Origin: a virus
Lineage: Duplodnaviria; Caudoviricetes
Virus record (IMG/VR): IMGVR_UViG_3300011338_000704
Coordinates: 1 to 46,979 of that record
Strand: one strand, 5' to 3'
DNA length: 46,979 bases
The position numbers and the translations under genes were made by a program. This document shows positions 1 to 46,979 of this stretch, one piece after another (the stretch's first letter is position 1; every line of letters starts with the position of its first letter). The notes under the pieces were generated by a model that saw only the letters and a list, made by a program, of their open reading frames with translations, was not told the origin of the DNA and did not search any database.

Positions 1-127
1 ATTCAGCCAGTCGAACATATGCGCCCAGGCCTGGCGGTTGTCGGTCGGAGTGTTCTGCACCACGTCGGCCGCGCGGCGAAGGCCGGTCCAGTCGGTGTAC
101 TCCTCGCAGATCACCTCGGCGTCGCCG
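1..127. repeat. 127-bp exact terminal overlap (copy 1), marks a circular assembly
   Basis: Bases 1-127 are identical to 46853-46979; the overlap lies inside a continuous ORF. Confidence 0.97.
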
Positions 128-870
128 ACTGCGCCGAACATTTCGGGGCTGACGATCTGGTGCTTGCTGATGCGCCACTTGCGGGTGCCGCCGTTGGTCG
201 TCCGGTCGGTCGGCAGGGTCACGGCGTGGCCGGTCACGTCCTCCCACAGGGCAGCGCCGCCGTCGCCGTTGGCGGCGTGGCCGGTCGTCCAGACGCGGTT
301 AATGCCGGTGCCGATGGTGAGGCTGTTAATCATAAGGGTGGCCGGGCCGAGCTGGGAGGCGTCACCACCAGGCGGGCCAGCCGGTCCCTCGACGCCGCCC
401 AGCGCCTCGTTGGCCAGCGCCAGCGCCTCGGCGGCGACTGCGGCAGCGTCGGCTGCGGCTTCCTCGGCGGCGGCGATCAGCGCGTTCTGGGCGTCGATGC
501 TGGCCGCGTTGTCGACCGTGCGGGCGTAGATGAACTGGTCCCGAACGGTGAGCTTGTCGAAGCCGAGCTGGATGGCGTCGAGGTTGAGGCCCAGAAGGTT
601 GCTGGTCACCGCATCCTGGCTGAAGGTCGGGTCGCTCTCGGCGTACAGGGTGCCGAGGGCGGCGGCCGGGGCGCTGTCGAAGTTGACCGTGCCCACCCCC
701 GGCAGGCCGGTGATCGAGTAGCCCGTCGACACCGTGGTCTCGACGCCAGACAGGACCGTGTAGACCCTGATCTCGTCGGCCGTCATGGCGTGGAAGGTCA
801 GGGGAAAGCTGGTCGTCGCGCCATTCAGCGTGAAGGGGCCGGTGCGGGTGGTGGTTTGGACGACAGACAT
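1..870 (-). CDS. Tail fibre/tailspike, 5' part (continues across the junction into 46852..44228; ~1164 aa total)
   Basis: ATG at 870 with GGAG upstream; reads MSVVQTTTRTGPFTLNGATTSFPLTF..., resembling a T7 gp17-type N-terminal anchor; 252 codons in frame with the 912-aa ORF 44228..46966. Confidence 0.88.
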   Translation of the reverse strand, partial: MSVVQTTTRTGPFTLNGATTSFPLTFHAMTADEIRVYTVLSGVETTVSTGYSITGLPGVGTVNFDSAPAAALGTLYAESDPTFSQDAVTSNLLGLNLDAIQLGFDKLTVRDQFIYARTVDNAASIDAQNALIAAAEEAAADAAAVAAEALALANEALGGVEGPAGPPGGDASQLGPATLMINSLTIGTGINRVWTTGHAANGDGGAALWEDVTGHAVTLPTDRTTNGGTRKWRISKHQIVSPEMFGAVGDAEVICEEYTDWTGLRRAADVVQNTPTDNRQAWAHMFDWLN

Positions 871-926
871 GGCGGGCTCCAGAAGGCCGCCCATGTATGA
901 CGGCAAGGGGGTTGCTTCGCTAGACC

Positions 927-3900
927 CTACTGCCGCGAGGCCTCGCTGGGGGCTCCGGTAACAGCGCCGCGCACGGCGTCGAGCGGATCGGTCGGGACCA
1001 CGTCGCCCTCCATCACGTCGATGCCGTAGCCCAGCGGGCGGTTGAGCGCGCCGACGGGGATGCCGATGGCCAGGCCCATCAGGGTCAAGGTGTCCTTCGC
1101 GGTGCGGCTCCAGTCACCCTCGCCAGCCATGAGCTGGGCGATGTTCTTCGGCGTGCGGATCGCGCTGTCGACGGCGCTGACGCCCGGCGACAGCGACAGC
1201 TTGTCGTCGAACGGCTTGTCGTTGAAGGCGTTGGCGCTGGCGTTGATCGCCGGGCCGACCACGGGGACCATCGCCGTCGCGCCCCGGAACTGTGAGCCCA
1301 CGAACCAGTCCAGCCATTCGTCCAGCCACCCGTCGTCCTCGTCGTCGGCGATCTCGCCGCGCAGGGCGATCTTGATGGCCTCGGCCATGAGCGCGGGAAC
1401 GGCGAAGCCCATCATGTAGACCCAGGCCAGCCGGGCGTAGTTGCGGTCGCGCAGGGCCTGGCCGCCCTCCGTCAGCAGCAGGTTTGACTGCATGTTGAAG
1501 TAGCTGGCGAACTGCGTGAACAGCCGGGCGATGGCCGGGCCGCTTTCCCACCGGCTCATGTCCTCCGGGTTGAGGGAGCCCTGCGTCTGGCGGATCACGG
1601 CGTCGGCGCGCTTGCTGGCCTCAACGTCGGTCGCGCCGCGCTCCAGCGCCTCACCGTGGGCCCCAACCCAGACAGCCGTGTCGACCACGTTCTGGAGGGC
1701 GTGCTGGAGGAAATAGGCGTGCTTGCCGACGAACTGGCGCGTGGCGGTGTAGAGGTTCGGCCGCAGGAGGATGGCCTCGATCCCATAGGCCGCCTCCATC
1801 GTCTGGGCCGACATGCGCTCCTTCATCATCGGCGAGGCCTCCGCGATGGCGGCGGCGGTCTCGGCGGGCGACGTCATCATGGTCACCAGGCCCTTCGCCA
1901 GCGACGTCGGCTTAACGAGCGTCGCCGCCACGGTGAAGCCGGTGAGCTGCTGGAGCGCGTTGACCACGTTGCCGAGCATGGTCTGCTGGCCGGTGCGCGA
2001 GCGGATCGAGGCGAAGAACCTGTCGCCCAGCTTGCCGCCCAGCCCGCGCGTCGGCGTCTGCACGATCTGGCGCGAGGTTCGCTCCAACCACGGGATCAGC
2101 ATGTCGGTCATGGCGGCCGGGTCATGCTGGCCGAGCGGCTCGCGGACGTCGCTGTGCATGAGCAGGCGGCTGGCGTCCTTCACCGGGGCGGCCAGGTGCG
2201 TGAACATGGCGACCTTGTCGAGGTGCTGGGCCAACAGGCGAAGGTCGAGGGCCAGGGGCTTGGTGTAGTTCTCGACGCGGCCCTTCGTGAAGCCGCGCGG
2301 GGTGGTCGGGAACATGGACGCCCCGCCGCCATCCACGGCGCTCTCGATCTCGGCGCGCAGGCCAGCGTCGACGACCTTGGTGGGATCGGCGAGGGCGGGC
2401 ACATAGCCGCCACGGTAGGGGCCGAACGGGGTCTGGACCTCGTTGGCCGTCACCTCGTCGAAGTAGCGGCCGACGATCTTGCGGTGCGCCCGCTGGGCTC
2501 CCGGCTTGGTGCTGTCCAGCAAGTCCCAGACGGCCTGCGCGAAGTCGAAGTCGGCCTTGGTCAGGATGCCCTCGTCGGCCATCCGGCGGATCATGTTGTC
2601 CCACGGGCCGGTCTGCATCTCGCCGTTCTCGTCGAGCTGGACCCAGCCGCCTTTGCCCGACCCGCCGAGCAGCAGCTTCCGCTTGTTGCTCTCGTTGCCG
2701 GTGTGGAGGATGGCGTGCAGCAGCTCGCTCTTGTCGGCGAAGACGTGGCCCAGCTCGGGCGCGCTGATCTTTTTCCAGGTCAGCGTCGGCCGGATCATTT
2801 CGAGCAGGGCGGCGTAGCGGGTCCGAAGGTCGCCAGACAGGGCGCGGTAGTCGTCGGCGGCGGCGCTGATCGGACGCCACAGCAGGCGCGTGAACGGGCC
2901 GACCGTGCCGCCGTCCATGCGGCGGGCCCAGCTTTCGACCCGGCGGATCGAGTTGCGGATGCCTGCTGCGCCACGCAACAGTTTCTCGCCGTCGCTGGTG
3001 CTGGTGGTGGGCTCGAAGCCGCCGGGCATTTTCGACACGGCGAAGATTTGCTCGCCCAGCTCCAGCGCCGCCGCGTCCAGCTCCATGACGCGACCCTCGA
3101 TCTCGATGGTCTTCAGCTTGCGCGACAGGGCGTAGAGAGACTTGACCGTCTCGGCCAGGCCCCGGAACTCGTTGAGGGTCAGGCTCTCCAGCGTGCGGGG
3201 CTGGGTGGGCAGCAGCGCCAGCACCTCGGGCTCCAGCATGGCGGCGGTCTCGGGGTCGTATTCGCGGATCATCGCCATGTAGGCCAGCGGGTTCTGGCTG
3301 GCCTTGCCGACCCCGTAGGCCGCCAGGATCGCGCGGGCGGCCATGACGTAGTCCATGTTGCGTGCAGCGGCCACTCGGTCGGCCTTGCCGCCGACGACAC
3401 GGCCGAACAGGTTTTGGCCCTTCTCGACCTCCTTGGCAGCGGCGCGGGATACGGTCCAGGCGTGGAAGGCCACAAGCTGGCGGAACTTGGCTTGCGCCGC
3501 AGCGGTCAGGTCTTTGGCGCGGAAGGCCCTCTGCGCCTCGTTGGCGGCCCTGCGCTCATTGGCGAGGTGGCGGTCATAACCCGCCAGGTCTTTGATGGTC
3601 CGGTCCTCGGCCTGACGCTCGGCGGCGGCGCGCAGGCCCTTGAAGGCCGGGCGGCCCTGAAGGTGCTCCAGCTCCAGCTCGATCAGCCGCTGCTGGCTGA
3701 CGTTGTGGACGGCGTCGGTGGCGACGTCGGGCAGGGTGCCGTCGGTCATGGGGTCGCCGTACCGCTCCAGCATCCGGCGATCAGTCTCCTGCTCGACGGC
3801 GTCGGAGCGGCGCGGCTTGCCCTTCCAGTCGTCGAACAGGGCCTGACCGCTCTCGAAGCCGAACAGCTCGGCGGCGAAGTCGGGATGGACCCCCTCGGCG

Positions 3901-6900
3901 GCGTAGACCTTGCCGAAGCTGGGCGGGAACGCCTTGAGCTGGTCGGCCCCGTACTCGCTGACGATGATGGGCCGCGACAGCTTGAAGGGCTCAAGGTCGG
4001 TCGGCTGTTCCGCGCCGATCCACTTGCCCCGCGACAGCCAGTCCAGCGCCTGGTAGCCGGGGTCTTCGGCCAGCTCGGCCGCCACCTCGGCGCGGACGCG
4101 CTCGCGCTCGCCCCGATACCACGCCTTCTGCTCGCGGCTGACGGCGGCCATGATCTCGCGGGCCGCCTCGTCGTCGGCGTCGGCCTTCGCCCGGCGGGCT
4201 ACGGTCTGGTAGGCCTCGGCCAGAACCGGGTCCATGCCTGCGCTGGCCGGGTCGGCGAACAGGGGCTCTAGCCCCTGCATGGCGCGGGCCTCCTCCACCT
4301 CCGACTGGCTGGCCAGCAGCCGGTCGAAGACGCTGCGGACCTCGTCGGTCACGTCGAGGCGGCGGCCACCCATCTTCGCGTAGGCGGCGACCATCCACAC
4401 GCGGATGCGGGAGAACTGGCCGCGCAGGCGGGGGGCTGGGGCCACGCCCTCGTAGAGGTATTGCTCGTAGGCCTCGGCGTACATTTCGTGCTCGCGGCGG
4501 CCAATGTCGTCGACCGTCGGGACGTTGAACCAGCCCAACAGGTCGTTGACCATGTCGACCATCAGCGGCGTGGCGGTGCCGTCGCGGACGGTCGAGATCA
4601 TCGCTTCGAGGAAGAAGTGCGCGCCCTCATGCAGGGCTGTGGTCAGGTTGCGGTCGACGAACAGGTTGACCGTCGAGCTGACGCCCTTGCCGAAGTTGGC
4701 GCGGTCCATCTGGATCGAGCCGCGACGGATGCCGGGGCCGCCGCCGTCTTCGCGCTGGGCCAGGGTGGACGGGTTGGCCGCCTCTACGCGCTTGCGCGCG
4801 GCGTCCTGCGCCCGCTGCGTGCGGAGCTGCTCGAGCCGCTGGGCGGCGCGCTCGAGGTGTCGCCGGAAAGTAGCTTCATCAATGCCCGATCCTTCGGGGC
4901 TCGTCGCGTCTCCGACACCTCCTGTTGAGCGAGGAGCGCGTCCACGGCTTCCGAGATTTTCGAGTTTGTCGCCATAGCCACCCTCCCGCAGGATTTTGCT
5001 GTAGATGCCGTTCAGGAACAGTAGCGCGAAGTCGGGCGTGTCCCCAATGTCTTCGTGCGTCAGCCCGCCAGCGGCGAGGATATCCTTGGTCGTGGCGGTG
5101 CCGCCAGCCTTGTCGCGGTTGACGTACAGGGTCCGCGCCCACGACCACACCGTCTCCTGAACCTCGGCGGGGGTCCAGGCCTCACCCAGGCGCTTCGAGA
5201 CGATCTCGGCCGCCTTGCGGACCAGCGCGTTCATGGCGATGTAGCCAGCGCCCTTGCCGGGGGTCTGGCCGGTCTTGCTGAACATCGCCTGATCGACCAG
5301 CGCGTAGTTGGCCATCCAGGCGTCGTTCGTCACCTCATCTACCACGCCGACCAGGTTCAGCATGAAGCTGTTGACCTTGGGACCGGAGAGCTGAATGTCG
5401 GCCGGGGCCTCCGTCGTCAGCGCGGTGACGGAGTTGTTGATCCACGAAGGCAGGACGCTCTCGACCGTGCCGGTGCCTTGGACGTTCTTGCCCATCAGGT
5501 CGACGATCTGATCCCGGTCGGTGGGGCGACCAGCCTTGTCCCACGCGGTCCACACACGCAGGGCGTTGGCCAGGTTGTCCTCGACCGACGTCTGGGGGGA
5601 CAGCGCCGCCAGCAGCGCAGCGAAGCGCGGCGCGTCCTCCAGACCGAACACCTCCAGCAGGGCGTTGGCGCTGTCCTCGTACCAGCCGCGCTTCGCCCGG
5701 CCGGAGAAGGCAACACTCGCCATCTCCTCGGCTGCAGGCAGGTCGCTGATGATCTTCATCATCTTCGCGGCGGTGTCTTTGCGGAGCTTCGCCTTCTCGT
5801 CGGGCTTCAGGTAGCGCAGCACCCGCTTTAGGCCGGGGACGGTCTTGGCCAGCTCTTGGGCCTTGGCGTTCACCTGGTCGTTCGTGGGCTCGGTGCCGCC
5901 CTCCCGCTGGAACAGCGTGAAGCCGCCACGGGCGGCGTCGGCGAGGGCGGGGGTGATGGTGAAGCCGGGCTGGGCGGAAACCTCCTGAAGCGCCTCGTCT
6001 GCGGCTTGCAGTTGATCCAGCCGGGCCGCGTTGGTCTCGCCAGCTTGCAGCGCCTCGCGGAAGGCGGCGCGGGCCGCCGTGCTTTCCGGGGGTCGGGGCC
6101 CGTTAGGAACCTTGACCAACACGTCCGCAACCCTCACCCCGTACTTCTTCGTCAGGTCATTGACGATGTTGACCAGGTTCCGCCCGTAGAAGGCATTGAG
6201 CCCGGCCCGCTGCTCGGGGCTGTTGGCGAACACGATGGGGCCGATCTGGTCGCCGGTCGTCCATGCGATCCGGTCAAGGTTCTGGTCGACGGCGTAGCGG
6301 ATCAGGCGCTTCATCACCAGCGCGGGCCAGCCGGTGCGGAAGGGGGCGTCGGGGATGCCACGCGCCAAGCGATCAAGCTGCTGGTCGACCTCGGACACGC
6401 GCAGGTTCGCTTGGGCGAGCGCCGCCTCAACGGCGGGGTTGCCCTCGGGCCGCCTCAACACGCGCCGGGCAACGTCCAACTGGTTGCGATAGGTGAGCTG
6501 GGCGAAGGAGCCAGAGCCCCCCAGAATGTAGGTCGCCTCCTTCTGGATTTCCGCCGAGAAGTCCCGCTGGGAAACTTCCATGACAGCGCGCTCGGCTTCG
6601 ATCTGAAGGCCACGCGCCACCCGGTAGTTTTCCTCGGCTTCCGCGCGAGCCTCTTGGCTGGCCTCGCTCCGATACCCCTGCTCCCGCCCCTTCTGGTGCC
6701 AGTCGCTCTGCACCTCCTCGACGAACAACACCCGGTTGCCCTCGGCGTCGGTGCGGATCGTGGTGCGAGCGTGGGCAGCGACATTGGATTGATCCCAATG
6801 CGTGGCCGGGCCGTCGATGTTGGGCAGGCGGAACAGCAGCTCGCGGTAGGTGTCGTCAGCGCCGGGGAGCTTGTAGCGGGAGAACTGCGTGGCGCGTTGG

Positions 6901-9900
6901 GCGGCCTCCTCGGCGGCCAGCTCGGCCTCCTCCCGACTGTCATAGTCGGTGTCGTCGTAACGCTCCTCGCTGAAGGTCCGCAGGCTGTAGGTACCGTCGC
7001 CGTTGTCATAGACCTGGTCCGCGCCGTTGGTCGCGCCGCCGCCCAGCTCCAGCACCTCGACCGCCACGCCGTTGCTGTTCACGAACGCCAGCAGCGCCTC
7101 GCGCTCGACCGGCCCCTCGATCCCCGCCAGCCAGTCGAGCACCCCGCTCCACTCCAGCTCCTCCTTCTTGACGCCCGGCGTCTTCTGGAGCGTGGCGATC
7201 CACTGGGCGGCCGGGGCCTTCTTGGTCTGGGCCTGCTCGATGGCGCGGCCGAGCCCGCTGTAGAAGACGTCCTCCTGGTAGAAGGTGGTCTCGCCGTTGC
7301 CCTGGTAGTCGGCGGCCAGCCGCTCGAAGACCACGGCCACCATCTTCAGGTTGGCGTGGCGGCTCCAGTAGCCAGCGTACCCGGCGTCGGCGATCACGCG
7401 CTCATAGGCCGAGCCCCGCTCGGCGCGGGACCACTCGCCGCTCTCGACCAGCTCGACGACCTTGGCCTTCAGGCCATCGGGGTCGGCGTCGAAGTCATAC
7501 AGGCGGTCGGCCTCGATGCGGGCGGTGTAGCGGTGAGGGCCAAGGCCGTCCTCGCGCTCGTAGCCCCACGGCTGGCCGACGTCGACGCCGTAGTAGGTGC
7601 GGCGGGGCACGTCGTCGTTCTCGACGGCGTTGCGCTCCTCGCGGGTCAGGATCGTGGCGTTGTCGCCCCAGCGCCGGGGGTCCAGCGCCTTGAGGTTCTT
7701 GCGGCGGCCCCAGTGGGTGAGGGTTACCCGTCCGTCCGGTCCCGCGAGGGGCTCAATTCGCGTTGCATCAGGTGCAAGGCCTTGGCCTTCTCGAAGGCGA
7801 TTATACTCTCCGAGGAGCGCGGCCTCTTGCTCGCGGTAACGGCCTTCGCGGTCGGATCGCTCTTGGAGTTGGAAGACTTCACGAAGCACCCATTGCGGCG
7901 CGAGGAACGCCTTTTGATCGGAGAAGCGCCGGTCGGCCAGGCCAACATAGTCGCTGTCGCCCCGTTTCGGAAGGGTGCCGTCGGGACGGCGCAGGTGCTG
8001 GCCGTAGTTGACCCAGGCGTTTTGCATCAGGGTCTCGGCCGCCACGGCCGGGAGGGCCGCGTCAGAGAACATGCTCGCGTGCTCAAGGAAGGCGTTAAGC
8101 TCGCCCTTGGGGCCGAAGCCCGCGCCGCCCGTGGTGTGGGCGAAGACGTCATGCACGATGCGGAACAGGTCGTTGACCAGCAGGGGCGTCCCGTTGCTGT
8201 CGGTCAGCTCGGTCTCCCGCAGGAACGGGTGGTTCATGTCCTCCGGGTTTCCCGCGCCGAAGCTCTCGCGCTCGGTCGGCAGGAAGTAGAAATGGCCCCG
8301 CAGCAGGACGTCCTCGATCATCGCCGTGCTGTTCGGATAGGGCTCGCCCGTGCCGTTCCAGCGTTCCAGCACCAGGTGGCCGACGATGAAGTGGGCCTGC
8401 TCCTCGACCTCGCTGGCGGCGGCCTCATAGGAGGCGATCACCGCCGGGTCGGTGGGCTTGCTGATCTGCGCGTCGAACTCGTCGGCGAAGCGCATCATCA
8501 TGCCCTCGTCGGGCTCGACGGGGGCGAGGGGGGCTTCGCGCGTGCGTCCGAACTTGGCGCGGTAGGCATTGGCGAGGACGCGGGTGGTGGGGTTGGGGAG
8601 AGCGTCCAGGTAGCGGCCAGACAGGTCGGTCGGAGCCTTGACCACATGCCCCCGGCCACGCCTCACGTCGCGGGTCAGGTCGGGGAAGATGGCGCGGCGC
8701 GTTTCGCCGTCCATGTCCAATCGAGCTTCGGCGGTGTTGCGTGCCTCAATCTCCCCCTCGGAGCGGAAGTAGGTGTCGTAGACCGCCTCGCCCATCCCCT
8801 CGATCCGCTTGCGAGCTGCGGCCTGCTGGGCGGGCGGATAGGTCGCCACCATGTCGTTGATCGTGGCGTCGAGCGCCTCGGCGTAGCCCTGGCGGCGCAA
8901 CTCGGTCTCGTTGGGACCGGCCCCGCCAGCAAAACCCTCCAAGGCTTGGATGACGTGCTGCACCTCATGCAGGATCGTGGCGATGGGACCGTCGACCGTC
9001 TGCCGCTGGGACACGGCGATCTCGCCGGTCGAGGGATCGAACGCCCCAAGCGAGCCCTTGGGCATGGCCTCGGCCAGGATCGGAATGTTGCGGAGCTTGG
9101 GGTAGGCCGCGAACAGGGCTTCGTGCTCCATCACGTCGCCAAGGGTCAGGGGCGGCTCTTTGGCCAGGGCGATGCGCTCGTCGCTCGTCCGCAGGCGCGG
9201 GTTGGCGACGAGCTGCTGGCGCATGTCATCGCGGATGAAGCGATCCAGCGCGTCGGGCTTCATCACCGCCTGGCTGTCGTCGATCTCGAAGCGCCATTGC
9301 TGATCGGGGCCGCGTATCCAGCCGGTGTCCTTCCAGATTTGCTCGGGGCTGGCGTCCCGCTTCTCCAGGAGCTGGGCCACGCGCAGCTTGCCCATGTCGG
9401 CGGTCAGCGCCTTGCGGCCAGCGAACTGGTCGAAGGTCTCGCCGCCCGGTCCCATCTCGGGGGCCTGCGGGCCGTCGGGGATCGGGGTGTCGGCCGCGCC
9501 GGGACCGGCCACCATCTGCTCGCCGCCAGCAGCGGGCGCGTCCACGCCCTCGAAGGTGGCGAACAGGTTGGCCTTCACCTCGGCCACGGTGCGAGGGCGG
9601 CGGTCCTTGCCCTTGCCCTCGTAGAAGATGGTCGTGTTGGCGGCGGCGGCGGCCTTCAGCCCCTTCAGGTCGCGGGCGATGGCGTTGTCGTCGGCCTTCA
9701 GCAGGGTCTGCGCGCCGCCGTTGCCGAGGAAGTGGGCGGTGTAAAGCTCACCGGCCGACGGGTCACGGCCGAGCACGCCGCGCAGGAACTTGGCGTTGTC
9801 GGCGGTGAAGGCGCGGAAGGCGGCGGTGCTGTCGGCGGCGTTCGTGCGGCGGGCCAGCAGGGCGCGCTGGGCCTCGTTCACGATCAGCGGCCGACCGTCC

Positions 9901-12047
9901 TTGAACACGATGGAGGCGGCCACAGCCTTGGCGTTGGGGTCGCCCGGCAGGCCATGCTGCTTGATGACGCCGATCCAGGTGGACGCGACGAACTGGTGAA
10001 GCCCCAGCGCCGAGCTGGTCTTCGCGCCAATGCTCGGATTGCCGCCGCTCTCGCGCTTGACCAGCCGGGCCTCGTAGCCGTCGGGCAGGTCTCCGCCCCT
10101 CATTTGAGGGGCCGAGGGACGGCTACCACCCACCCCGCGCTCGGCGTTGATGTTGGGGATCGGGAAGCGGGTCAGCACCTCGTCGATGGGAATGTCGAGC
10201 ACCCGCGCCAGGCCGTAATACTGGTCGACGTAGTTGTCGGCGGTGGTCTCGATCTGGCCGATGGTGAAGTCAGGGTCGGCCGCCAGGCGGGCTCCGATCT
10301 CGCTGCGGAGATCGAGGCGGCCCTTGCGCTCGGCCTCGCTCATGTCCTCGCGCGCCTTGCCCTCGGCGGCCAGGGCCTCCATCACGGTCGGCTTGTTCGC
10401 CGCCGCGTCGGCGGCCTCGGCCGACGTCATCTGAAGGTCGCCGGGGGCGAACTTGATGTGCGGCATGAGGGCCTCGCCCGCAGGCGTCTTGACCACCCTG
10501 GTCAGGTAGTCGGCCATCGGCAGCTTGATCTCGCCGCCCTCTGACAGGGCGCGGGCGACCTCACCCGGCGGCAGGCCCATCTCGCGGGCGGCCTCCTCGG
10601 GGTCGACGTTCTGGCTCTGGAAATACTCGCGGAAGGCCGAGGCGGTGATGTAGACGTCCTCGACCGGGCCGTCGCGGGTCAGGTGCTCGGCGTACTCCCG
10701 ATACTTCTCGGGCAGCTCGGCCTTCAGCTTGCTGTCGGGGCCTTCGCCCAGAGACTTCAGGAACTGCTCGCGGGCCTTGGCCTGGTTGGCGAGCTGCTCC
10801 TGCTGGACCGCCTGATAGGTCGCACCGGGGGCGACGACAGCCGCGCCCGTGATGCCGCCGACGACGCCCTCGTTGAGGATACCCTTGGCCACCTCGACCG
10901 GGTTGTCGCCCTTGAAGTCCACGCCGGTCTTCGCCGTGGTGTCGGCCTGCGCCAGCTTGCCGATGAAATACTGGACGGTCGCCTGCATCCCCTCGGTCGA
11001 GCCCTCATAGAAGGCGGCCGGGCCGAGGCGCTCGACCAGCTCCTGAAGGCCGTCGCGGAACGGCTTGTCCATGAGGAGCTGTTTGATCCGACCCGCGTTG
11101 ATCGCGCCCGGCCGGATGCCCGCGAGCTTCAGCTCCTTCGAGAAGGCGAAGGTGTCGAGGCCGGTGGCGATGACGCCGTAGCCGATGGACGCGGCGCGCA
11201 CCACGTCGACCGGGATGGGGTTGCCCTTCTCGTCGCGCATGGCCGAGAAGTCCTCGAAGGCCTCGGCGCTGTTGAGCTTGAAGCTCGGCCCCATCGAGCC
11301 GACGGTCGCGCCCGTGGAGAAGCCGCTGATCGCGCCCGCGACCGTGCCGACACCGGGGACGGCGGAACCGGCGGTCGCGCCGATCATGCCGCCATCGGCT
11401 GCGGCGGGCAGCGATTGGATGAAGACGTGCCCGCTGGACGGCAGGGCGCGGATCACCTGGCCCGCGATGGATTTAGGGGCGGCCTGCGCCGGGTCTCGGC
11501 TGTTGCGCTTGTCGGTCAGCTCGGCGAGCTGGCGCTCCTCGTCCTCCGACAGGGGCTTCTTCAGAATGTTCTTCTTGTAGACCAGCTCGCTGCGGGTGAC
11601 GTCCTCCATGCCCTGCCCCAGGTAGCGGGGGAAGGACGGGATTTCGCCGATGGTGGTCCGCTCTTGCTCGTCGAGGAACTTGCGGCGCTTGCCGGTGATA
11701 TCCGGCATGAGGAAGCCCAGCACGTCGCGCGTCGACTTCTGCGCCTCGCTCATGCTGGAGACCATCGTTTCCAGCCAGGATTGATGCTCACCGTCGTCGT
11801 GGGATACGGCGCTGTTCTGCGGGTCCATAGCCCGCCATTGCTCAGTCCTGACCGCAGCCTTACGGCGACGGTCTTCCTCGGCCCTACGCGCAGCCAGGGC
11901 TCGCGCTTCCACCAGCGCCTGATCGTAGGTCACCGCCTCGCCCGGCGGGGTCACGGCGACGGCCTGGCGGGCCTGTGGGGGCTCAACGCCGGGGATCGGC
12001 GGGGCGGGTTCCGGCTGGTTCGTCAGCCACGGGTTCTTCAAGGGCAT
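927..12047 (-). CDS. Giant (3706 aa) internal virion/DNA-ejection protein with polyvalent effector domains
   Basis: Position of T7 gp16/epsilon15 ejection proteins; lytic transglycosylase motifs (KRESGG, SSALGLHQF, AHFLG), LPD23-like TGW..GPD..WRFEIDD plus HEVQH, HDVFAH domain, ART-like domain, VKKEEL/EEVQSDWHQ domain, glycosylase-like domain, HEGAH zincin. Start placed at the ATG next to the upstream stop. Confidence 0.9.
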   Translation of the reverse strand: MPLKNPWLTNQPEPAPPIPGVEPPQARQAVAVTPPGEAVTYDQALVEARALAARRAEEDRRRKAAVRTEQWRAMDPQNSAVSHDDGEHQSWLETMVSSMSEAQKSTRDVLGFLMPDITGKRRKFLDEQERTTIGEIPSFPRYLGQGMEDVTRSELVYKKNILKKPLSEDEERQLAELTDKRNSRDPAQAAPKSIAGQVIRALPSSGHVFIQSLPAAADGGMIGATAGSAVPGVGTVAGAISGFSTGATVGSMGPSFKLNSAEAFEDFSAMRDEKGNPIPVDVVRAASIGYGVIATGLDTFAFSKELKLAGIRPGAINAGRIKQLLMDKPFRDGLQELVERLGPAAFYEGSTEGMQATVQYFIGKLAQADTTAKTGVDFKGDNPVEVAKGILNEGVVGGITGAAVVAPGATYQAVQQEQLANQAKAREQFLKSLGEGPDSKLKAELPEKYREYAEHLTRDGPVEDVYITASAFREYFQSQNVDPEEAAREMGLPPGEVARALSEGGEIKLPMADYLTRVVKTPAGEALMPHIKFAPGDLQMTSAEAADAAANKPTVMEALAAEGKAREDMSEAERKGRLDLRSEIGARLAADPDFTIGQIETTADNYVDQYYGLARVLDIPIDEVLTRFPIPNINAERGVGGSRPSAPQMRGGDLPDGYEARLVKRESGGNPSIGAKTSSALGLHQFVASTWIGVIKQHGLPGDPNAKAVAASIVFKDGRPLIVNEAQRALLARRTNAADSTAAFRAFTADNAKFLRGVLGRDPSAGELYTAHFLGNGGAQTLLKADDNAIARDLKGLKAAAAANTTIFYEGKGKDRRPRTVAEVKANLFATFEGVDAPAAGGEQMVAGPGAADTPIPDGPQAPEMGPGGETFDQFAGRKALTADMGKLRVAQLLEKRDASPEQIWKDTGWIRGPDQQWRFEIDDSQAVMKPDALDRFIRDDMRQQLVANPRLRTSDERIALAKEPPLTLGDVMEHEALFAAYPKLRNIPILAEAMPKGSLGAFDPSTGEIAVSQRQTVDGPIATILHEVQHVIQALEGFAGGAGPNETELRRQGYAEALDATINDMVATYPPAQQAAARKRIEGMGEAVYDTYFRSEGEIEARNTAEARLDMDGETRRAIFPDLTRDVRRGRGHVVKAPTDLSGRYLDALPNPTTRVLANAYRAKFGRTREAPLAPVEPDEGMMMRFADEFDAQISKPTDPAVIASYEAAASEVEEQAHFIVGHLVLERWNGTGEPYPNSTAMIEDVLLRGHFYFLPTERESFGAGNPEDMNHPFLRETELTDSNGTPLLVNDLFRIVHDVFAHTTGGAGFGPKGELNAFLEHASMFSDAALPAVAAETLMQNAWVNYGQHLRRPDGTLPKRGDSDYVGLADRRFSDQKAFLAPQWVLREVFQLQERSDREGRYREQEAALLGEYNRLREGQGLAPDATRIEPLAGPDGRVTLTHWGRRKNLKALDPRRWGDNATILTREERNAVENDDVPRRTYYGVDVGQPWGYEREDGLGPHRYTARIEADRLYDFDADPDGLKAKVVELVESGEWSRAERGSAYERVIADAGYAGYWSRHANLKMVAVVFERLAADYQGNGETTFYQEDVFYSGLGRAIEQAQTKKAPAAQWIATLQKTPGVKKEELEWSGVLDWLAGIEGPVEREALLAFVNSNGVAVEVLELGGGATNGADQVYDNGDGTYSLRTFSEERYDDTDYDSREEAELAAEEAAQRATQFSRYKLPGADDTYRELLFRLPNIDGPATHWDQSNVAAHARTTIRTDAEGNRVLFVEEVQSDWHQKGREQGYRSEASQEARAEAEENYRVARGLQIEAERAVMEVSQRDFSAEIQKEATYILGGSGSFAQLTYRNQLDVARRVLRRPEGNPAVEAALAQANLRVSEVDQQLDRLARGIPDAPFRTGWPALVMKRLIRYAVDQNLDRIAWTTGDQIGPIVFANSPEQRAGLNAFYGRNLVNIVNDLTKKYGVRVADVLVKVPNGPRPPESTAARAAFREALQAGETNAARLDQLQAADEALQEVSAQPGFTITPALADAARGGFTLFQREGGTEPTNDQVNAKAQELAKTVPGLKRVLRYLKPDEKAKLRKDTAAKMMKIISDLPAAEEMASVAFSGRAKRGWYEDSANALLEVFGLEDAPRFAALLAALSPQTSVEDNLANALRVWTAWDKAGRPTDRDQIVDLMGKNVQGTGTVESVLPSWINNSVTALTTEAPADIQLSGPKVNSFMLNLVGVVDEVTNDAWMANYALVDQAMFSKTGQTPGKGAGYIAMNALVRKAAEIVSKRLGEAWTPAEVQETVWSWARTLYVNRDKAGGTATTKDILAAGGLTHEDIGDTPDFALLFLNGIYSKILREGGYGDKLENLGSRGRAPRSTGGVGDATSPEGSGIDEATFRRHLERAAQRLEQLRTQRAQDAARKRVEAANPSTLAQREDGGGPGIRRGSIQMDRANFGKGVSSTVNLFVDRNLTTALHEGAHFFLEAMISTVRDGTATPLMVDMVNDLLGWFNVPTVDDIGRREHEMYAEAYEQYLYEGVAPAPRLRGQFSRIRVWMVAAYAKMGGRRLDVTDEVRSVFDRLLASQSEVEEARAMQGLEPLFADPASAGMDPVLAEAYQTVARRAKADADDEAAREIMAAVSREQKAWYRGERERVRAEVAAELAEDPGYQALDWLSRGKWIGAEQPTDLEPFKLSRPIIVSEYGADQLKAFPPSFGKVYAAEGVHPDFAAELFGFESGQALFDDWKGKPRRSDAVEQETDRRMLERYGDPMTDGTLPDVATDAVHNVSQQRLIELELEHLQGRPAFKGLRAAAERQAEDRTIKDLAGYDRHLANERRAANEAQRAFRAKDLTAAAQAKFRQLVAFHAWTVSRAAAKEVEKGQNLFGRVVGGKADRVAAARNMDYVMAARAILAAYGVGKASQNPLAYMAMIREYDPETAAMLEPEVLALLPTQPRTLESLTLNEFRGLAETVKSLYALSRKLKTIEIEGRVMELDAAALELGEQIFAVSKMPGGFEPTTSTSDGEKLLRGAAGIRNSIRRVESWARRMDGGTVGPFTRLLWRPISAAADDYRALSGDLRTRYAALLEMIRPTLTWKKISAPELGHVFADKSELLHAILHTGNESNKRKLLLGGSGKGGWVQLDENGEMQTGPWDNMIRRMADEGILTKADFDFAQAVWDLLDSTKPGAQRAHRKIVGRYFDEVTANEVQTPFGPYRGGYVPALADPTKVVDAGLRAEIESAVDGGGASMFPTTPRGFTKGRVENYTKPLALDLRLLAQHLDKVAMFTHLAAPVKDASRLLMHSDVREPLGQHDPAAMTDMLIPWLERTSRQIVQTPTRGLGGKLGDRFFASIRSRTGQQTMLGNVVNALQQLTGFTVAATLVKPTSLAKGLVTMMTSPAETAAAIAEASPMMKERMSAQTMEAAYGIEAILLRPNLYTATRQFVGKHAYFLQHALQNVVDTAVWVGAHGEALERGATDVEASKRADAVIRQTQGSLNPEDMSRWESGPAIARLFTQFASYFNMQSNLLLTEGGQALRDRNYARLAWVYMMGFAVPALMAEAIKIALRGEIADDEDDGWLDEWLDWFVGSQFRGATAMVPVVGPAINASANAFNDKPFDDKLSLSPGVSAVDSAIRTPKNIAQLMAGEGDWSRTAKDTLTLMGLAIGIPVGALNRPLGYGIDVMEGDVVPTDPLDAVRGAVTGAPSEASRQ
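4784..4975 (-). CDS. Nested overprinted 63-aa ORF (+1 frame) inside the giant gene
   Basis: GGGAGG Shine-Dalgarno 6 nt before ATG; MATNSKISEAVDALLAQQEVSETRRAPKDRALMKLLSG...; host-frame third positions become A/T-rich; the stop depends on a GTA Val codon in the host frame. Confidence 0.6.
   Translation of the reverse strand: MATNSKISEAVDALLAQQEVSETRRAPKDRALMKLLSGDTSSAPPSGSSSSARSGRRTPRASA
7724..7882 (-). CDS. Nested overprinted ~52-aa ORF (+1 frame) inside the giant gene
   Basis: GTG at 7882 (alternative ATG at 7948); MKSSNSKSDPTAKAVTASKRPRSSESIIAFEKAKALHLMQRELSP...; about half of host-frame codons end in A/T; TAA stop again created by a GTA Val codon; SD weak. Confidence 0.45.
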   Translation of the reverse strand: MKSSNSKSDPTAKAVTASKRPRSSESIIAFEKAKALHLMQRELSPSRDRTDG

Positions 12048-12048
12048 G

Positions 12049-13839
12049 TCAGCGCGGCCCACCAGCGAGGCCGGTCGATCCTTTGCGCTTGCCAGCGTAC
12101 CGCTCGGCGAGGTTCTCCCCGCGCACATAGGCCGTGAAGGCCTCCTCGATCTCGCTGGGGGTCATGGTGATGAAGTCCTCGGCCATTGCCCGCTTGAAGT
12201 AGTCGGGAACGCGGCGGAAGGGCAAGGCCGGTTTGCCGTCGGCCATGTTGCCGACGATCTGGCTGGCCCATTCGCGGTCGGGCTTCACGTCGGCCTTCGG
12301 GTCGACCTTGCCGCCGGGCGGGGTCAGGGCCTTCAGCGCCCCGGCGTACAGGTCTCGGTCGCCCGCGTAGAGCTGGCCAGCGTCGGACAGGGCGAAGTAT
12401 TCCTCGCCCTCGCCCCGGCTGGTGATCCGCGCCACGATGGCCTTGATCTGGGCAGGGTTGGGCGGGGTCTTGTTGTCCTCGATCCAGGCGGCCACCTCGA
12501 CGGCGGCCATCGTGCGAACCTGCGCCTCCATCGCCGCCTTCTTCGGCCCCTTGCGCGCCTTGCCGTCGGCCATGATCTGGGCCGTAGCCAGGCTGGCGAT
12601 CTCGTTGACCGCGCCGACGTGAGACTTGCTCGCCAGCTCGGTGCCTTTGTCGAAGCGGTCGAGCAGCTTGATCCGGTCGTCGGGGCTGACCTTCAGGTCG
12701 ATAATGTCCTGGCGGTTGAGCCTGGCAAACTCCCTTGGGTCCATCGTCCGGTAGGCTTGGTAGACGGGGCTGTCGTTGGCGATAGGCGCACTCTCCCAGG
12801 CCACCAGCTCGTCGGTGAAGCCGTACTTGTCGGCGTCCAGCCTGTCCTCGGGGGTGAGCTGCTCGCGGCGGGCCATCTTGGCTTCCAGGCGGTTCTTGAC
12901 CTGCACCGCCTGGTTCTGGGCGTCCCGGCGGTAGATCGACACCCGGCGCTGGTACTGCTCACTGACCTGTTGCGCCAGCACGGGGTCTTTGATCTTGGCG
13001 ATCCCCGCCTCGACGTCCATCGTCTCCCCGCTGGTGACCCACAGGTCGAACAGTTGGTTACCCGCATCGCGCCCTTTGGCGAAGGTGTCCATCTTGGCGA
13101 AGTCAGACTTGGCGCTGGCGTAGTCGACCGGGTTGAAGTCCCGCTTGTTGGCTTCCAGGTAGGCCGCCGCGCCCTCGTAGTCCTGCCGGGCCTTGTATCC
13201 AGACAGGACGGTGTTGTGAACGCCGGTCATGCCGTCACGCACGAAGGCGGTTGCGGCCTCACTGTCAGGGCCGCCAAGGCCACGGCGCTTCGCCAGCCCC
13301 CACAGCTCGGAGCGGGCCGTCGCCACCCGGTAGCCGCGCTCGTTCTCGTCGGGCGACATGGCCGCCACTTGCGCGTCGGTGCTGACCTTCCCGAAGGCCA
13401 CGGCCTCGTCGTACTTGGTCCGCTCGTTCGTCTCGATCCGCGACAGCTCGCCGTTGACCTGTTGGCGTCGGGCCGCGAGCTGGTCGCGGATCATCTGCTG
13501 CTGGCGGCTGTTCTGCGCCGCCCCGGCCACCCGGCCATCGAGATCGTCGAACGCCTTGACCGTATCCGGCATGGCGTCGAGGTAGTCCTTGCCCTGCTTT
13601 CCGACGATGCCGGTCGGGCCGTACTTGAGCTGTAGCGCCTCTTGATCCCAGCTCGTCAGGGCCTCGCGCACGACCGTCTCGTCATGCTCGGCCAGCTTCT
13701 GCTCGGCGAACGCCCCGAGGTTGCCCGCGAGCTGCGCCACGGCGCGGGCCGGGGCGGTGTTGGCGGTGACCTCCTGCACGCCCAGAGGCTGCGTCTGGAC
13801 GCGGTTGGGCTGGTACTGAGGGATGACGGCGCGAGGCAC
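12049..13839 (-). CDS. Internal virion/ejection protein (gp15-like position)
   Basis: 596 aa, helical Ala/Gln-rich, N-terminal MPR..PQY; lies between the small ejection protein and the giant protein. Confidence 0.75.
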   Translation of the reverse strand: MPRAVIPQYQPNRVQTQPLGVQEVTANTAPARAVAQLAGNLGAFAEQKLAEHDETVVREALTSWDQEALQLKYGPTGIVGKQGKDYLDAMPDTVKAFDDLDGRVAGAAQNSRQQQMIRDQLAARRQQVNGELSRIETNERTKYDEAVAFGKVSTDAQVAAMSPDENERGYRVATARSELWGLAKRRGLGGPDSEAATAFVRDGMTGVHNTVLSGYKARQDYEGAAAYLEANKRDFNPVDYASAKSDFAKMDTFAKGRDAGNQLFDLWVTSGETMDVEAGIAKIKDPVLAQQVSEQYQRRVSIYRRDAQNQAVQVKNRLEAKMARREQLTPEDRLDADKYGFTDELVAWESAPIANDSPVYQAYRTMDPREFARLNRQDIIDLKVSPDDRIKLLDRFDKGTELASKSHVGAVNEIASLATAQIMADGKARKGPKKAAMEAQVRTMAAVEVAAWIEDNKTPPNPAQIKAIVARITSRGEGEEYFALSDAGQLYAGDRDLYAGALKALTPPGGKVDPKADVKPDREWASQIVGNMADGKPALPFRRVPDYFKRAMAEDFITMTPSEIEEAFTAYVRGENLAERYAGKRKGSTGLAGGPR

Positions 13840-14504
13840 TAGCGGACCCCCATGTAGGGCCGCGAGATCGGCGTGTAGCTGGTCGGGGCCTTGTAGCTGG
13901 CCGGGGTCGGCTTGACGGCCCCCATGTCCAGACCGCCGTTCCGCGAGGCCAGCTTGCTGAAGCTCCCCAGCAGGCTGTCGACTGCGCCGATGTAGCCGGT
14001 CGTCACGGCGGCCTGCGCCTCGTTGCCGTAGTTGGCGGCGCTCACCAGGTACTTGTCGCGCTCGCGGTCGGCGTTGACCGCCATGCGCTCGGCGTCCTCG
14101 CGGGCCAGGAGAGTGGTGTCGATCTGGGCGTCGAGCGGCGAGCCGAAGGCGGCGTCGAGCCCGGCGGCCGATGCCCCGGCGATCTGCTCACCACGCAGGG
14201 CGGCGACCTGGCGGTAGAAGGCGCGGCTCTCCTCCTCATGCCGGGCGGTGACGTCGTTGGCCGCTTGCGTGGCCTGGTTCTGCATGGCGCGGGCGGCGTT
14301 GGCCTGCTGCTGGCCAGCGTAGATCGAGGCCCCGGCCCCAACCACGGCCGATCCAACCTGCACGGCGGTCATCACGCCCGACATGGCGGTGCCAGCGGTG
14401 CCAGCGGCCCCGCCGATCCCGACGGCCGAGCCGACACCGGCAACGGCCGAGCCTATGGCTCCGAAGGCGCTTCCGATGGCAGGGAAGATTGCGGGCCAGC
14501 ACAT
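13839..14504 (-). CDS. Small internal virion/ejection protein (T7 gp14-like)
   Basis: Starts MCWP, followed by a Gly/Ala hydrophobic stretch and ASAAGLDAAFGSPLD motif; start re-assigned to the ATG at 14504. Confidence 0.78.
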   Translation of the reverse strand: MCWPAIFPAIGSAFGAIGSAVAGVGSAVGIGGAAGTAGTAMSGVMTAVQVGSAVVGAGASIYAGQQQANAARAMQNQATQAANDVTARHEEESRAFYRQVAALRGEQIAGASAAGLDAAFGSPLDAQIDTTLLAREDAERMAVNADRERDKYLVSAANYGNEAQAAVTTGYIGAVDSLLGSFSKLASRNGGLDMGAVKPTPASYKAPTSYTPISRPYMGVR

Positions 14505-14956
14505 GGGGGCGGGGCTCTCCAGAAGCGAAGCACGGGGGCTGTCCCTATGTGCAGCAATTCCGGCTCTACCACAAACCCCAGTCGCCGCAGCCACCTGATC
14601 GAGGCGGCGTTGTCGCGGTGGACGTAGTTTTCCAGCCGGGGGCACAGCTCCTCGATCTGGGCGAGGAAGGCCGGGGCCAGGGTCAGGAAGGCGCGGGCGT
14701 TGGCGCGGGCGGTCTCCGTGCCCAGCATCCACGGGCGGCCCTCGCCGGTCAGGAGGCTGGTGCAAACAACGCCAAACATCGCTTCCGGTCGTTGATCGAC
14801 GGTGCCGGTCCACAGGAGATCGGACTGCCGGTATCCCGCGACCAGCGCGCCCTTGGGGGTGAAGCCAGCGATGCGGCACTCCTCGGCGTCGATGGCCCGC
14901 ATCCGCCGGGCGATGGCGTTGACGTCACCCCAGCGGGCCGGGCGGAACTCGATCAC
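14453..14956 (-). CDS. Acetyltransferase-fold virion protein (T7 gp13-like)
   Basis: RMRAIDAEEC, PWMLGT and LENYVHRDNAASIRWLRRLGF motifs; syntenic after the nozzle gene. Confidence 0.8.
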   Translation of the reverse strand: MIEFRPARWGDVNAIARRMRAIDAEECRIAGFTPKGALVAGYRQSDLLWTGTVDQRPEAMFGVVCTSLLTGEGRPWMLGTETARANARAFLTLAPAFLAQIEELCPRLENYVHRDNAASIRWLRRLGFVVEPELLHIGTAPVLRFWRAPPPCAGPQSSLPSEAPSEP

Positions 14957-16809
14957 CCGCCGATCTGCCCTTCGAGCGTGACGCCGATCACGGTCAGCGG
15001 CAGCGGGTTCTTCTGACGGATCACCACGGACGCCCCGGCCCGCCAGTCGCCCGGCGGCAGGCCTTGGGTGTACTGGCCAGAGCGCGGCGGCGGGGCCTCT
15101 CCGGGCGTCTCGTCATCGTCCCGCAGGTTGACCTCGTACAGCTCGCCGCCGATCACGCAGTCGACCGGGCTGTCGGGCGTCGGGCCGTTGACGGCCTTGG
15201 CCGCGCCGATCTCGAAGTTGCGGCTGTCGATCACCGTCACCACCGCCGCCGATGCGGCCTGCGTGCGGGTGGACGTCGAGCCCGAGCCCTGAAGCTGCTG
15301 CACCATCTTGAGGGTCCACAGCCAGGCGTCATAGGGCAGGCCGATCACGACCTCGCTGCCGGTGTGGCCTGCTGGCAGGGTCACCCGGCCATTGGCCACG
15401 GTCAGGGGGCCATGCACCGCACCGTCGGCCACGGCGTAGACCTCGCGGCCCTCCAGGTGCGTGAGCCCGTCGAAGGTGTCCTCGGGCTCGCCGCTGTAGC
15501 GCAGGGCGCTGTCGAGGTAGCAGGCGCTCGCAATCCCCTCGCCGCCGTCAGCCTCGCTCCACAGGGGGCTGGTCAGGCGCTCGACCATGCGGCGGGTCTC
15601 GCCCCCGATCTGGCGGGCCACGGCGATGTAGAGGGTGTCGATCCCGTCCTCGAAGACCACGGCGCAGCTCTCGACCACGCCGTCGGTCTCGCACAGGGAC
15701 CAGCCCCAGACCTCCTGCTCGGCCAGCCAGGTCAGGGCCAGCAGCTTGCCGTCGGAGCGGACGCACCAGAGCGTGCCGGTGGGGTGCTCGGCCCAGGCCA
15801 TCTGCACGATATCGTAGGGCTTGAACAGGTGCCGGGCGTAGACGGTGATATCGTTGCCCTTGTAGCCATCGGCCTCGAACTGGAAGCCCAGCGTGCGGAC
15901 CCCGCCCCCCTTCTTGGGGACGAACATGGCCAGGTTCTCGTCGAGCAGCACCGGCCGCACCTTCGAGGAGCCGCGATAGCCGCTGTTGTCGATCTGGATG
16001 GAGGTGGGCGTGATGAAGCCGTCGGTGCCCGACAGCGCCTTGACCGAGGTGTCGGTCAGCACGATCAGCTCCTTCATGGGGAGCATGTGCTGGATGATGT
16101 TCTTCTGACGGCCGACCATGCTGAAGGTGTAGGCGTCGTTCGCCTGAAGCGGCCGGGTGACGTTCAGGTTCTCAAACTCGCTGGAGCGCGAGCCGAAGAT
16201 GGCGGAGGGCTTCTCCAGCGTGCGGCCCCAGACGGTGCGCTGCTCGAAGAAGGTCACGCACCCCGGATACTTGTTCTCGGCGTTGAACGGGGTGCGCTCG
16301 CGGGGCGGCGTGATCGAATAGTCGGGGTCGATGTACTCGTCGACGAACTCCGCATCATCGCTGGAGCCGATGAAGCCGAAGGTGCCGTTCACGAACTTGT
16401 AGGCGTTGTAGTATTCGGCGTTGGTGACGGCGTCCCAGGTCAGCGTGTTGCTGTTCGTCGGGATGGCCAGGTCGTTCTCGTCGTCCGTCTGCACGACCGC
16501 CGACACCAGGCTCTCGGAGCCCGTGGTCGCGTCGACCGCCGTGACCGCATAGAAGTGATGGACCGGCCGCCAGCCGCTGGGGCTGGCGTTGCGGTTGGCG
16601 ATGACCACCAGGCCGGTCGGCGTCGTGGTGCGCGTGCCGAAGGTGACCGCCTCCAGCAGCCAGCTCGTATCGCTGTAGCGGACGAGCTTGTGCGGCGGGT
16701 GGTCGACGTGGGCCAGATAGACCACGTCCTGGCTCTCCTCGAAGCCAACGCTCGGCAGCTCCTCGGCGGTGTAGGGGCTGGAGCGGTGATAGATGCGGCG
16801 AGCGCCCAT
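14953..16809 (-). CDS. Tail tubular protein B/nozzle, C-terminal part
   Basis: YPGCVTFFEQRTVWG, SRSSEFEN, EQEVWGWS, YLDSA and GLTHLEGREV motifs typical of podovirus nozzle proteins. Confidence 0.88.
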   Translation of the reverse strand: MGARRIYHRSSPYTAEELPSVGFEESQDVVYLAHVDHPPHKLVRYSDTSWLLEAVTFGTRTTTPTGLVVIANRNASPSGWRPVHHFYAVTAVDATTGSESLVSAVVQTDDENDLAIPTNSNTLTWDAVTNAEYYNAYKFVNGTFGFIGSSDDAEFVDEYIDPDYSITPPRERTPFNAENKYPGCVTFFEQRTVWGRTLEKPSAIFGSRSSEFENLNVTRPLQANDAYTFSMVGRQKNIIQHMLPMKELIVLTDTSVKALSGTDGFITPTSIQIDNSGYRGSSKVRPVLLDENLAMFVPKKGGGVRTLGFQFEADGYKGNDITVYARHLFKPYDIVQMAWAEHPTGTLWCVRSDGKLLALTWLAEQEVWGWSLCETDGVVESCAVVFEDGIDTLYIAVARQIGGETRRMVERLTSPLWSEADGGEGIASACYLDSALRYSGEPEDTFDGLTHLEGREVYAVADGAVHGPLTVANGRVTLPAGHTGSEVVIGLPYDAWLWTLKMVQQLQGSGSTSTRTQAASAAVVTVIDSRNFEIGAAKAVNGPTPDSPVDCVIGGELYEVNLRDDDETPGEAPPPRSGQYTQGLPPGDWRAGASVVIRQKNPLPLTVIGVTLEGQIGG

Positions 16810-16812
16810 GGG

Positions 16813-17463
16813 TCAGAGCTGTGCTTCGAGGAAGGGGAGGGGGAAGACGGTGTCGGGACGCTCGGGAATGTCGGGCGTCGGCGGGATGGGGTCGCCATCT
16901 TCCGGCGGGGGCGGATCGCCGCCCTCACCGCCGCCCGCATCGCCAGCAACGCCGCCGCCCGAGCCTGTGAACTCGCTCCACTCGCGGCTGTCGATGGCGA
17001 AGGTCACGTCGTCGCCAGACACGGCGATCACCCGCAGCAGTCGGCCGTTGATCTCGGTCATGCCCTCGATCCCGGTGAAGTAGACCTGGTCGCCGACCAC
17101 ATAGCCGCTGGCCGGTATCATGGCCACCATCGGGTTGGACCTTGAGATGCCGGTCACCTCGATCTCGGTCGTCAACACATAGCCGCCGCCCGCGATGACC
17201 CGCAGGCCCAGATCGCTCCACTCGATCACCCGGCTCTCGTCGGCCGACACCTGAAACGACTGAAGCCAGAGCCGCGTGTCGTGCTCGCGGGCCTCGCCCA
17301 CGAACTCGAAGCCCGGCCGCCGGTAGACGCCGCCCTCGGGCAGGATCAGCATGTTGCGGCAGGCGCGCAGGGCCGTCTGGTACTTGGCCGTGTCGTATCG
17401 GGCCGCGACCTGTGGCGACAGCTCACCCCCCGCAAAGGTCGGGAAGTCCGCGCGCGGTAGCAT
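16813..17463 (-). CDS. Tail tubular protein B, N-terminal part, with FCCH-like domain and Gly/Pro tail
   Basis: FAGGELSP..ARYD and NMLILPEGGVYRRPGFEFV match the nozzle N-terminus; GDQVYFTGIEGMTEING is FCCH-like. Confidence 0.85.
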   Translation of the reverse strand: MLPRADFPTFAGGELSPQVAARYDTAKYQTALRACRNMLILPEGGVYRRPGFEFVGEAREHDTRLWLQSFQVSADESRVIEWSDLGLRVIAGGGYVLTTEIEVTGISRSNPMVAMIPASGYVVGDQVYFTGIEGMTEINGRLLRVIAVSGDDVTFAIDSREWSEFTGSGGGVAGDAGGGEGGDPPPPEDGDPIPPTPDIPERPDTVFPLPFLEAQL

Positions 17464-18146
17464 CAGTACCCCCGGCCGAGCAGGGCGATCAGGCTCGGGT
17501 CATAGCCCTGACGGGCCGCCACGCTCTCGGGGATGAACTCGCCGTAGGTCTGCGGGCGGGCGTTGTTGTTGAGGGTGACCGCCTCCGACCGCTTCACCTC
17601 AGCCTCGGCGGCCAGGTTGTCGCGGATCGAGCGATCCTGCTTCAGGGGCATGGCCAGCCGGGCGGCCAGCGTCAGCACCAGCGCCCGGCCGAACAGCGCC
17701 GAGGCGTAGGTCAGGGCCTCGCTGGAGCCGATGTATTCGAGGGTCGCATCGGAGGCGTTCGTGAACAGGACGCCGCCCGCCAGATCGTAGGGTAGGCCCA
17801 CGTCGTCGGTCGCGCCCAGCCCCGCCACCAGGCGCTGACCGGCCATCGGGATCGCCGGGTTCGCCGTGTCGGTCAGCGACATGATCCGCACCGGCAGGGC
17901 GACGTCGTTGGGCAGGGCGTAGGCGTAGCCCCACTCGGTCTCGCGGGTGTTGGTCACCTCGGCCAGCAGCTCGCGCTTGCGGGCAAAGCCCCACTCGGCC
18001 CGCTCGGCCTCCTCGGCCAGCACCACGGGGTAGTGGCGGCGGGCGGCCTTGGCCTGGAGCGTGTTCTCCGACCAGGCCGTGATCTGGGCGAAGGGCAGCT
18101 CGTCGAGGGCGAGGTTGGCGACCTCGGTGGGGGTCCAGAGCAGCAT
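17463..18146 (-). CDS. Tail tubular protein A/adaptor
   Basis: EVANLAL, WGFARKR, WGYAYALPND and LAARLAMPL motifs. Confidence 0.85.
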   Translation of the reverse strand: MLLWTPTEVANLALDELPFAQITAWSENTLQAKAARRHYPVVLAEEAERAEWGFARKRELLAEVTNTRETEWGYAYALPNDVALPVRIMSLTDTANPAIPMAGQRLVAGLGATDDVGLPYDLAGGVLFTNASDATLEYIGSSEALTYASALFGRALVLTLAARLAMPLKQDRSIRDNLAAEAEVKRSEAVTLNNNARPQTYGEFIPESVAARQGYDPSLIALLGRGY

Positions 18147-18793
18147 CAGCCCGCCTTGAAGTGAAGGATCGCGTTCGCCGTGCCGGTGGCCTCGGTGAAG
18201 CTTTCCGACGTCATGTTCGGCCAGGCCCCGTAAGTCTTGGCGCAGGCCACGGTGAAGGCGGCGGTCGTCGAGGCGCTGTTGACGGTCGCCTCGGTAGCGG
18301 AGCCGATAAGCTGGGGCGCACCCCCGCTGGCGGCGGTTTGGGTGCGGCAGACGACCGTGGAATTATCCGCCCACACACATTGCCAGTAGACGCCCGGCTG
18401 AAGCGTTACGCTGGTCTCGGCGATGGCTGCGGAGACGATTGTCGCGGTGCCGGTGGAGAGGTTGCCAGTGCTGGCGAGGGCCGCCCCGGTCGGGCGACCC
18501 GTGGCCGCGTTGTTGGCGTAGATCGCGCACTTCAGATTGCCCGCCGCCGCCAGCGTCGTGATCCGCACGCCGAGGTTCGTAATGGTCACCGGCTGGGGGA
18601 TCACAAGGGGCAGGCAGCGGATGCTGTCGATGACCAGCGCGATGCCCGCCGCCGCGCTGCTGTTCATGGGAATATACCAGTTGCCCGCGATGTAGCCGGG
18701 GTGGCGACCGCCATACAGGTCGCCAAACATGGTGTTGAGGGCCGAGCGAACACCCGCCCCGTCCTGTCCGTTGGTGATGGTGCTCTTGGCCAT
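18146..18793 (-). CDS. Putative virion fibre/decoration protein
   Basis: N-terminal NGQDGAGVRSALNTMFGDLY; Thr/Ala beta-rich; inside the structural operon. Confidence 0.55.
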   Translation of the reverse strand: MAKSTITNGQDGAGVRSALNTMFGDLYGGRHPGYIAGNWYIPMNSSAAAGIALVIDSIRCLPLVIPQPVTITNLGVRITTLAAAGNLKCAIYANNAATGRPTGAALASTGNLSTGTATIVSAAIAETSVTLQPGVYWQCVWADNSTVVCRTQTAASGGAPQLIGSATEATVNSASTTAAFTVACAKTYGAWPNMTSESFTEATGTANAILHFKAG

Positions 18794-18795
18794 TG

Positions 18796-18942
18796 TCAGT
18801 CGATCCAGATTGCGGCGTCGTCCCAGACGCCTGTGTCATCCCACGCCCCGGCCGCCAGTATCCAGTCACCCGCTGGAGGCGCGCTGGGAGCGTCGAGAAC
18901 CACCTCGCCGAACGTCCCGATCAGGCCCGGCGCGTTGAGCAT
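18796..18942 (-). CDS. Small 48-aa Trp/Asp-rich protein (not in ORF track)
   Basis: MLNAPGLIGTFGEVVLDAPSAPPAGDWILAAGAWDDTGVWDDAAIWID; TGATG coupling to the upstream gene. Confidence 0.65.
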   Translation of the reverse strand: MLNAPGLIGTFGEVVLDAPSAPPAGDWILAAGAWDDTGVWDDAAIWID

Positions 18943-19262
18943 CAGTCGGTCACCACGATCAGGATGGCGACGTTGGCGTCGGTGGCCCCGGCGCGAATGA
19001 CGGAGATGTACTCGCCGCTGGTGATCTGGAGGTGGAACGGCAGCCCGGCGGGGAGATAGAAGCCGCCGATATCCTCGGCCTCGACGGTGACGTCGCCGAC
19101 CTTGAAGTAGATGGGCTGGTCGCCGCTGATGGCGACCTCATGCGCGTCGATGGGGCCGAGCCGCGTGGCGGTCACACCGGCCTGGTCACCGAACAGGCTG
19201 GCCGCCCAGTCGTAACGCCGTGTGCCCCGGCTGGGATCGAAGTTGAGACTGCCGGTTGCCAT
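18942..19262 (-). CDS. Putative virion structural protein
   Basis: 106 aa, beta-rich, GGAG SD, inside the structural operon. Confidence 0.65.
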   Translation of the reverse strand: MATGSLNFDPSRGTRRYDWAASLFGDQAGVTATRLGPIDAHEVAISGDQPIYFKVGDVTVEAEDIGGFYLPAGLPFHLQITSGEYISVIRAGATDANVAILIVVTD

Positions 19263-19276
19263 GACGGGCTCCACAG

Positions 19277-19304
19277 AAAAGGGCGGGGATCGCTCCCCGC
19301 CCTT
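19277..19304 (-). terminator. Intrinsic terminator
   Basis: 9-bp stem GGGCGGGGA/TCCCCGCCC, GCGA loop, followed by TTTT on the minus strand. Confidence 0.75.
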
Positions 19305-19327
19305 CCTGCATCAATTCGAGGCTGTTG

Positions 19328-19798
19328 TCAGCCCTTGAGGCGGTGGTCCGTCAGCAGCGTCTGGAGCGCCGCCTTGTTGGCGTCGGTCTCGAAGGCGACA
19401 CCGGCCGCAGTCAGCTCATCCTTCAGCTTGGCCACGGTGTAGCCGCTGATCTCGTCGACCACGGCCTGGCGGGTTTCGTCGGCGGCGGGGGCGTCGTCGG
19501 GCTCATCCTCGACCACCGGCTGGGCGGCGGCGGGCGAGCCCATCATGGCGAAGGTGCCGTTGGCGAGCGGGACCAGCCACTGGCCGTCCATCGCCTGCAC
19601 GGAACCGGCCGGGACGCCAGCAGGAACCGGGGCAGCGGCAGGCGCGGCGGAGGGGGCGACAGGCTCCCAGCCTTCGCCGTGGTCGCGGGTCATGGCGCGC
19701 TCGCCGGGGCGGCAGAAGATGCTCTCGGTCGTGAACTTGGGCCGGGGGCCGGTGTTCTCCTTGAGGGAGGGGGCGGCGTCCGGAGTGTAGTTGGCCAT
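19328..19798 (-). CDS. Hypothetical protein with C-terminal HeH/LEM-like domain
   Basis: C-terminal TVAKLKDELTAAGVAFETDANKAALQTLL; located after the capsid genes. Confidence 0.7.
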   Translation of the reverse strand: MANYTPDAAPSLKENTGPRPKFTTESIFCRPGERAMTRDHGEGWEPVAPSAAPAAAPVPAGVPAGSVQAMDGQWLVPLANGTFAMMGSPAAAQPVVEDEPDDAPAADETRQAVVDEISGYTVAKLKDELTAAGVAFETDANKAALQTLLTDHRLKG

Positions 19799-19843
19799 TT
19801 CAGTGGCGTCCTTGTGGCTTGTTGTCTGCGGGAGAACGCATCA

Positions 19844-19865
19844 GGGCGGGGATTGCTCCCCGCCC
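19844..19865 (-). promoter_or_regulatory. Hairpin with the same stem as the 19277 terminator, no U-tract
   Basis: GGGCGGGGA-GCAA-TCCCCGCCC on the minus strand. Confidence 0.55.
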
Positions 19866-19876
19866 GTCCGCGCCGG

Positions 19877-20314
19877 TTAGATGCCGGTCCAGCCGATGCG
19901 GCGGCCAGGGATGACCGTCTGCACGTTGGCGACCAGCTCGGCGGTGACCGCCCCGGCCGTCATCGGGCCAGTGGCCACGGTGACGCGGAAGCCGATGTAC
20001 CGCTTGGCGGTGGCCGGGATCAGCACGTCCATCACCCGGTAGCCGACGACAAGGGTGGCCTTGCCAATGGCGGCGGTGGTGTAGAGCGACGTGATGCTGG
20101 TCGTCAGGTCGGCGTCGGTGGCCTCGATCAGCTCGAAGGTGGCCGTGGCCGCACCGGCCGCCGTGAAGGCGGTGTCGACGAAGATGACGGCCCGCATGGG
20201 GGTGTCCGCACGCGACAGGTCAATGCCGGTCGCTTGCAGGTCGATGGAGCTGGAGACGGCGGTCACCGTAATGGCGGCGGCGTCCCAGCAGGCGAGAAGT
20301 CTATCGCGGATCAT
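19877..20314 (-). CDS. Capsid cement protein (Bbp16-like)
   Basis: 145-aa jelly-roll pattern (SSSIDL, KRYIGFRVTVATGPMTAGAVTA) directly after the MCP. Confidence 0.8.
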   Translation of the reverse strand: MIRDRLLACWDAAAITVTAVSSSIDLQATGIDLSRADTPMRAVIFVDTAFTAAGAATATFELIEATDADLTTSITSLYTTAAIGKATLVVGYRVMDVLIPATAKRYIGFRVTVATGPMTAGAVTAELVANVQTVIPGRRIGWTGI

Positions 20315-20342
20315 GGTCGGGTTCCTGTGACCAGAGAAGTGT

Positions 20343-20368
20343 CGGCGGCGGGCTCATTCCCGCCGCCG
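20343..20368 (-). terminator. Hairpin after the major capsid gene
   Basis: 10-bp stem CGGCGGCGGG/CCCGCCGCCG; weak U-tract. Confidence 0.5.
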
Positions 20369-20377
20369 TTGCTGGGG

Positions 20378-21418
20378 TTAGACCGTCGAGGTGGTGACGG
20401 CGGCCTCGTCGACTTCGAGGCTGTCCTCGCGGCGGATCGGCACGCCATCGACGTGCATCAGGCGCTGGCCAGCGAACTCGTCGAAGCCGAGCACGCCCGC
20501 CTCCTTCTTCTCCGTGATCTGGTGACGGAGGAAGGTGCGGATGCGCTTGGGCATGTAGATCAGGCCGTTGGAGCCGGTGTCGTCCTGGCGGCGCTCGACC
20601 AGCTCGATCAGCAGGCGGGTCAGCTTGGCCCCGCTGGCCGCGTCGTAGGTCAGCGCCGACACGTCGATGTTCGCCACGCGGATGATGGCGCGCGGGTCTT
20701 CGACGACCAGGCCGCAGTTTTGCTCGTAGTGGTCCCGGTAGCCGAGGTACTCGCGGCTCTGGCTGTCGAGCAGGACGTCGCCGATGGGGTAGCCATCGGG
20801 AGCCTTCGTCATGTTGGTGGTGATATCCATGTGCTGGAGACCGCCGACCGTGCCCTTGGGGAACATGCCGTAGACTTTGTTCGGACCCCAGTCGATGAAG
20901 TAGATCGAGCGGTTGTCCGTGCCGGTGCCGCCGCCGTCGATGATCTGGTCGGCGAAAGCGCCGTCCAGGTCGTTGTAGCGGGGGGCGAAGCCGGTGAACT
21001 TCGACTGGTCGACCCGGCTGTCGCCGTAGAAGACGGTCGTGGCCAGCTCCTTGCCCATCGCCTCGATGAAAGGGCGGGCCTGGTTGAGGCGGAACTTGGC
21101 GGGGTCTTGAGCGAGGATCGCCACCTTGCGGTCGACGGCGCTCATGGCCTCCAGTTGCGCGGCTTCCTCGTCCATTTGCGCGCTGGTCGACTTGCTGCGA
21201 GGCACGCCCTCGTTGAGGCGACGCCAGTAGACGGTCGGCTCCGAGACGCGCTGGCTGGTCCGGTGGCCGGTGACCAGGTTGCCCTCGTAGAAGGGCATGT
21301 CGGTCAGGATCGGCTTCTTGGTTTCGAGGATTTCGGCGATGGTCGCCTGCGTGCCGTCAGGGGCAAGCGCGCGAACAGCGTCGAGCAGGGTCGGCATGGT
21401 GGCGTCGAGCGCGGCCAT
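20378..21418 (-). CDS. Major capsid protein (BPP-1/epsilon15 type)
   Basis: PTLLD, EGNLVTGH, WRRLNEGV, FTGFAPRYN, GTDNRSIY and GVPIRRED motifs. Confidence 0.92.
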   Translation of the reverse strand: MAALDATMPTLLDAVRALAPDGTQATIAEILETKKPILTDMPFYEGNLVTGHRTSQRVSEPTVYWRRLNEGVPRSKSTSAQMDEEAAQLEAMSAVDRKVAILAQDPAKFRLNQARPFIEAMGKELATTVFYGDSRVDQSKFTGFAPRYNDLDGAFADQIIDGGGTGTDNRSIYFIDWGPNKVYGMFPKGTVGGLQHMDITTNMTKAPDGYPIGDVLLDSQSREYLGYRDHYEQNCGLVVEDPRAIIRVANIDVSALTYDAASGAKLTRLLIELVERRQDDTGSNGLIYMPKRIRTFLRHQITEKKEAGVLGFDEFAGQRLMHVDGVPIRREDSLEVDEAAVTTSTV

Positions 21419-21503
21419 AGGTCTTCTCCACTAGACCCACCGGGATGGTGGGGTTTCAAGTCTGGCCTAGCCGCTTCGCCCCGGCTGGGATCGGTTGGTG
21501 GCG

Positions 21504-22292
21504 TCAGCTCTTGGGAGCGAACGCCGGGAACATCTTGTGAGCAGGATCGACGGCCTGCTTGTGCTGGGCCGCCGGGGGCTCAACGCTGTCTTCAGCCACC
21601 GCCTTCCCGACCAGCGCCATGAGGCGCACCAGGTCGGGGTGGTTGGCCATGCCGTTCTCGCGGAGATCGGCCGTCAGGCGCGGGGTGCCGAACTGGGCCA
21701 GCGTGCGCTCGGCCAGGGCCATGTTGGCCGCGAACTCCTTGACGTTGCCGCCGCCCAGATCGGGGTGGGCACGCGCCTCGTCGCGCCATTCCTTGACGCG
21801 GGCGCTGTGGGTCTCCAGCGCCTGCGCGAAGGCCTGATGCACCAGGCGCTCGCCGAGCTGCGTGTAGAGGGTCACCGCCTCCTGAACCTGGCCCTGCGTC
21901 TTCAGGCCGAGCTTCTCCAGCACCGGCTTGGCCAGCTCGACCGCCTCGGTGTCGAGGCCCTCGAAGCCATCGGGCAGGGTCAGCTTGGTGAAGTCCGCAG
22001 GCTCGTCATCGCCAGGCGCGGCGGCGTCCTTGTCAGCGTCGGGCTCGCCCTCGCCGTCGGCCGGGGCGGCGTCAGCGGCGGGCTCACCGTCCGGGGCCTT
22101 GCCGCCGATCAGGTCGTCGGGATCATAGCCGTCGTCAGTCAGCGCCGCGTCGGCGGGCGCGTCACCGGCCGGGGCTTCACCTTCGGGAGCGGCGGCAGGT
22201 TCAGCGGCGGCATCGGCGGCAGGGGCCGCTGCGCCTTCATCGCTGGGGCTCGCGGTCATCCGGTTCATATGGGTCAGGGTACGGATCAGCAT
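21504..22292 (-). CDS. Capsid scaffolding protein
   Basis: Acidic Ala/Pro N-terminus; HPDLGG and GMANHPDLVRLMALVGKAVAED motifs; directly upstream of the MCP. Confidence 0.82.
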   Translation of the reverse strand: MLIRTLTHMNRMTASPSDEGAAAPAADAAAEPAAAPEGEAPAGDAPADAALTDDGYDPDDLIGGKAPDGEPAADAAPADGEGEPDADKDAAAPGDDEPADFTKLTLPDGFEGLDTEAVELAKPVLEKLGLKTQGQVQEAVTLYTQLGERLVHQAFAQALETHSARVKEWRDEARAHPDLGGGNVKEFAANMALAERTLAQFGTPRLTADLRENGMANHPDLVRLMALVGKAVAEDSVEPPAAQHKQAVDPAHKMFPAFAPKS

Positions 22293-22596
22293 TGGGGTCT
22301 CCTTCGATCTGCTGGGAAGCCTCGCGTGCCCATCTCAAGCGTTCCTGCTCAAGGATGACGGCGGCCTCCGGGTCTACACCCAGAAGCAGGAGGCGAATGT
22401 CTATTCCCAGCGATCTGCGGCCCTCCATAAAGGAGGTGCCGTCAGGCGATCCCTGCACGAACGTAGAGCCGTCCATGCCAGACGCCTCGAAGATCGTCAA
22501 CACGAACCGCTGGAAGGCCGGGGTCTGGAGGAGGGTAGCCACCCGCTCGCGCTGGGCGCGGTTGAGGGCGGCGGCGACGCTCTTGGGCTTGGCCAT
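22237..22596 (-). CDS. Bbp19-like protein
   Basis: FMEGRRSLG motif, between portal and scaffold. Confidence 0.72.
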   Translation of the reverse strand: MAKPKSVAAALNRAQRERVATLLQTPAFQRFVLTIFEASGMDGSTFVQGSPDGTSFMEGRRSLGIDIRLLLLGVDPEAAVILEQERLRWAREASQQIEGDPNADPYPDPYEPDDREPQR

Positions 22597-24338
22597 CAGA
22601 CGGGCAGCAGGCGGCGCAGCAGGCTCTCACCCTCCCCGGTGTCGGTCTCTGACATGAGCCGGGCCGCGTTGGCCACGTCGGCGACGGGCTTGGCGGCGTT
22701 GGCCATCATCTGGGCCTGCTGCTGCTCGGCCCTGGCCTGCCGAAGCTCGGCCACCTGGTCGTCGCTGCGGATGATGTTGGCCGGGATGCCCACGCGGTCG
22801 CTGTACTCGTCGATGGCGGCGTCGGCGTCGAACTTGTCGGCGGCCTCGGGGTAGGCGGCGGCCAGGTTGCCGATGAAGCCAGCGGTGCGCTCGATGGAGC
22901 CTACGCCGATCATGCGCTGCATCTGGGCCAGCACGCCGACGAACTCGATCTCCAGCTCGACGCCCTCGATCTCGTCAGGCGGCGGGGGGATTTCCCCCAT
23001 GCGGGCGAGGATGCCGTAGGCACGGTCGATGGCCGGGCGCAGCATTTCGTTCTGGTTCCGGTCGACCACGGGGCCGAGCTGGCGCAGGGCCTCCTCGTTC
23101 CGGCTGGCGATCTCCTCCAGGTTCCGGGGCTGGACGCCCGGCATGTTGGTGATCGCCATGAACAGGTCGGCGTAGAACAGCCGGTCGACCTCGCCGCGCA
23201 CGTCCTCGATATCGGCGGCCATGTACTGGAGGATTTGCGGGGGCACGGTGAAGATCGGGCTGATCCCGCCCCCGGCCGCGTTGATCGGGACCGTGGTGAC
23301 CGACCGGGGCACAAGGCTGACCTGGCGGTTGCCGAGGCTGGGCGGGGCCTGCAAGGGCGGGCCGTTGACATAGTCGCGGGACTGCGCCCGACGGAGCTGC
23401 TGGAGCTGGAGATCGCGCAGGGCGGGCAGGGCGTCCATGCCGGGCGAGCGGCCATAGGTGTCGCCGCCAGTCACGTCCCAGCGGGGGGCGAAGAAGGGCC
23501 GCTCCTCGAAGCCGCCCACGCTCAGGAAGGTGTTGTCGGGGCCGTCGTGGCTGGTCAGCCAGTAGTAGGAGCGATACGGCTTGTTGAGCTTGTCCATGCG
23601 GCCGAAGACCATCGCGTCGTTCGGCTCGATGTAGTGGGCCACCTCGTAGGTCGTGCCAAGCTTGTTGTCGCGCTTGGCGTCCCGCACCACGCGGGGCAGG
23701 CAGTCCTCGCCGTACTCGGGCACGAACTTCTGATAGAGCTGGCTGACCGTCATGGGCATGAAGCGCAGGAGCCGCTCGGGGTTCAGCTCATGGTCGAGAC
23801 CGATGTGGTAGGTGCCGATGTTGAGGGGGAACAGGACGGCGTCGCTGATCCGGCTCTCGACGAACAGGCTGCACGCGGTGCCGAAGCACCCGAGCTGCAT
23901 GTAGGCGTCCTTGGCCGCGTTGTAGAAGTTGGTCCTCGAGAACAGCGCGTACATGCGCTCCTCGACGAAGCCCAACCAGCCCTTCACGGCCGCGTTCTTT
24001 TTCAGCTCATGGTCACGGACGGTCAGGCGGAACCAGGGGGTGCTGGGCGAGGCCATGCCCTGCTGCATCCCGTTGGCCAGCGTGCGGCTGGCGAGGATGC
24101 CACGGCTGTCCAGCAGCTTGCCGTTCATTTCCCCGCCGCGCCGGGTCGAGGCCGAGACGTTGCCGCCGTTGACGGTGTTGGTCTTGGTCTGCGTCAGGTC
24201 GGACCCCAGGCGCGGCTGCGTGTGCTTGGCGACCTCGTAGAGGTGCGCCCGATAGCCCTCGAACTCACCGCCCAGCTCGGAGGCGATGGTCTTCAGGCGC
24301 TCGCGGGTTGCCCTGGCCTCCTCTGGACGCAGCTTCAT
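22596..24338 (-). CDS. Portal protein (head-to-tail connector)
   Basis: LANGMQQGMASPSTPWFRL, FGTA, PRWDVTGGDTYGRSPGMDAL and LGPVVDR motifs; start set at MKLRP. Confidence 0.93.
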   Translation of the reverse strand: MKLRPEEARATRERLKTIASELGGEFEGYRAHLYEVAKHTQPRLGSDLTQTKTNTVNGGNVSASTRRGGEMNGKLLDSRGILASRTLANGMQQGMASPSTPWFRLTVRDHELKKNAAVKGWLGFVEERMYALFSRTNFYNAAKDAYMQLGCFGTACSLFVESRISDAVLFPLNIGTYHIGLDHELNPERLLRFMPMTVSQLYQKFVPEYGEDCLPRVVRDAKRDNKLGTTYEVAHYIEPNDAMVFGRMDKLNKPYRSYYWLTSHDGPDNTFLSVGGFEERPFFAPRWDVTGGDTYGRSPGMDALPALRDLQLQQLRRAQSRDYVNGPPLQAPPSLGNRQVSLVPRSVTTVPINAAGGGISPIFTVPPQILQYMAADIEDVRGEVDRLFYADLFMAITNMPGVQPRNLEEIASRNEEALRQLGPVVDRNQNEMLRPAIDRAYGILARMGEIPPPPDEIEGVELEIEFVGVLAQMQRMIGVGSIERTAGFIGNLAAAYPEAADKFDADAAIDEYSDRVGIPANIIRSDDQVAELRQARAEQQQAQMMANAAKPVADVANAARLMSETDTGEGESLLRRLLPV

Positions 24339-24339
24339 G

Positions 24340-24519
24340 TCAGGCTCCGAGCAGGGACTTGCCAGCGGTGGCTGGCGGCTGCTGGCTGGTGTTGATCGCC
24401 GTGGCGGCGAAGCCCATGCGGCGCTTGATCGCATCCTGCGCGCGGGAGACGTAGTCCTGCTCGCTCGGGGGCTTGGCGGCGCGGGTGGTGGGGGTGGTCT
24501 TGCCCTTGGGGCTGCACAT
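24340..24519 (-). CDS. Small 59-aa protein upstream of portal (not in ORF track)
   Basis: MCSPKG...RRMGFAATA...AGKSLLGA; this MC.../K.LLG pattern is typical of the pre-portal protein in podoviruses. Confidence 0.75.
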   Translation of the reverse strand: MCSPKGKTTPTTRAAKPPSEQDYVSRAQDAIKRRMGFAATAINTSQQPPATAGKSLLGA

Positions 24520-24698
24520 CAGATCGGCTCCAGACGGAAGACGCCGGGGCGCACCTCGACGGCCTTGAAGTCACCCTCCGGGTGGTGGCTCATGTTCGCG
24601 GGCGGATCGGCGGGCATGTCGACGGCCTGCGCCAGCGGCGCGCACGTCAGCAGGGCCGTGGTCGACAGCAGCAGAAAGCGGGTGGAGGGGGCGCGCAT
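24519..24698 (-). CDS. Small 59-aa protein with signal-peptide-like N-terminus (not in ORF track)
   Basis: MRAPSTRFLLLSTTALLTCAPLAQA-VDMP...; TGATG coupling on both sides. Confidence 0.6.
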   Translation of the reverse strand: MRAPSTRFLLLSTTALLTCAPLAQAVDMPADPPANMSHHPEGDFKAVEVRPGVFRLEPI

Positions 24699-25162
24699 CA
24701 GACGGCCTCGCTGGCGTAGAGCTTGCGGGTGCCGCCGAAGCCCCGGTCGGCCACGACCTTGTCGCGCGATGGGGGCTTGGGGGTGCCGAGGGCCGAGACT
24801 TCGGTCAGGCCCTTATAGTGCTCGGCGGGATAGAACGTGGTCGACGCCGTCTCGCCGATCATGGCCGTCCAGAAGGCACGGCTGGCGGCTAGTCGCGCAT
24901 CAGGGTCCGCGACAGTCGGGTCGATGGTCGGGTGGTCGAGGATCGCCTGTATCGCGGGTGCCCGACGGTTGAGCCGGGCCATGCGCTCGTCGCGCGCGGC
25001 CTGCCGGGCGGTCGCCTCGCTCGTCATGGCGCGGACGCTCGCGCTGGTATCCATCGGCGAGCACATGACAGTCCCCCTCTCGATCTGCACCCACCGGCCA
25101 GAGGCGTCCTGCGCCCAGGCGGTGGTGACGTTGGCGGTCAGGCGCTTCTCGTCATCGGTCAT
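24698..25162 (-). CDS. Hypothetical protein
   Basis: MTDDEKRL start coupled (TGATG) to the upstream ORF. Confidence 0.6.
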   Translation of the reverse strand: MTDDEKRLTANVTTAWAQDASGRWVQIERGTVMCSPMDTSASVRAMTSEATARQAARDERMARLNRRAPAIQAILDHPTIDPTVADPDARLAASRAFWTAMIGETASTTFYPAEHYKGLTEVSALGTPKPPSRDKVVADRGFGGTRKLYASEAV

Positions 25163-25374
25163 CAGACGCCCCCCGGCCCGTAGCCCTTGGCGCGCAGCTC
25201 CATCCCATCGGGGACCACGGTGCCCTTCTTCACGGCAGCGTCGAGCTTGCCCTTGTACTTGTTGCCCTGCCGATCCCAGGCGCGGCCCAGCATCCCCGAC
25301 AGGCTGTACTGGTGCTTCCGGGGGTCCAGGTCGGTGCCCGACATGGGGTTGAACAGCTTGTTGTTCGTACACAT
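25162..25374 (-). CDS. Hypothetical protein
   Basis: 70 aa, GAGG SD, normal codon usage. Confidence 0.6.
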   Translation of the reverse strand: MCTNNKLFNPMSGTDLDPRKHQYSLSGMLGRAWDRQGNKYKGKLDAAVKKGTVVPDGMELRAKGYGPGGV

Positions 25375-25383
25375 AGGCCGCCC

Positions 25384-26952
25384 TCACAGGTCGCGGTGAA
25401 CGTCGTAATCGGCGACGACTTGCACATGCGTTACACCGCTTCCCCGGTCTTGTGAACCGGGCAGCAGGGAAGCCATCGGGGGCTCGACGTGCATGAAGAA
25501 CGTCAGGGCCAGGGCGTCGGCGTAGTCGGGGCTCGTCGCGCCGTCCCGCTTCTTCATGTCCTGCTTGCGCTCCAGCCTGATCCGGCCGTGGGGGTCGTGG
25601 TCATACAGGCGGCCGATCAGGTCGGCGCGGACACGCTGGCCGATGACGTCGGTGCCTGGCCCCTTGTCGCCCTGCGGCAGGCAGGCGGGGCCTCTCAACC
25701 ACTCGCGCATGTCGGTCCACATGCGGTCGACCACAAAGGCTGTATCGGCCTGTATGCCGTTCATCAGGCTCATGCCGCCCTTCTCGCCGAACTGGACCGG
25801 CACGACACCGGGGATATTCAGCTCCACCAGGCGGTCGTAGACGCCCCAGCCGATCCCGGTCACGTCGATGAAGATGGCCACGGGTCGCTCTGCGGGGGGC
25901 GTCTGGGACCACTCGGCGGCCACGGCGGCGGCGAGCTGCATCAGGTCGGCGATATCCCAGGCCTTCCACGGGAAGGTGCGAGCGTCCCGCCCACGGCGCT
26001 TCGCCAGCACACTCTGGTCGTCACCGTGGCGGGCGACGTCCAGGCCCCAGACCATCGCCTCATGGCTGACGTATCCCACCTCCCTCGTCTGGGCCGCGTC
26101 CACCAGGTCTTCGGGGATGAACTGCATCGCACTGGCCCGAGGGAACAGGCCCCGCACACGGACGCGGAAGTAGTCGCTGTCCTCGCCGTAGACCGAGGCC
26201 CACTCGGCCAGCTCCTCCTTGTTCGTGCGCCTGACGTTGCGGCTGTCGATCCGCCGGGTCAGCCACCGCTTCCGGTGCCGCCCCTCGAAGACCTCCTTGA
26301 ACTCCCCGGTGTTGGTAATGGGGTTCCCGAAGGCGAACCACAGAATGTAGGTGTCCTTATCGGTCGTCGCCCCGGCCACGGTCTCCCAGATCACGCGGGG
26401 AATGTTGGACGCCTCGTCCATGATGATGATGACGAGCGAGCCGTAGTTGTGCAGGCCAGCGAAGGCGGCGGGGTTCTTCTCGCTCCACGGGATGGCGTCG
26501 ACCCGCCAGTTTTTCTCATGCCCCGGCTCGTTGAGGTGGATGCTGGTGGCCGTCCACTTCCACAGGCCCTTCACGAAGTCCGGGGCCATCTGGAACCACT
26601 TGTTGACCTCGGCCCACAGGGTGGTGCGGAGCTGGCTGTCGGTGTTGGCCGTAACCCGGCCGCGCACGTTGGGCCAGGTCTTCACGGCCCAGTCGCACAG
26701 CCAGGCCACCATCGTCGACTTGCCGATGCCGTGGCCGCTGACCACGCCGAAGCGGTAGACGCCGGGGCCTTGCTTCAGGGCCTCGCCGACGTCCTCCAGC
26801 AAGCCCTCCTGCCAGTCGTCTGGGCCGTCGTCTCGCTCCAGTGGGCCGCCCTCGACGCCCCACGGGTAGGCCCAGGCCACGTACCCGCTTGGGTCCAGCC
26901 TGAAGGTGGCCAGCTTCTGGGCGAGGGCGCGCTTGGCTTCGGCAGGGGTCAT
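25384..26952 (-). CDS. terL: Terminase large subunit
   Basis: Walker A SGHGIGKST, Walker B IIMDEAS, GNP motif, RNase H-like GLDVARHGDD and SPDYADALALTF. Confidence 0.96.
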   Translation of the reverse strand: MTPAEAKRALAQKLATFRLDPSGYVAWAYPWGVEGGPLERDDGPDDWQEGLLEDVGEALKQGPGVYRFGVVSGHGIGKSTMVAWLCDWAVKTWPNVRGRVTANTDSQLRTTLWAEVNKWFQMAPDFVKGLWKWTATSIHLNEPGHEKNWRVDAIPWSEKNPAAFAGLHNYGSLVIIIMDEASNIPRVIWETVAGATTDKDTYILWFAFGNPITNTGEFKEVFEGRHRKRWLTRRIDSRNVRRTNKEELAEWASVYGEDSDYFRVRVRGLFPRASAMQFIPEDLVDAAQTREVGYVSHEAMVWGLDVARHGDDQSVLAKRRGRDARTFPWKAWDIADLMQLAAAVAAEWSQTPPAERPVAIFIDVTGIGWGVYDRLVELNIPGVVPVQFGEKGGMSLMNGIQADTAFVVDRMWTDMREWLRGPACLPQGDKGPGTDVIGQRVRADLIGRLYDHDPHGRIRLERKQDMKKRDGATSPDYADALALTFFMHVEPPMASLLPGSQDRGSGVTHVQVVADYDVHRDL

Positions 26953-26968
26953 GCACCCCTTGGACACC

Positions 26969-27002
26969 AAAGACCCCGCCGAGCGCAAGCTGGGCGGGGT
27001 CT
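26969..27002 (-). terminator. Terminator-like hairpin immediately upstream of terL
   Basis: AGACCCCGCC...GGCGGGGTCT stem followed by TTT on the minus strand. Confidence 0.6.
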
Positions 27003-27055
27003 AAGGATCACGGCGAGGGGCGTCGCCGCTCTCGGGGGGGTGTCGCTATGTGGCC

Positions 27056-27559
27056 CTATCTGGCGGGCGGGGTCAAGAGGGCCTCGGCGATCCCCACCAG
27101 CCGCCCGATCTCCGACAGCCGGTCGCGGTTGGATTGCCGCAGCTCGTCGATGGCAGCCCACAGCAGGCCAATGTCGCTGACCGGCCCACCCCTCGAATGT
27201 GTATCACTTGTGAGGTTTTCGGGCTGTTTGTCCTCATCCGACACCGAACCGTAGATCGGCTCGGCGCGGCCGGGGTTGGCGGTGATGGGCTTGGCCTTGG
27301 CGATCAGCTTGAGGCTATCCTTGTCCCAGATGCCACCAACACCGCCTTCCAGCACGAAGGGCCAGCGGGCGCTATGCGAGAGGCCCTCGACCTTGAACCG
27401 CTGGCCCAGGTACGGCTGGCCGGGCTTACCCACCACCTCTACCGTATCCCCCACCTCGATCACCCCATCCTTCAATTCCATAGCCTGTCCTTCCGTGTTT
27501 GGCCGATCCTGGCCGGTGATGATCCTGGCGAGCTTGTCGCCGATGTGGTTGGCGATCAC
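27056..27559 (-). CDS. Hypothetical protein (SH3/KOW-like segment)
   Basis: IEVGDTVEVVG motif; possible internal start MELKDG with GGAAGGAC SD. Confidence 0.55.
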   Translation of the reverse strand: MIANHIGDKLARIITGQDRPNTEGQAMELKDGVIEVGDTVEVVGKPGQPYLGQRFKVEGLSHSARWPFVLEGGVGGIWDKDSLKLIAKAKPITANPGRAEPIYGSVSDEDKQPENLTSDTHSRGGPVSDIGLLWAAIDELRQSNRDRLSEIGRLVGIAEALLTPPAR

Positions 27560-27777
27560 GGCGCGACACCGTAAGCGGGCGTTCGCGGGTCGCCGTCGTC
27601 CTCGCCGTCATCGGGCTGTGTTTCGCTCTCAGCCGCAGAGGGTTGGGGAGGGGTGGCGGCGGCTTCAGCTTCGCGCCTGCGGATTTCAGCGATGGCGTTG
27701 CTGTTCCGGCGCATCTCGCGATCCCAGTCGCCGTCCGCGCATGTGCAGTTCAAGTTGACGCAGATGGGGCACCTCAC
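27556..27777 (-). CDS. Small Cys-rich hypothetical protein
   Basis: GTGA overlap; CPICVNLNCTC. Confidence 0.55.
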   Translation of the reverse strand: MRCPICVNLNCTCADGDWDREMRRNSNAIAEIRRREAEAAATPPQPSAAESETQPDDGEDDGDPRTPAYGVAP

Positions 27778-28070
27778 GTCCCCACCTCCCCAGTGGCCGG
27801 AGGAGGAAGCTTCCTCGCCTTCGCCACAGACGCGCATATGCCCGCCACCGTGACGTTGTGGTTGATGCCGCCGTCTCCGAAGTACTCGCGGATCACGGGC
27901 ACGACAGAGCCGTCCAGCAGGTGAATGGAAACGATCAGGTGGCGGGGTCCGGCGGGCTCGTCAAAGCCCTCGTTGTGGATCGAGATGCCCGTGATCGGAA
28001 ACGACGCCGCGACCGCGAACTGTGCCGCCTTCTCGCGCGCTTCTTTAAGTAACTTGTTGACCTCGCTCAC
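27774..28070 (-). CDS. Hypothetical protein
   Basis: 98 aa, coupled by GTGA overlaps. Confidence 0.6.
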   Translation of the reverse strand: MSEVNKLLKEAREKAAQFAVAASFPITGISIHNEGFDEPAGPRHLIVSIHLLDGSVVPVIREYFGDGGINHNVTVAGICASVAKARKLPPPATGEVGT

Positions 28071-28591
28071 GACTGGCCCTCCTCACCCGGGATCAATGCT
28101 GCGCCGTCAGGCGCACATGCCGCATCGGCGACTGGGGACTGATCCCGGGATGAACAATCCTCCCCACCAGGAAGGGGAAGGGGCGGGGAGGCGAGAACGG
28201 CGCAGGTGAACGGGCTCTCGAACGGTCGCGCGGGATCGACGGGCCTGCTGTTCCTGATCGTGCACAGCCGCATGGCCTCGATCATCTCGGCAGTCGGGAT
28301 GATCGGAACCGCTCTCCACCCCCCTGTAAGTCTGTTCTGATCTGAAAGGGATTGGAGGCGGGAGAGTTCTTGGGTCTTTTGGAGGTTGAGCGCGGCGAAT
28401 TTTGCCGTCAAGGCGATCTCCTCAGTCAGCGACTTGTCGCGACAGTCGATGATCTTTTCCAAATGCTCGATGTGATCAATTATGGCGCCGACAACATAGT
28501 CCGCCTCCTGTTCCCACGCCGAGCATCCGATGGGGTGCATGGGGCTCTCTGGGATAAGCAGGCCCTTCAGCCTTTCGATAAGATCGCTCAT
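28067..28591 (-). CDS. Hypothetical accessory protein, lower GC
   Basis: MSDLIERL start; WRAVPIIPTAEMIEA motif. Confidence 0.65.
   Translation of the reverse strand: MSDLIERLKGLLIPESPMHPIGCSAWEQEADYVVGAIIDHIEHLEKIIDCRDKSLTEEIALTAKFAALNLQKTQELSRLQSLSDQNRLTGGWRAVPIIPTAEMIEAMRLCTIRNSRPVDPARPFESPFTCAVLASPPLPLPGGEDCSSRDQSPVADAACAPDGAALIPGEEGQS
28137..28161. repeat. 25-bp inverted repeat, copy 1
   Basis: GACTGATCCCGGGATGAACAATCCT; 24/25 match to the reverse complement of 28612-28636. Confidence 0.85.
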
Positions 28592-28941
28592 GCCTGTTTC
28601 TCCACGTTAGAAGGGTTGTTCATCCCGGGATCAGTCACGTTCGGCCTGGGTGCGGAAGCGGTGCCGTAGCCCGCGCCGGCCTCTGGCGTCTGTGAGTTCG
28701 CAAGGGCGGATGTCGCCTCAGTGGCGGCCCGACCCATTTGACCGTTCATCCAGCAGACTTGCTGGGTCAGCTTTTCGAGGGCGCTCCCCGTCTGGTGCAG
28801 CGCCTTGATGGCCTCGTGCAGGAGGTCTAGCGAAACGTAAACGTCCCGCCCCTCGCGCATCTTCGACCATTGACCGGCGGCGTCGGTCACCACCTCCAGC
28901 TTGCGGATCACCTCGTCGGCGTATGTTGGAACGCGGCTCAT
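28588..28941 (-). CDS. Hypothetical protein
   Basis: 117 aa, ATGA overlaps. Confidence 0.6.
   Translation of the reverse strand: MSRVPTYADEVIRKLEVVTDAAGQWSKMREGRDVYVSLDLLHEAIKALHQTGSALEKLTQQVCWMNGQMGRAATEATSALANSQTPEAGAGYGTASAPRPNVTDPGMNNPSNVEKQA
28612..28636. repeat. 25-bp inverted repeat, copy 2
   Basis: AGGGTTGTTCATCCCGGGATCAGTC. Confidence 0.85.
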
Positions 28942-29225
28942 CGGCCCACCGCCTGAGCAATCGCCTCGCGCATCGCCACCGTGACCTTCGCCACCACGCC
29001 GTTCTTGTAGGCCGGATCGTCGGCGGCCATCTCGACGTAGGGCAAGGCAAGCGTCAGGGCATCCACGAGCCCATAGGCCACTGAGAGGGTGTGGTTTATG
29101 TCCTCGGCAATCCCAGACAGGTCGGATAGCTTCTTGGGATACGCGCCGCCCGACATGCGGCTAGCGTCGTCAGCGAGCCGGTGGAGCGGGTTTGTCGGGT
29201 CGTTGGTGGGGTGGGCGCTGATCAT
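28938..29225 (-). CDS. Hypothetical protein
   Basis: 95 aa, coupled. Confidence 0.6.
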   Translation of the reverse strand: MISAHPTNDPTNPLHRLADDASRMSGGAYPKKLSDLSGIAEDINHTLSVAYGLVDALTLALPYVEMAADDPAYKNGVVAKVTVAMREAIAQAVGR

Positions 29226-29428
29226 TGGACAGCGCCCTTCAGTTGCGCTTGCATGGCCTCGCCAGCCGGTGTCAGGCGCATCGGCCCACAGTTGCCGTCA
29301 GGACTGGTGATGACGTGCTGAAACAGGCCCTTCGCCATCAGGGCGTAGACCGTCCGCATGGTGAAATCGCCGTGGATGCAGCCAGCCAGAACGAACTGGC
29401 GTTGCTTGGGGGTGAGGCGCACCTTCAC
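29222..29428 (-). CDS. Small winged-helix-like protein
   Basis: LTPKQR...TVYALMAKGL...RLTPAG. Confidence 0.55.
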   Translation of the reverse strand: MKVRLTPKQRQFVLAGCIHGDFTMRTVYALMAKGLFQHVITSPDGNCGPMRLTPAGEAMQAQLKGAVQ

Positions 29429-29883
29429 GGCTTCACCTCCCCAACGTCCGAGCCCTTGAGCGAGGATGCGACAGTCGTTGGCCCCAAATCCCGGGAGGCC
29501 ATAAGACCTTGTTTTCCTTCTCCCCCTCCCGATACAGGGGCGGAAGACAGGGCGGCTAGGGCGAAAAGACGGGTCCGCGCTTCAGCCTGCTTTCGCACGG
29601 CGTCCCGCGTCTCGGTCATGCGGGCGATGGCGCTGGCGGTATCGTAGGCGTCCAGAGCCTCACGCAAAGCCGTCTCCCGATCCTCCGACCCTCTCGGGGA
29701 TATGGTCGGGGCGGCGGAGAGCATGGCGCGATAGATCGAGCCGAAGTCGCTGAAGCCGGGGTGTCGGTTGAGGGGCACGTCGCGAGCCGCCCGAAGCATT
29801 GCCTCGTTCGGATCGGCGGGCACCATCACCCAGTCTTCTGTCTGTGTGGGGTTTGACGTTTCGTCGCTCATGGCCGCGTCCAC
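29425..29883 (-). CDS. Hypothetical accessory protein
   Basis: WVMVPADPNEAML...IYRAMLSAAP motif common in phage accessory proteins. Confidence 0.62.
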   Translation of the reverse strand: MDAAMSDETSNPTQTEDWVMVPADPNEAMLRAARDVPLNRHPGFSDFGSIYRAMLSAAPTISPRGSEDRETALREALDAYDTASAIARMTETRDAVRKQAEARTRLFALAALSSAPVSGGGEGKQGLMASRDLGPTTVASSLKGSDVGEVKP

Positions 29884-30083
29884 CCCAGCTCGACTAGGCG
29901 CTGGGCCACGGCCTGGTGGTCAATGTCGGCGACCTTCACGTCGTCGGGGAAGTTGCCCACCTCAACCAGCGCGTTGAACAGGTCGATCTCCAGCTCGCTC
30001 GTGTGGGGGGCGTCGGGGCTGAAGCCCTCGACGATCTCGCCGGTCGTCAGGTTGCGCCATTGCACGCGCGGAAGGGCGGTCAC
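29868..30083 (-). CDS. Hypothetical protein
   Basis: GTG start with GAAGGAC SD overlapping the upstream stop. Confidence 0.55.
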   Translation of the reverse strand: MTALPRVQWRNLTTGEIVEGFSPDAPHTSELEIDLFNALVEVGNFPDDVKVADIDHQAVAQRLVELGWTRP

Positions 30084-30409
30084 CCGTCCTTCAGCCGTGC
30101 CAGCCCCTTCGCCGTGATCCTCGTTCCCTGCCATCGTCCGTCCTCCTGCAATACCGTTTCAATCAAACCCTCGGCGAGTAGCTCGCGCCTACAGGTCAAG
30201 AACCATCTGTCCGTCTGGCCGCCCCTCATCCGCTCCAGCTCGGCCTCGACGCTTAGGCGCTGGACCGGCGGGGGCAGGCAGGGCTTGCCCTTCACGGGGG
30301 CCAGGGCGAGGCGGTTGGCGTCCAGGTGGGCCGCCAGCTCGTCGCGCAGCTCGGCGGGGGTCTTCGCCCGCATCGCCTTCCGCGCCTGCCTGTCGATCCA
30401 TGACGCCAC
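30080..30409 (-). CDS. Hypothetical protein
   Basis: 109 aa; C-terminal LLAEGLI...RITAKGLARL is wHTH-like. Confidence 0.55.
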   Translation of the reverse strand: MASWIDRQARKAMRAKTPAELRDELAAHLDANRLALAPVKGKPCLPPPVQRLSVEAELERMRGGQTDRWFLTCRRELLAEGLIETVLQEDGRWQGTRITAKGLARLKDG

Positions 30410-30506
30410 CGCCCGGCCCCTTCAGTTGTGTTGCGCGCCCACCCTGCGGGCAGACGTACCAGGTTGAGCCGTCGCGGCCAGTGATGCGGCCGGTGACGGG
30501 CTTCAC
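30189..30506 (-). CDS. Hypothetical protein overlapping the downstream ORF
   Basis: GTGA coupling to the upstream gene, AAGGAG-like SD; ends GQMVLDL. Confidence 0.4.
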   Translation of the reverse strand: MKPVTGRITGRDGSTWYVCPQGGRATQLKGPGGGVMDRQAGAEGDAGEDPRRAARRAGGPPGRQPPRPGPREGQALPAPAGPAPKRRGRAGADEGRPDGQMVLDL

Positions 30507-30733
30507 AGCGGCCAGCTCCCTTGCGCGACGACCAGGCCGTCGCCGTCGATGGTGTACTCGTTCCCGAAGTCCTGGCGCTTCAGGGTGAAGGGGATCGGAA
30601 CCTTGACCGGCGGATCACCGTGCAGCACGCGCAGCCAGATGATCGGGCCGTGGTTCGCCATGAACCGCTGGCGCAGGGTGTCGCCGTGGCGCTCCCAGAC
30701 GGCGCGAACAAGGTCGGGGGTGGGGGCGGTCAT
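30503..30733 (-). CDS. Hypothetical protein
   Basis: MTAPTPDL start, TGATG coupling. Confidence 0.58.
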   Translation of the reverse strand: MTAPTPDLVRAVWERHGDTLRQRFMANHGPIIWLRVLHGDPPVKVPIPFTLKRQDFGNEYTIDGDGLVVAQGSWPL

Positions 30734-30936
30734 CAGGTGATCCCCGCCGCCGCCCACGCCGCGCGCTGCGCCTGCGTCTCGGCCCCCTCGCGGGCCAACT
30801 GCTCATCGACCAGCACGCGAACCTGCGCGGCGAGATCGCTGTCGAGCTGGTGGGCCTGAGCCCACAGGCCGCGAAGGTTTCGGATGCGCCAGTTGCGCTC
30901 TCGGGCCTCGGTCTGAGCTGGGGTCGGCTTGGTCAT
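30733..30936 (-). CDS. Hypothetical protein
   Basis: 67 aa, TGATG coupling. Confidence 0.6.
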   Translation of the reverse strand: MTKPTPAQTEARERNWRIRNLRGLWAQAHQLDSDLAAQVRVLVDEQLAREGAETQAQRAAWAAAGIT

Positions 30937-31253
30937 CAGCCCCTCGCCTTCGCCCGCTCACCGGCCGCGATCACCGCCTGCCGGGCCAGCTCGACGCTGG
31001 CTCTGTGGTTGGCCAGGGCCTCGCGCCCCTTGGCTGTGATCCGGTAGCGCCACGCCGGGCGCGTCTGGCCGAAGCCGGTGTTGCGACGCTCGACCCAGCC
31101 GAACGGCAGCATCTTCGCCAGGGTCGTGGTGTGGTGGCTGTTGCCGCCGCCGCCAATGTCGAGGGGCCGCGACCAGTCTTCGCTGCCGTCGAGGGCAGCG
31201 TTGAGGGAGCGGATGGCCAGCTCGCGCAGGGTCTCGGCTTGGATGCGGGTCAT
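30936..31253 (-). CDS. Winged-helix DNA-binding-like protein
   Basis: TLAKMLPFGWVERR...YRITAKGREAL; RBS GGAAGGACGAACC. Confidence 0.65.
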   Translation of the reverse strand: MTRIQAETLRELAIRSLNAALDGSEDWSRPLDIGGGGNSHHTTTLAKMLPFGWVERRNTGFGQTRPAWRYRITAKGREALANHRASVELARQAVIAAGERAKARG

Positions 31254-31301
31254 TCGGTTCGTCCTTCCGATCAACGACTACATGGCGCAGGCGGCGTTGA
31301 T

Positions 31302-31634
31302 TTACAACAGCCGATATTGTCCGCTGTCGTCGTATCCCACGTCCTTCGCAGGAAGCGGCACACGCCATTTTATGGCCCGGCGGCCACCACGGGCCACGCC
31401 GGTCTCTCCGCTGTCCTCCAGCAGGCCCACGGCGGCCAGCTCGCTGCACCTGGCGCGACAGGTCTGGTCGAAGATGCCGGTGGCTCTGGCGATCTCCTCG
31501 GGCGTCACCGGGCCGTGGTCTCGGACGTAGGCCAGCACCTGCGCCTTCAGGGTGCCGACCTTGGGCTCGATGGCCTCGGCGGCGGCGATGCCGGTGTGGC
31601 GGCCCTTGTGGCCGGGGGTGTGGGGGTAGGTCAT
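31302..31634 (-). CDS. Winged helix-turn-helix protein
   Basis: VLAYVRDHGPVTPEEIARATG...RARCSELAAVGLLEDSG...GRRAIKW. Confidence 0.75.
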   Translation of the reverse strand: MTYPHTPGHKGRHTGIAAAEAIEPKVGTLKAQVLAYVRDHGPVTPEEIARATGIFDQTCRARCSELAAVGLLEDSGETGVARGGRRAIKWRVPLPAKDVGYDDSGQYRLL

Positions 31635-31855
31635 CGCTTCAGCCACTCCCGCAGGGTCTTCCCCTCGCGGGCGGCCAGGATCGCGCCCACGGCCAGGATC
31701 ACGAACGCCACGGGGTAGACCACCGGCCACGCGGCGAGGATCGCCAGGGTGCGCCACGGGTGGCGCTCCAGCTTGCCCCGCTCGTTGGGGTCGGCCTGCA
31801 CCACGAACAGCAGCCAGGCAAAGATGCCCAGCCACACAGTCAGCCATCCGATCAT
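31631..31855 (-). CDS. Small membrane protein (2 TM segments)
   Basis: Two hydrophobic stretches; ATGA overlaps. Confidence 0.68.
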   Translation of the reverse strand: MIGWLTVWLGIFAWLLFVVQADPNERGKLERHPWRTLAILAAWPVVYPVAFVILAVGAILAAREGKTLREWLKR

Positions 31856-32424
31856 TTCTTCTCGTCCTTCCGCACGGCGTCCGTCAGCAGACGCGCAAAT
31901 TCCTCGTCGACCTTGTGCTCGACCACCTCGTTGAGCAGGCGAAGATGCTTCGCCAGCAGGGTCAGGGCTCCGAGCTTGTCGTGCGACCTGACCTTGACCC
32001 GCCGCACCTCGCGGGCGTCGTCGCCCCGGCCAGCGGTGAAGTCCTCGATCTCGGCGCTCGACAGCGCGGCGAGCTGGTCGGGGGTGGCTTTCGACAGGTC
32101 GATGTAGGGGTCGCCCTGCTCGGTGACGTGCAGCATGTCGCCGAGGCTGAAGCGGGCGATCTTGGCGGCCTCGATCAGCACTTCGTCGGCGGTCATCTTC
32201 AGCCGCTCCGACTGGGCCTTGCGCCCCTCATTGATGGCGGCGCGGACGTTCTCGTACTCGGGCTCACAGAAGAACCGGCTGGCCTGGCGGTTGGCGCGGT
32301 TCTCGGCGTAACCAGCGGCGCGGGCAGCGCGGGCTCCGTTGGTCGAGACCAGGTACTCCTCGACAAAACGCTTCTGGCGCTCGGTCAGGGGGCGGTCGAC
32401 GTAGGGGACGGCGGGCTTGCTCAT
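31852..32424 (-). CDS. terS: Terminase small subunit
   Basis: LTERQKRFVEEYL..NGARAARAAGY and HDKLGALTLLAKHL motifs. Confidence 0.92.
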   Translation of the reverse strand: MSKPAVPYVDRPLTERQKRFVEEYLVSTNGARAARAAGYAENRANRQASRFFCEPEYENVRAAINEGRKAQSERLKMTADEVLIEAAKIARFSLGDMLHVTEQGDPYIDLSKATPDQLAALSSAEIEDFTAGRGDDAREVRRVKVRSHDKLGALTLLAKHLRLLNEVVEHKVDEEFARLLTDAVRKDEKK

Positions 32425-32594
32425 GCCCGCATCCTATCACACTCGTCGGCGTAGCCTTCCCGCCAGCCGTGCTCCCACTCCAGGTTCTCGGGCGAGCCTT
32501 CGGGGTGGGGGTTGTGGCGGCTTGGGCGACGCTTCCGCATGGCGTCGGACCCGGCGGCGTGGCCGTCGAGGAAGGGGTCGCGCTCGCCGGTCAT
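32421..32594 (-). CDS. Rmf/CrpP-like small protein, 57 aa (not in ORF track)
   Basis: FLDGHAAG...NPHPEGSPENLEWEHGWREG matches the G..A...(C/N)PY.....W..GW..G pattern; ATGA overlaps at both ends. Confidence 0.65.
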   Translation of the reverse strand: MTGERDPFLDGHAAGSDAMRKRRPSRHNPHPEGSPENLEWEHGWREGYADECDRMRA

Positions 32595-32878
32595 CGGGCC
32601 ACCCGATACCGGATGCAGCCGGTGCCCTTGAGGCGGGCGACCACGGCGCGGGCTCCGTCGATGGGCCGCCAGTCATGGTCGATGCTGTCGTCGATGGCGT
32701 CCTGAATGGTGTCCTCCAGGTGGTTCTCGTCGTCGATCTCGCTGTCGGCCGTGGCCGCCGCGACCGCCGACACCTCATGCAGGTAGTCGGTGATCCCGTG
32801 GCCTCGCGCCTTGGCGGCGGCCAGCTCGCGCTCAAGGGCCGAGCCGGGGCGGATGCGGATGGTGATAGCTCGGCTCAC
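32591..32878 (-). CDS. Hypothetical protein
   Basis: 95 aa, acidic, coupled. Confidence 0.62.
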   Translation of the reverse strand: MSRAITIRIRPGSALERELAAAKARGHGITDYLHEVSAVAAATADSEIDDENHLEDTIQDAIDDSIDHDWRPIDGARAVVARLKGTGCIRYRVAR

Positions 32879-33102
32879 GGGCAGATTTCCTTGATGACGG
32901 CCCGCAGGCGCTGGACGTGAGCGCGCAGGGCGGCGCGGGTGATGCCGCCCACGCGCAGGGCGTCGCGCTCCAGCTCGGCGGCCTCAGACCGCAGGCGGGA
33001 GATCGCGCGGATGACGTCGGGGTCGGTGCCGATCCCGGCTGACCGGAGGCGGGCGCGGGCAGCGCGGGCCTCGTCGAGGTTGATGGCGGATATGGGGGTC
33101 AT
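32875..33102 (-). CDS. Hypothetical protein
   Basis: 75 aa, GAGGAGG SD. Confidence 0.65.
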   Translation of the reverse strand: MTPISAINLDEARAARARLRSAGIGTDPDVIRAISRLRSEAAELERDALRVGGITRAALRAHVQRLRAVIKEICP

Positions 33103-33132
33103 GCGTTCCTCCTCTCGTTCTCGGGTCTAGCG

Positions 33133-33174
33133 CCCGGTGGGTGGCCCGCCGTAGCAGGCCACCGGCCGGGGGCT
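33133..33174 (-). promoter_or_regulatory. Structured RNA hairpin, copy A (after the DUF932 gene)
   Basis: CCCGG-2x2 loop-GGTGGCC-TGC-TACG-GCG-GGCCACC-CCGGG. Confidence 0.7.
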
Positions 33175-34096
33175 AGGCGGCCTTCAGTTTCGCCATCTCG
33201 TTGGCCAGGGTGAACAGGGCGCGGTTGAGCCCGGCGTTCTGGTCGATGTTCCGCACCTCGCCGGTCGTGCGGCGCTCGCGCTTGATAAGGCGGCCGGTCT
33301 CCTGGTCGCGGGTCTCGCGGACGTAGCGGTCACCGCCCCGGATCAGGTGTTCCTGCGTCCGCTGGAACACGCGCCACAGGTCGGCCCCGTTGTCTTCGTG
33401 GCGCTTCACCCGCAGAAGGTCAGACGGCTGGATCGGGGCCTCCTCGGGCTTCCAGCGGAGATCGCGGGCGGCGGTGGCGAAGGCGAGCTGCTCGCGGGTC
33501 GACAGCTCGATGCCGGTCATGTTGGAGCTGACGTCGACCATCCGCTCGGTCTCACGGACCACGCGGAAGGCCCCCTCGATCACATCGTCGCCGATGTTGC
33601 CCTTGTGCGGCAGACGCACCTCGCTGAACAGGTCGTCGGCGAAGACGCAGCCGTTGAGGCAGGCGAACTTGAAGCTCCCGGCCATGAACTTGTAGGCGCT
33701 GGTCCCGTCGTGGCTGTTCCACATCAGCACCTCGGGGGCGATGCCGAGACGCTCGACGCCCTTGACCTTCAGCGCGTCGGGGTGGCGCAGGCGCAGGGCG
33801 TGCTTGGTGAAGTCGCGCTTGCCCTCGATCCGCGAGCCGCCTTGCGTCACCTCGACGATCTGGAAGCCCTGGCGGATCAGGCCGCCGATGACCGGGCGGC
33901 TGTCGATGAAGGCATACTTGGCCGAGCGGCTTTCGTGCGCGCCGTCGGCGAAGACGCTGGGGGCGAGCTGGGCGAGCTGCTCGATGCTGATGGCCTGACC
34001 CTCACGGGCGCGGAACCGGACGGCTCCAGATGGGGCGCGGTAGCCGTAGCCGTGGCTGATGGGCTCGGCGAAGGGGGCGGGGGTCATGGCGTTCAT
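33173..34096 (-). CDS. DUF932 family protein
   Basis: APSVFA..AHESRSAKY, FTKHALRLR, NSHDGTSAY, GSFKFACLNG and EDNGADLW motifs. Confidence 0.9.
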   Translation of the reverse strand: MNAMTPAPFAEPISHGYGYRAPSGAVRFRAREGQAISIEQLAQLAPSVFADGAHESRSAKYAFIDSRPVIGGLIRQGFQIVEVTQGGSRIEGKRDFTKHALRLRHPDALKVKGVERLGIAPEVLMWNSHDGTSAYKFMAGSFKFACLNGCVFADDLFSEVRLPHKGNIGDDVIEGAFRVVRETERMVDVSSNMTGIELSTREQLAFATAARDLRWKPEEAPIQPSDLLRVKRHEDNGADLWRVFQRTQEHLIRGGDRYVRETRDQETGRLIKRERRTTGEVRNIDQNAGLNRALFTLANEMAKLKAA

Positions 34097-34125
34097 GGTG
34101 GTGTCCTTCCAGGTCGGGCAAAGCG

Positions 34126-34168
34126 CCCGGCTGATCCCCCGCCGCAGCAGGGGATCGACCGGGGGCTT
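34126..34168 (-). promoter_or_regulatory. Structured RNA hairpin, copy B (before the DUF932 gene)
   Basis: CCCGG-2x2 loop-GATCCCC-TGC-TGCG-GCG-GGGGATC-CCGGG. Confidence 0.7.
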
Positions 34169-34435
34169 TTAGGCGGCGGCCTCGACCTTGGCGCGGAAGG
34201 TCTCAATGACCCCGTCGCGCTTCTCGGCGAGGCGTCGGCGGGCGCGCTCCACAATGGGGCGCAGCCATTTGTCGGTGTAGACCTCGACGCCGATCTCCTG
34301 CTGCGTCCTGAGGAGCATCCCGCCCCAAACCACGATGCCCTCGTCGTCGCCATTCGTGAGGGCTTCGTGAGCGCCCAGATATTCAACGGCGAGAGACTTG
34401 GCGGCGGCGCGGGCTTTGTTGGTCATCGGGATCAT
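34169..34435 (-). CDS. Hypothetical early protein
   Basis: 88 aa, GGAAGGAC SD, first gene after a promoter. Confidence 0.7.
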   Translation of the reverse strand: MIPMTNKARAAAKSLAVEYLGAHEALTNGDDEGIVVWGGMLLRTQQEIGVEVYTDKWLRPIVERARRRLAEKRDGVIETFRAKVEAAA

Positions 34436-34488
34436 GGTGGCGTCCTTCCAAGGGGTTGATCGGGCCGGGTCGCCCCGGCCGTGATGAC

Positions 34489-34517
34489 CATATATTGCGA
34501 TGTGCAGTACGTTACAA
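34489..34517 (-). promoter_or_regulatory. Sigma70-type promoter
   Basis: TTGTAA-17 bp-TATATG, followed by a 5' hairpin GGCCGGG-GCGA-CCCGGCC. Confidence 0.6.
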
Positions 34518-35087
34518 GGGCCGGTCGGAAGATTTCTTCCAGTCCATGCCAGCGAGCAGCTCCTTCACGTCGGCGCGGCGGGCCGCCTTCTGCTCCTCCG
34601 ACAGCGGTGGCGGGCGCTCGACGATCTTCTGGGCGCGGTAGGCGGCGATCACCTCGCGGCCCTCGACCTTCTGGCACAGCTCCAGCAACTGGCCGGGGTT
34701 CGGCAGGAACCGCTCGGGTGTCCTGGCCCAGGCCTTCAGGGCCTTCTCGATGGACAGGGCGGGCTGGCCCTCCAGCACCTCCAGAAACCCCTCCCAGAAC
34801 ACCTCCCACTCGCCCTCGCCGCGATCCTGCTGCGGGTATCGCGGAATGAACCGGCCGACCGTGGCCATGATCTGCTCGGGCGTGGCCGGGGTGACCGCCG
34901 CGTCACGCGCCGCCAGGATCGACGGCAGCGCCGCCCTCACCTCGGCGTAGAGCTGCGGGTCGCTGGCGACGTCGTCGATGGCCCCGTCACTCCTGCCTGC
35001 GGCGAGCAAGCGCGCGGTCAGCCCCGGCGAGAGCCCGGCCAAGGTTGGCGTGGCGGCGGTCGAGGTTCGGGCTGGCAGGTTGGTCAT
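34512..35087 (-). CDS. Putative helicase loader/replication accessory protein
   Basis: Directly after the initiator; W...FLPNPGQL motif typical of lambda-P-position proteins. Confidence 0.6.
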   Translation of the reverse strand: MTNLPARTSTAATPTLAGLSPGLTARLLAAGRSDGAIDDVASDPQLYAEVRAALPSILAARDAAVTPATPEQIMATVGRFIPRYPQQDRGEGEWEVFWEGFLEVLEGQPALSIEKALKAWARTPERFLPNPGQLLELCQKVEGREVIAAYRAQKIVERPPPLSEEQKAARRADVKELLAGMDWKKSSDRPL

Positions 35088-35808
35088 CGGTTCGTCCTTC
35101 AGGGATGGTCAGTGGCCGCTCGCGGTCGGCCTTCGATTGCGCCACGGCTTCGGTGAAGTAGCCCCAGCTCTGGATTTTGCCGCCGCGTTTCTTGGTGGCC
35201 ATGCTCACGATGGTCGGGACCACGTCGAGCCCCCAGGCGCAACCGGCCTGACGCCACCGCCCGATCTCATGCACGCCGCTGGCGATCTTGCTGGCCTCGG
35301 ACATTCCCGACAGCTTCGATCCGGCCAGCGACAGCAGCAGCTTGGCGTGGTCGAAACTGTCTCCATCCGGCCAGTTGTCATGCGCGTGCGCTACATCAGC
35401 ATCTTCCTTATGTGACTGTGACTGTGAAGGTATGGCGTTTTGTTTCTCGTTTGCTGCCGGTTTGCTGGAGTTTTGTTGCCGCCTTGCTGCGCTTGAGCGC
35501 CCCGCCTCGCGCCTGGCCTCGGTGATGTTGTTGGCCCGCGCCAGCTCCTCGCTCAGGCGGGCGTTGTGCAGGCGACCGTCGCGCTCCTCGAAGAACGGCA
35601 GGATGCGCGGGGCCATCACCAGCCAGCGGTCGAGCGGCAGGCGCACGGTCGCGGCGAGGTCTTCCTCGTCAGCCGTGATCGAGCCGCCCTCGGCCCAGCA
35701 GGCCATAAGCAGCAGCAGATAGGCCCCGTGCTGCTCGGTCGTCAGGCGCATGGTCTTGCGGAGGTAGTCGCCGACGTAGAGCGGGAGCCATGTGTTTGCC
35801 TTGCTCAT
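34987..35808 (-). CDS. DUF1376 (YdaU-like) replication initiator
   Basis: WLPLYVGDYLRKTMRLTTEQHGAYLLLLMACW and NARLSEEL...RREAGRSSA motifs. Confidence 0.85.
   Translation of the reverse strand: MSKANTWLPLYVGDYLRKTMRLTTEQHGAYLLLLMACWAEGGSITADEEDLAATVRLPLDRWLVMAPRILPFFEERDGRLHNARLSEELARANNITEARREAGRSSAARRQQNSSKPAANEKQNAIPSQSQSHKEDADVAHAHDNWPDGDSFDHAKLLLSLAGSKLSGMSEASKIASGVHEIGRWRQAGCAWGLDVVPTIVSMATKKRGGKIQSWGYFTEAVAQSKADRERPLTIPEGRTDDQPASPNLDRRHANLGRALAGADRALARRRQE
35410..35480. other. Putative replication origin (iteron-like, AT-richer tract within the initiator gene)
   Basis: Repeats of CAGCAAAC (x2) and AACAAAAC (x2) on the minus strand, plus TGTGA x3; same placement as the lambda O ori. 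Confidence 0.5.
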
Positions 35809-36062
35809 TGACCGACCTCACGGACGGCGAGCACCACGGACATGCGCGAGGCCTCAAACCACCCGGCGATCAGCCGCATGGGATACACCGCTGCGCCAGA
35901 GGGTGTCTTGCAGGCATACAGTCGACGCATGGCCTCGCGCCGGGCGGCAACGCGGGACCGCTCACGGCCGGGCTTGAGCAGCTCGGCGACAGTCAGCTCG
36001 TATTCGGCGGCGGTCGCCTGAAGGATACCGGCGGCGGTGGGGGGGATTTTCAAGCTGCGCAC
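35805..36062 (-). CDS. DnaA C-terminal-like HTH protein
   Basis: LTVAELLKPGRERSRVAARREAM...YPMRLIAGWF...SVVLAVR. Confidence 0.7.
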   Translation of the reverse strand: MRSLKIPPTAAGILQATAAEYELTVAELLKPGRERSRVAARREAMRRLYACKTPSGAAVYPMRLIAGWFEASRMSVVLAVREVGQ

Positions 36063-36382
36063 TCCTTGCCGGTCCAGACCCAGAGCTGGGGCTTGGCGAT
36101 GTTGTCGTCGAACAGGACGGTGCCGGGGTCAGCCTTCAGGTAGCCGAAGGCGATCAGTGTATCGACCGTGCCCCTGGTGATGGGCGCACCGCCGCGATCC
36201 CAGCAGTAAACCGCCTTGGTCTGGCGGATTTCCTCGCCAGCCTTCAGCCGCGCCACGGCGGCGGCCAGCCGGTCAGTCAAAGAGGGAGCCTTGACCTTCG
36301 TCGCGGGCCTTCCCTTTCGGAGCCGCCTGTCGACCCATTCCCTGTGGCCCTTCGACGTCGAGTGTGGGGCGTCGTTTCGCAT
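36050..36382 (-). CDS. Hypothetical protein
   Basis: 110 aa, GGAAGGAC SD. Confidence 0.6.
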   Translation of the reverse strand: MRNDAPHSTSKGHREWVDRRLRKGRPATKVKAPSLTDRLAAAVARLKAGEEIRQTKAVYCWDRGGAPITRGTVDTLIAFGYLKADPGTVLFDDNIAKPQLWVWTGKECAA

Positions 36383-36626
36383 GGTATCGGTCCTTCCAAA
36401 GTTGCTCGCCAGCCGCCCGGTGCTTGGGGCAGAAGGCCGTCCGGTCCTGGTCGTGGGGCAGGTGCCCCGGTGGTGCGAAGATGAAACAGGCGTGCGCGCC
36501 GCAGGGCAAGCCGCCGGGTTCCTTGTGGACGCAGCGGTAGCCCCCGTGGCGCTGGCCGGTGGCGATGACCGGCGGGATCATGCCGGGGGGTATCTCGCCG
36601 TAGGCGGTGTCGTTGAGGCGGGTCAC
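36273..36626 (-). CDS. Putative zinc-binding protein
   Basis: C...CGAHACF...FCPKHR; ends QGSLFD; GTGA coupling. Confidence 0.6.
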   Translation of the reverse strand: MTRLNDTAYGEIPPGMIPPVIATGQRHGGYRCVHKEPGGLPCGAHACFIFAPPGHLPHDQDRTAFCPKHRAAGEQLWKDRYHAKRRPTLDVEGPQGMGRQAAPKGKARDEGQGSLFD

Positions 36627-37078
36627 AGCCGGATCAGGCCCCACCAACGGAGGGCGGTGTAGGCCTCCTCGACCGAACGGCAGACGGCCATGTCGCCATT
36701 GAGGGCCTCATGCAAAGAGGCCTGCTCGTCGGTCAGGACGCCCTTCGCTGACTTCAGCTCAATGAAGTAGACCTTCGGGATCAGTGGCGGCTTCAGCGGC
36801 ACAATCACGATATCCGGCAGGCCCGGCCGCAGGCCCTGCTCTTGCGCCCGGCCGCGCTCCCGCGCCGTCTTCAGCCGCACGCCGTTGAGGGTCGACGACC
36901 ACCAAATGCCGTGTGGCGTCAGCAGCTCGTCGAGGAGCTGGGCGACCAGCTTCTGAAGGTCGGCCTCGGGCTGGGCGTTGCGCCGCTTCGGCTTGGCGAT
37001 CATGTCGCCGTGGCCCGCCGCCCGCAGCTTGGCGGCGAGGGCGGGGTTGAGGGCGATCTTCGAGGGGGGCCAGGCCAT
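36623..37078 (-). CDS. VRR-NUC (PD-(D/E)XK) nuclease
   Basis: EADLQ, GLRPGLPD and FIELKSAKGVLTDEQ motifs. Confidence 0.85.
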   Translation of the reverse strand: MAWPPSKIALNPALAAKLRAAGHGDMIAKPKRRNAQPEADLQKLVAQLLDELLTPHGIWWSSTLNGVRLKTARERGRAQEQGLRPGLPDIVIVPLKPPLIPKVYFIELKSAKGVLTDEQASLHEALNGDMAVCRSVEEAYTALRWWGLIRL

Positions 37079-37716
37079 CAGCGGAGCGCGTCGAGCTGTT
37101 TCTTGAGCGCCGCGATCATGCCGGTGATCCGCTCCAGCTCGCTGTAGGCGCTGGCCTCCAGCTCGTTGAGTTTCACCTCGACCTCGTCGAGCTGCTGGTT
37201 GCGCTGGGCCTGCGCCTCATTGGCCTCGGGGCCGAACAGGCTTTCCCGCAGCTCGGTCACCCACGCGCGAGGAACATTCAGGCGCTCGGCCAGAGACTTG
37301 TCGGTGGTGGAGCCGCTGTAACGCTGCTGGCTGACCAGATAGACGATCTCCAGCTCCTCCATGATCTTCCGCCGCTCGGGGATCGTGGGCTGGCGCGGCG
37401 GCTCGGGCGACGGAACGACCGTCAGCGGAGGGGTGGCGGGCTTCGTCATGGGTTCGTCCTTCTGGGGTTTCTGGCGGCTCTTGGCCACGCAGCGGGGGCA
37501 CTCATCCTTGCCGAGGGCTCGGCCGATACGCCAGCCCTTCTCGCGGAACTTCCCGGCGACCACGTCGGTCGGCAGGACGCGGGTGGTGTTGTCGGTGATC
37601 CAGTCGCCCCGGCCGCAGCCGCAGGCGATCAGGCGCACGCGGCGCACGGCTGGCGGCTCGCCACGGTGACCTACGGGGAAGCGGTCTTGCTCAAGGGCTC
37701 GGGGGTGGCGGCTCAT
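37078..37716 (-). CDS. Zn-finger plus HTH/coiled-coil protein (possible internal start at 37449)
   Basis: CGCG...CPRC; TDKSLAERLNVPRAWVTELRE; C-terminal coiled coil. Confidence 0.68.
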   Translation of the reverse strand: MSRHPRALEQDRFPVGHRGEPPAVRRVRLIACGCGRGDWITDNTTRVLPTDVVAGKFREKGWRIGRALGKDECPRCVAKSRQKPQKDEPMTKPATPPLTVVPSPEPPRQPTIPERRKIMEELEIVYLVSQQRYSGSTTDKSLAERLNVPRAWVTELRESLFGPEANEAQAQRNQQLDEVEVKLNELEASAYSELERITGMIAALKKQLDALR

Positions 37717-37913
37717 GTGCGAAGCCTCGCAGGCAGGGCGTTCCAGGCGGCCACGTCGGCCTCGGCCTGCTCGTCTTCGCCGTCGAGGATCACGCGGGCG
37801 CGCTCGGGGCCGTGAGACCACGCCAGACGGCGGGCGAGGCCCTGGTCGCGCAGGATGATGGCGCGCTCCCTGTGGGTCAGGAAGCTGCTGGAGAATGTGA
37901 GGCGGTGACCCAT
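37713..37913 (-). CDS. Hypothetical protein, first gene of the leftward operon
   Basis: 66 aa, ATGA coupling downstream, no clear SD. Confidence 0.55.
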   Translation of the reverse strand: MGHRLTFSSSFLTHRERAIILRDQGLARRLAWSHGPERARVILDGEDEQAEADVAAWNALPARLRT

Positions 37914-37920
37914 CGGCTTA

Positions 37921-37979
37921 GGGGCGGCGCGCGGCGGAAGGACGAACAACCGGACCCCGGAGGGCGAGCGCGCCGCCCC
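37921..37979 (-). ncRNA. Candidate antisense regulatory RNA (leader hairpin with anti-RBS loop)
   Basis: 12-bp stem GGGGCGGCGCGC/GCGCGCCGCCCC enclosing GUUCGUCCUUCCG, complementary to several RBSs. Confidence 0.55.
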
Positions 37980-38054
37980 CGTTAGCCAGGACGGCGAAGC
38001 ATGGTTTAGCCGCTCGATTTGGTGTGGGCAAGTCGTCCTCCATCGGTGAGCCCC

Positions 38055-38124
38055 AGAGATAGCGCGGCCTTGTGCGGAGTACAAGTCTTGTCATGTTGAC
38101 GGAACCATTGGGACGCCCTAGATA
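38055..38124. promoter_or_regulatory. Back-to-back divergent promoters with a palindrome
   Basis: Plus strand: TTGACG-17 bp-TAGATA. Minus strand: TTGTAC...GCTATCTC (Caulobacter housekeeping-like). ACAAG-T-CTTGT palindrome between them. Confidence 0.65.
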
Positions 38125-38159
38125 GGGGTCACGGCGCACCGCCGCAGAAGGACGACACC

Positions 38160-38960
38160 ATGACCCAAGACACCACGCTGGACGATGCCGCCCGGCACTC
38201 CATCGGCGCGAACACCCCGCCCGAGCCCATCGACGTGAAGACCCGCCTGGCGGTCAGCCACCACGCCCTGATCCAGAGCGCGGCCGAGCTGGCGACCAAG
38301 GCCCAGGCCATCGGGACCATCGGCCTCAACGACAGCGCCGCCCTCGAAGACGCGATCAAGCTGGTCAAGGATATCCGCGCCAAGGATGGCGAAGTCGACG
38401 CCACCCGCAAGGCCGAGAAGAAGCCGCTCGACGAGCAGATTGCGGCGGTGCAGGAGTTCTTCACCCCGGCCCAGCGGTCCCTCGCCTCGGCCAAGTCCAT
38501 CGCCGAGCGGGCGATCAACGACCGGAACAACCGCGCCGCCGCCGCCGAGCAGCAGCGCCTGCGGGACGCGGCTGAAGCCGCCCGCGCCGCCTCCCTGGCC
38601 CGCATCGACCAGGCCGACAGCTACGACAAGGAGGGCTCCAGCGCCGTCACCGATGCGCTGGTCGATGATGCCCAGCAGAAGGAGGCCGCCGCCGCCCACA
38701 TGGACAAGCTGGCGACCGGCCCCGCGCAGAACCTGAACCGCGCCGCGACCGCCGCCGGTACGGTGTCCAGCTCGCTGCAATGGGCCTTCGAGATCGCCGA
38801 CGATGACGCCCTGCGCGCCACCCTCGGCGCGCTCGGCCCGTTCTTCACCCCGGCCGATCTGGAGAAGGCCGTGCGCGCCTACATGAAGTCGACCAAGGCG
38901 GCCCCCAAGCCGCTGGCTGGCGTCGTGTTCTCGCAAGTCTCGAAGGTGAACATTCGATGA
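38160..38960 (+). CDS. Coiled-coil protein of the recombination operon (Gp157/Gam-like position)
   Basis: VDATRKAEKKPL...VQEFF motif, long helical region; upstream of RecE/RecT. Confidence 0.7.
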   Translation: MTQDTTLDDAARHSIGANTPPEPIDVKTRLAVSHHALIQSAAELATKAQAIGTIGLNDSAALEDAIKLVKDIRAKDGEVDATRKAEKKPLDEQIAAVQEFFTPAQRSLASAKSIAERAINDRNNRAAAAEQQRLRDAAEAARAASLARIDQADSYDKEGSSAVTDALVDDAQQKEAAAAHMDKLATGPAQNLNRAATAAGTVSSSLQWAFEIADDDALRATLGALGPFFTPADLEKAVRAYMKSTKAAPKPLAGVVFSQVSKVNIR

Positions 38961-39328
38961 GCGACACCGCGATCCTACAGACCATCCCGGCCGACGACCC
39001 ACTCATCGCCACGGTTCGGGCGGCCTTCGATGCGTGGCGGGCTGACAGCCTCGCCGCCCTCCCCAACCAGGACGAGGGCAACGCCAACGCCAACGCCGCG
39101 ATCAACGTCGCCCACAACGTGGTGATCCTGCTGGCCGGAATGGAGCAGCAGGCCGGGCGACCCGACAACGAGGCGGCGGCAACCTGCCTCGCCCACGTCA
39201 TCGCCAACACCTTCAGCCATGCCCACTGTGTGGCCTGCTTCATCGAGACCCTTCAGGGCATTGCCCGCGAGGCGCTCGGCGTGTGGATGCAGGATCACCC
39301 GGCCTCGACCGGGGAGACGGCGCATTGA
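38957..39328 (+). CDS. Hypothetical protein
   Basis: 123 aa, HCVAC, ATGA coupling. Confidence 0.65.
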   Translation: MSDTAILQTIPADDPLIATVRAAFDAWRADSLAALPNQDEGNANANAAINVAHNVVILLAGMEQQAGRPDNEAAATCLAHVIANTFSHAHCVACFIETLQGIAREALGVWMQDHPASTGETAH

Positions 39329-40458
39329 TCCCCGACGGCATATACTTCGGCCTCGACGAGGAGGCCTACCACGCCGACGAGGCGCTCGGCTCGTCGGACC
39401 ACAAGGCGCTGGTGGTCAGCCCTGTCCAGTGGCGAGCGGCGAAGGCCGTCTCGCTCATGGACGCCCTCGGCCTCGGCCCCTCCACGGCCCCGGCCAAGGA
39501 GCAGGAGGTGACCGCGACCAAGGCGGTGGGCAAGGCCTTCGGGGATGCTGTCGACCTGATGGTGCTGACGCCAGACCTGTTCGACCAGCGGTACGTCGAA
39601 GACCCGGAGTGCCCGCCCGAGTACCTGAGCACCATCGACGACATACGGGCGGCGCTGAAGGAGCTGGGGGTCTCGATCTCCCTGCCCCGCTCGGCGAAGC
39701 TCTATGACCATGAGGTGCTGGCCTCCTCCCACGGCCTGAAGACGTCGGCCGACTGGGCGGCGGCCAGGGCCGAGCTGGTCGGCGGGCGTCAGGTGCTGTC
39801 GCGGCGGTGGCTGCACACCCTGCGCTTCATCGACCGGATGCTGGACATGGGCCGTGCCGACTACGGCGGGCGCTCGATCCGCGAGGCGGTGCTGGGGCAG
39901 GGTGTGGCCCAGGTCTCGGTCTTCTGGACCGACGACAACGGCGTGCGGTGCAAGTGCCGCTTCGACTGGCTGCGGCCGGGCCACGCGCAGGACGTCAAGA
40001 CGTTCTTCGCCCGCGAGGGTGACGAGATCGTCGAGGCGTTCTGGAGCGCGGTGGCGCGGTTCGCTTACGACATGCAGGCCGCCCACTACCTCGAAGGCCA
40101 CGCGGCCATTCGGGGCCACTGGGAGAACGGCCGGGTGTTCGGCGACCACGACCCGGCCTTCCTGACCGCCGTGGTGCAGGCGGGCACGCCGACGTGGTCG
40201 TGGATCGGGATACAGACGCGCGGCCTCCCCGAGGCTGACGTGTTCCAGCTCCCGGTCACCGCCCATAGCCTGGTGCTGTCACAGGCCCAGACGCAGATTG
40301 CCGAGGCCCGCAAAGCCTACCTCGAATACGTCGACCGCTTCGGGCTGGATCAGCCTTGGGTGTCGACCCGTGGCCCCATCGTCATGAGCGACGAGACGGC
40401 CGTTAACTTCCTGCGCCGCATGGGCGAGCGCGGGGCCAAACGCTGGAGCGACGAATGA
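39325..40458 (+). CDS. RecE/exonuclease VIII-like PD-(D/E)XK nuclease (DUF3799-like)
   Basis: GIYFGLDEEAYHAD..LGSS, CKCRFDWL, DVKT and YDMQAAHY motifs; TTG start coupled to the upstream stop. Confidence 0.85.
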   Translation: MIPDGIYFGLDEEAYHADEALGSSDHKALVVSPVQWRAAKAVSLMDALGLGPSTAPAKEQEVTATKAVGKAFGDAVDLMVLTPDLFDQRYVEDPECPPEYLSTIDDIRAALKELGVSISLPRSAKLYDHEVLASSHGLKTSADWAAARAELVGGRQVLSRRWLHTLRFIDRMLDMGRADYGGRSIREAVLGQGVAQVSVFWTDDNGVRCKCRFDWLRPGHAQDVKTFFAREGDEIVEAFWSAVARFAYDMQAAHYLEGHAAIRGHWENGRVFGDHDPAFLTAVVQAGTPTWSWIGIQTRGLPEADVFQLPVTAHSLVLSQAQTQIAEARKAYLEYVDRFGLDQPWVSTRGPIVMSDETAVNFLRRMGERGAKRWSDE

Positions 40459-41522
40459 CCGACGAGACCATGACGGCGGAAGCCGAGGCCCCGCACGAAA
40501 CCGTGCAGGCCATGACCATCGTTGACACGGTGGCCGAGGCGCGGCGCAGCGCGGCGCTCGCCCTGATCCCCCTGCCCATCGCCGAGATGGAGGAGATCGC
40601 CCACTTCATGTCGAAGGCGCGCTCGATGGTGCCGCAGCACTTCATCGGCCAGCCTGACGCCTGCCTCGCGGTGGTCTACCAGGCGGCGCGCTGGGGCATG
40701 GACCCCTTCGCCGTGGCCCAGAAGGCCTACATCGCCAAGCAGGGCGGGACCATCGGCTATGAGGCCCAGCTCGTCCACAGCCTGGTGGAGAGCAGCGGGC
40801 GGCTGCAAGAGCCCCTGCGCCTGCGCTATGAGGGCGACGCCCTCCAGCGCCGGATCGTGGTGATCGGCCGGGTGCGCGGGGCAATCGAGGATCAGGTCTA
40901 CGCCTCGCCCCGGATCGTCAACATCAGGCCGCGCAACAGCCCGCTGTGGACGTCCGACCCTGACCAGCAGCTCGCCTACTACGGCGTGCGGGCGTGGGCT
41001 CGGCGGTTCTCGCCGTCCGTCCTGCTGGGGGTCTACACCCCCGAGGAGCTGTCGTTCAACGACATGCTGAACGTCACCCCCAAGGAGGCGGCGAAGGCCT
41101 ATGAGGTGGCCGATCTGCCCGCGCCCAGCGGCGGGGCGGCCTACACTAACAAGGCCCCCGATGCCGTCCAGCAGAAGGGCGAGCAGCGCGGCGGGATGCA
41201 GGAACAGCCGCCGAAGTCACCGCCCCCGCCGCCCGCACCGAAGCCGAAGCCCGCCGAGCCCAACCCGTGGGCGAAGGTCGAGAGCCTCGAGGAATGGTAC
41301 GCCGACTACATGAGCCAGCTTGAAGTCGTCGACAGCCTTCAGGCGCTGGAGCGGCTCGGCCAGCAGGCCCTGCAACACGGCTGGTTCCACAAGCTCGGGC
41401 AGGCCGAGGGCAAGGACGGGCCGATGAAGAAAACCCTGGCCGAGCTGGGCAAGGCGCGGAAGCATGAGCTGTCGGTGAAGGAGGCGGCCGAGGCTGCGCT
41501 GAAGGAGCGGGGCGAGGGCTGA
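40455..41522 (+). CDS. recT: RecT-family single-strand annealing protein
   Basis: QAARWGMDPFAVAQK, GYEAQL, RNSPLW..DPDQQLAY and LLGVYTPEEL motifs. Confidence 0.9.
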   Translation: MTDETMTAEAEAPHETVQAMTIVDTVAEARRSAALALIPLPIAEMEEIAHFMSKARSMVPQHFIGQPDACLAVVYQAARWGMDPFAVAQKAYIAKQGGTIGYEAQLVHSLVESSGRLQEPLRLRYEGDALQRRIVVIGRVRGAIEDQVYASPRIVNIRPRNSPLWTSDPDQQLAYYGVRAWARRFSPSVLLGVYTPEELSFNDMLNVTPKEAAKAYEVADLPAPSGGAAYTNKAPDAVQQKGEQRGGMQEQPPKSPPPPPAPKPKPAEPNPWAKVESLEEWYADYMSQLEVVDSLQALERLGQQALQHGWFHKLGQAEGKDGPMKKTLAELGKARKHELSVKEAAEAALKERGEG

Positions 41523-41524
41523 CG

Positions 41525-41557
41525 AAAAAGGCCCCGCCAGCGCAAGCCAGCGGGGCC
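41525..41557 (-). terminator. Terminator between the convergent recombination and lysis operons
   Basis: GGCCCCGC...GCGGGGCC stem followed by TTTTT on the minus strand. Confidence 0.75.
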
Positions 41558-41578
41558 AGTCAGGAAGACGCTCACGGA

Positions 41579-41926
41579 TCAGAAGATGCCGAAGAACCGC
41601 TTGGGTCGCAAGGCCTCGGCGGTTTCTTTGTCTCGCCGTTCACACAGCTCGATGACGGCGAGCTGGGCGCGCTTGTTTCGGTTGGCCGTGTCGAGGGCCG
41701 CCGTCTGGCCGTCGCCGAACACGATCAGGTCGCCGACCGTGGGGGTCTTGCTGTAGGGCTCGACGCCGGGGACGTCGGCCCGAAGCTCACTTGGGACGAG
41801 CGAGCTGCACGCACTCTGGACGGTCACGATAGGCGGCGTACTTGCACAGGCTCCGACGGCCAGCGCCAGCAGCGCCAGGGTTGACGCCATCACCAGCGCC
41901 TTCAGCGGCGCGTATGTCTTGCTCAT
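41579..41926 (-). CDS. o-spanin (Rz1-like lipoprotein)
   Basis: Lipobox LAVGAC; overlaps the i-spanin 3' end. Confidence 0.75.
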   Translation of the reverse strand: MSKTYAPLKALVMASTLALLALAVGACASTPPIVTVQSACSSLVPSELRADVPGVEPYSKTPTVGDLIVFGDGQTAALDTANRNKRAQLAVIELCERRDKETAEALRPKRFFGIF

Positions 41927-42173
41927 TGGTTCGCCTCAAGTCCTGCGTTGCGGTGTTGTCGCGGGCCGCCTTGCCCGCCTCCTCGATAGACTGCCGCCCC
42001 TTGTCGGTCGCGGCGTCGGCCTGCTCGGCCGCGATCCGGCCCTCCTGTCTGGCCGTGGCCTCACGGACTGGGGCACCCATGAACCAGACGATCAGCCAGA
42101 GGATCAGCCCGAAGGCGATGGCGACGATGGCCCAGCCCCACGGGCCGAGGTAGCGGATGATCTTGTCCATCAT
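41787..42173 (-). CDS. i-spanin (Rz-like)
   Basis: N-terminal TM segment, helical periplasmic part with Cys; follows the endolysin. Confidence 0.75.
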   Translation of the reverse strand: MMDKIIRYLGPWGWAIVAIAFGLILWLIVWFMGAPVREATARQEGRIAAEQADAATDKGRQSIEEAGKAARDNTATQDLRRTNEQDIRAAEGAGDGVNPGAAGAGRRSLCKYAAYRDRPECVQLARPK

Positions 42174-42724
42174 TCCATCCCCACGCGCTGGGACAGCCAG
42201 CCCCAGCCGAACGCCTCATTGGCCTGCCGCTTCTCGCACAGCTCGATGTAGCGGACGGCCTGGAAGGCGTTGAGCGCCCGCAGGATCACGGTGTCGGCCG
42301 CGTCCGCGCCGCGCTTGGCCCGCAGCGATTTGAGCGCGCCAGCCGTGGCCGGGCCGACCTGGCCGTCGACCATGATATCGGCGTAGTGCTGGCCGTTGCT
42401 GTTGAGGGCGTTCAGCGCCCGCTGAAGCCAGACGCCGGGGATGCCCACGCCCATGTTGACGCCGGTGTCGAACAGCTCCTCGGCGATCTTCGGGCTGACG
42501 TCGCCGATCAGGTTGAAGCCGGGGCGCTCCCAGTAGGCGCGGCGATAGATGGCGAAGGCCTGCTCCTTGGTCATCTCCCGCATCGGGCCGGTGTAGCCGT
42601 TCTCGCGGGCGACCCCGATGGTCACGCCCCACATCGTCTCGCCGCCCCGGTCGCTCGGGTGGTTGCTGTAGCCGCCCTCGACGCGCAGCAGGCGCGTGGC
42701 CAGGTCCATGAAAAGATCGCTCAT
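42170..42724 (-). CDS. Endolysin, glycoside hydrolase family 108 with peptidoglycan-binding domain
   Basis: EGGYSNHPSDRGGETMWGVT, FDTGVNMG, DGQVGPAT and FGWGWLSQRV motifs. Confidence 0.93.
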   Translation of the reverse strand: MSDLFMDLATRLLRVEGGYSNHPSDRGGETMWGVTIGVARENGYTGPMREMTKEQAFAIYRRAYWERPGFNLIGDVSPKIAEELFDTGVNMGVGIPGVWLQRALNALNSNGQHYADIMVDGQVGPATAGALKSLRAKRGADAADTVILRALNAFQAVRYIELCEKRQANEAFGWGWLSQRVGME

Positions 42725-42738
42725 TTGGTCCGTCCCTC

Positions 42739-42767
42739 TTGCAACGTATCCTACGTCGCTCTAAATA
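42739..42767 (+). promoter_or_regulatory. Sigma70-type promoter for the inserted plus-strand gene
   Basis: TTGCAA-17 bp-TAAATA; ACGTA-TCC-TACGT palindrome in the spacer. Confidence 0.6.
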
Positions 42768-42801
42768 CAGCTCAGGACGGCACGACAGGACGAAGCAAGC
42801 C

Positions 42802-43191
42802 ATGACCACCAAAGCCACCAAGACCGATGCCCGTGGGCGGGTCCAGCCCCTGTTTAAGCTGGTCTGCAAGGAGTGCAACACCACGTTCAGCGGCAACGCC
42901 CGCGCCGTGTTCTGCACCCCCGGCCACAAGCGGGCCTTCCACCAGCGGAACCAGAAACGCGGCCAGTGCGCGATGCCCCTTCTGCTGGCGTGGCGCGGTG
43001 GCCGTGGCCAGAAGGAGACCAGCCGCTGGGCCTACGGCGAGCTGTGCCGCCTCGCGGACCTCTGGAACGCCGAAGACAAGGCGGCCGGTCGCGCACCGCA
43101 GGCGGCCTATGCGGAGCTGAAGCGCCGGGACTTTTGGACGGCGGCTGACTACTACGACCGGGGCGAGCGCCGCGCTAATCCGGCTTCCTGA
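42802..43191 (+). CDS. Zinc-finger protein inserted antisense in the lysis cassette
   Basis: CKEC...FCTPGH; own promoter and AGGA SD. Confidence 0.75.
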   Translation: MTTKATKTDARGRVQPLFKLVCKECNTTFSGNARAVFCTPGHKRAFHQRNQKRGQCAMPLLLAWRGGRGQKETSRWAYGELCRLADLWNAEDKAAGRAPQAAYAELKRRDFWTAADYYDRGERRANPAS

Positions 43192-43522
43192 CCGTAATGT
43201 CGACGTCGGGCTCGGCCCTCACGGTCACCCCGGCGTCGACAGCGGTCGCGGTGTTGGCCGTGGTCTGGGCGGCGGTGGCCGCCATGCTGGTCATGGCCTC
43301 GACCGCCCCGGATGCGGACTTCGTGCCGCCCCACAGGAAGGACGTCATCAGGCCGAAGCCCCCGGTGCCGACCAGCAAGGTCGCCAGCGTGGCGAACAGG
43401 TTGTTGTCGGCCAGCTCGGGCTTCGAGTAGACCGCGTAGACGATCCCCGCGACCAGAACGAACATGCCGAGCGTGGCCCATGCGCGGATATCGTTGGGCC
43501 AGAAAAAGGGGGGCTTGTTCAC
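43175..43522 (-). CDS. Putative holin
   Basis: Two TM segments, FLWGGTKS motif; upstream of the endolysin. Confidence 0.72.
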   Translation of the reverse strand: MNKPPFFWPNDIRAWATLGMFVLVAGIVYAVYSKPELADNNLFATLATLLVGTGGFGLMTSFLWGGTKSASGAVEAMTSMAATAAQTTANTATAVDAGVTVRAEPDVDITVRKPD

Positions 43523-43977
43523 AGCGTGGGCTCCGCTTGGTCCGTCTGGAGATACTCGCGCACGGCCGGGCCGGTGTCGATGTTGGCGGCCGACAGGTGT
43601 CGCCGCAGCGAGAGGTTCTCCTCCCGCACCTGGCGCAGCTCGCCGCGCAGGGCCACGGTCTCGGCCTGCGCCTGACCGGCCGCGATCTCGGCCAGCTCCA
43701 TCCTTTCGGTCGCGTGCATCAGGTCGACGCGGGCCTGCGCCAAGTCCTTCAGGGCGGCGTCGAGCTGCGTGCGGGTTGCCGCCACCAGCCGGTCGAAGCC
43801 CTCATGGATCGTGCGCTCGACCGTGGCGTGGGCGACGATCTGCGCCGCCTCGGCCTGGATGCTGTCGGGCTTGGCCTTGAACTTGGCGGCCAGCAGGATG
43901 CCGATGGCTGTCGCGGCGGCCCCGAAAGCCGCCGCCGCCTCCCTCGGCAAGGTCGAGAAGAACGCATCGTCGGCCAT
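43519..43977 (-). CDS. Membrane-anchored coiled-coil protein (holin/antiholin-like)
   Basis: N-terminal hydrophobic helix plus coiled coil; GGAGG-like SD before MADD. Confidence 0.6.
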   Translation of the reverse strand: MADDAFFSTLPREAAAAFGAAATAIGILLAAKFKAKPDSIQAEAAQIVAHATVERTIHEGFDRLVAATRTQLDAALKDLAQARVDLMHATERMELAEIAAGQAQAETVALRGELRQVREENLSLRRHLSAANIDTGPAVREYLQTDQAEPTL

Positions 43978-43988
43978 GTCGAAACCCT

Positions 43989-44228
43989 CTAGGGTTGTTC
44001 GACGTCCGTGTCGAATACCACTTCGTCCTCCAGCAACAGCGAGGGCGTAATCACCTCGACCCGCCATGGTTTCGTGCTCCTGTTTCCGGCCGTGCCGATC
44101 TCCACCTGTTCGACCGGCCACGGAAGGGTCAACGCGGTATTGCGCTGTTCGGCCACAGCCATGTGCTGGCCCGCCAGGTTGGACCGGGCTTCAGCCTCGG
44201 CCTGCGTGTCGTAGGTCAGGTAGCGCAT
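43989..44228 (-). CDS. Hypothetical protein after the tail fibre (possible chaperone)
   Basis: 79 aa, TGATG coupling. Confidence 0.6.
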   Translation of the reverse strand: MRYLTYDTQAEAEARSNLAGQHMAVAEQRNTALTLPWPVEQVEIGTAGNRSTKPWRVEVITPSLLLEDEVVFDTDVEQP

Positions 44229-46979
44229 CAGACCTGGCTCCGGTTGCCGTGGATGGTGAGGGTCGTGGACCCGGCGTCGATGGTCGAGCCGGTCGGATTG
44301 TAGAGCGTCATCGACAGGGTGTTGTCGGCGCTGATCCAGGCGTTGGTGATCTCCAGCCCCGTGCTCTCAAGCCCGCAGACGCGCGTGATGGTGTCGCGGG
44401 CCGAGCGGGTGTTGGTGATGGTCACTGTGACGGTCGAGCGAACGGTCGTCGCCAGAGAGGGCGGGTTGTAGCTGACGGTCGCCCGCCAATCGAGCCCGGT
44501 GCGGGGGTCGAGCGTGGCCGCCGCCAGAGACGGGTACATCGTCTCGTAGTTGGGGTAGCGGTCAGGGGCGAGCGCGATCAGGTTGTTGGTGTGGACGGTG
44601 TAGAGCTTGCCCTCGGCGGCCGAGGTGATGTTGCAGTCGTAGGTGTTGCCGCCGATCCGCGCCGAGCCGGTGATCGAGACCACCTTCTCGTCGCCGCCAT
44701 AGGTCGACAGGGCCAGCCGGTCGAAGAAGACCTGGTTGCGCTGGAAGGTGACGTCGGTGTCGTAAATGTTGATCGGCGGCGAGCTGTTGGTCTGGGCCAG
44801 AAGCAGGCGGCCAGAGCCCGCGCCGGTCAGGTCGATGGCGGTTCCGGCGGTAGCGTTGGCAGAGCTGCTCGCCAGGTAAACGTAGTCGGGCTCGTTCTCG
44901 TCGAAGAAGGGGTAGTAGGTGGTCCCGAGCGTCAGGCCGGTCGGCGCGGTGCCGACACCGTTGACGTCCTGCCGCAGCTTCAGCAGCTCGGCGGTGTAGA
45001 CGCCCTCACCCCGCACACTCATGGGAATGTGGATACGGTTGTTGACGGTGTCGACGTCCAGCGCCCCATCGAACGACAGATCGCGCGGGGTGTGGATGAT
45101 CGTGCAGTCGCTCATCTCGTACTGCGAGCCGGGGAAGTACCAGGCCGTCTGCGTGCCGGTGCCTGCGGTGCTGGGCACGATCCAGGTTCCGTTGGCCGCA
45201 TCCATGAGGGATGCCGCGATGCGGAACTCGGTGTCGCTAATCCTATCGGCGTAGTAGGTTTTACCCGGCTTCAGCTCGGGCGGCAGGGTGGTCCCTCCCT
45301 TCACGCGGATGGTGGTGAAGTCGTACTTGCCGAAGCCGTGCGAGGTGGCCGAGACGATGGTGCTGGAGGCGGGCGTGTAGGTCAGCGTCTTCGGCGCGCT
45401 GATCTCGTTGAACTCGACGATCTGGCGGGCTCCGCGCAGCTCGACGCCCCGGAAGATCGTGCCCTGGCGATAGACGCTCGACGGCCCGTGGTAGGCCTGC
45501 GGGCACTTCAGCTCGAAGACACCGCCCTGCACCAGCAGGCGCTCGACGTAGACTTGCCACGGGGCGAGCGATCCGTTCCACGGGTGGACCCCGGAGCAGT
45601 CGATGACGTCGATGGTGCCGACGTTGGGGTGGCTGTTGTAGAGCACGAACCAGTGCGTGCCGGTGCCCTGGCTGGCCAGGTCGATGGCGTTGCCTGCCAG
45701 CGCGTCCTCGTAGGTGCGGGCCAGCTTGAAGACCGTCGAGCTGGTCTTGAACAGGTAGTAGTCGGTCTTGGTCGCCAGGCCGCCCGGCAGGGTGCCGTCG
45801 CTCCAGCAGCGGACCTTGCTCGGGATTTGCCCGGCGAAGACGGCGGGCAGGGTCAGGCCGGTCTTGGTGAAGCTGTTGGCCGTGGCGTCCACATCGGCCG
45901 CGATGACGGACTGCTCGACCCGGTTCAGGCCCCAGTCTCCCTGCGCCGCGATGAAGGAGCCGATGGCCCCGTCGAAGCGGTGCCCGATGAACTTCACCCC
46001 GTCGACCTGGTAAGGCCCCTGGCGCTGGGGCTCGAAGTCGAAGCAGGCGCGCGGCGGATAGCCCCGGTACTGGTAGCTGACCGATCCGTCGTCAATGTCG
46101 CCGGTCTTGAACTTCGGCAGCTCGCCGATGTTGACGCCGATATCCAGCGTCTGGCCGCCGACAACGACCAGGCCCTCGTATCGCTTGGCGATATCCCGGC
46201 CGCCGATGCCGATGGGGCTCATCCCCTGACGGCGGCATGGACCCTGCTGAATGTTCTCGAAGTAGCACTTATGCGACCGGCCCTCGGGCGCGTAGAGAAC
46301 GTCAGTCGACATGTCGGGCTCGGGGTAGCCCTCGACGCTCCCCAGCGTGATGCCGCCCGAGCTGTTGAGGTTGCGGTGCGCGAGCACCACGGCGTCCTGC
46401 GCCATGTCGAAAAACACGCAGTCACGGAACACCAGGTTATAGGCCCCGATGGCGTTGACGGCGTAGGAGAAGCACTCACCCGAGGTGCCTGCCGTCGTCT
46501 TGTTGTAGCGCCACTGGCCGTCGATATGGAGCCCCTCGAACAGGCCGTTGCGGCACTTCCACAGGTAGAAGGGGATCATGGTGTCCTTCAGCCGGTAGAT
46601 GCTGCTGAAGTCAGCCGGGGCCACGCTGAAGTCCCCGTCGAGGATCATCTTGCATCCGCGCATGTCGAACACAAAGCCGTTCCAGCCCACGCCGCGCGGG
46701 GTGTCCTCGGTCGTGTTGATGAAGGAGCCCGAGCAGGTGCGCCCGTCCCACAGGGTGACGGTCTCGGTGTCGTAGGTGATCGAGGTGTGGTTGATCCAGT
46801 CGAAGAAGTAGTTGGACCCCGGACGCCCCTTGAGGTGGAAGGACTGCTGGAAATTCAGCCAGTCGAACATATGCGCCCAGGCCTGGCGGTTGTCGGTCGG
46901 AGTGTTCTGCACCACGTCGGCCGCGCGGCGAAGGCCGGTCCAGTCGGTGTACTCCTCGCAGATCACCTCGGCGTCGCCG
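44228..46979 (-). CDS. Tail fibre/tailspike, 3' part (beta-helix-like with three internal repeats)
   Basis: In-frame continuation of 870..1; MFGAVGD..DN..AW beta-helix cap; three LP.GL....YY repeats. Confidence 0.85.
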   Translation of the reverse strand, partial: GDAEVICEEYTDWTGLRRAADVVQNTPTDNRQAWAHMFDWLNFQQSFHLKGRPGSNYFFDWINHTSITYDTETVTLWDGRTCSGSFINTTEDTPRGVGWNGFVFDMRGCKMILDGDFSVAPADFSSIYRLKDTMIPFYLWKCRNGLFEGLHIDGQWRYNKTTAGTSGECFSYAVNAIGAYNLVFRDCVFFDMAQDAVVLAHRNLNSSGGITLGSVEGYPEPDMSTDVLYAPEGRSHKCYFENIQQGPCRRQGMSPIGIGGRDIAKRYEGLVVVGGQTLDIGVNIGELPKFKTGDIDDGSVSYQYRGYPPRACFDFEPQRQGPYQVDGVKFIGHRFDGAIGSFIAAQGDWGLNRVEQSVIAADVDATANSFTKTGLTLPAVFAGQIPSKVRCWSDGTLPGGLATKTDYYLFKTSSTVFKLARTYEDALAGNAIDLASQGTGTHWFVLYNSHPNVGTIDVIDCSGVHPWNGSLAPWQVYVERLLVQGGVFELKCPQAYHGPSSVYRQGTIFRGVELRGARQIVEFNEISAPKTLTYTPASSTIVSATSHGFGKYDFTTIRVKGGTTLPPELKPGKTYYADRISDTEFRIAASLMDAANGTWIVPSTAGTGTQTAWYFPGSQYEMSDCTIIHTPRDLSFDGALDVDTVNNRIHIPMSVRGEGVYTAELLKLRQDVNGVGTAPTGLTLGTTYYPFFDENEPDYVYLASSSANATAGTAIDLTGAGSGRLLLAQTNSSPPINIYDTDVTFQRNQVFFDRLALSTYGGDEKVVSITGSARIGGNTYDCNITSAAEGKLYTVHTNNLIALAPDRYPNYETMYPSLAAATLDPRTGLDWRATVSYNPPSLATTVRSTVTVTITNTRSARDTITRVCGLESTGLEITNAWISADNTLSMTLYNPTGSTIDAGSTTLTIHGNRSQV
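46853..46979. repeat. 127-bp exact terminal overlap (copy 2)
   Basis: Identical to 1-127. Confidence 0.97.

Follow-up and report, generated by a model that had tools for sequence, protein, structure and literature searches.

Introduction

Why does a giant phage gene that otherwise prefers G or C at third codon positions lose this preference abruptly at the boundary between two of its domains, and could the loss mark a second, much smaller gene in another reading frame? The question arises in a 46,979-base contig, all of which was analysed (the window). The contig stems from a tailed phage with a GC-rich genome, and carries terminase, portal, GP7-type capsid, tail and internal virion genes. 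An earlier note on this DNA had proposed that a mini-gene is overprinted on the large frame at this place. The features discussed below are collected in Table 1.

Table 1. Position, strand and properties of the features at the locus
Feature	Position	Strand	Remarks
Giant virion (ejection-type) polyvalent protein gene	927..12047	-	3706 aa from ATG 12047; open frame from 12128
HDxxxH domain, phrog_3170-like, no Pfam family	7896..8531	-	Candidate domain by profile matches and model
Host-frame segment, one long predicted helix	7785..7895	-	Shares bases with the upstream part of the dip and with nested codons 1-5
GTG, alternative start of a 52-aa +1 product	7880..7882	-	Ser/Lys/Thr-rich coil ahead of the helix
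GGAG, Shine-Dalgarno-like	7808..7811	-	Six bases upstream of ATC 7801; altered in contigs of X16, X18 and X19
TATAAT	7800..7805	-	Overlaps the ATC start; the window's only copy on either strand; no -35 box
Nested +1 coding segment	7724..7801	-	ATC start, 25 codons, TAA stop; predicted short helix, then polar tail
ADP-ribosyltransferase-like domain	7299..7733	-	Begins where the nested segment stops; Atlas neighbours
The gene's other nested +1 ORF, 63 aa	4784..4975	-	GGAGGG and ATG, TAG on GTA, after DUF7178; homologue in L011

The host gene and its domains

The gene that provides the host frame of the overlap (product P0001) is positioned after the portal, capsid, tail and internal virion genes. 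LPD23 and DUF7178 score above the Pfam cut-off in its product, transglycosylase and phrog_9880 are matched as well, and the regions recognized along the 3706 residues are a transglycosylase, LPD23, HExxH, HDxxxH (phrog_3170), an ADP-ribosyltransferase (ART)-like region, DUF7178 and phrog_9880. With several disparate domains, LPD and MPTase types among them, and with its place in the virion module, the product is a polyvalent protein in the sense of PMC5512222; the polyvalent proteins described in the main text of that paper likewise unite LPD23, HExxH peptidase-like, transglycosylase and ART-like domains in one virion-associated protein.

The segment is flanked by the HDxxxH and the ART-like domain. 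A sequence search of solved structures returned no relatives of the HDxxxH domain, and this domain also occurs as a stand-alone frame of 220-340 codons in Actinomycetes, Flavobacteriaceae and Enterovibrio (L039-L111, GTDB genomes), again with no Pfam family or solved relative. Atlas neighbours of the ART-like domain are ART-PolyVal (20% and 15% of members; scores 0.94 and 0.93) and an AcrIF11-type ART cluster (81% of members; score 0.90), and the histidine of its strand 1 is invariant in 6/6; the Pfam search gave no hit for it, ART-PolyVal (PF18760) included, and its profile match was weak (hhalign probability 16%). The region made up of both domains is matched by 4495 representatives, and its model, built from 46 sequences, has a mean pLDDT of 87.

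The earlier note had placed the segment in the linker between these domains. It does lie at a domain boundary, but not simply in a floppy linker, as the host frame at 7895-7785 is modelled as a single helix (block pLDDT 80-98) and only 7784-7733 as coil; host-frame function therefore competes as an explanation of conservation. HDxxxH-ART linkers vary greatly among relatives, and other proteins use shorter or unrelated ones. Those before the ART-like domain in P0004, P0047, P0133 and P0140 are rich in G, R, D, Q and E, and have the appearance of a small gene read in its -1 frame.

Two further arrangements in the window deserve mention. The phrog_376 tail family is split into two adjacent minus-strand ORFs (17463-16813 and 16809-14953), the first of which ends with an FCCH-like domain; its stop and the next ATG are 3 bases apart. 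At 38160-41522, exonuclease, exonuclease VIII and RecT-like genes lie on the plus strand of an otherwise minus-strand genome, and their antisense frames form long open shadows.

A coding signal in the +1 frame

The drop in third-position GC is real. Gene-wide GC3 is 0.906, and two deep dips interrupt it, one at 7889-7731, where 25 of 53 host codons end in A or T (gene-wide 9.4%), much as the earlier note had counted, and the other at 5006-4848 (24/53); neither count was reached in 2000 permutations. A mild third dip near the gene start (11927-11769, minus strand; 17/53, p 0.003) comes with no +1 or +2 coding score. After adjustment for residue composition, the A/T-ending host codons are most concentrated at 7802-7725 (15/26, 2.3 expected), followed by 7883-7803 (10/27, 2.9 expected, p 3e-4) and 7949-7884 (6/22, 1.9 expected), and downstream of the +1 stop there are none (0/42). 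Over the nested segment, GC1 of the host frame rises to 0.88 while GC3 falls to 0.42, which speaks for a shift of phase and not for dilution by a low-GC insertion. Read in the +1 frame, the 25 codons from ATC 7801 have GC3/GC2 values of 0.92/0.44, compared with 0.91/0.47 for the gene.

For a codon score, each +1 codon was compared with the host codon on the basis of the gene's own codon usage. Exactly two +1 segments in the gene were picked out, 7801-7732 (20.7) and 4966-4858 (22.9), and the maximum in 300 synonymous shuffles of the gene was 9.0. Among 15 control minus-strand ORFs of the window, 13 had no score of at least 9, and the remaining two were antisense shadows of the plus-strand exonuclease genes.

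The +1 frame is open across this region, as had been claimed, but this means little, since 15 of the 98 +1 stretches in the gene reach at least 74 codons. The stop codon is more informative. The TAA at 7726-7724 is indeed built on a GTA valine codon, and GTA makes up 6 of the 233 valine codons of the gene; of its 97 +1 stops, 91 are TGA and only 6 are TAA or TAG, and both deep dips end in a TAA or TAG built on GTA. The dip is upheld, and codon scoring yields a gene-like +1 part that is shorter than proposed. Together, these data support a nested +1 coding segment at the domain boundary. Its architecture resembles the Rz1 type in that the segment lies wholly inside a longer ORF of the same strand, in another frame, and has a coding signature of its own frame beyond chance.

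Start codon and product

Two starts had been put forward for the product, ATG 7948 (74 aa) and GTG 7882. The first is unlikely, because the best-scoring +1 segment is 7801-7732, and we rejected it: over its first 22 codons, which coincide with the conserved end of the HDxxxH domain, +1 GC2 is 0.73. The second is probably wrong as well, as the signal starts at ATC 7801, although the 52-aa form retains some probability, which we weigh below.

The start of the segment, which was located without bias, coincides with a GGAG six bases upstream and also with an ATG in record 4 of run X18. GGAG, AGGA or GAGG at such spacing from a +1 ATG or ATC is found at 6 places in the gene, two of which are the starts of both segments. 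The window combines a non-canonical ATC with GGAG, and X18 record 4 combines ATG with the absence of GGAG. AUC initiates at 1-2% of the AUG level in E. coli (10.1101/063800).

AlphaFold2 (single sequence) predicts that the 52-aa form is coil followed by a helix at residues 24-43, with pLDDT of about 90. Neither the 25- nor the 52-aa form contains a cysteine or a hydrophobic leader. A match of DUF7169 to the +1 ORF was below the cut-off and was ignored. Of the 20 sequencing runs that carry the region, none is recorded as RNA.

Conservation among close relatives

At the DNA level, five of these 20 runs were compared (for X16, 40 of 155 differences). X18 record 4 (depth 3.1; 27 of 29 differences) has the ATG at 7801 and has lost the GGAG; X16 and X19, the latter of depth 2.7 and from a different study than X18, have one base changed each in the GGAG region; and in X11 there are three upstream changes, of which two leave the host residue and one the +1 residue as it was. 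X18 and X19 share a double change at 7753-7752, which turns a host Glu into Val and leaves the +1 Ser a Ser. Divergence in X18 amounts to 6/78 bases in the core and 26/81 upstream. Since both X16 variants share a single contig over 7519-7792 (depth 77.6, about 50.1 + 31), recombination near 7792 can explain the low core divergence, which we do not count as selection; few of the changes are informative about selection on the nested frame. In X16 and X18, the near-identical sequence below about 7792 is joined to a variant whose HDxxxH domain has diverged (about 81% identity), and P0002 and X11 carry a swapped module upstream of 8598. Modules are still being exchanged.

At greater distance, P0003 (51% identical) could encode the +1 residue at 21 of 26 positions, stop included (Fisher p 0.08), a match that 5 of 195 comparable windows with host identity no higher also attain. 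An encodability scan of 173 proteins singled out P0001-P0003 only. No homologue of the peptide was found by tblastn of phages, in the protein database, in DNA scans of viral contigs or in a search of shorter proteins, and in an all-against-all comparison with 28 nested segments it joined no family. Viral contigs contained no close DNA relatives, and the two metagenome loci were duplicates of L008 and L009, which have both flanking domains and no +1 segment between them. Function of the host frame could also account for the conservation in P0003, and an independent homologue of the peptide was absent from all these searches.

Nested segments in related genes

Among the fetched loci, we collected host frames of at least 700 codons that contain the HD motif; once 5 duplicate loci had been removed, 46 frames (84,754 codons) remained. 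At a score of at least 11, a threshold chosen after viewing the results at 9 and in a test that AT-rich and partial frames weaken, 17 of these frames contain 20 +1 segments, as against 1 in the +2 frame and 0 in five shuffles each. The nested stops are TAA or TAG in 16/20 cases, compared with 181/907 background stops (p 1e-8). Thirteen of the 20 segments end directly ahead of the HD domain, at 127-209 codons upstream of its motif, and many have AGGAG or GGAG with ATG. These sequence patterns support the idea that nested +1 segments are a family-wide habit.

Some of the segments form families. One lies ahead of the HDxxxH domain and behind different upstream domains (L003, L005, L057, L064 and L073); it occurs in phage records and in Paraburkholderia, Polynucleobacter and Lysobacterales genomes. 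A second (L009/L037 and L108, which has the highest score, 41.5) lies behind the same upstream domain and ahead of different domains. High-scoring +1 segments of no clear family, mostly ending just before HDxxxH, are present in L007, L013, L029, L032, L055, L060, L062 and L002, and L054 has a weak unrelated one (9.8) with AGGAG and ATG between HD and ART-PolyVal domains. Identity was higher in the +1 than in the host frame for all 7 of 7 chosen pairs, which were aligned on the +1 peptides, so that the comparison favours the +1 frame. For L057 and L064, +1 identity is 23/33 and host identity 12/33, with 7/6/18 base differences by +1 position, and in such members of the family purifying selection on the nested frame appears clear.

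The window's own pairing with L011 gives barely higher identity in the +1 frame (25/56 vs 23/56). It involves the ORF at 4975-4784, which has an anti-SD pairing of -10.5 kcal/mol and matches L011 with E 7e-9 within the small set of nested segments; both nested ORFs come right after DUF7178-type domains. The earlier note had ranked its ORF at 7724-7948 below this one, and rightly so, as the latter with its GGAGGG, ATG and homologue is much better supported. Its suggestion of one nested mini-gene per effector module finds no support: the gene has about eight recognizable modules but two segments, and 29 of the 46 related frames have none at a score of at least 11. Only the window has a segment of at least this score just after the HDxxxH domain (1/46 frames). 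The putative gene at 7801-7724 is among the weakest members of its class, and may be a nested gene caught in the course of down-tuning or loss.

The preferred reading and its rivals

The segment likely encodes, or once encoded, a helical peptide of 25 residues, and is likely a nested gene that is weakly translated or decaying. Tentatively, and with confidence just short of even, we favour a 25-codon gene whose translation starts internally at the ATC and is weak, and the modelled helix of which would bind a neighbouring domain.

The main rival, which we hold to be rather unlikely, is that a small gene was captured and has left this segment behind as a fossil without translation, its codons persisting because the host frame now uses the sequence. 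The near-cognate start is what one would expect of such a remnant, as is the alteration of the GGAG in 3/4 runs. P0003 has Asn-Arg at the start position, so that an ATG is excluded there, and host identity to P0003 in the core (15/25) is no lower than in the flanks; the helix predicted for the host frame and the absent peptide homologue fit as well. However, fifteen A/T-ending host codons persist in a gene of GC3 0.91, where one would expect a drift to G/C at such positions, the TAA has been kept, and the double change in X18 and X19 preserves the serine.

It is quite unlikely that a real nested gene starts at GTG 7882 and encodes 52 residues with a low-complexity amino-terminal half. The excess of A/T-ending host codons does extend upstream of the ATC, +1 GC3 is 0.81 there, the anti-SD pairing of this start is -6.0 kcal/mol, its region is weakly folded, and Ser/Thr/Lys-rich ends are found in other nested ORFs too. 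Between 7882 and 7802, however, 11/14 changed +1 codons in X18 alter the residue, many radically (27 of 29 differences), and the changes favour host codon position 3 (12/26); P0003 could encode the +1 residue at only 5/16 changed pairs, and the additional part is predicted to be coil.

An internal promoter is very unlikely. The earlier note correctly saw a perfect TATAAT without a convincing -35 box; the hexamer has no second copy in the window, and the four runs list no difference at it. The TATAAT would be the -10 box and the A/T excess promoter sequence, as in Salmonella rhs genes, where internal promoters and a CTG start yield toxins from starts that are in frame, according to the relevant passages of PMC7043789. 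The hexamer 17 bases upstream is AAGAGG, a sigma-70 scan of 900-12200 returned no sites, and the next host-frame ATG, GTG or TTG, at 7613, lies past the first strand of the ART-like domain. Above all, the promoter explains the signal poorly, because the excess affects host third positions alone, continues for 75 bases downstream and breaks off at the stop codon of the +1 frame.

A programmed +1 frameshift near 7800, which would truncate the giant protein so that it ends in the nested helix, is highly improbable. GGAGAG precedes CTT and then a rare CGA codon, an arrangement that we take to resemble the prfB frameshift signal loosely; but the spacing is 9 bases and not 3, X18 changes the CTT, most segments of the family come with an SD and ATG of their own, and RNA folding was unremarkable in 6 stretches (z -1.1 to 0.5). 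A recent foreign low-GC insertion, which the earlier note had set against its own proposal, or chance, is hardly credible: the lower GC of the segment (0.63 vs 0.69), the variable linkers and the mosaic junction near 7792 are outweighed by the shift of phase, by scores that shuffles never reach, and by the segment being shared with P0003 at 51% identity, so that it is not recent.

We also rejected the idea that the nested frames generally serve to restart translation of the host frame where they stop. The host frame has no start codon near 7724, and the 4 TGA stops among the nested segments are all placed under CTG and never under ATG, GTG or TTG (p 0.03), which together disfavour it.

A possible mechanism

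For the low-level translation from ATC that we prefer, we suggest the following model. The direction implied by the term "overprinted" is probably reversed: genome-like codon usage marks the older of two overlapping frames, a criterion set out in the pertinent part of PMC8227390, and since it is the +1 frame that has such usage, this frame is probably the older one. The giant gene would have captured a domain cassette together with a small neighbour gene, and would now read through the latter in the -1 frame. The -1 frame of a GC-rich gene rarely holds stops. Internal initiation on the late virion-gene mRNA would give the peptide in the producer cell, where it would stay and either silence its HDxxxH or ART-like neighbour or hold it in a fold fit for packaging; the giant protein would then be injected without it. 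Some nested families travel with a given domain, which makes a binding partner the preferred function, and the partner could be either neighbouring domain. If the gene is real, restraint or chaperoning of the HDxxxH or ART-like neighbour until injection is possible, if rather doubtful.

A bolder version, which we consider improbable, is that giant injected proteins are cassettes with out-of-frame inhibitor genes. Here, the modelled 25-residue helix would inhibit the ART-like (possibly anti-defence) domain and be dosed down by the ATC; such peptides would silence domains in the producer and be left behind, so that the domains arm only after injection. If the nested frames are translated at all, thousands of phage polyvalent-protein genes would carry unannotated small proteins, and "low-complexity linkers" would be the shadow of a second gene. 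Such nested genes would also suggest, in a form open to test, why ADP-ribosyltransferase and similar domains do no harm to the cell in which the phage produces them.

Comparison with known systems

Embedded same-strand genes are familiar from phages, with Rz1 in Rz of lambda and E in D and B in A of phiX174 as examples. Like these, 7801-7724 would be a small gene inside a larger one, on the same strand, in a shifted frame and on a shared mRNA, with the internal initiation that we propose here. Unlike them, it lies in the gene of a multidomain virion protein of 3706 aa, genome-like codon usage is found in the nested frame, and the predicted product has 25 residues, no Cys lipobox or membrane segment and a near-cognate start. 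In the Rz/Rz1 spanin pair, a lipoprotein with a Cys lipobox is nested inside the gene of an inner-membrane spanin, within the lysis cassette; a spanin pair can be rejected for our locus, as the peptide is without cysteine or hydrophobic leader and the host is a virion protein.

Embedded phage genes as such are already known, and it is nested genes in polyvalent virion proteins of which our literature search found no description. The search and the main texts of PMC5512222 and PMC13434306 contain no report of them; in the main text of PMC5512222, the words "overlap" and "linker" never occur, and no passage deals with nested genes.

A toxin-immunity pair with consistent linkage to an effector is rejected as well: a segment follows the domain in 1/46 HD-bearing frames (and weakly in L054), and none is present in L008 and L009. 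In Rhs-CT/RhsI, as described in the relevant passages of PMC7043789, the immunity gene follows the toxin stop and Rhs-CT is in frame, whereas 7801-7724 lies out of frame in the middle of a gene. What our locus does share with these toxin-immunity cassettes is a small ORF adjoining an effector-like domain, a cassette-like exchange of domains and, with ATC as the probable start, near-cognate initiation.

Follow-up and report, generated by a model that had tools for sequence, protein, structure and literature searches.

Between the two divergent early operons of an uncultured phage lies a short leader hairpin whose loop is complementary to the ribosome-binding sites (RBS) of several genes of the same genome. 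The original prediction regarded it as a multi-target antisense switch controlling early genes or immunity in a phage without a repressor gene. This raises the questions whether the complementarity exceeds chance, whether it recurs in other phages, and whether it is better explained by a small RNA or by something else.

Genome layout and leader hairpin

The window analysed here (46,979 nt) is a complete circular phage genome with a terminal overlap of 127 nt and a G+C content of about 68 %; DNA near-identical to it is contained in river and other freshwater metagenomes. The genome harbours a BPP-1-like head and tail module (GP7 capsid, Bbp16 and head-tail connector), a leftward early operon extending from 37913 to about 27056, and a rightward early operon (38160 to 41522) that is closed by RecE- and RecT-like genes. 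The genes downstream of the hairpin include one for a DUF1376 replication initiator. The host is probably a member of the Caulobacteraceae, because the first two leftward genes have homologs in lambdoid prophage regions of this family; the protein of gene 38160 was not found in the 401 family genomes searched. Tyrosine integrase (PF00589), HTH_3 (PF01381) and S24 peptidase (PF00717) were detected by six-frame searches neither in the window nor in a second phage, G404 (see below), with positive controls matched in 14, 14 and 9 of 14 genomes. A scan of 69 window ORFs gave no match to a recombinase or partition family. The proposed lack of a repressor gene accordingly holds for the CI/Cro type (no PF01381, PF00717), but two winged-helix ORFs (30936-31253 and 31302-31634) reside within the early operon.

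Neither 37713-37913 nor 37078-37716 matched an icd, Ash, antirepressor or kil family. The latter gene, encoding 212 aa, contains an in-frame internal start (37449), and its homologs in Caulobacteraceae prophages likewise display Met and SD-like codons near this position, such that the family may make two products. These homologs led to lambdoid Caulobacteraceae prophages without the element. Apart from the leader region, the genome contains a very long ORF (927-12128; 3733 aa from the first ATG) with LPD23, DUF7178 and DUF6782 domains, representing a large polyvalent protein. The gene of the terminase small subunit (31852-32424) belongs to the early operon and is separated from that of the large subunit by about 5 kb, and a 57-aa ORF (32421-32594) has a weak match, below the curated cut-off, to ribosome modulation factor (PF04957). 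A lone rightward gene with a tagged RBS within the lysis region (42802-43191) is homologous to gp028c of Caulobacter phage W2.

The 12-bp G+C outer stem of the leader element was confirmed: the predicted fold of the 59 nt has a free energy of -37.9 kcal/mol (z -3.2), and none of 200 shuffled sequences was as stable. The inner hairpin originally drawn inside this stem (CCGG-GGU-CCGG) has a pair probability of only 0.02 and is replaced by GCCC-UCCG-GGGU (Table 1), whose tetraloop belongs to the UNCG type known for extra stability. Opening the 8-10-nt core of the anti-RBS strand is predicted to cost 1.0-1.9 kcal/mol. If the transcript starts at the putative leftward promoter, the hairpin is situated about 70 nt into the leader. 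An E. coli-type sigma-70 scan called neither of the two early promoters read by eye; changes listed for relatives in the putative rightward promoter all fall into the spacer, with none in the hexamers. Two overlapping 11-bp palindromes at 38081-38091 (ACAAG-N-CTTGT) and 38090-38100 (GTCA-NNN-TGAC) cover both putative -35 boxes, with no change listed in relatives; they are possible operators for a winged-helix protein, one of these proteins having the best RNA target site. Boxes of the LexA type have the motif GTTC-N7-GTTC; none was found near the putative promoters.

A partial site, GGAGGACGA, had been proposed further upstream in the leader and is indeed present at 38033-38041. It can form 9 bp with the loop, including one G-U pair, and in predicted folds of truncated transcripts it holds the loop until the 3' arm of the stem appears, the final leader fold being only 6.6 kcal/mol better than the one with the 5' site on the loop. 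A possible 41-codon leader ORF remains open through the hairpin and could be coupled to gene 37913, which lacks an SD sequence; non-SD and leaderless starts are reported to be common in Caulobacter (PMC4117421). A terminator scan detected no terminator 3' of the leader hairpin, nor was a processing site recognisable. The terminator-like hairpin at 41525-41557 suggests the early promoter, and not late read-through, as source of the leader RNA, and such a source would imply negative feedback rather than late shut-off. The plus strand of the element also folds (z -2.4) and carries several GGA motifs. No promoter for a plus-strand version of the hairpin was seen and, as originally noted, no start codon follows the plus-strand copy of the loop.

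Table 1 Elements of the leader region and loop-complementary tags at gene starts (window coordinates)
Feature	Position	Strand	Remarks
Putative leftward early promoter, TTGTAC-17-TATCTC	38056-38084	-	Read by eye; start would be near 38049
Putative rightward early promoter, TTGACG-17-TAGATA	38096-38124	+	Read by eye
5' leader site GGAGGACGA	38033-38041	-	Predicted pairing with loop in nascent transcript before 3' stem arm is made
Possible leader ORF, 41 codons	37918-38043	-	Open through hairpin; ends 4 nt before ATG 37913; no family match
Structured leader RNA, 59 nt	37921-37979	-	12-bp G+C outer stem (37979-37968 with 37932-37921) closing inner hairpin and anti-RBS strand
Predicted stem extension, 1 + 4 bp	37914-37988	-	Ends adjoining ATG 37913; z -3.4
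Inner hairpin GCCC-UCCG-GGGU	37954-37965	-	UNCG-type tetraloop; pair probability 0.70-0.79; G-U to G-C in a relative
Anti-RBS strand GGUUGUUCGUCCUUCCGCC	37933-37951	-	Predicted to be mostly unpaired; 16 nt identical in phage G404
First early gene	37713-37913	-	66 aa; lacks an SD; Caulobacteraceae carry the family in prophage-like early operons, too
Tag, 11 nt	37452-37462	-	Before internal ATG 37449 of 212-aa gene 37078-37716
Tag, 8 nt	36390-36397	-	Before ATG 36382 (110 aa)
Tag, 11 nt	35090-35100	-	Before ATG 35087, gene after DUF1376 initiator
Tag, 9 nt	34441-34449	-	Before ATG 34435 (88 aa)
Tag, 8 nt	34103-34110	-	Before ATG 34096 (DUF932)
Tag, 12 nt	31862-31873	-	Before ATG 31855; hydrophobic protein of 74 aa, with coupling to winged-helix gene 31302-31634
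Tag, 13 nt	31257-31269	-	Before ATG 31253 (HTH, weak PadR-like match)
Tag, 8 nt	30085-30092	-	Before GTG 30083; doubtful as a target (short spacing, weak net energy)
Tag, 9 nt	27487-27495	-	Before ATG 27481
Tag, 9 nt	38147-38155	+	Before ATG 38160, head of rightward operon
Tag, 8 nt	42787-42794	+	Before ATG 42802 (129 aa, phrog_20494), lone rightward gene in lysis region
Terminator-like hairpin with U-run	41525-41557	-	At end of late operon

Complementarity between the loop and early gene starts

The sequence complementary to the loop is an extended ribosome-binding tag, (G)GAAGGAC(GAAC). All loop matches listed in the original prediction (13, 12, 11, 11 and 8-9 nt) were recovered in place, and two further ones were added (30085-30092, minus strand, and 42787-42794, plus strand). 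The gene at ATG 35087 is predicted to be helicase-loader-like (score 0.89), an assignment that serves as a lead only. The sequence said to be shared by three targets does reach past the SD core, but the last C of GAAGGACGAACC is out of register with the loop and can pair with it only across a 2-3-nt bulge.

In a curated set of 34 early and 26 late starts of the window, perfect loop complements of at least 8 nt occur in 11 early and no late start regions (Fisher p=0.0014). Those of at least 11 nt are found at 4 of the 34 early starts, compared with none of 139 control starts (late, Jess A and W2). After accounting for accessibility costs on both sides, net pairing energies of -8 kcal/mol or lower were obtained for 7/34 early versus 1/26 late starts; the endolysin start 42724 scores -8.9. 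When all 93,926 17-nt segments of the genome were scored against the start regions, the loop ranked first (score 43). Reverse complements of its own targets came next, scoring 37 or less, and the next non-overlapping, unrelated segment scored 29. An automatic pipeline again placed the loop first with a score of 30, no score above 20 being reached in 91 other loci; many of these are near-duplicates, and 23 have a G+C content of at least 60 %. The best scores in other phages were 19 (W2), 15 (Jess A) and 22 (Donnerlittchen); Donnerlittchen has no tag, and AGGAC-type RBSs are common in Caulobacter phage W2.

The matches also exceed what the AAGGA core shared by SD sequences would lead one to expect: GAAGGAC continues as GAAC at three of nine phage sites, as opposed to 1 of the 150 sites listed (out of 163) in three Caulobacteraceae genomes (p=0.0005). 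In 301 Caulobacteraceae genomes, of which G028 is unpublished, the full tag was matched 41 times, compared with three times in the 47-kb window, and none of the 301 contains more than two. A conserved host target was considered and rejected: a full tag precedes a CarD-like gene, named by eye, in one Caulobacter MAG and is missing in two other genomes. The RBS of this gene (G001, L106:3474-3486) provides a 12-nt loop complement in that MAG only.

Null genomes of the same 5-mer make-up (Markov), in which only segments with GTCCT were scored at every second start, equalled the loop score in 2 of 400 cases, their best score averaging 32.7. The complementarity alone thus corresponds to a p of about 0.005 and is not astronomically rare, and with two null genomes as good, the case rests on complementarity together with position, fold and recurrence.

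Relatives and recurrence in other phages

Relatives were obtained from public runs. In one of them, X19, 8 of 182 nt differ over 37885-38066, versus 25 of 138 nt downstream; four of the eight differences are listed, those near the ends being omitted, and the element lies more than 35 nt from both ends. Three listed changes fall within the 59-nt element and none within the core 37934-37951. They convert C-G to U-G, G-U to G-C, and an unpaired C to an A opposite U, yielding a new U-A pair, and all three are compatible with the minus-strand fold; on the plus strand, two G-U pairs, one of the reference and one of X19, correspond to A-C mismatches. No change within the element was found in X14 and X15. 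The first rightward gene is a different one in X17 and an inserted one in X19, the tag being kept in both, with a 12-nt complement in X17. This pattern represents conservation, not covariation, and none of the relatives examined combined an altered loop with a correspondingly altered tag.

Searches of viral contigs revealed no close relative by protein, and the loop-plus-stem pattern was found there at no locus in one scan and at three unrelated loci in another. Neither the leader nor the G404 unit described below had a DNA match among cultured phages, and a metagenome scan yielded one weak locus among the matches listed. Searches with RecT (80 loci) and capsid (9 loci) retrieved distant phages only, which were used as controls.

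A scan of viral contigs for a 15-mer of the loop yielded 24 loci, 23 of which were dropped as each has at most one AAGGACGA start. The remaining locus (L131 of record G404; 46.7 kb, 57 % G+C), thus one out of 24 and selected for its identical loop, has seven tagged starts in 11 kb. The siphophage G404 encodes a DNA polymerase and a lambda-type terminase and portal; its gene set is of the lytic type. On its early strand AAGGACGAA occurs eight times, each at a called early start, and once in reverse; AAGGACG is present at 11 of 35 called early-arm starts compared to none of 24 others. The reverse copy closely follows TATAAT, is succeeded by an 11-bp terminator with U-run, and forms a stand-alone unit of about 90 nt (L137:1365-1460), in which promoter and terminator fix the RNA strand as antisense. 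Alignment of this unit with the window element is limited to the 16-nt loop, and the predicted duplexes in both phages comprise 9-13 bp plus 2-3 bp across a small bulge. The margin over the next segment is small in G404 (29 versus 25), and its core is less accessible (3.5 kcal/mol opening cost). Rfam gave nothing for the unit at gathering score, with terminator-like matches below it. The sole protein match between the two phages is a weak DUF932-like one (E 4e-6; L137:7342-8229 versus window 33173-34096), and this gene stands behind a tag-like RBS in both.

A similar arrangement of repeated RBSs is formed by the start-associated sequences (SAS) of cluster K mycobacteriophages, which are 13-bp extended, asymmetric RBSs at non-structural genes; a single reverse copy is reported for four K1 phages, and the role of SAS was left open between RNA and protein (PMC3203893). 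In 2024 this role was still called 'ill-defined' (PMC11373665), and the accessible text of both papers does not propose an antisense RNA for SAS. Adephagia contains 16 sense SAS and one reverse copy at 58682-58694 (L141:29682-29694), between genes 92 and 93. The reverse SAS is predicted to lie in the loop of a hairpin (-33.7 kcal/mol, z -5.7), ten bases of this loop remaining entirely unpaired. The top-scoring segment of Adephagia (125) was discarded as the reverse complement of one of the sense SAS, the start of which is annotated at another place; the true reverse site ranks next (63). In the last 7.8 kb of TM4 and the last 8.1 kb of Pixie, five and seven sense SAS were found, with neither a reverse core nor CTCCT on the transcribed strand of these right ends.

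The window tag resembles SAS in being an asymmetric extended RBS at non-structural starts (11/34 early, 0/26 late), nearly always in one sense, and in being rare in host-like genomes (41 full tags in 301). The two differ in sequence, (G)GAAGGAC(GAAC) as opposed to the cluster K consensus GGGATAGGAGCCC, and SAS are more tightly conserved and belong to temperate phages of actinobacterial hosts. Moreover, the reverse copy of Adephagia is located near the right genome end, whereas that of the window is part of an early leader.

Known RNA regulators, alternative explanations and proposed mechanism

No Rfam match was obtained in the window at gathering score, nor any at E<=10 over 37600-38300; a further search of the window with the C4 model (RF01695) likewise gave none, as did its control genomes. 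The c4 and CI RNAs form a cloverleaf with two separate seed loops and are freed from their precursor by RNase P. The element shares with c4 (P1/P7, RF01695) and CI (P4, seqA/seqB/seqC) that a structured RNA is encoded in sense in an early-operon leader, with complementary sites upstream (38033-38041) and downstream (37452-37462 and others) in the same transcript. In contrast, it has one outer stem, one tetraloop hairpin and a single pairing strand, and about ten targets over 16 kb in two operons instead of two sites in one; lysogeny genes were not found, while replication genes (DUF1376) do follow. c4 is reported to block an RBS (PMC12197685). In P4, seqA is reported to pair with CI RNA, which the pairing of GGAGGACGA with the loop in truncated transcripts resembles (PMC4825925). 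The comparison with c4 and CI drawn originally is thus retained in the sense of 'works like' only, given the lack of an Rfam match, of a cloverleaf and of icd, kil or antirepressor genes, and given about ten targets on two divergent operons.

In IsrK of Gifsy-1, a leader RNA with alternative folds overlaps a small ORF coupled to the next gene (PMC4825925). Leader RNA, small ORF and alternative folds are likewise predicted here; however, IsrK activates one target in its own transcript and the window loop covers the SD core of many genes, without an Rfam match and with no terminator after the hairpin. The C/U-rich anti-SD loop is also reminiscent of the alphaproteobacterial cuckoo/CcsR RNAs and the UCCC loops of RNAIII, where such loops are predicted to occlude RBSs (PMC4615179). 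Cuckoo RNAs are bacterial and carry two to four hairpins, each with CCUCCUCCC, whereas the window has a single strand (UUGUUCGUCCUUCCGCC) and its loop, UUGUUCGUCCUUCC, is tailored to a tag private to the phage. SviR of the Vibrio PLE satellite is a trans-acting sRNA lowering translation of several phage targets (bioRxiv 10.1101/2022.04.08.487710); it acts from a satellite on its helper phage, and a shared RBS tag is not mentioned for it in the accessible part of this source. The element is not a member of c4, CI, IsrK or cuckoo, and it resembles, by analogy, c4/CI in origin and anti-SD sRNAs in pairing. The literature searched, which covered a minority of subscription papers, contains no description of an antisense RNA by which a phage targets an RBS tag shared by its early genes.

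Only early starts carry the tag, no other segment of the genome complements it as well as the loop, and the fold on the minus strand leaves this complementary strand accessible. Among the explanations for these observations, an RNA acting in trans as a feedback repressor is favoured here. The same antisense RNA could instead have immunity as its main job, maintaining a carrier or pseudolysogenic state and blocking superinfecting phages with the same tag. This would agree with the location of the element at the cI/cro position of lambdoid prophages with the same neighbouring genes, with an action that would extend to both early operons, with the existence of immunity of this kind in P4 (CI) and P1 (c4) (PMC4825925, PMC12197685), and with the temperate lifestyle of Adephagia. 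It is unlikely in view of the absence of PF00589, PF01381 and PF00717 from the window and G404, of any recombinase or partition family among the 69 ORFs scanned, and of more than two full tags in any of the 301 Caulobacteraceae genomes; moreover, the gene set of G404, with its DNA polymerase, is of the lytic type. The immunity part of the original prediction is, in the lysogenic sense, not supported, because neither a tyrosine integrase nor a CI-type repressor was found in either phage. Quite unlikely, in turn, is a leader switch acting in cis only, in which the loop pairs just with GGAGGACGA or controls the 41-codon ORF and gene 37913, the distant tags having other causes. The predicted folding of the 5' site onto the loop in truncated transcripts, the small difference of 6.6 kcal/mol and the end of the leader ORF 4 nt before ATG 37913 would suit such a switch, and IsrK/orf45/anrP is reported to have this kind of coupling (PMC4825925), but distant starts match the loop better (11-13 nt) than the 5' site does (9 bp with one G-U), and G404 has the same loop in a stand-alone, terminator-closed unit.

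Two explanations without an antisense RNA are both judged highly improbable. Binding or cutting of tag-like sites by proteins is exemplified by T4 RegA/RegB and CsrA, and the hairpin might be a plus-strand decoy carrying the tag, or incidental. The plus-strand fold (z -2.4) with its GGA motifs, the tagged DUF932-like gene common to both phages and the alternative of RNA or protein left for SAS (PMC3203893) are compatible with a protein site; against it stand the two G-U pairs of the reference and X19, which become A-C mismatches on the plus strand, the lack of a visible plus-strand promoter, and the promoter and terminator that fix the antisense strand in G404. A favoured RBS might also have been spread by cassette recombination, with the reverse copy residing in a G+C-rich hairpin by chance and no regulation at all. 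Such spreading would fit the frequent use of AGGAC-type RBSs in phage W2, the persistence of tags at swapped genes, as expected of recombination points, and a mean best score of 32.7 in null genomes. It is opposed by the p of about 0.005, obtained before a non-coding, same-strand and unpaired position is demanded, by the low scores of W2, Jess A and Donnerlittchen (19, 15 and 22), by the higher conservation of the hairpin region in X19 compared with the following gene (8/182 versus 25/138 nt), and by the recurrence of the design in G404 and Adephagia.

Feedback repression of early-gene translation in trans by a leader-derived antisense RNA is thus considered reasonably probable, with one small RNA likely turning down the whole early gene set. 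Apart from immunity in the lysogenic sense, the multi-target silencer envisaged originally gains support from the statistics, from three changes in X19 that agree with the structure and from the recurrence in G404 and Adephagia. Upon infection, the divergent early promoters would fire, and in the nascent leader the 5' GGAGGACGA site would hold the loop first, until the G+C stem forms and frees it. Since no terminator follows the hairpin, the RNA would either be cut out of the leader or function within it; host nucleases may trim the leader to a stem-protected RNA of 60-75 nt. This RNA would accumulate, and pairing of its exposed strand with the tag is predicted at about ten early genes, with 8-13 bp forming over the AAGGA core and often 2-3 bp more across a small bulge, which would shut ribosomes out. 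Pairing over this core would exclude the 16S tail, which makes repression likelier than activation; the topology of a closed loop may set a limit to pairing over more than one helical turn. As the tagged genes 31855, 31253 and 38160 appear to head translationally coupled blocks, repression could spread. The net effect would be a negative feedback that times or damps early functions, replication and recombination among them, and the RNA would thereby do part of the job of Cro in lambdoid prophages with these genes.

Beyond this phage, we hold it possible, at somewhat less than an even chance, that many unrelated phages run a tag/anti-tag early regulon composed of a private extended RBS and one hairpin RNA without a repressor protein, of which the window phage, G404 and cluster K1 would be three independent instances and SAS the target half. 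If true, this would represent a protein-free, regulon-wide switch in phages devoid of a classical repressor, co-regulating many genes compactly by one RNA of 60-90 nt. The search for a single reverse copy of a repeated RBS would then become a rule for phage genome annotation. It would also offer a testable answer to the question, open since 2011, of the function of cluster K SAS; since the window phage is uncultured and Adephagia grows on M. smegmatis, the idea could be tested in a cultured system.
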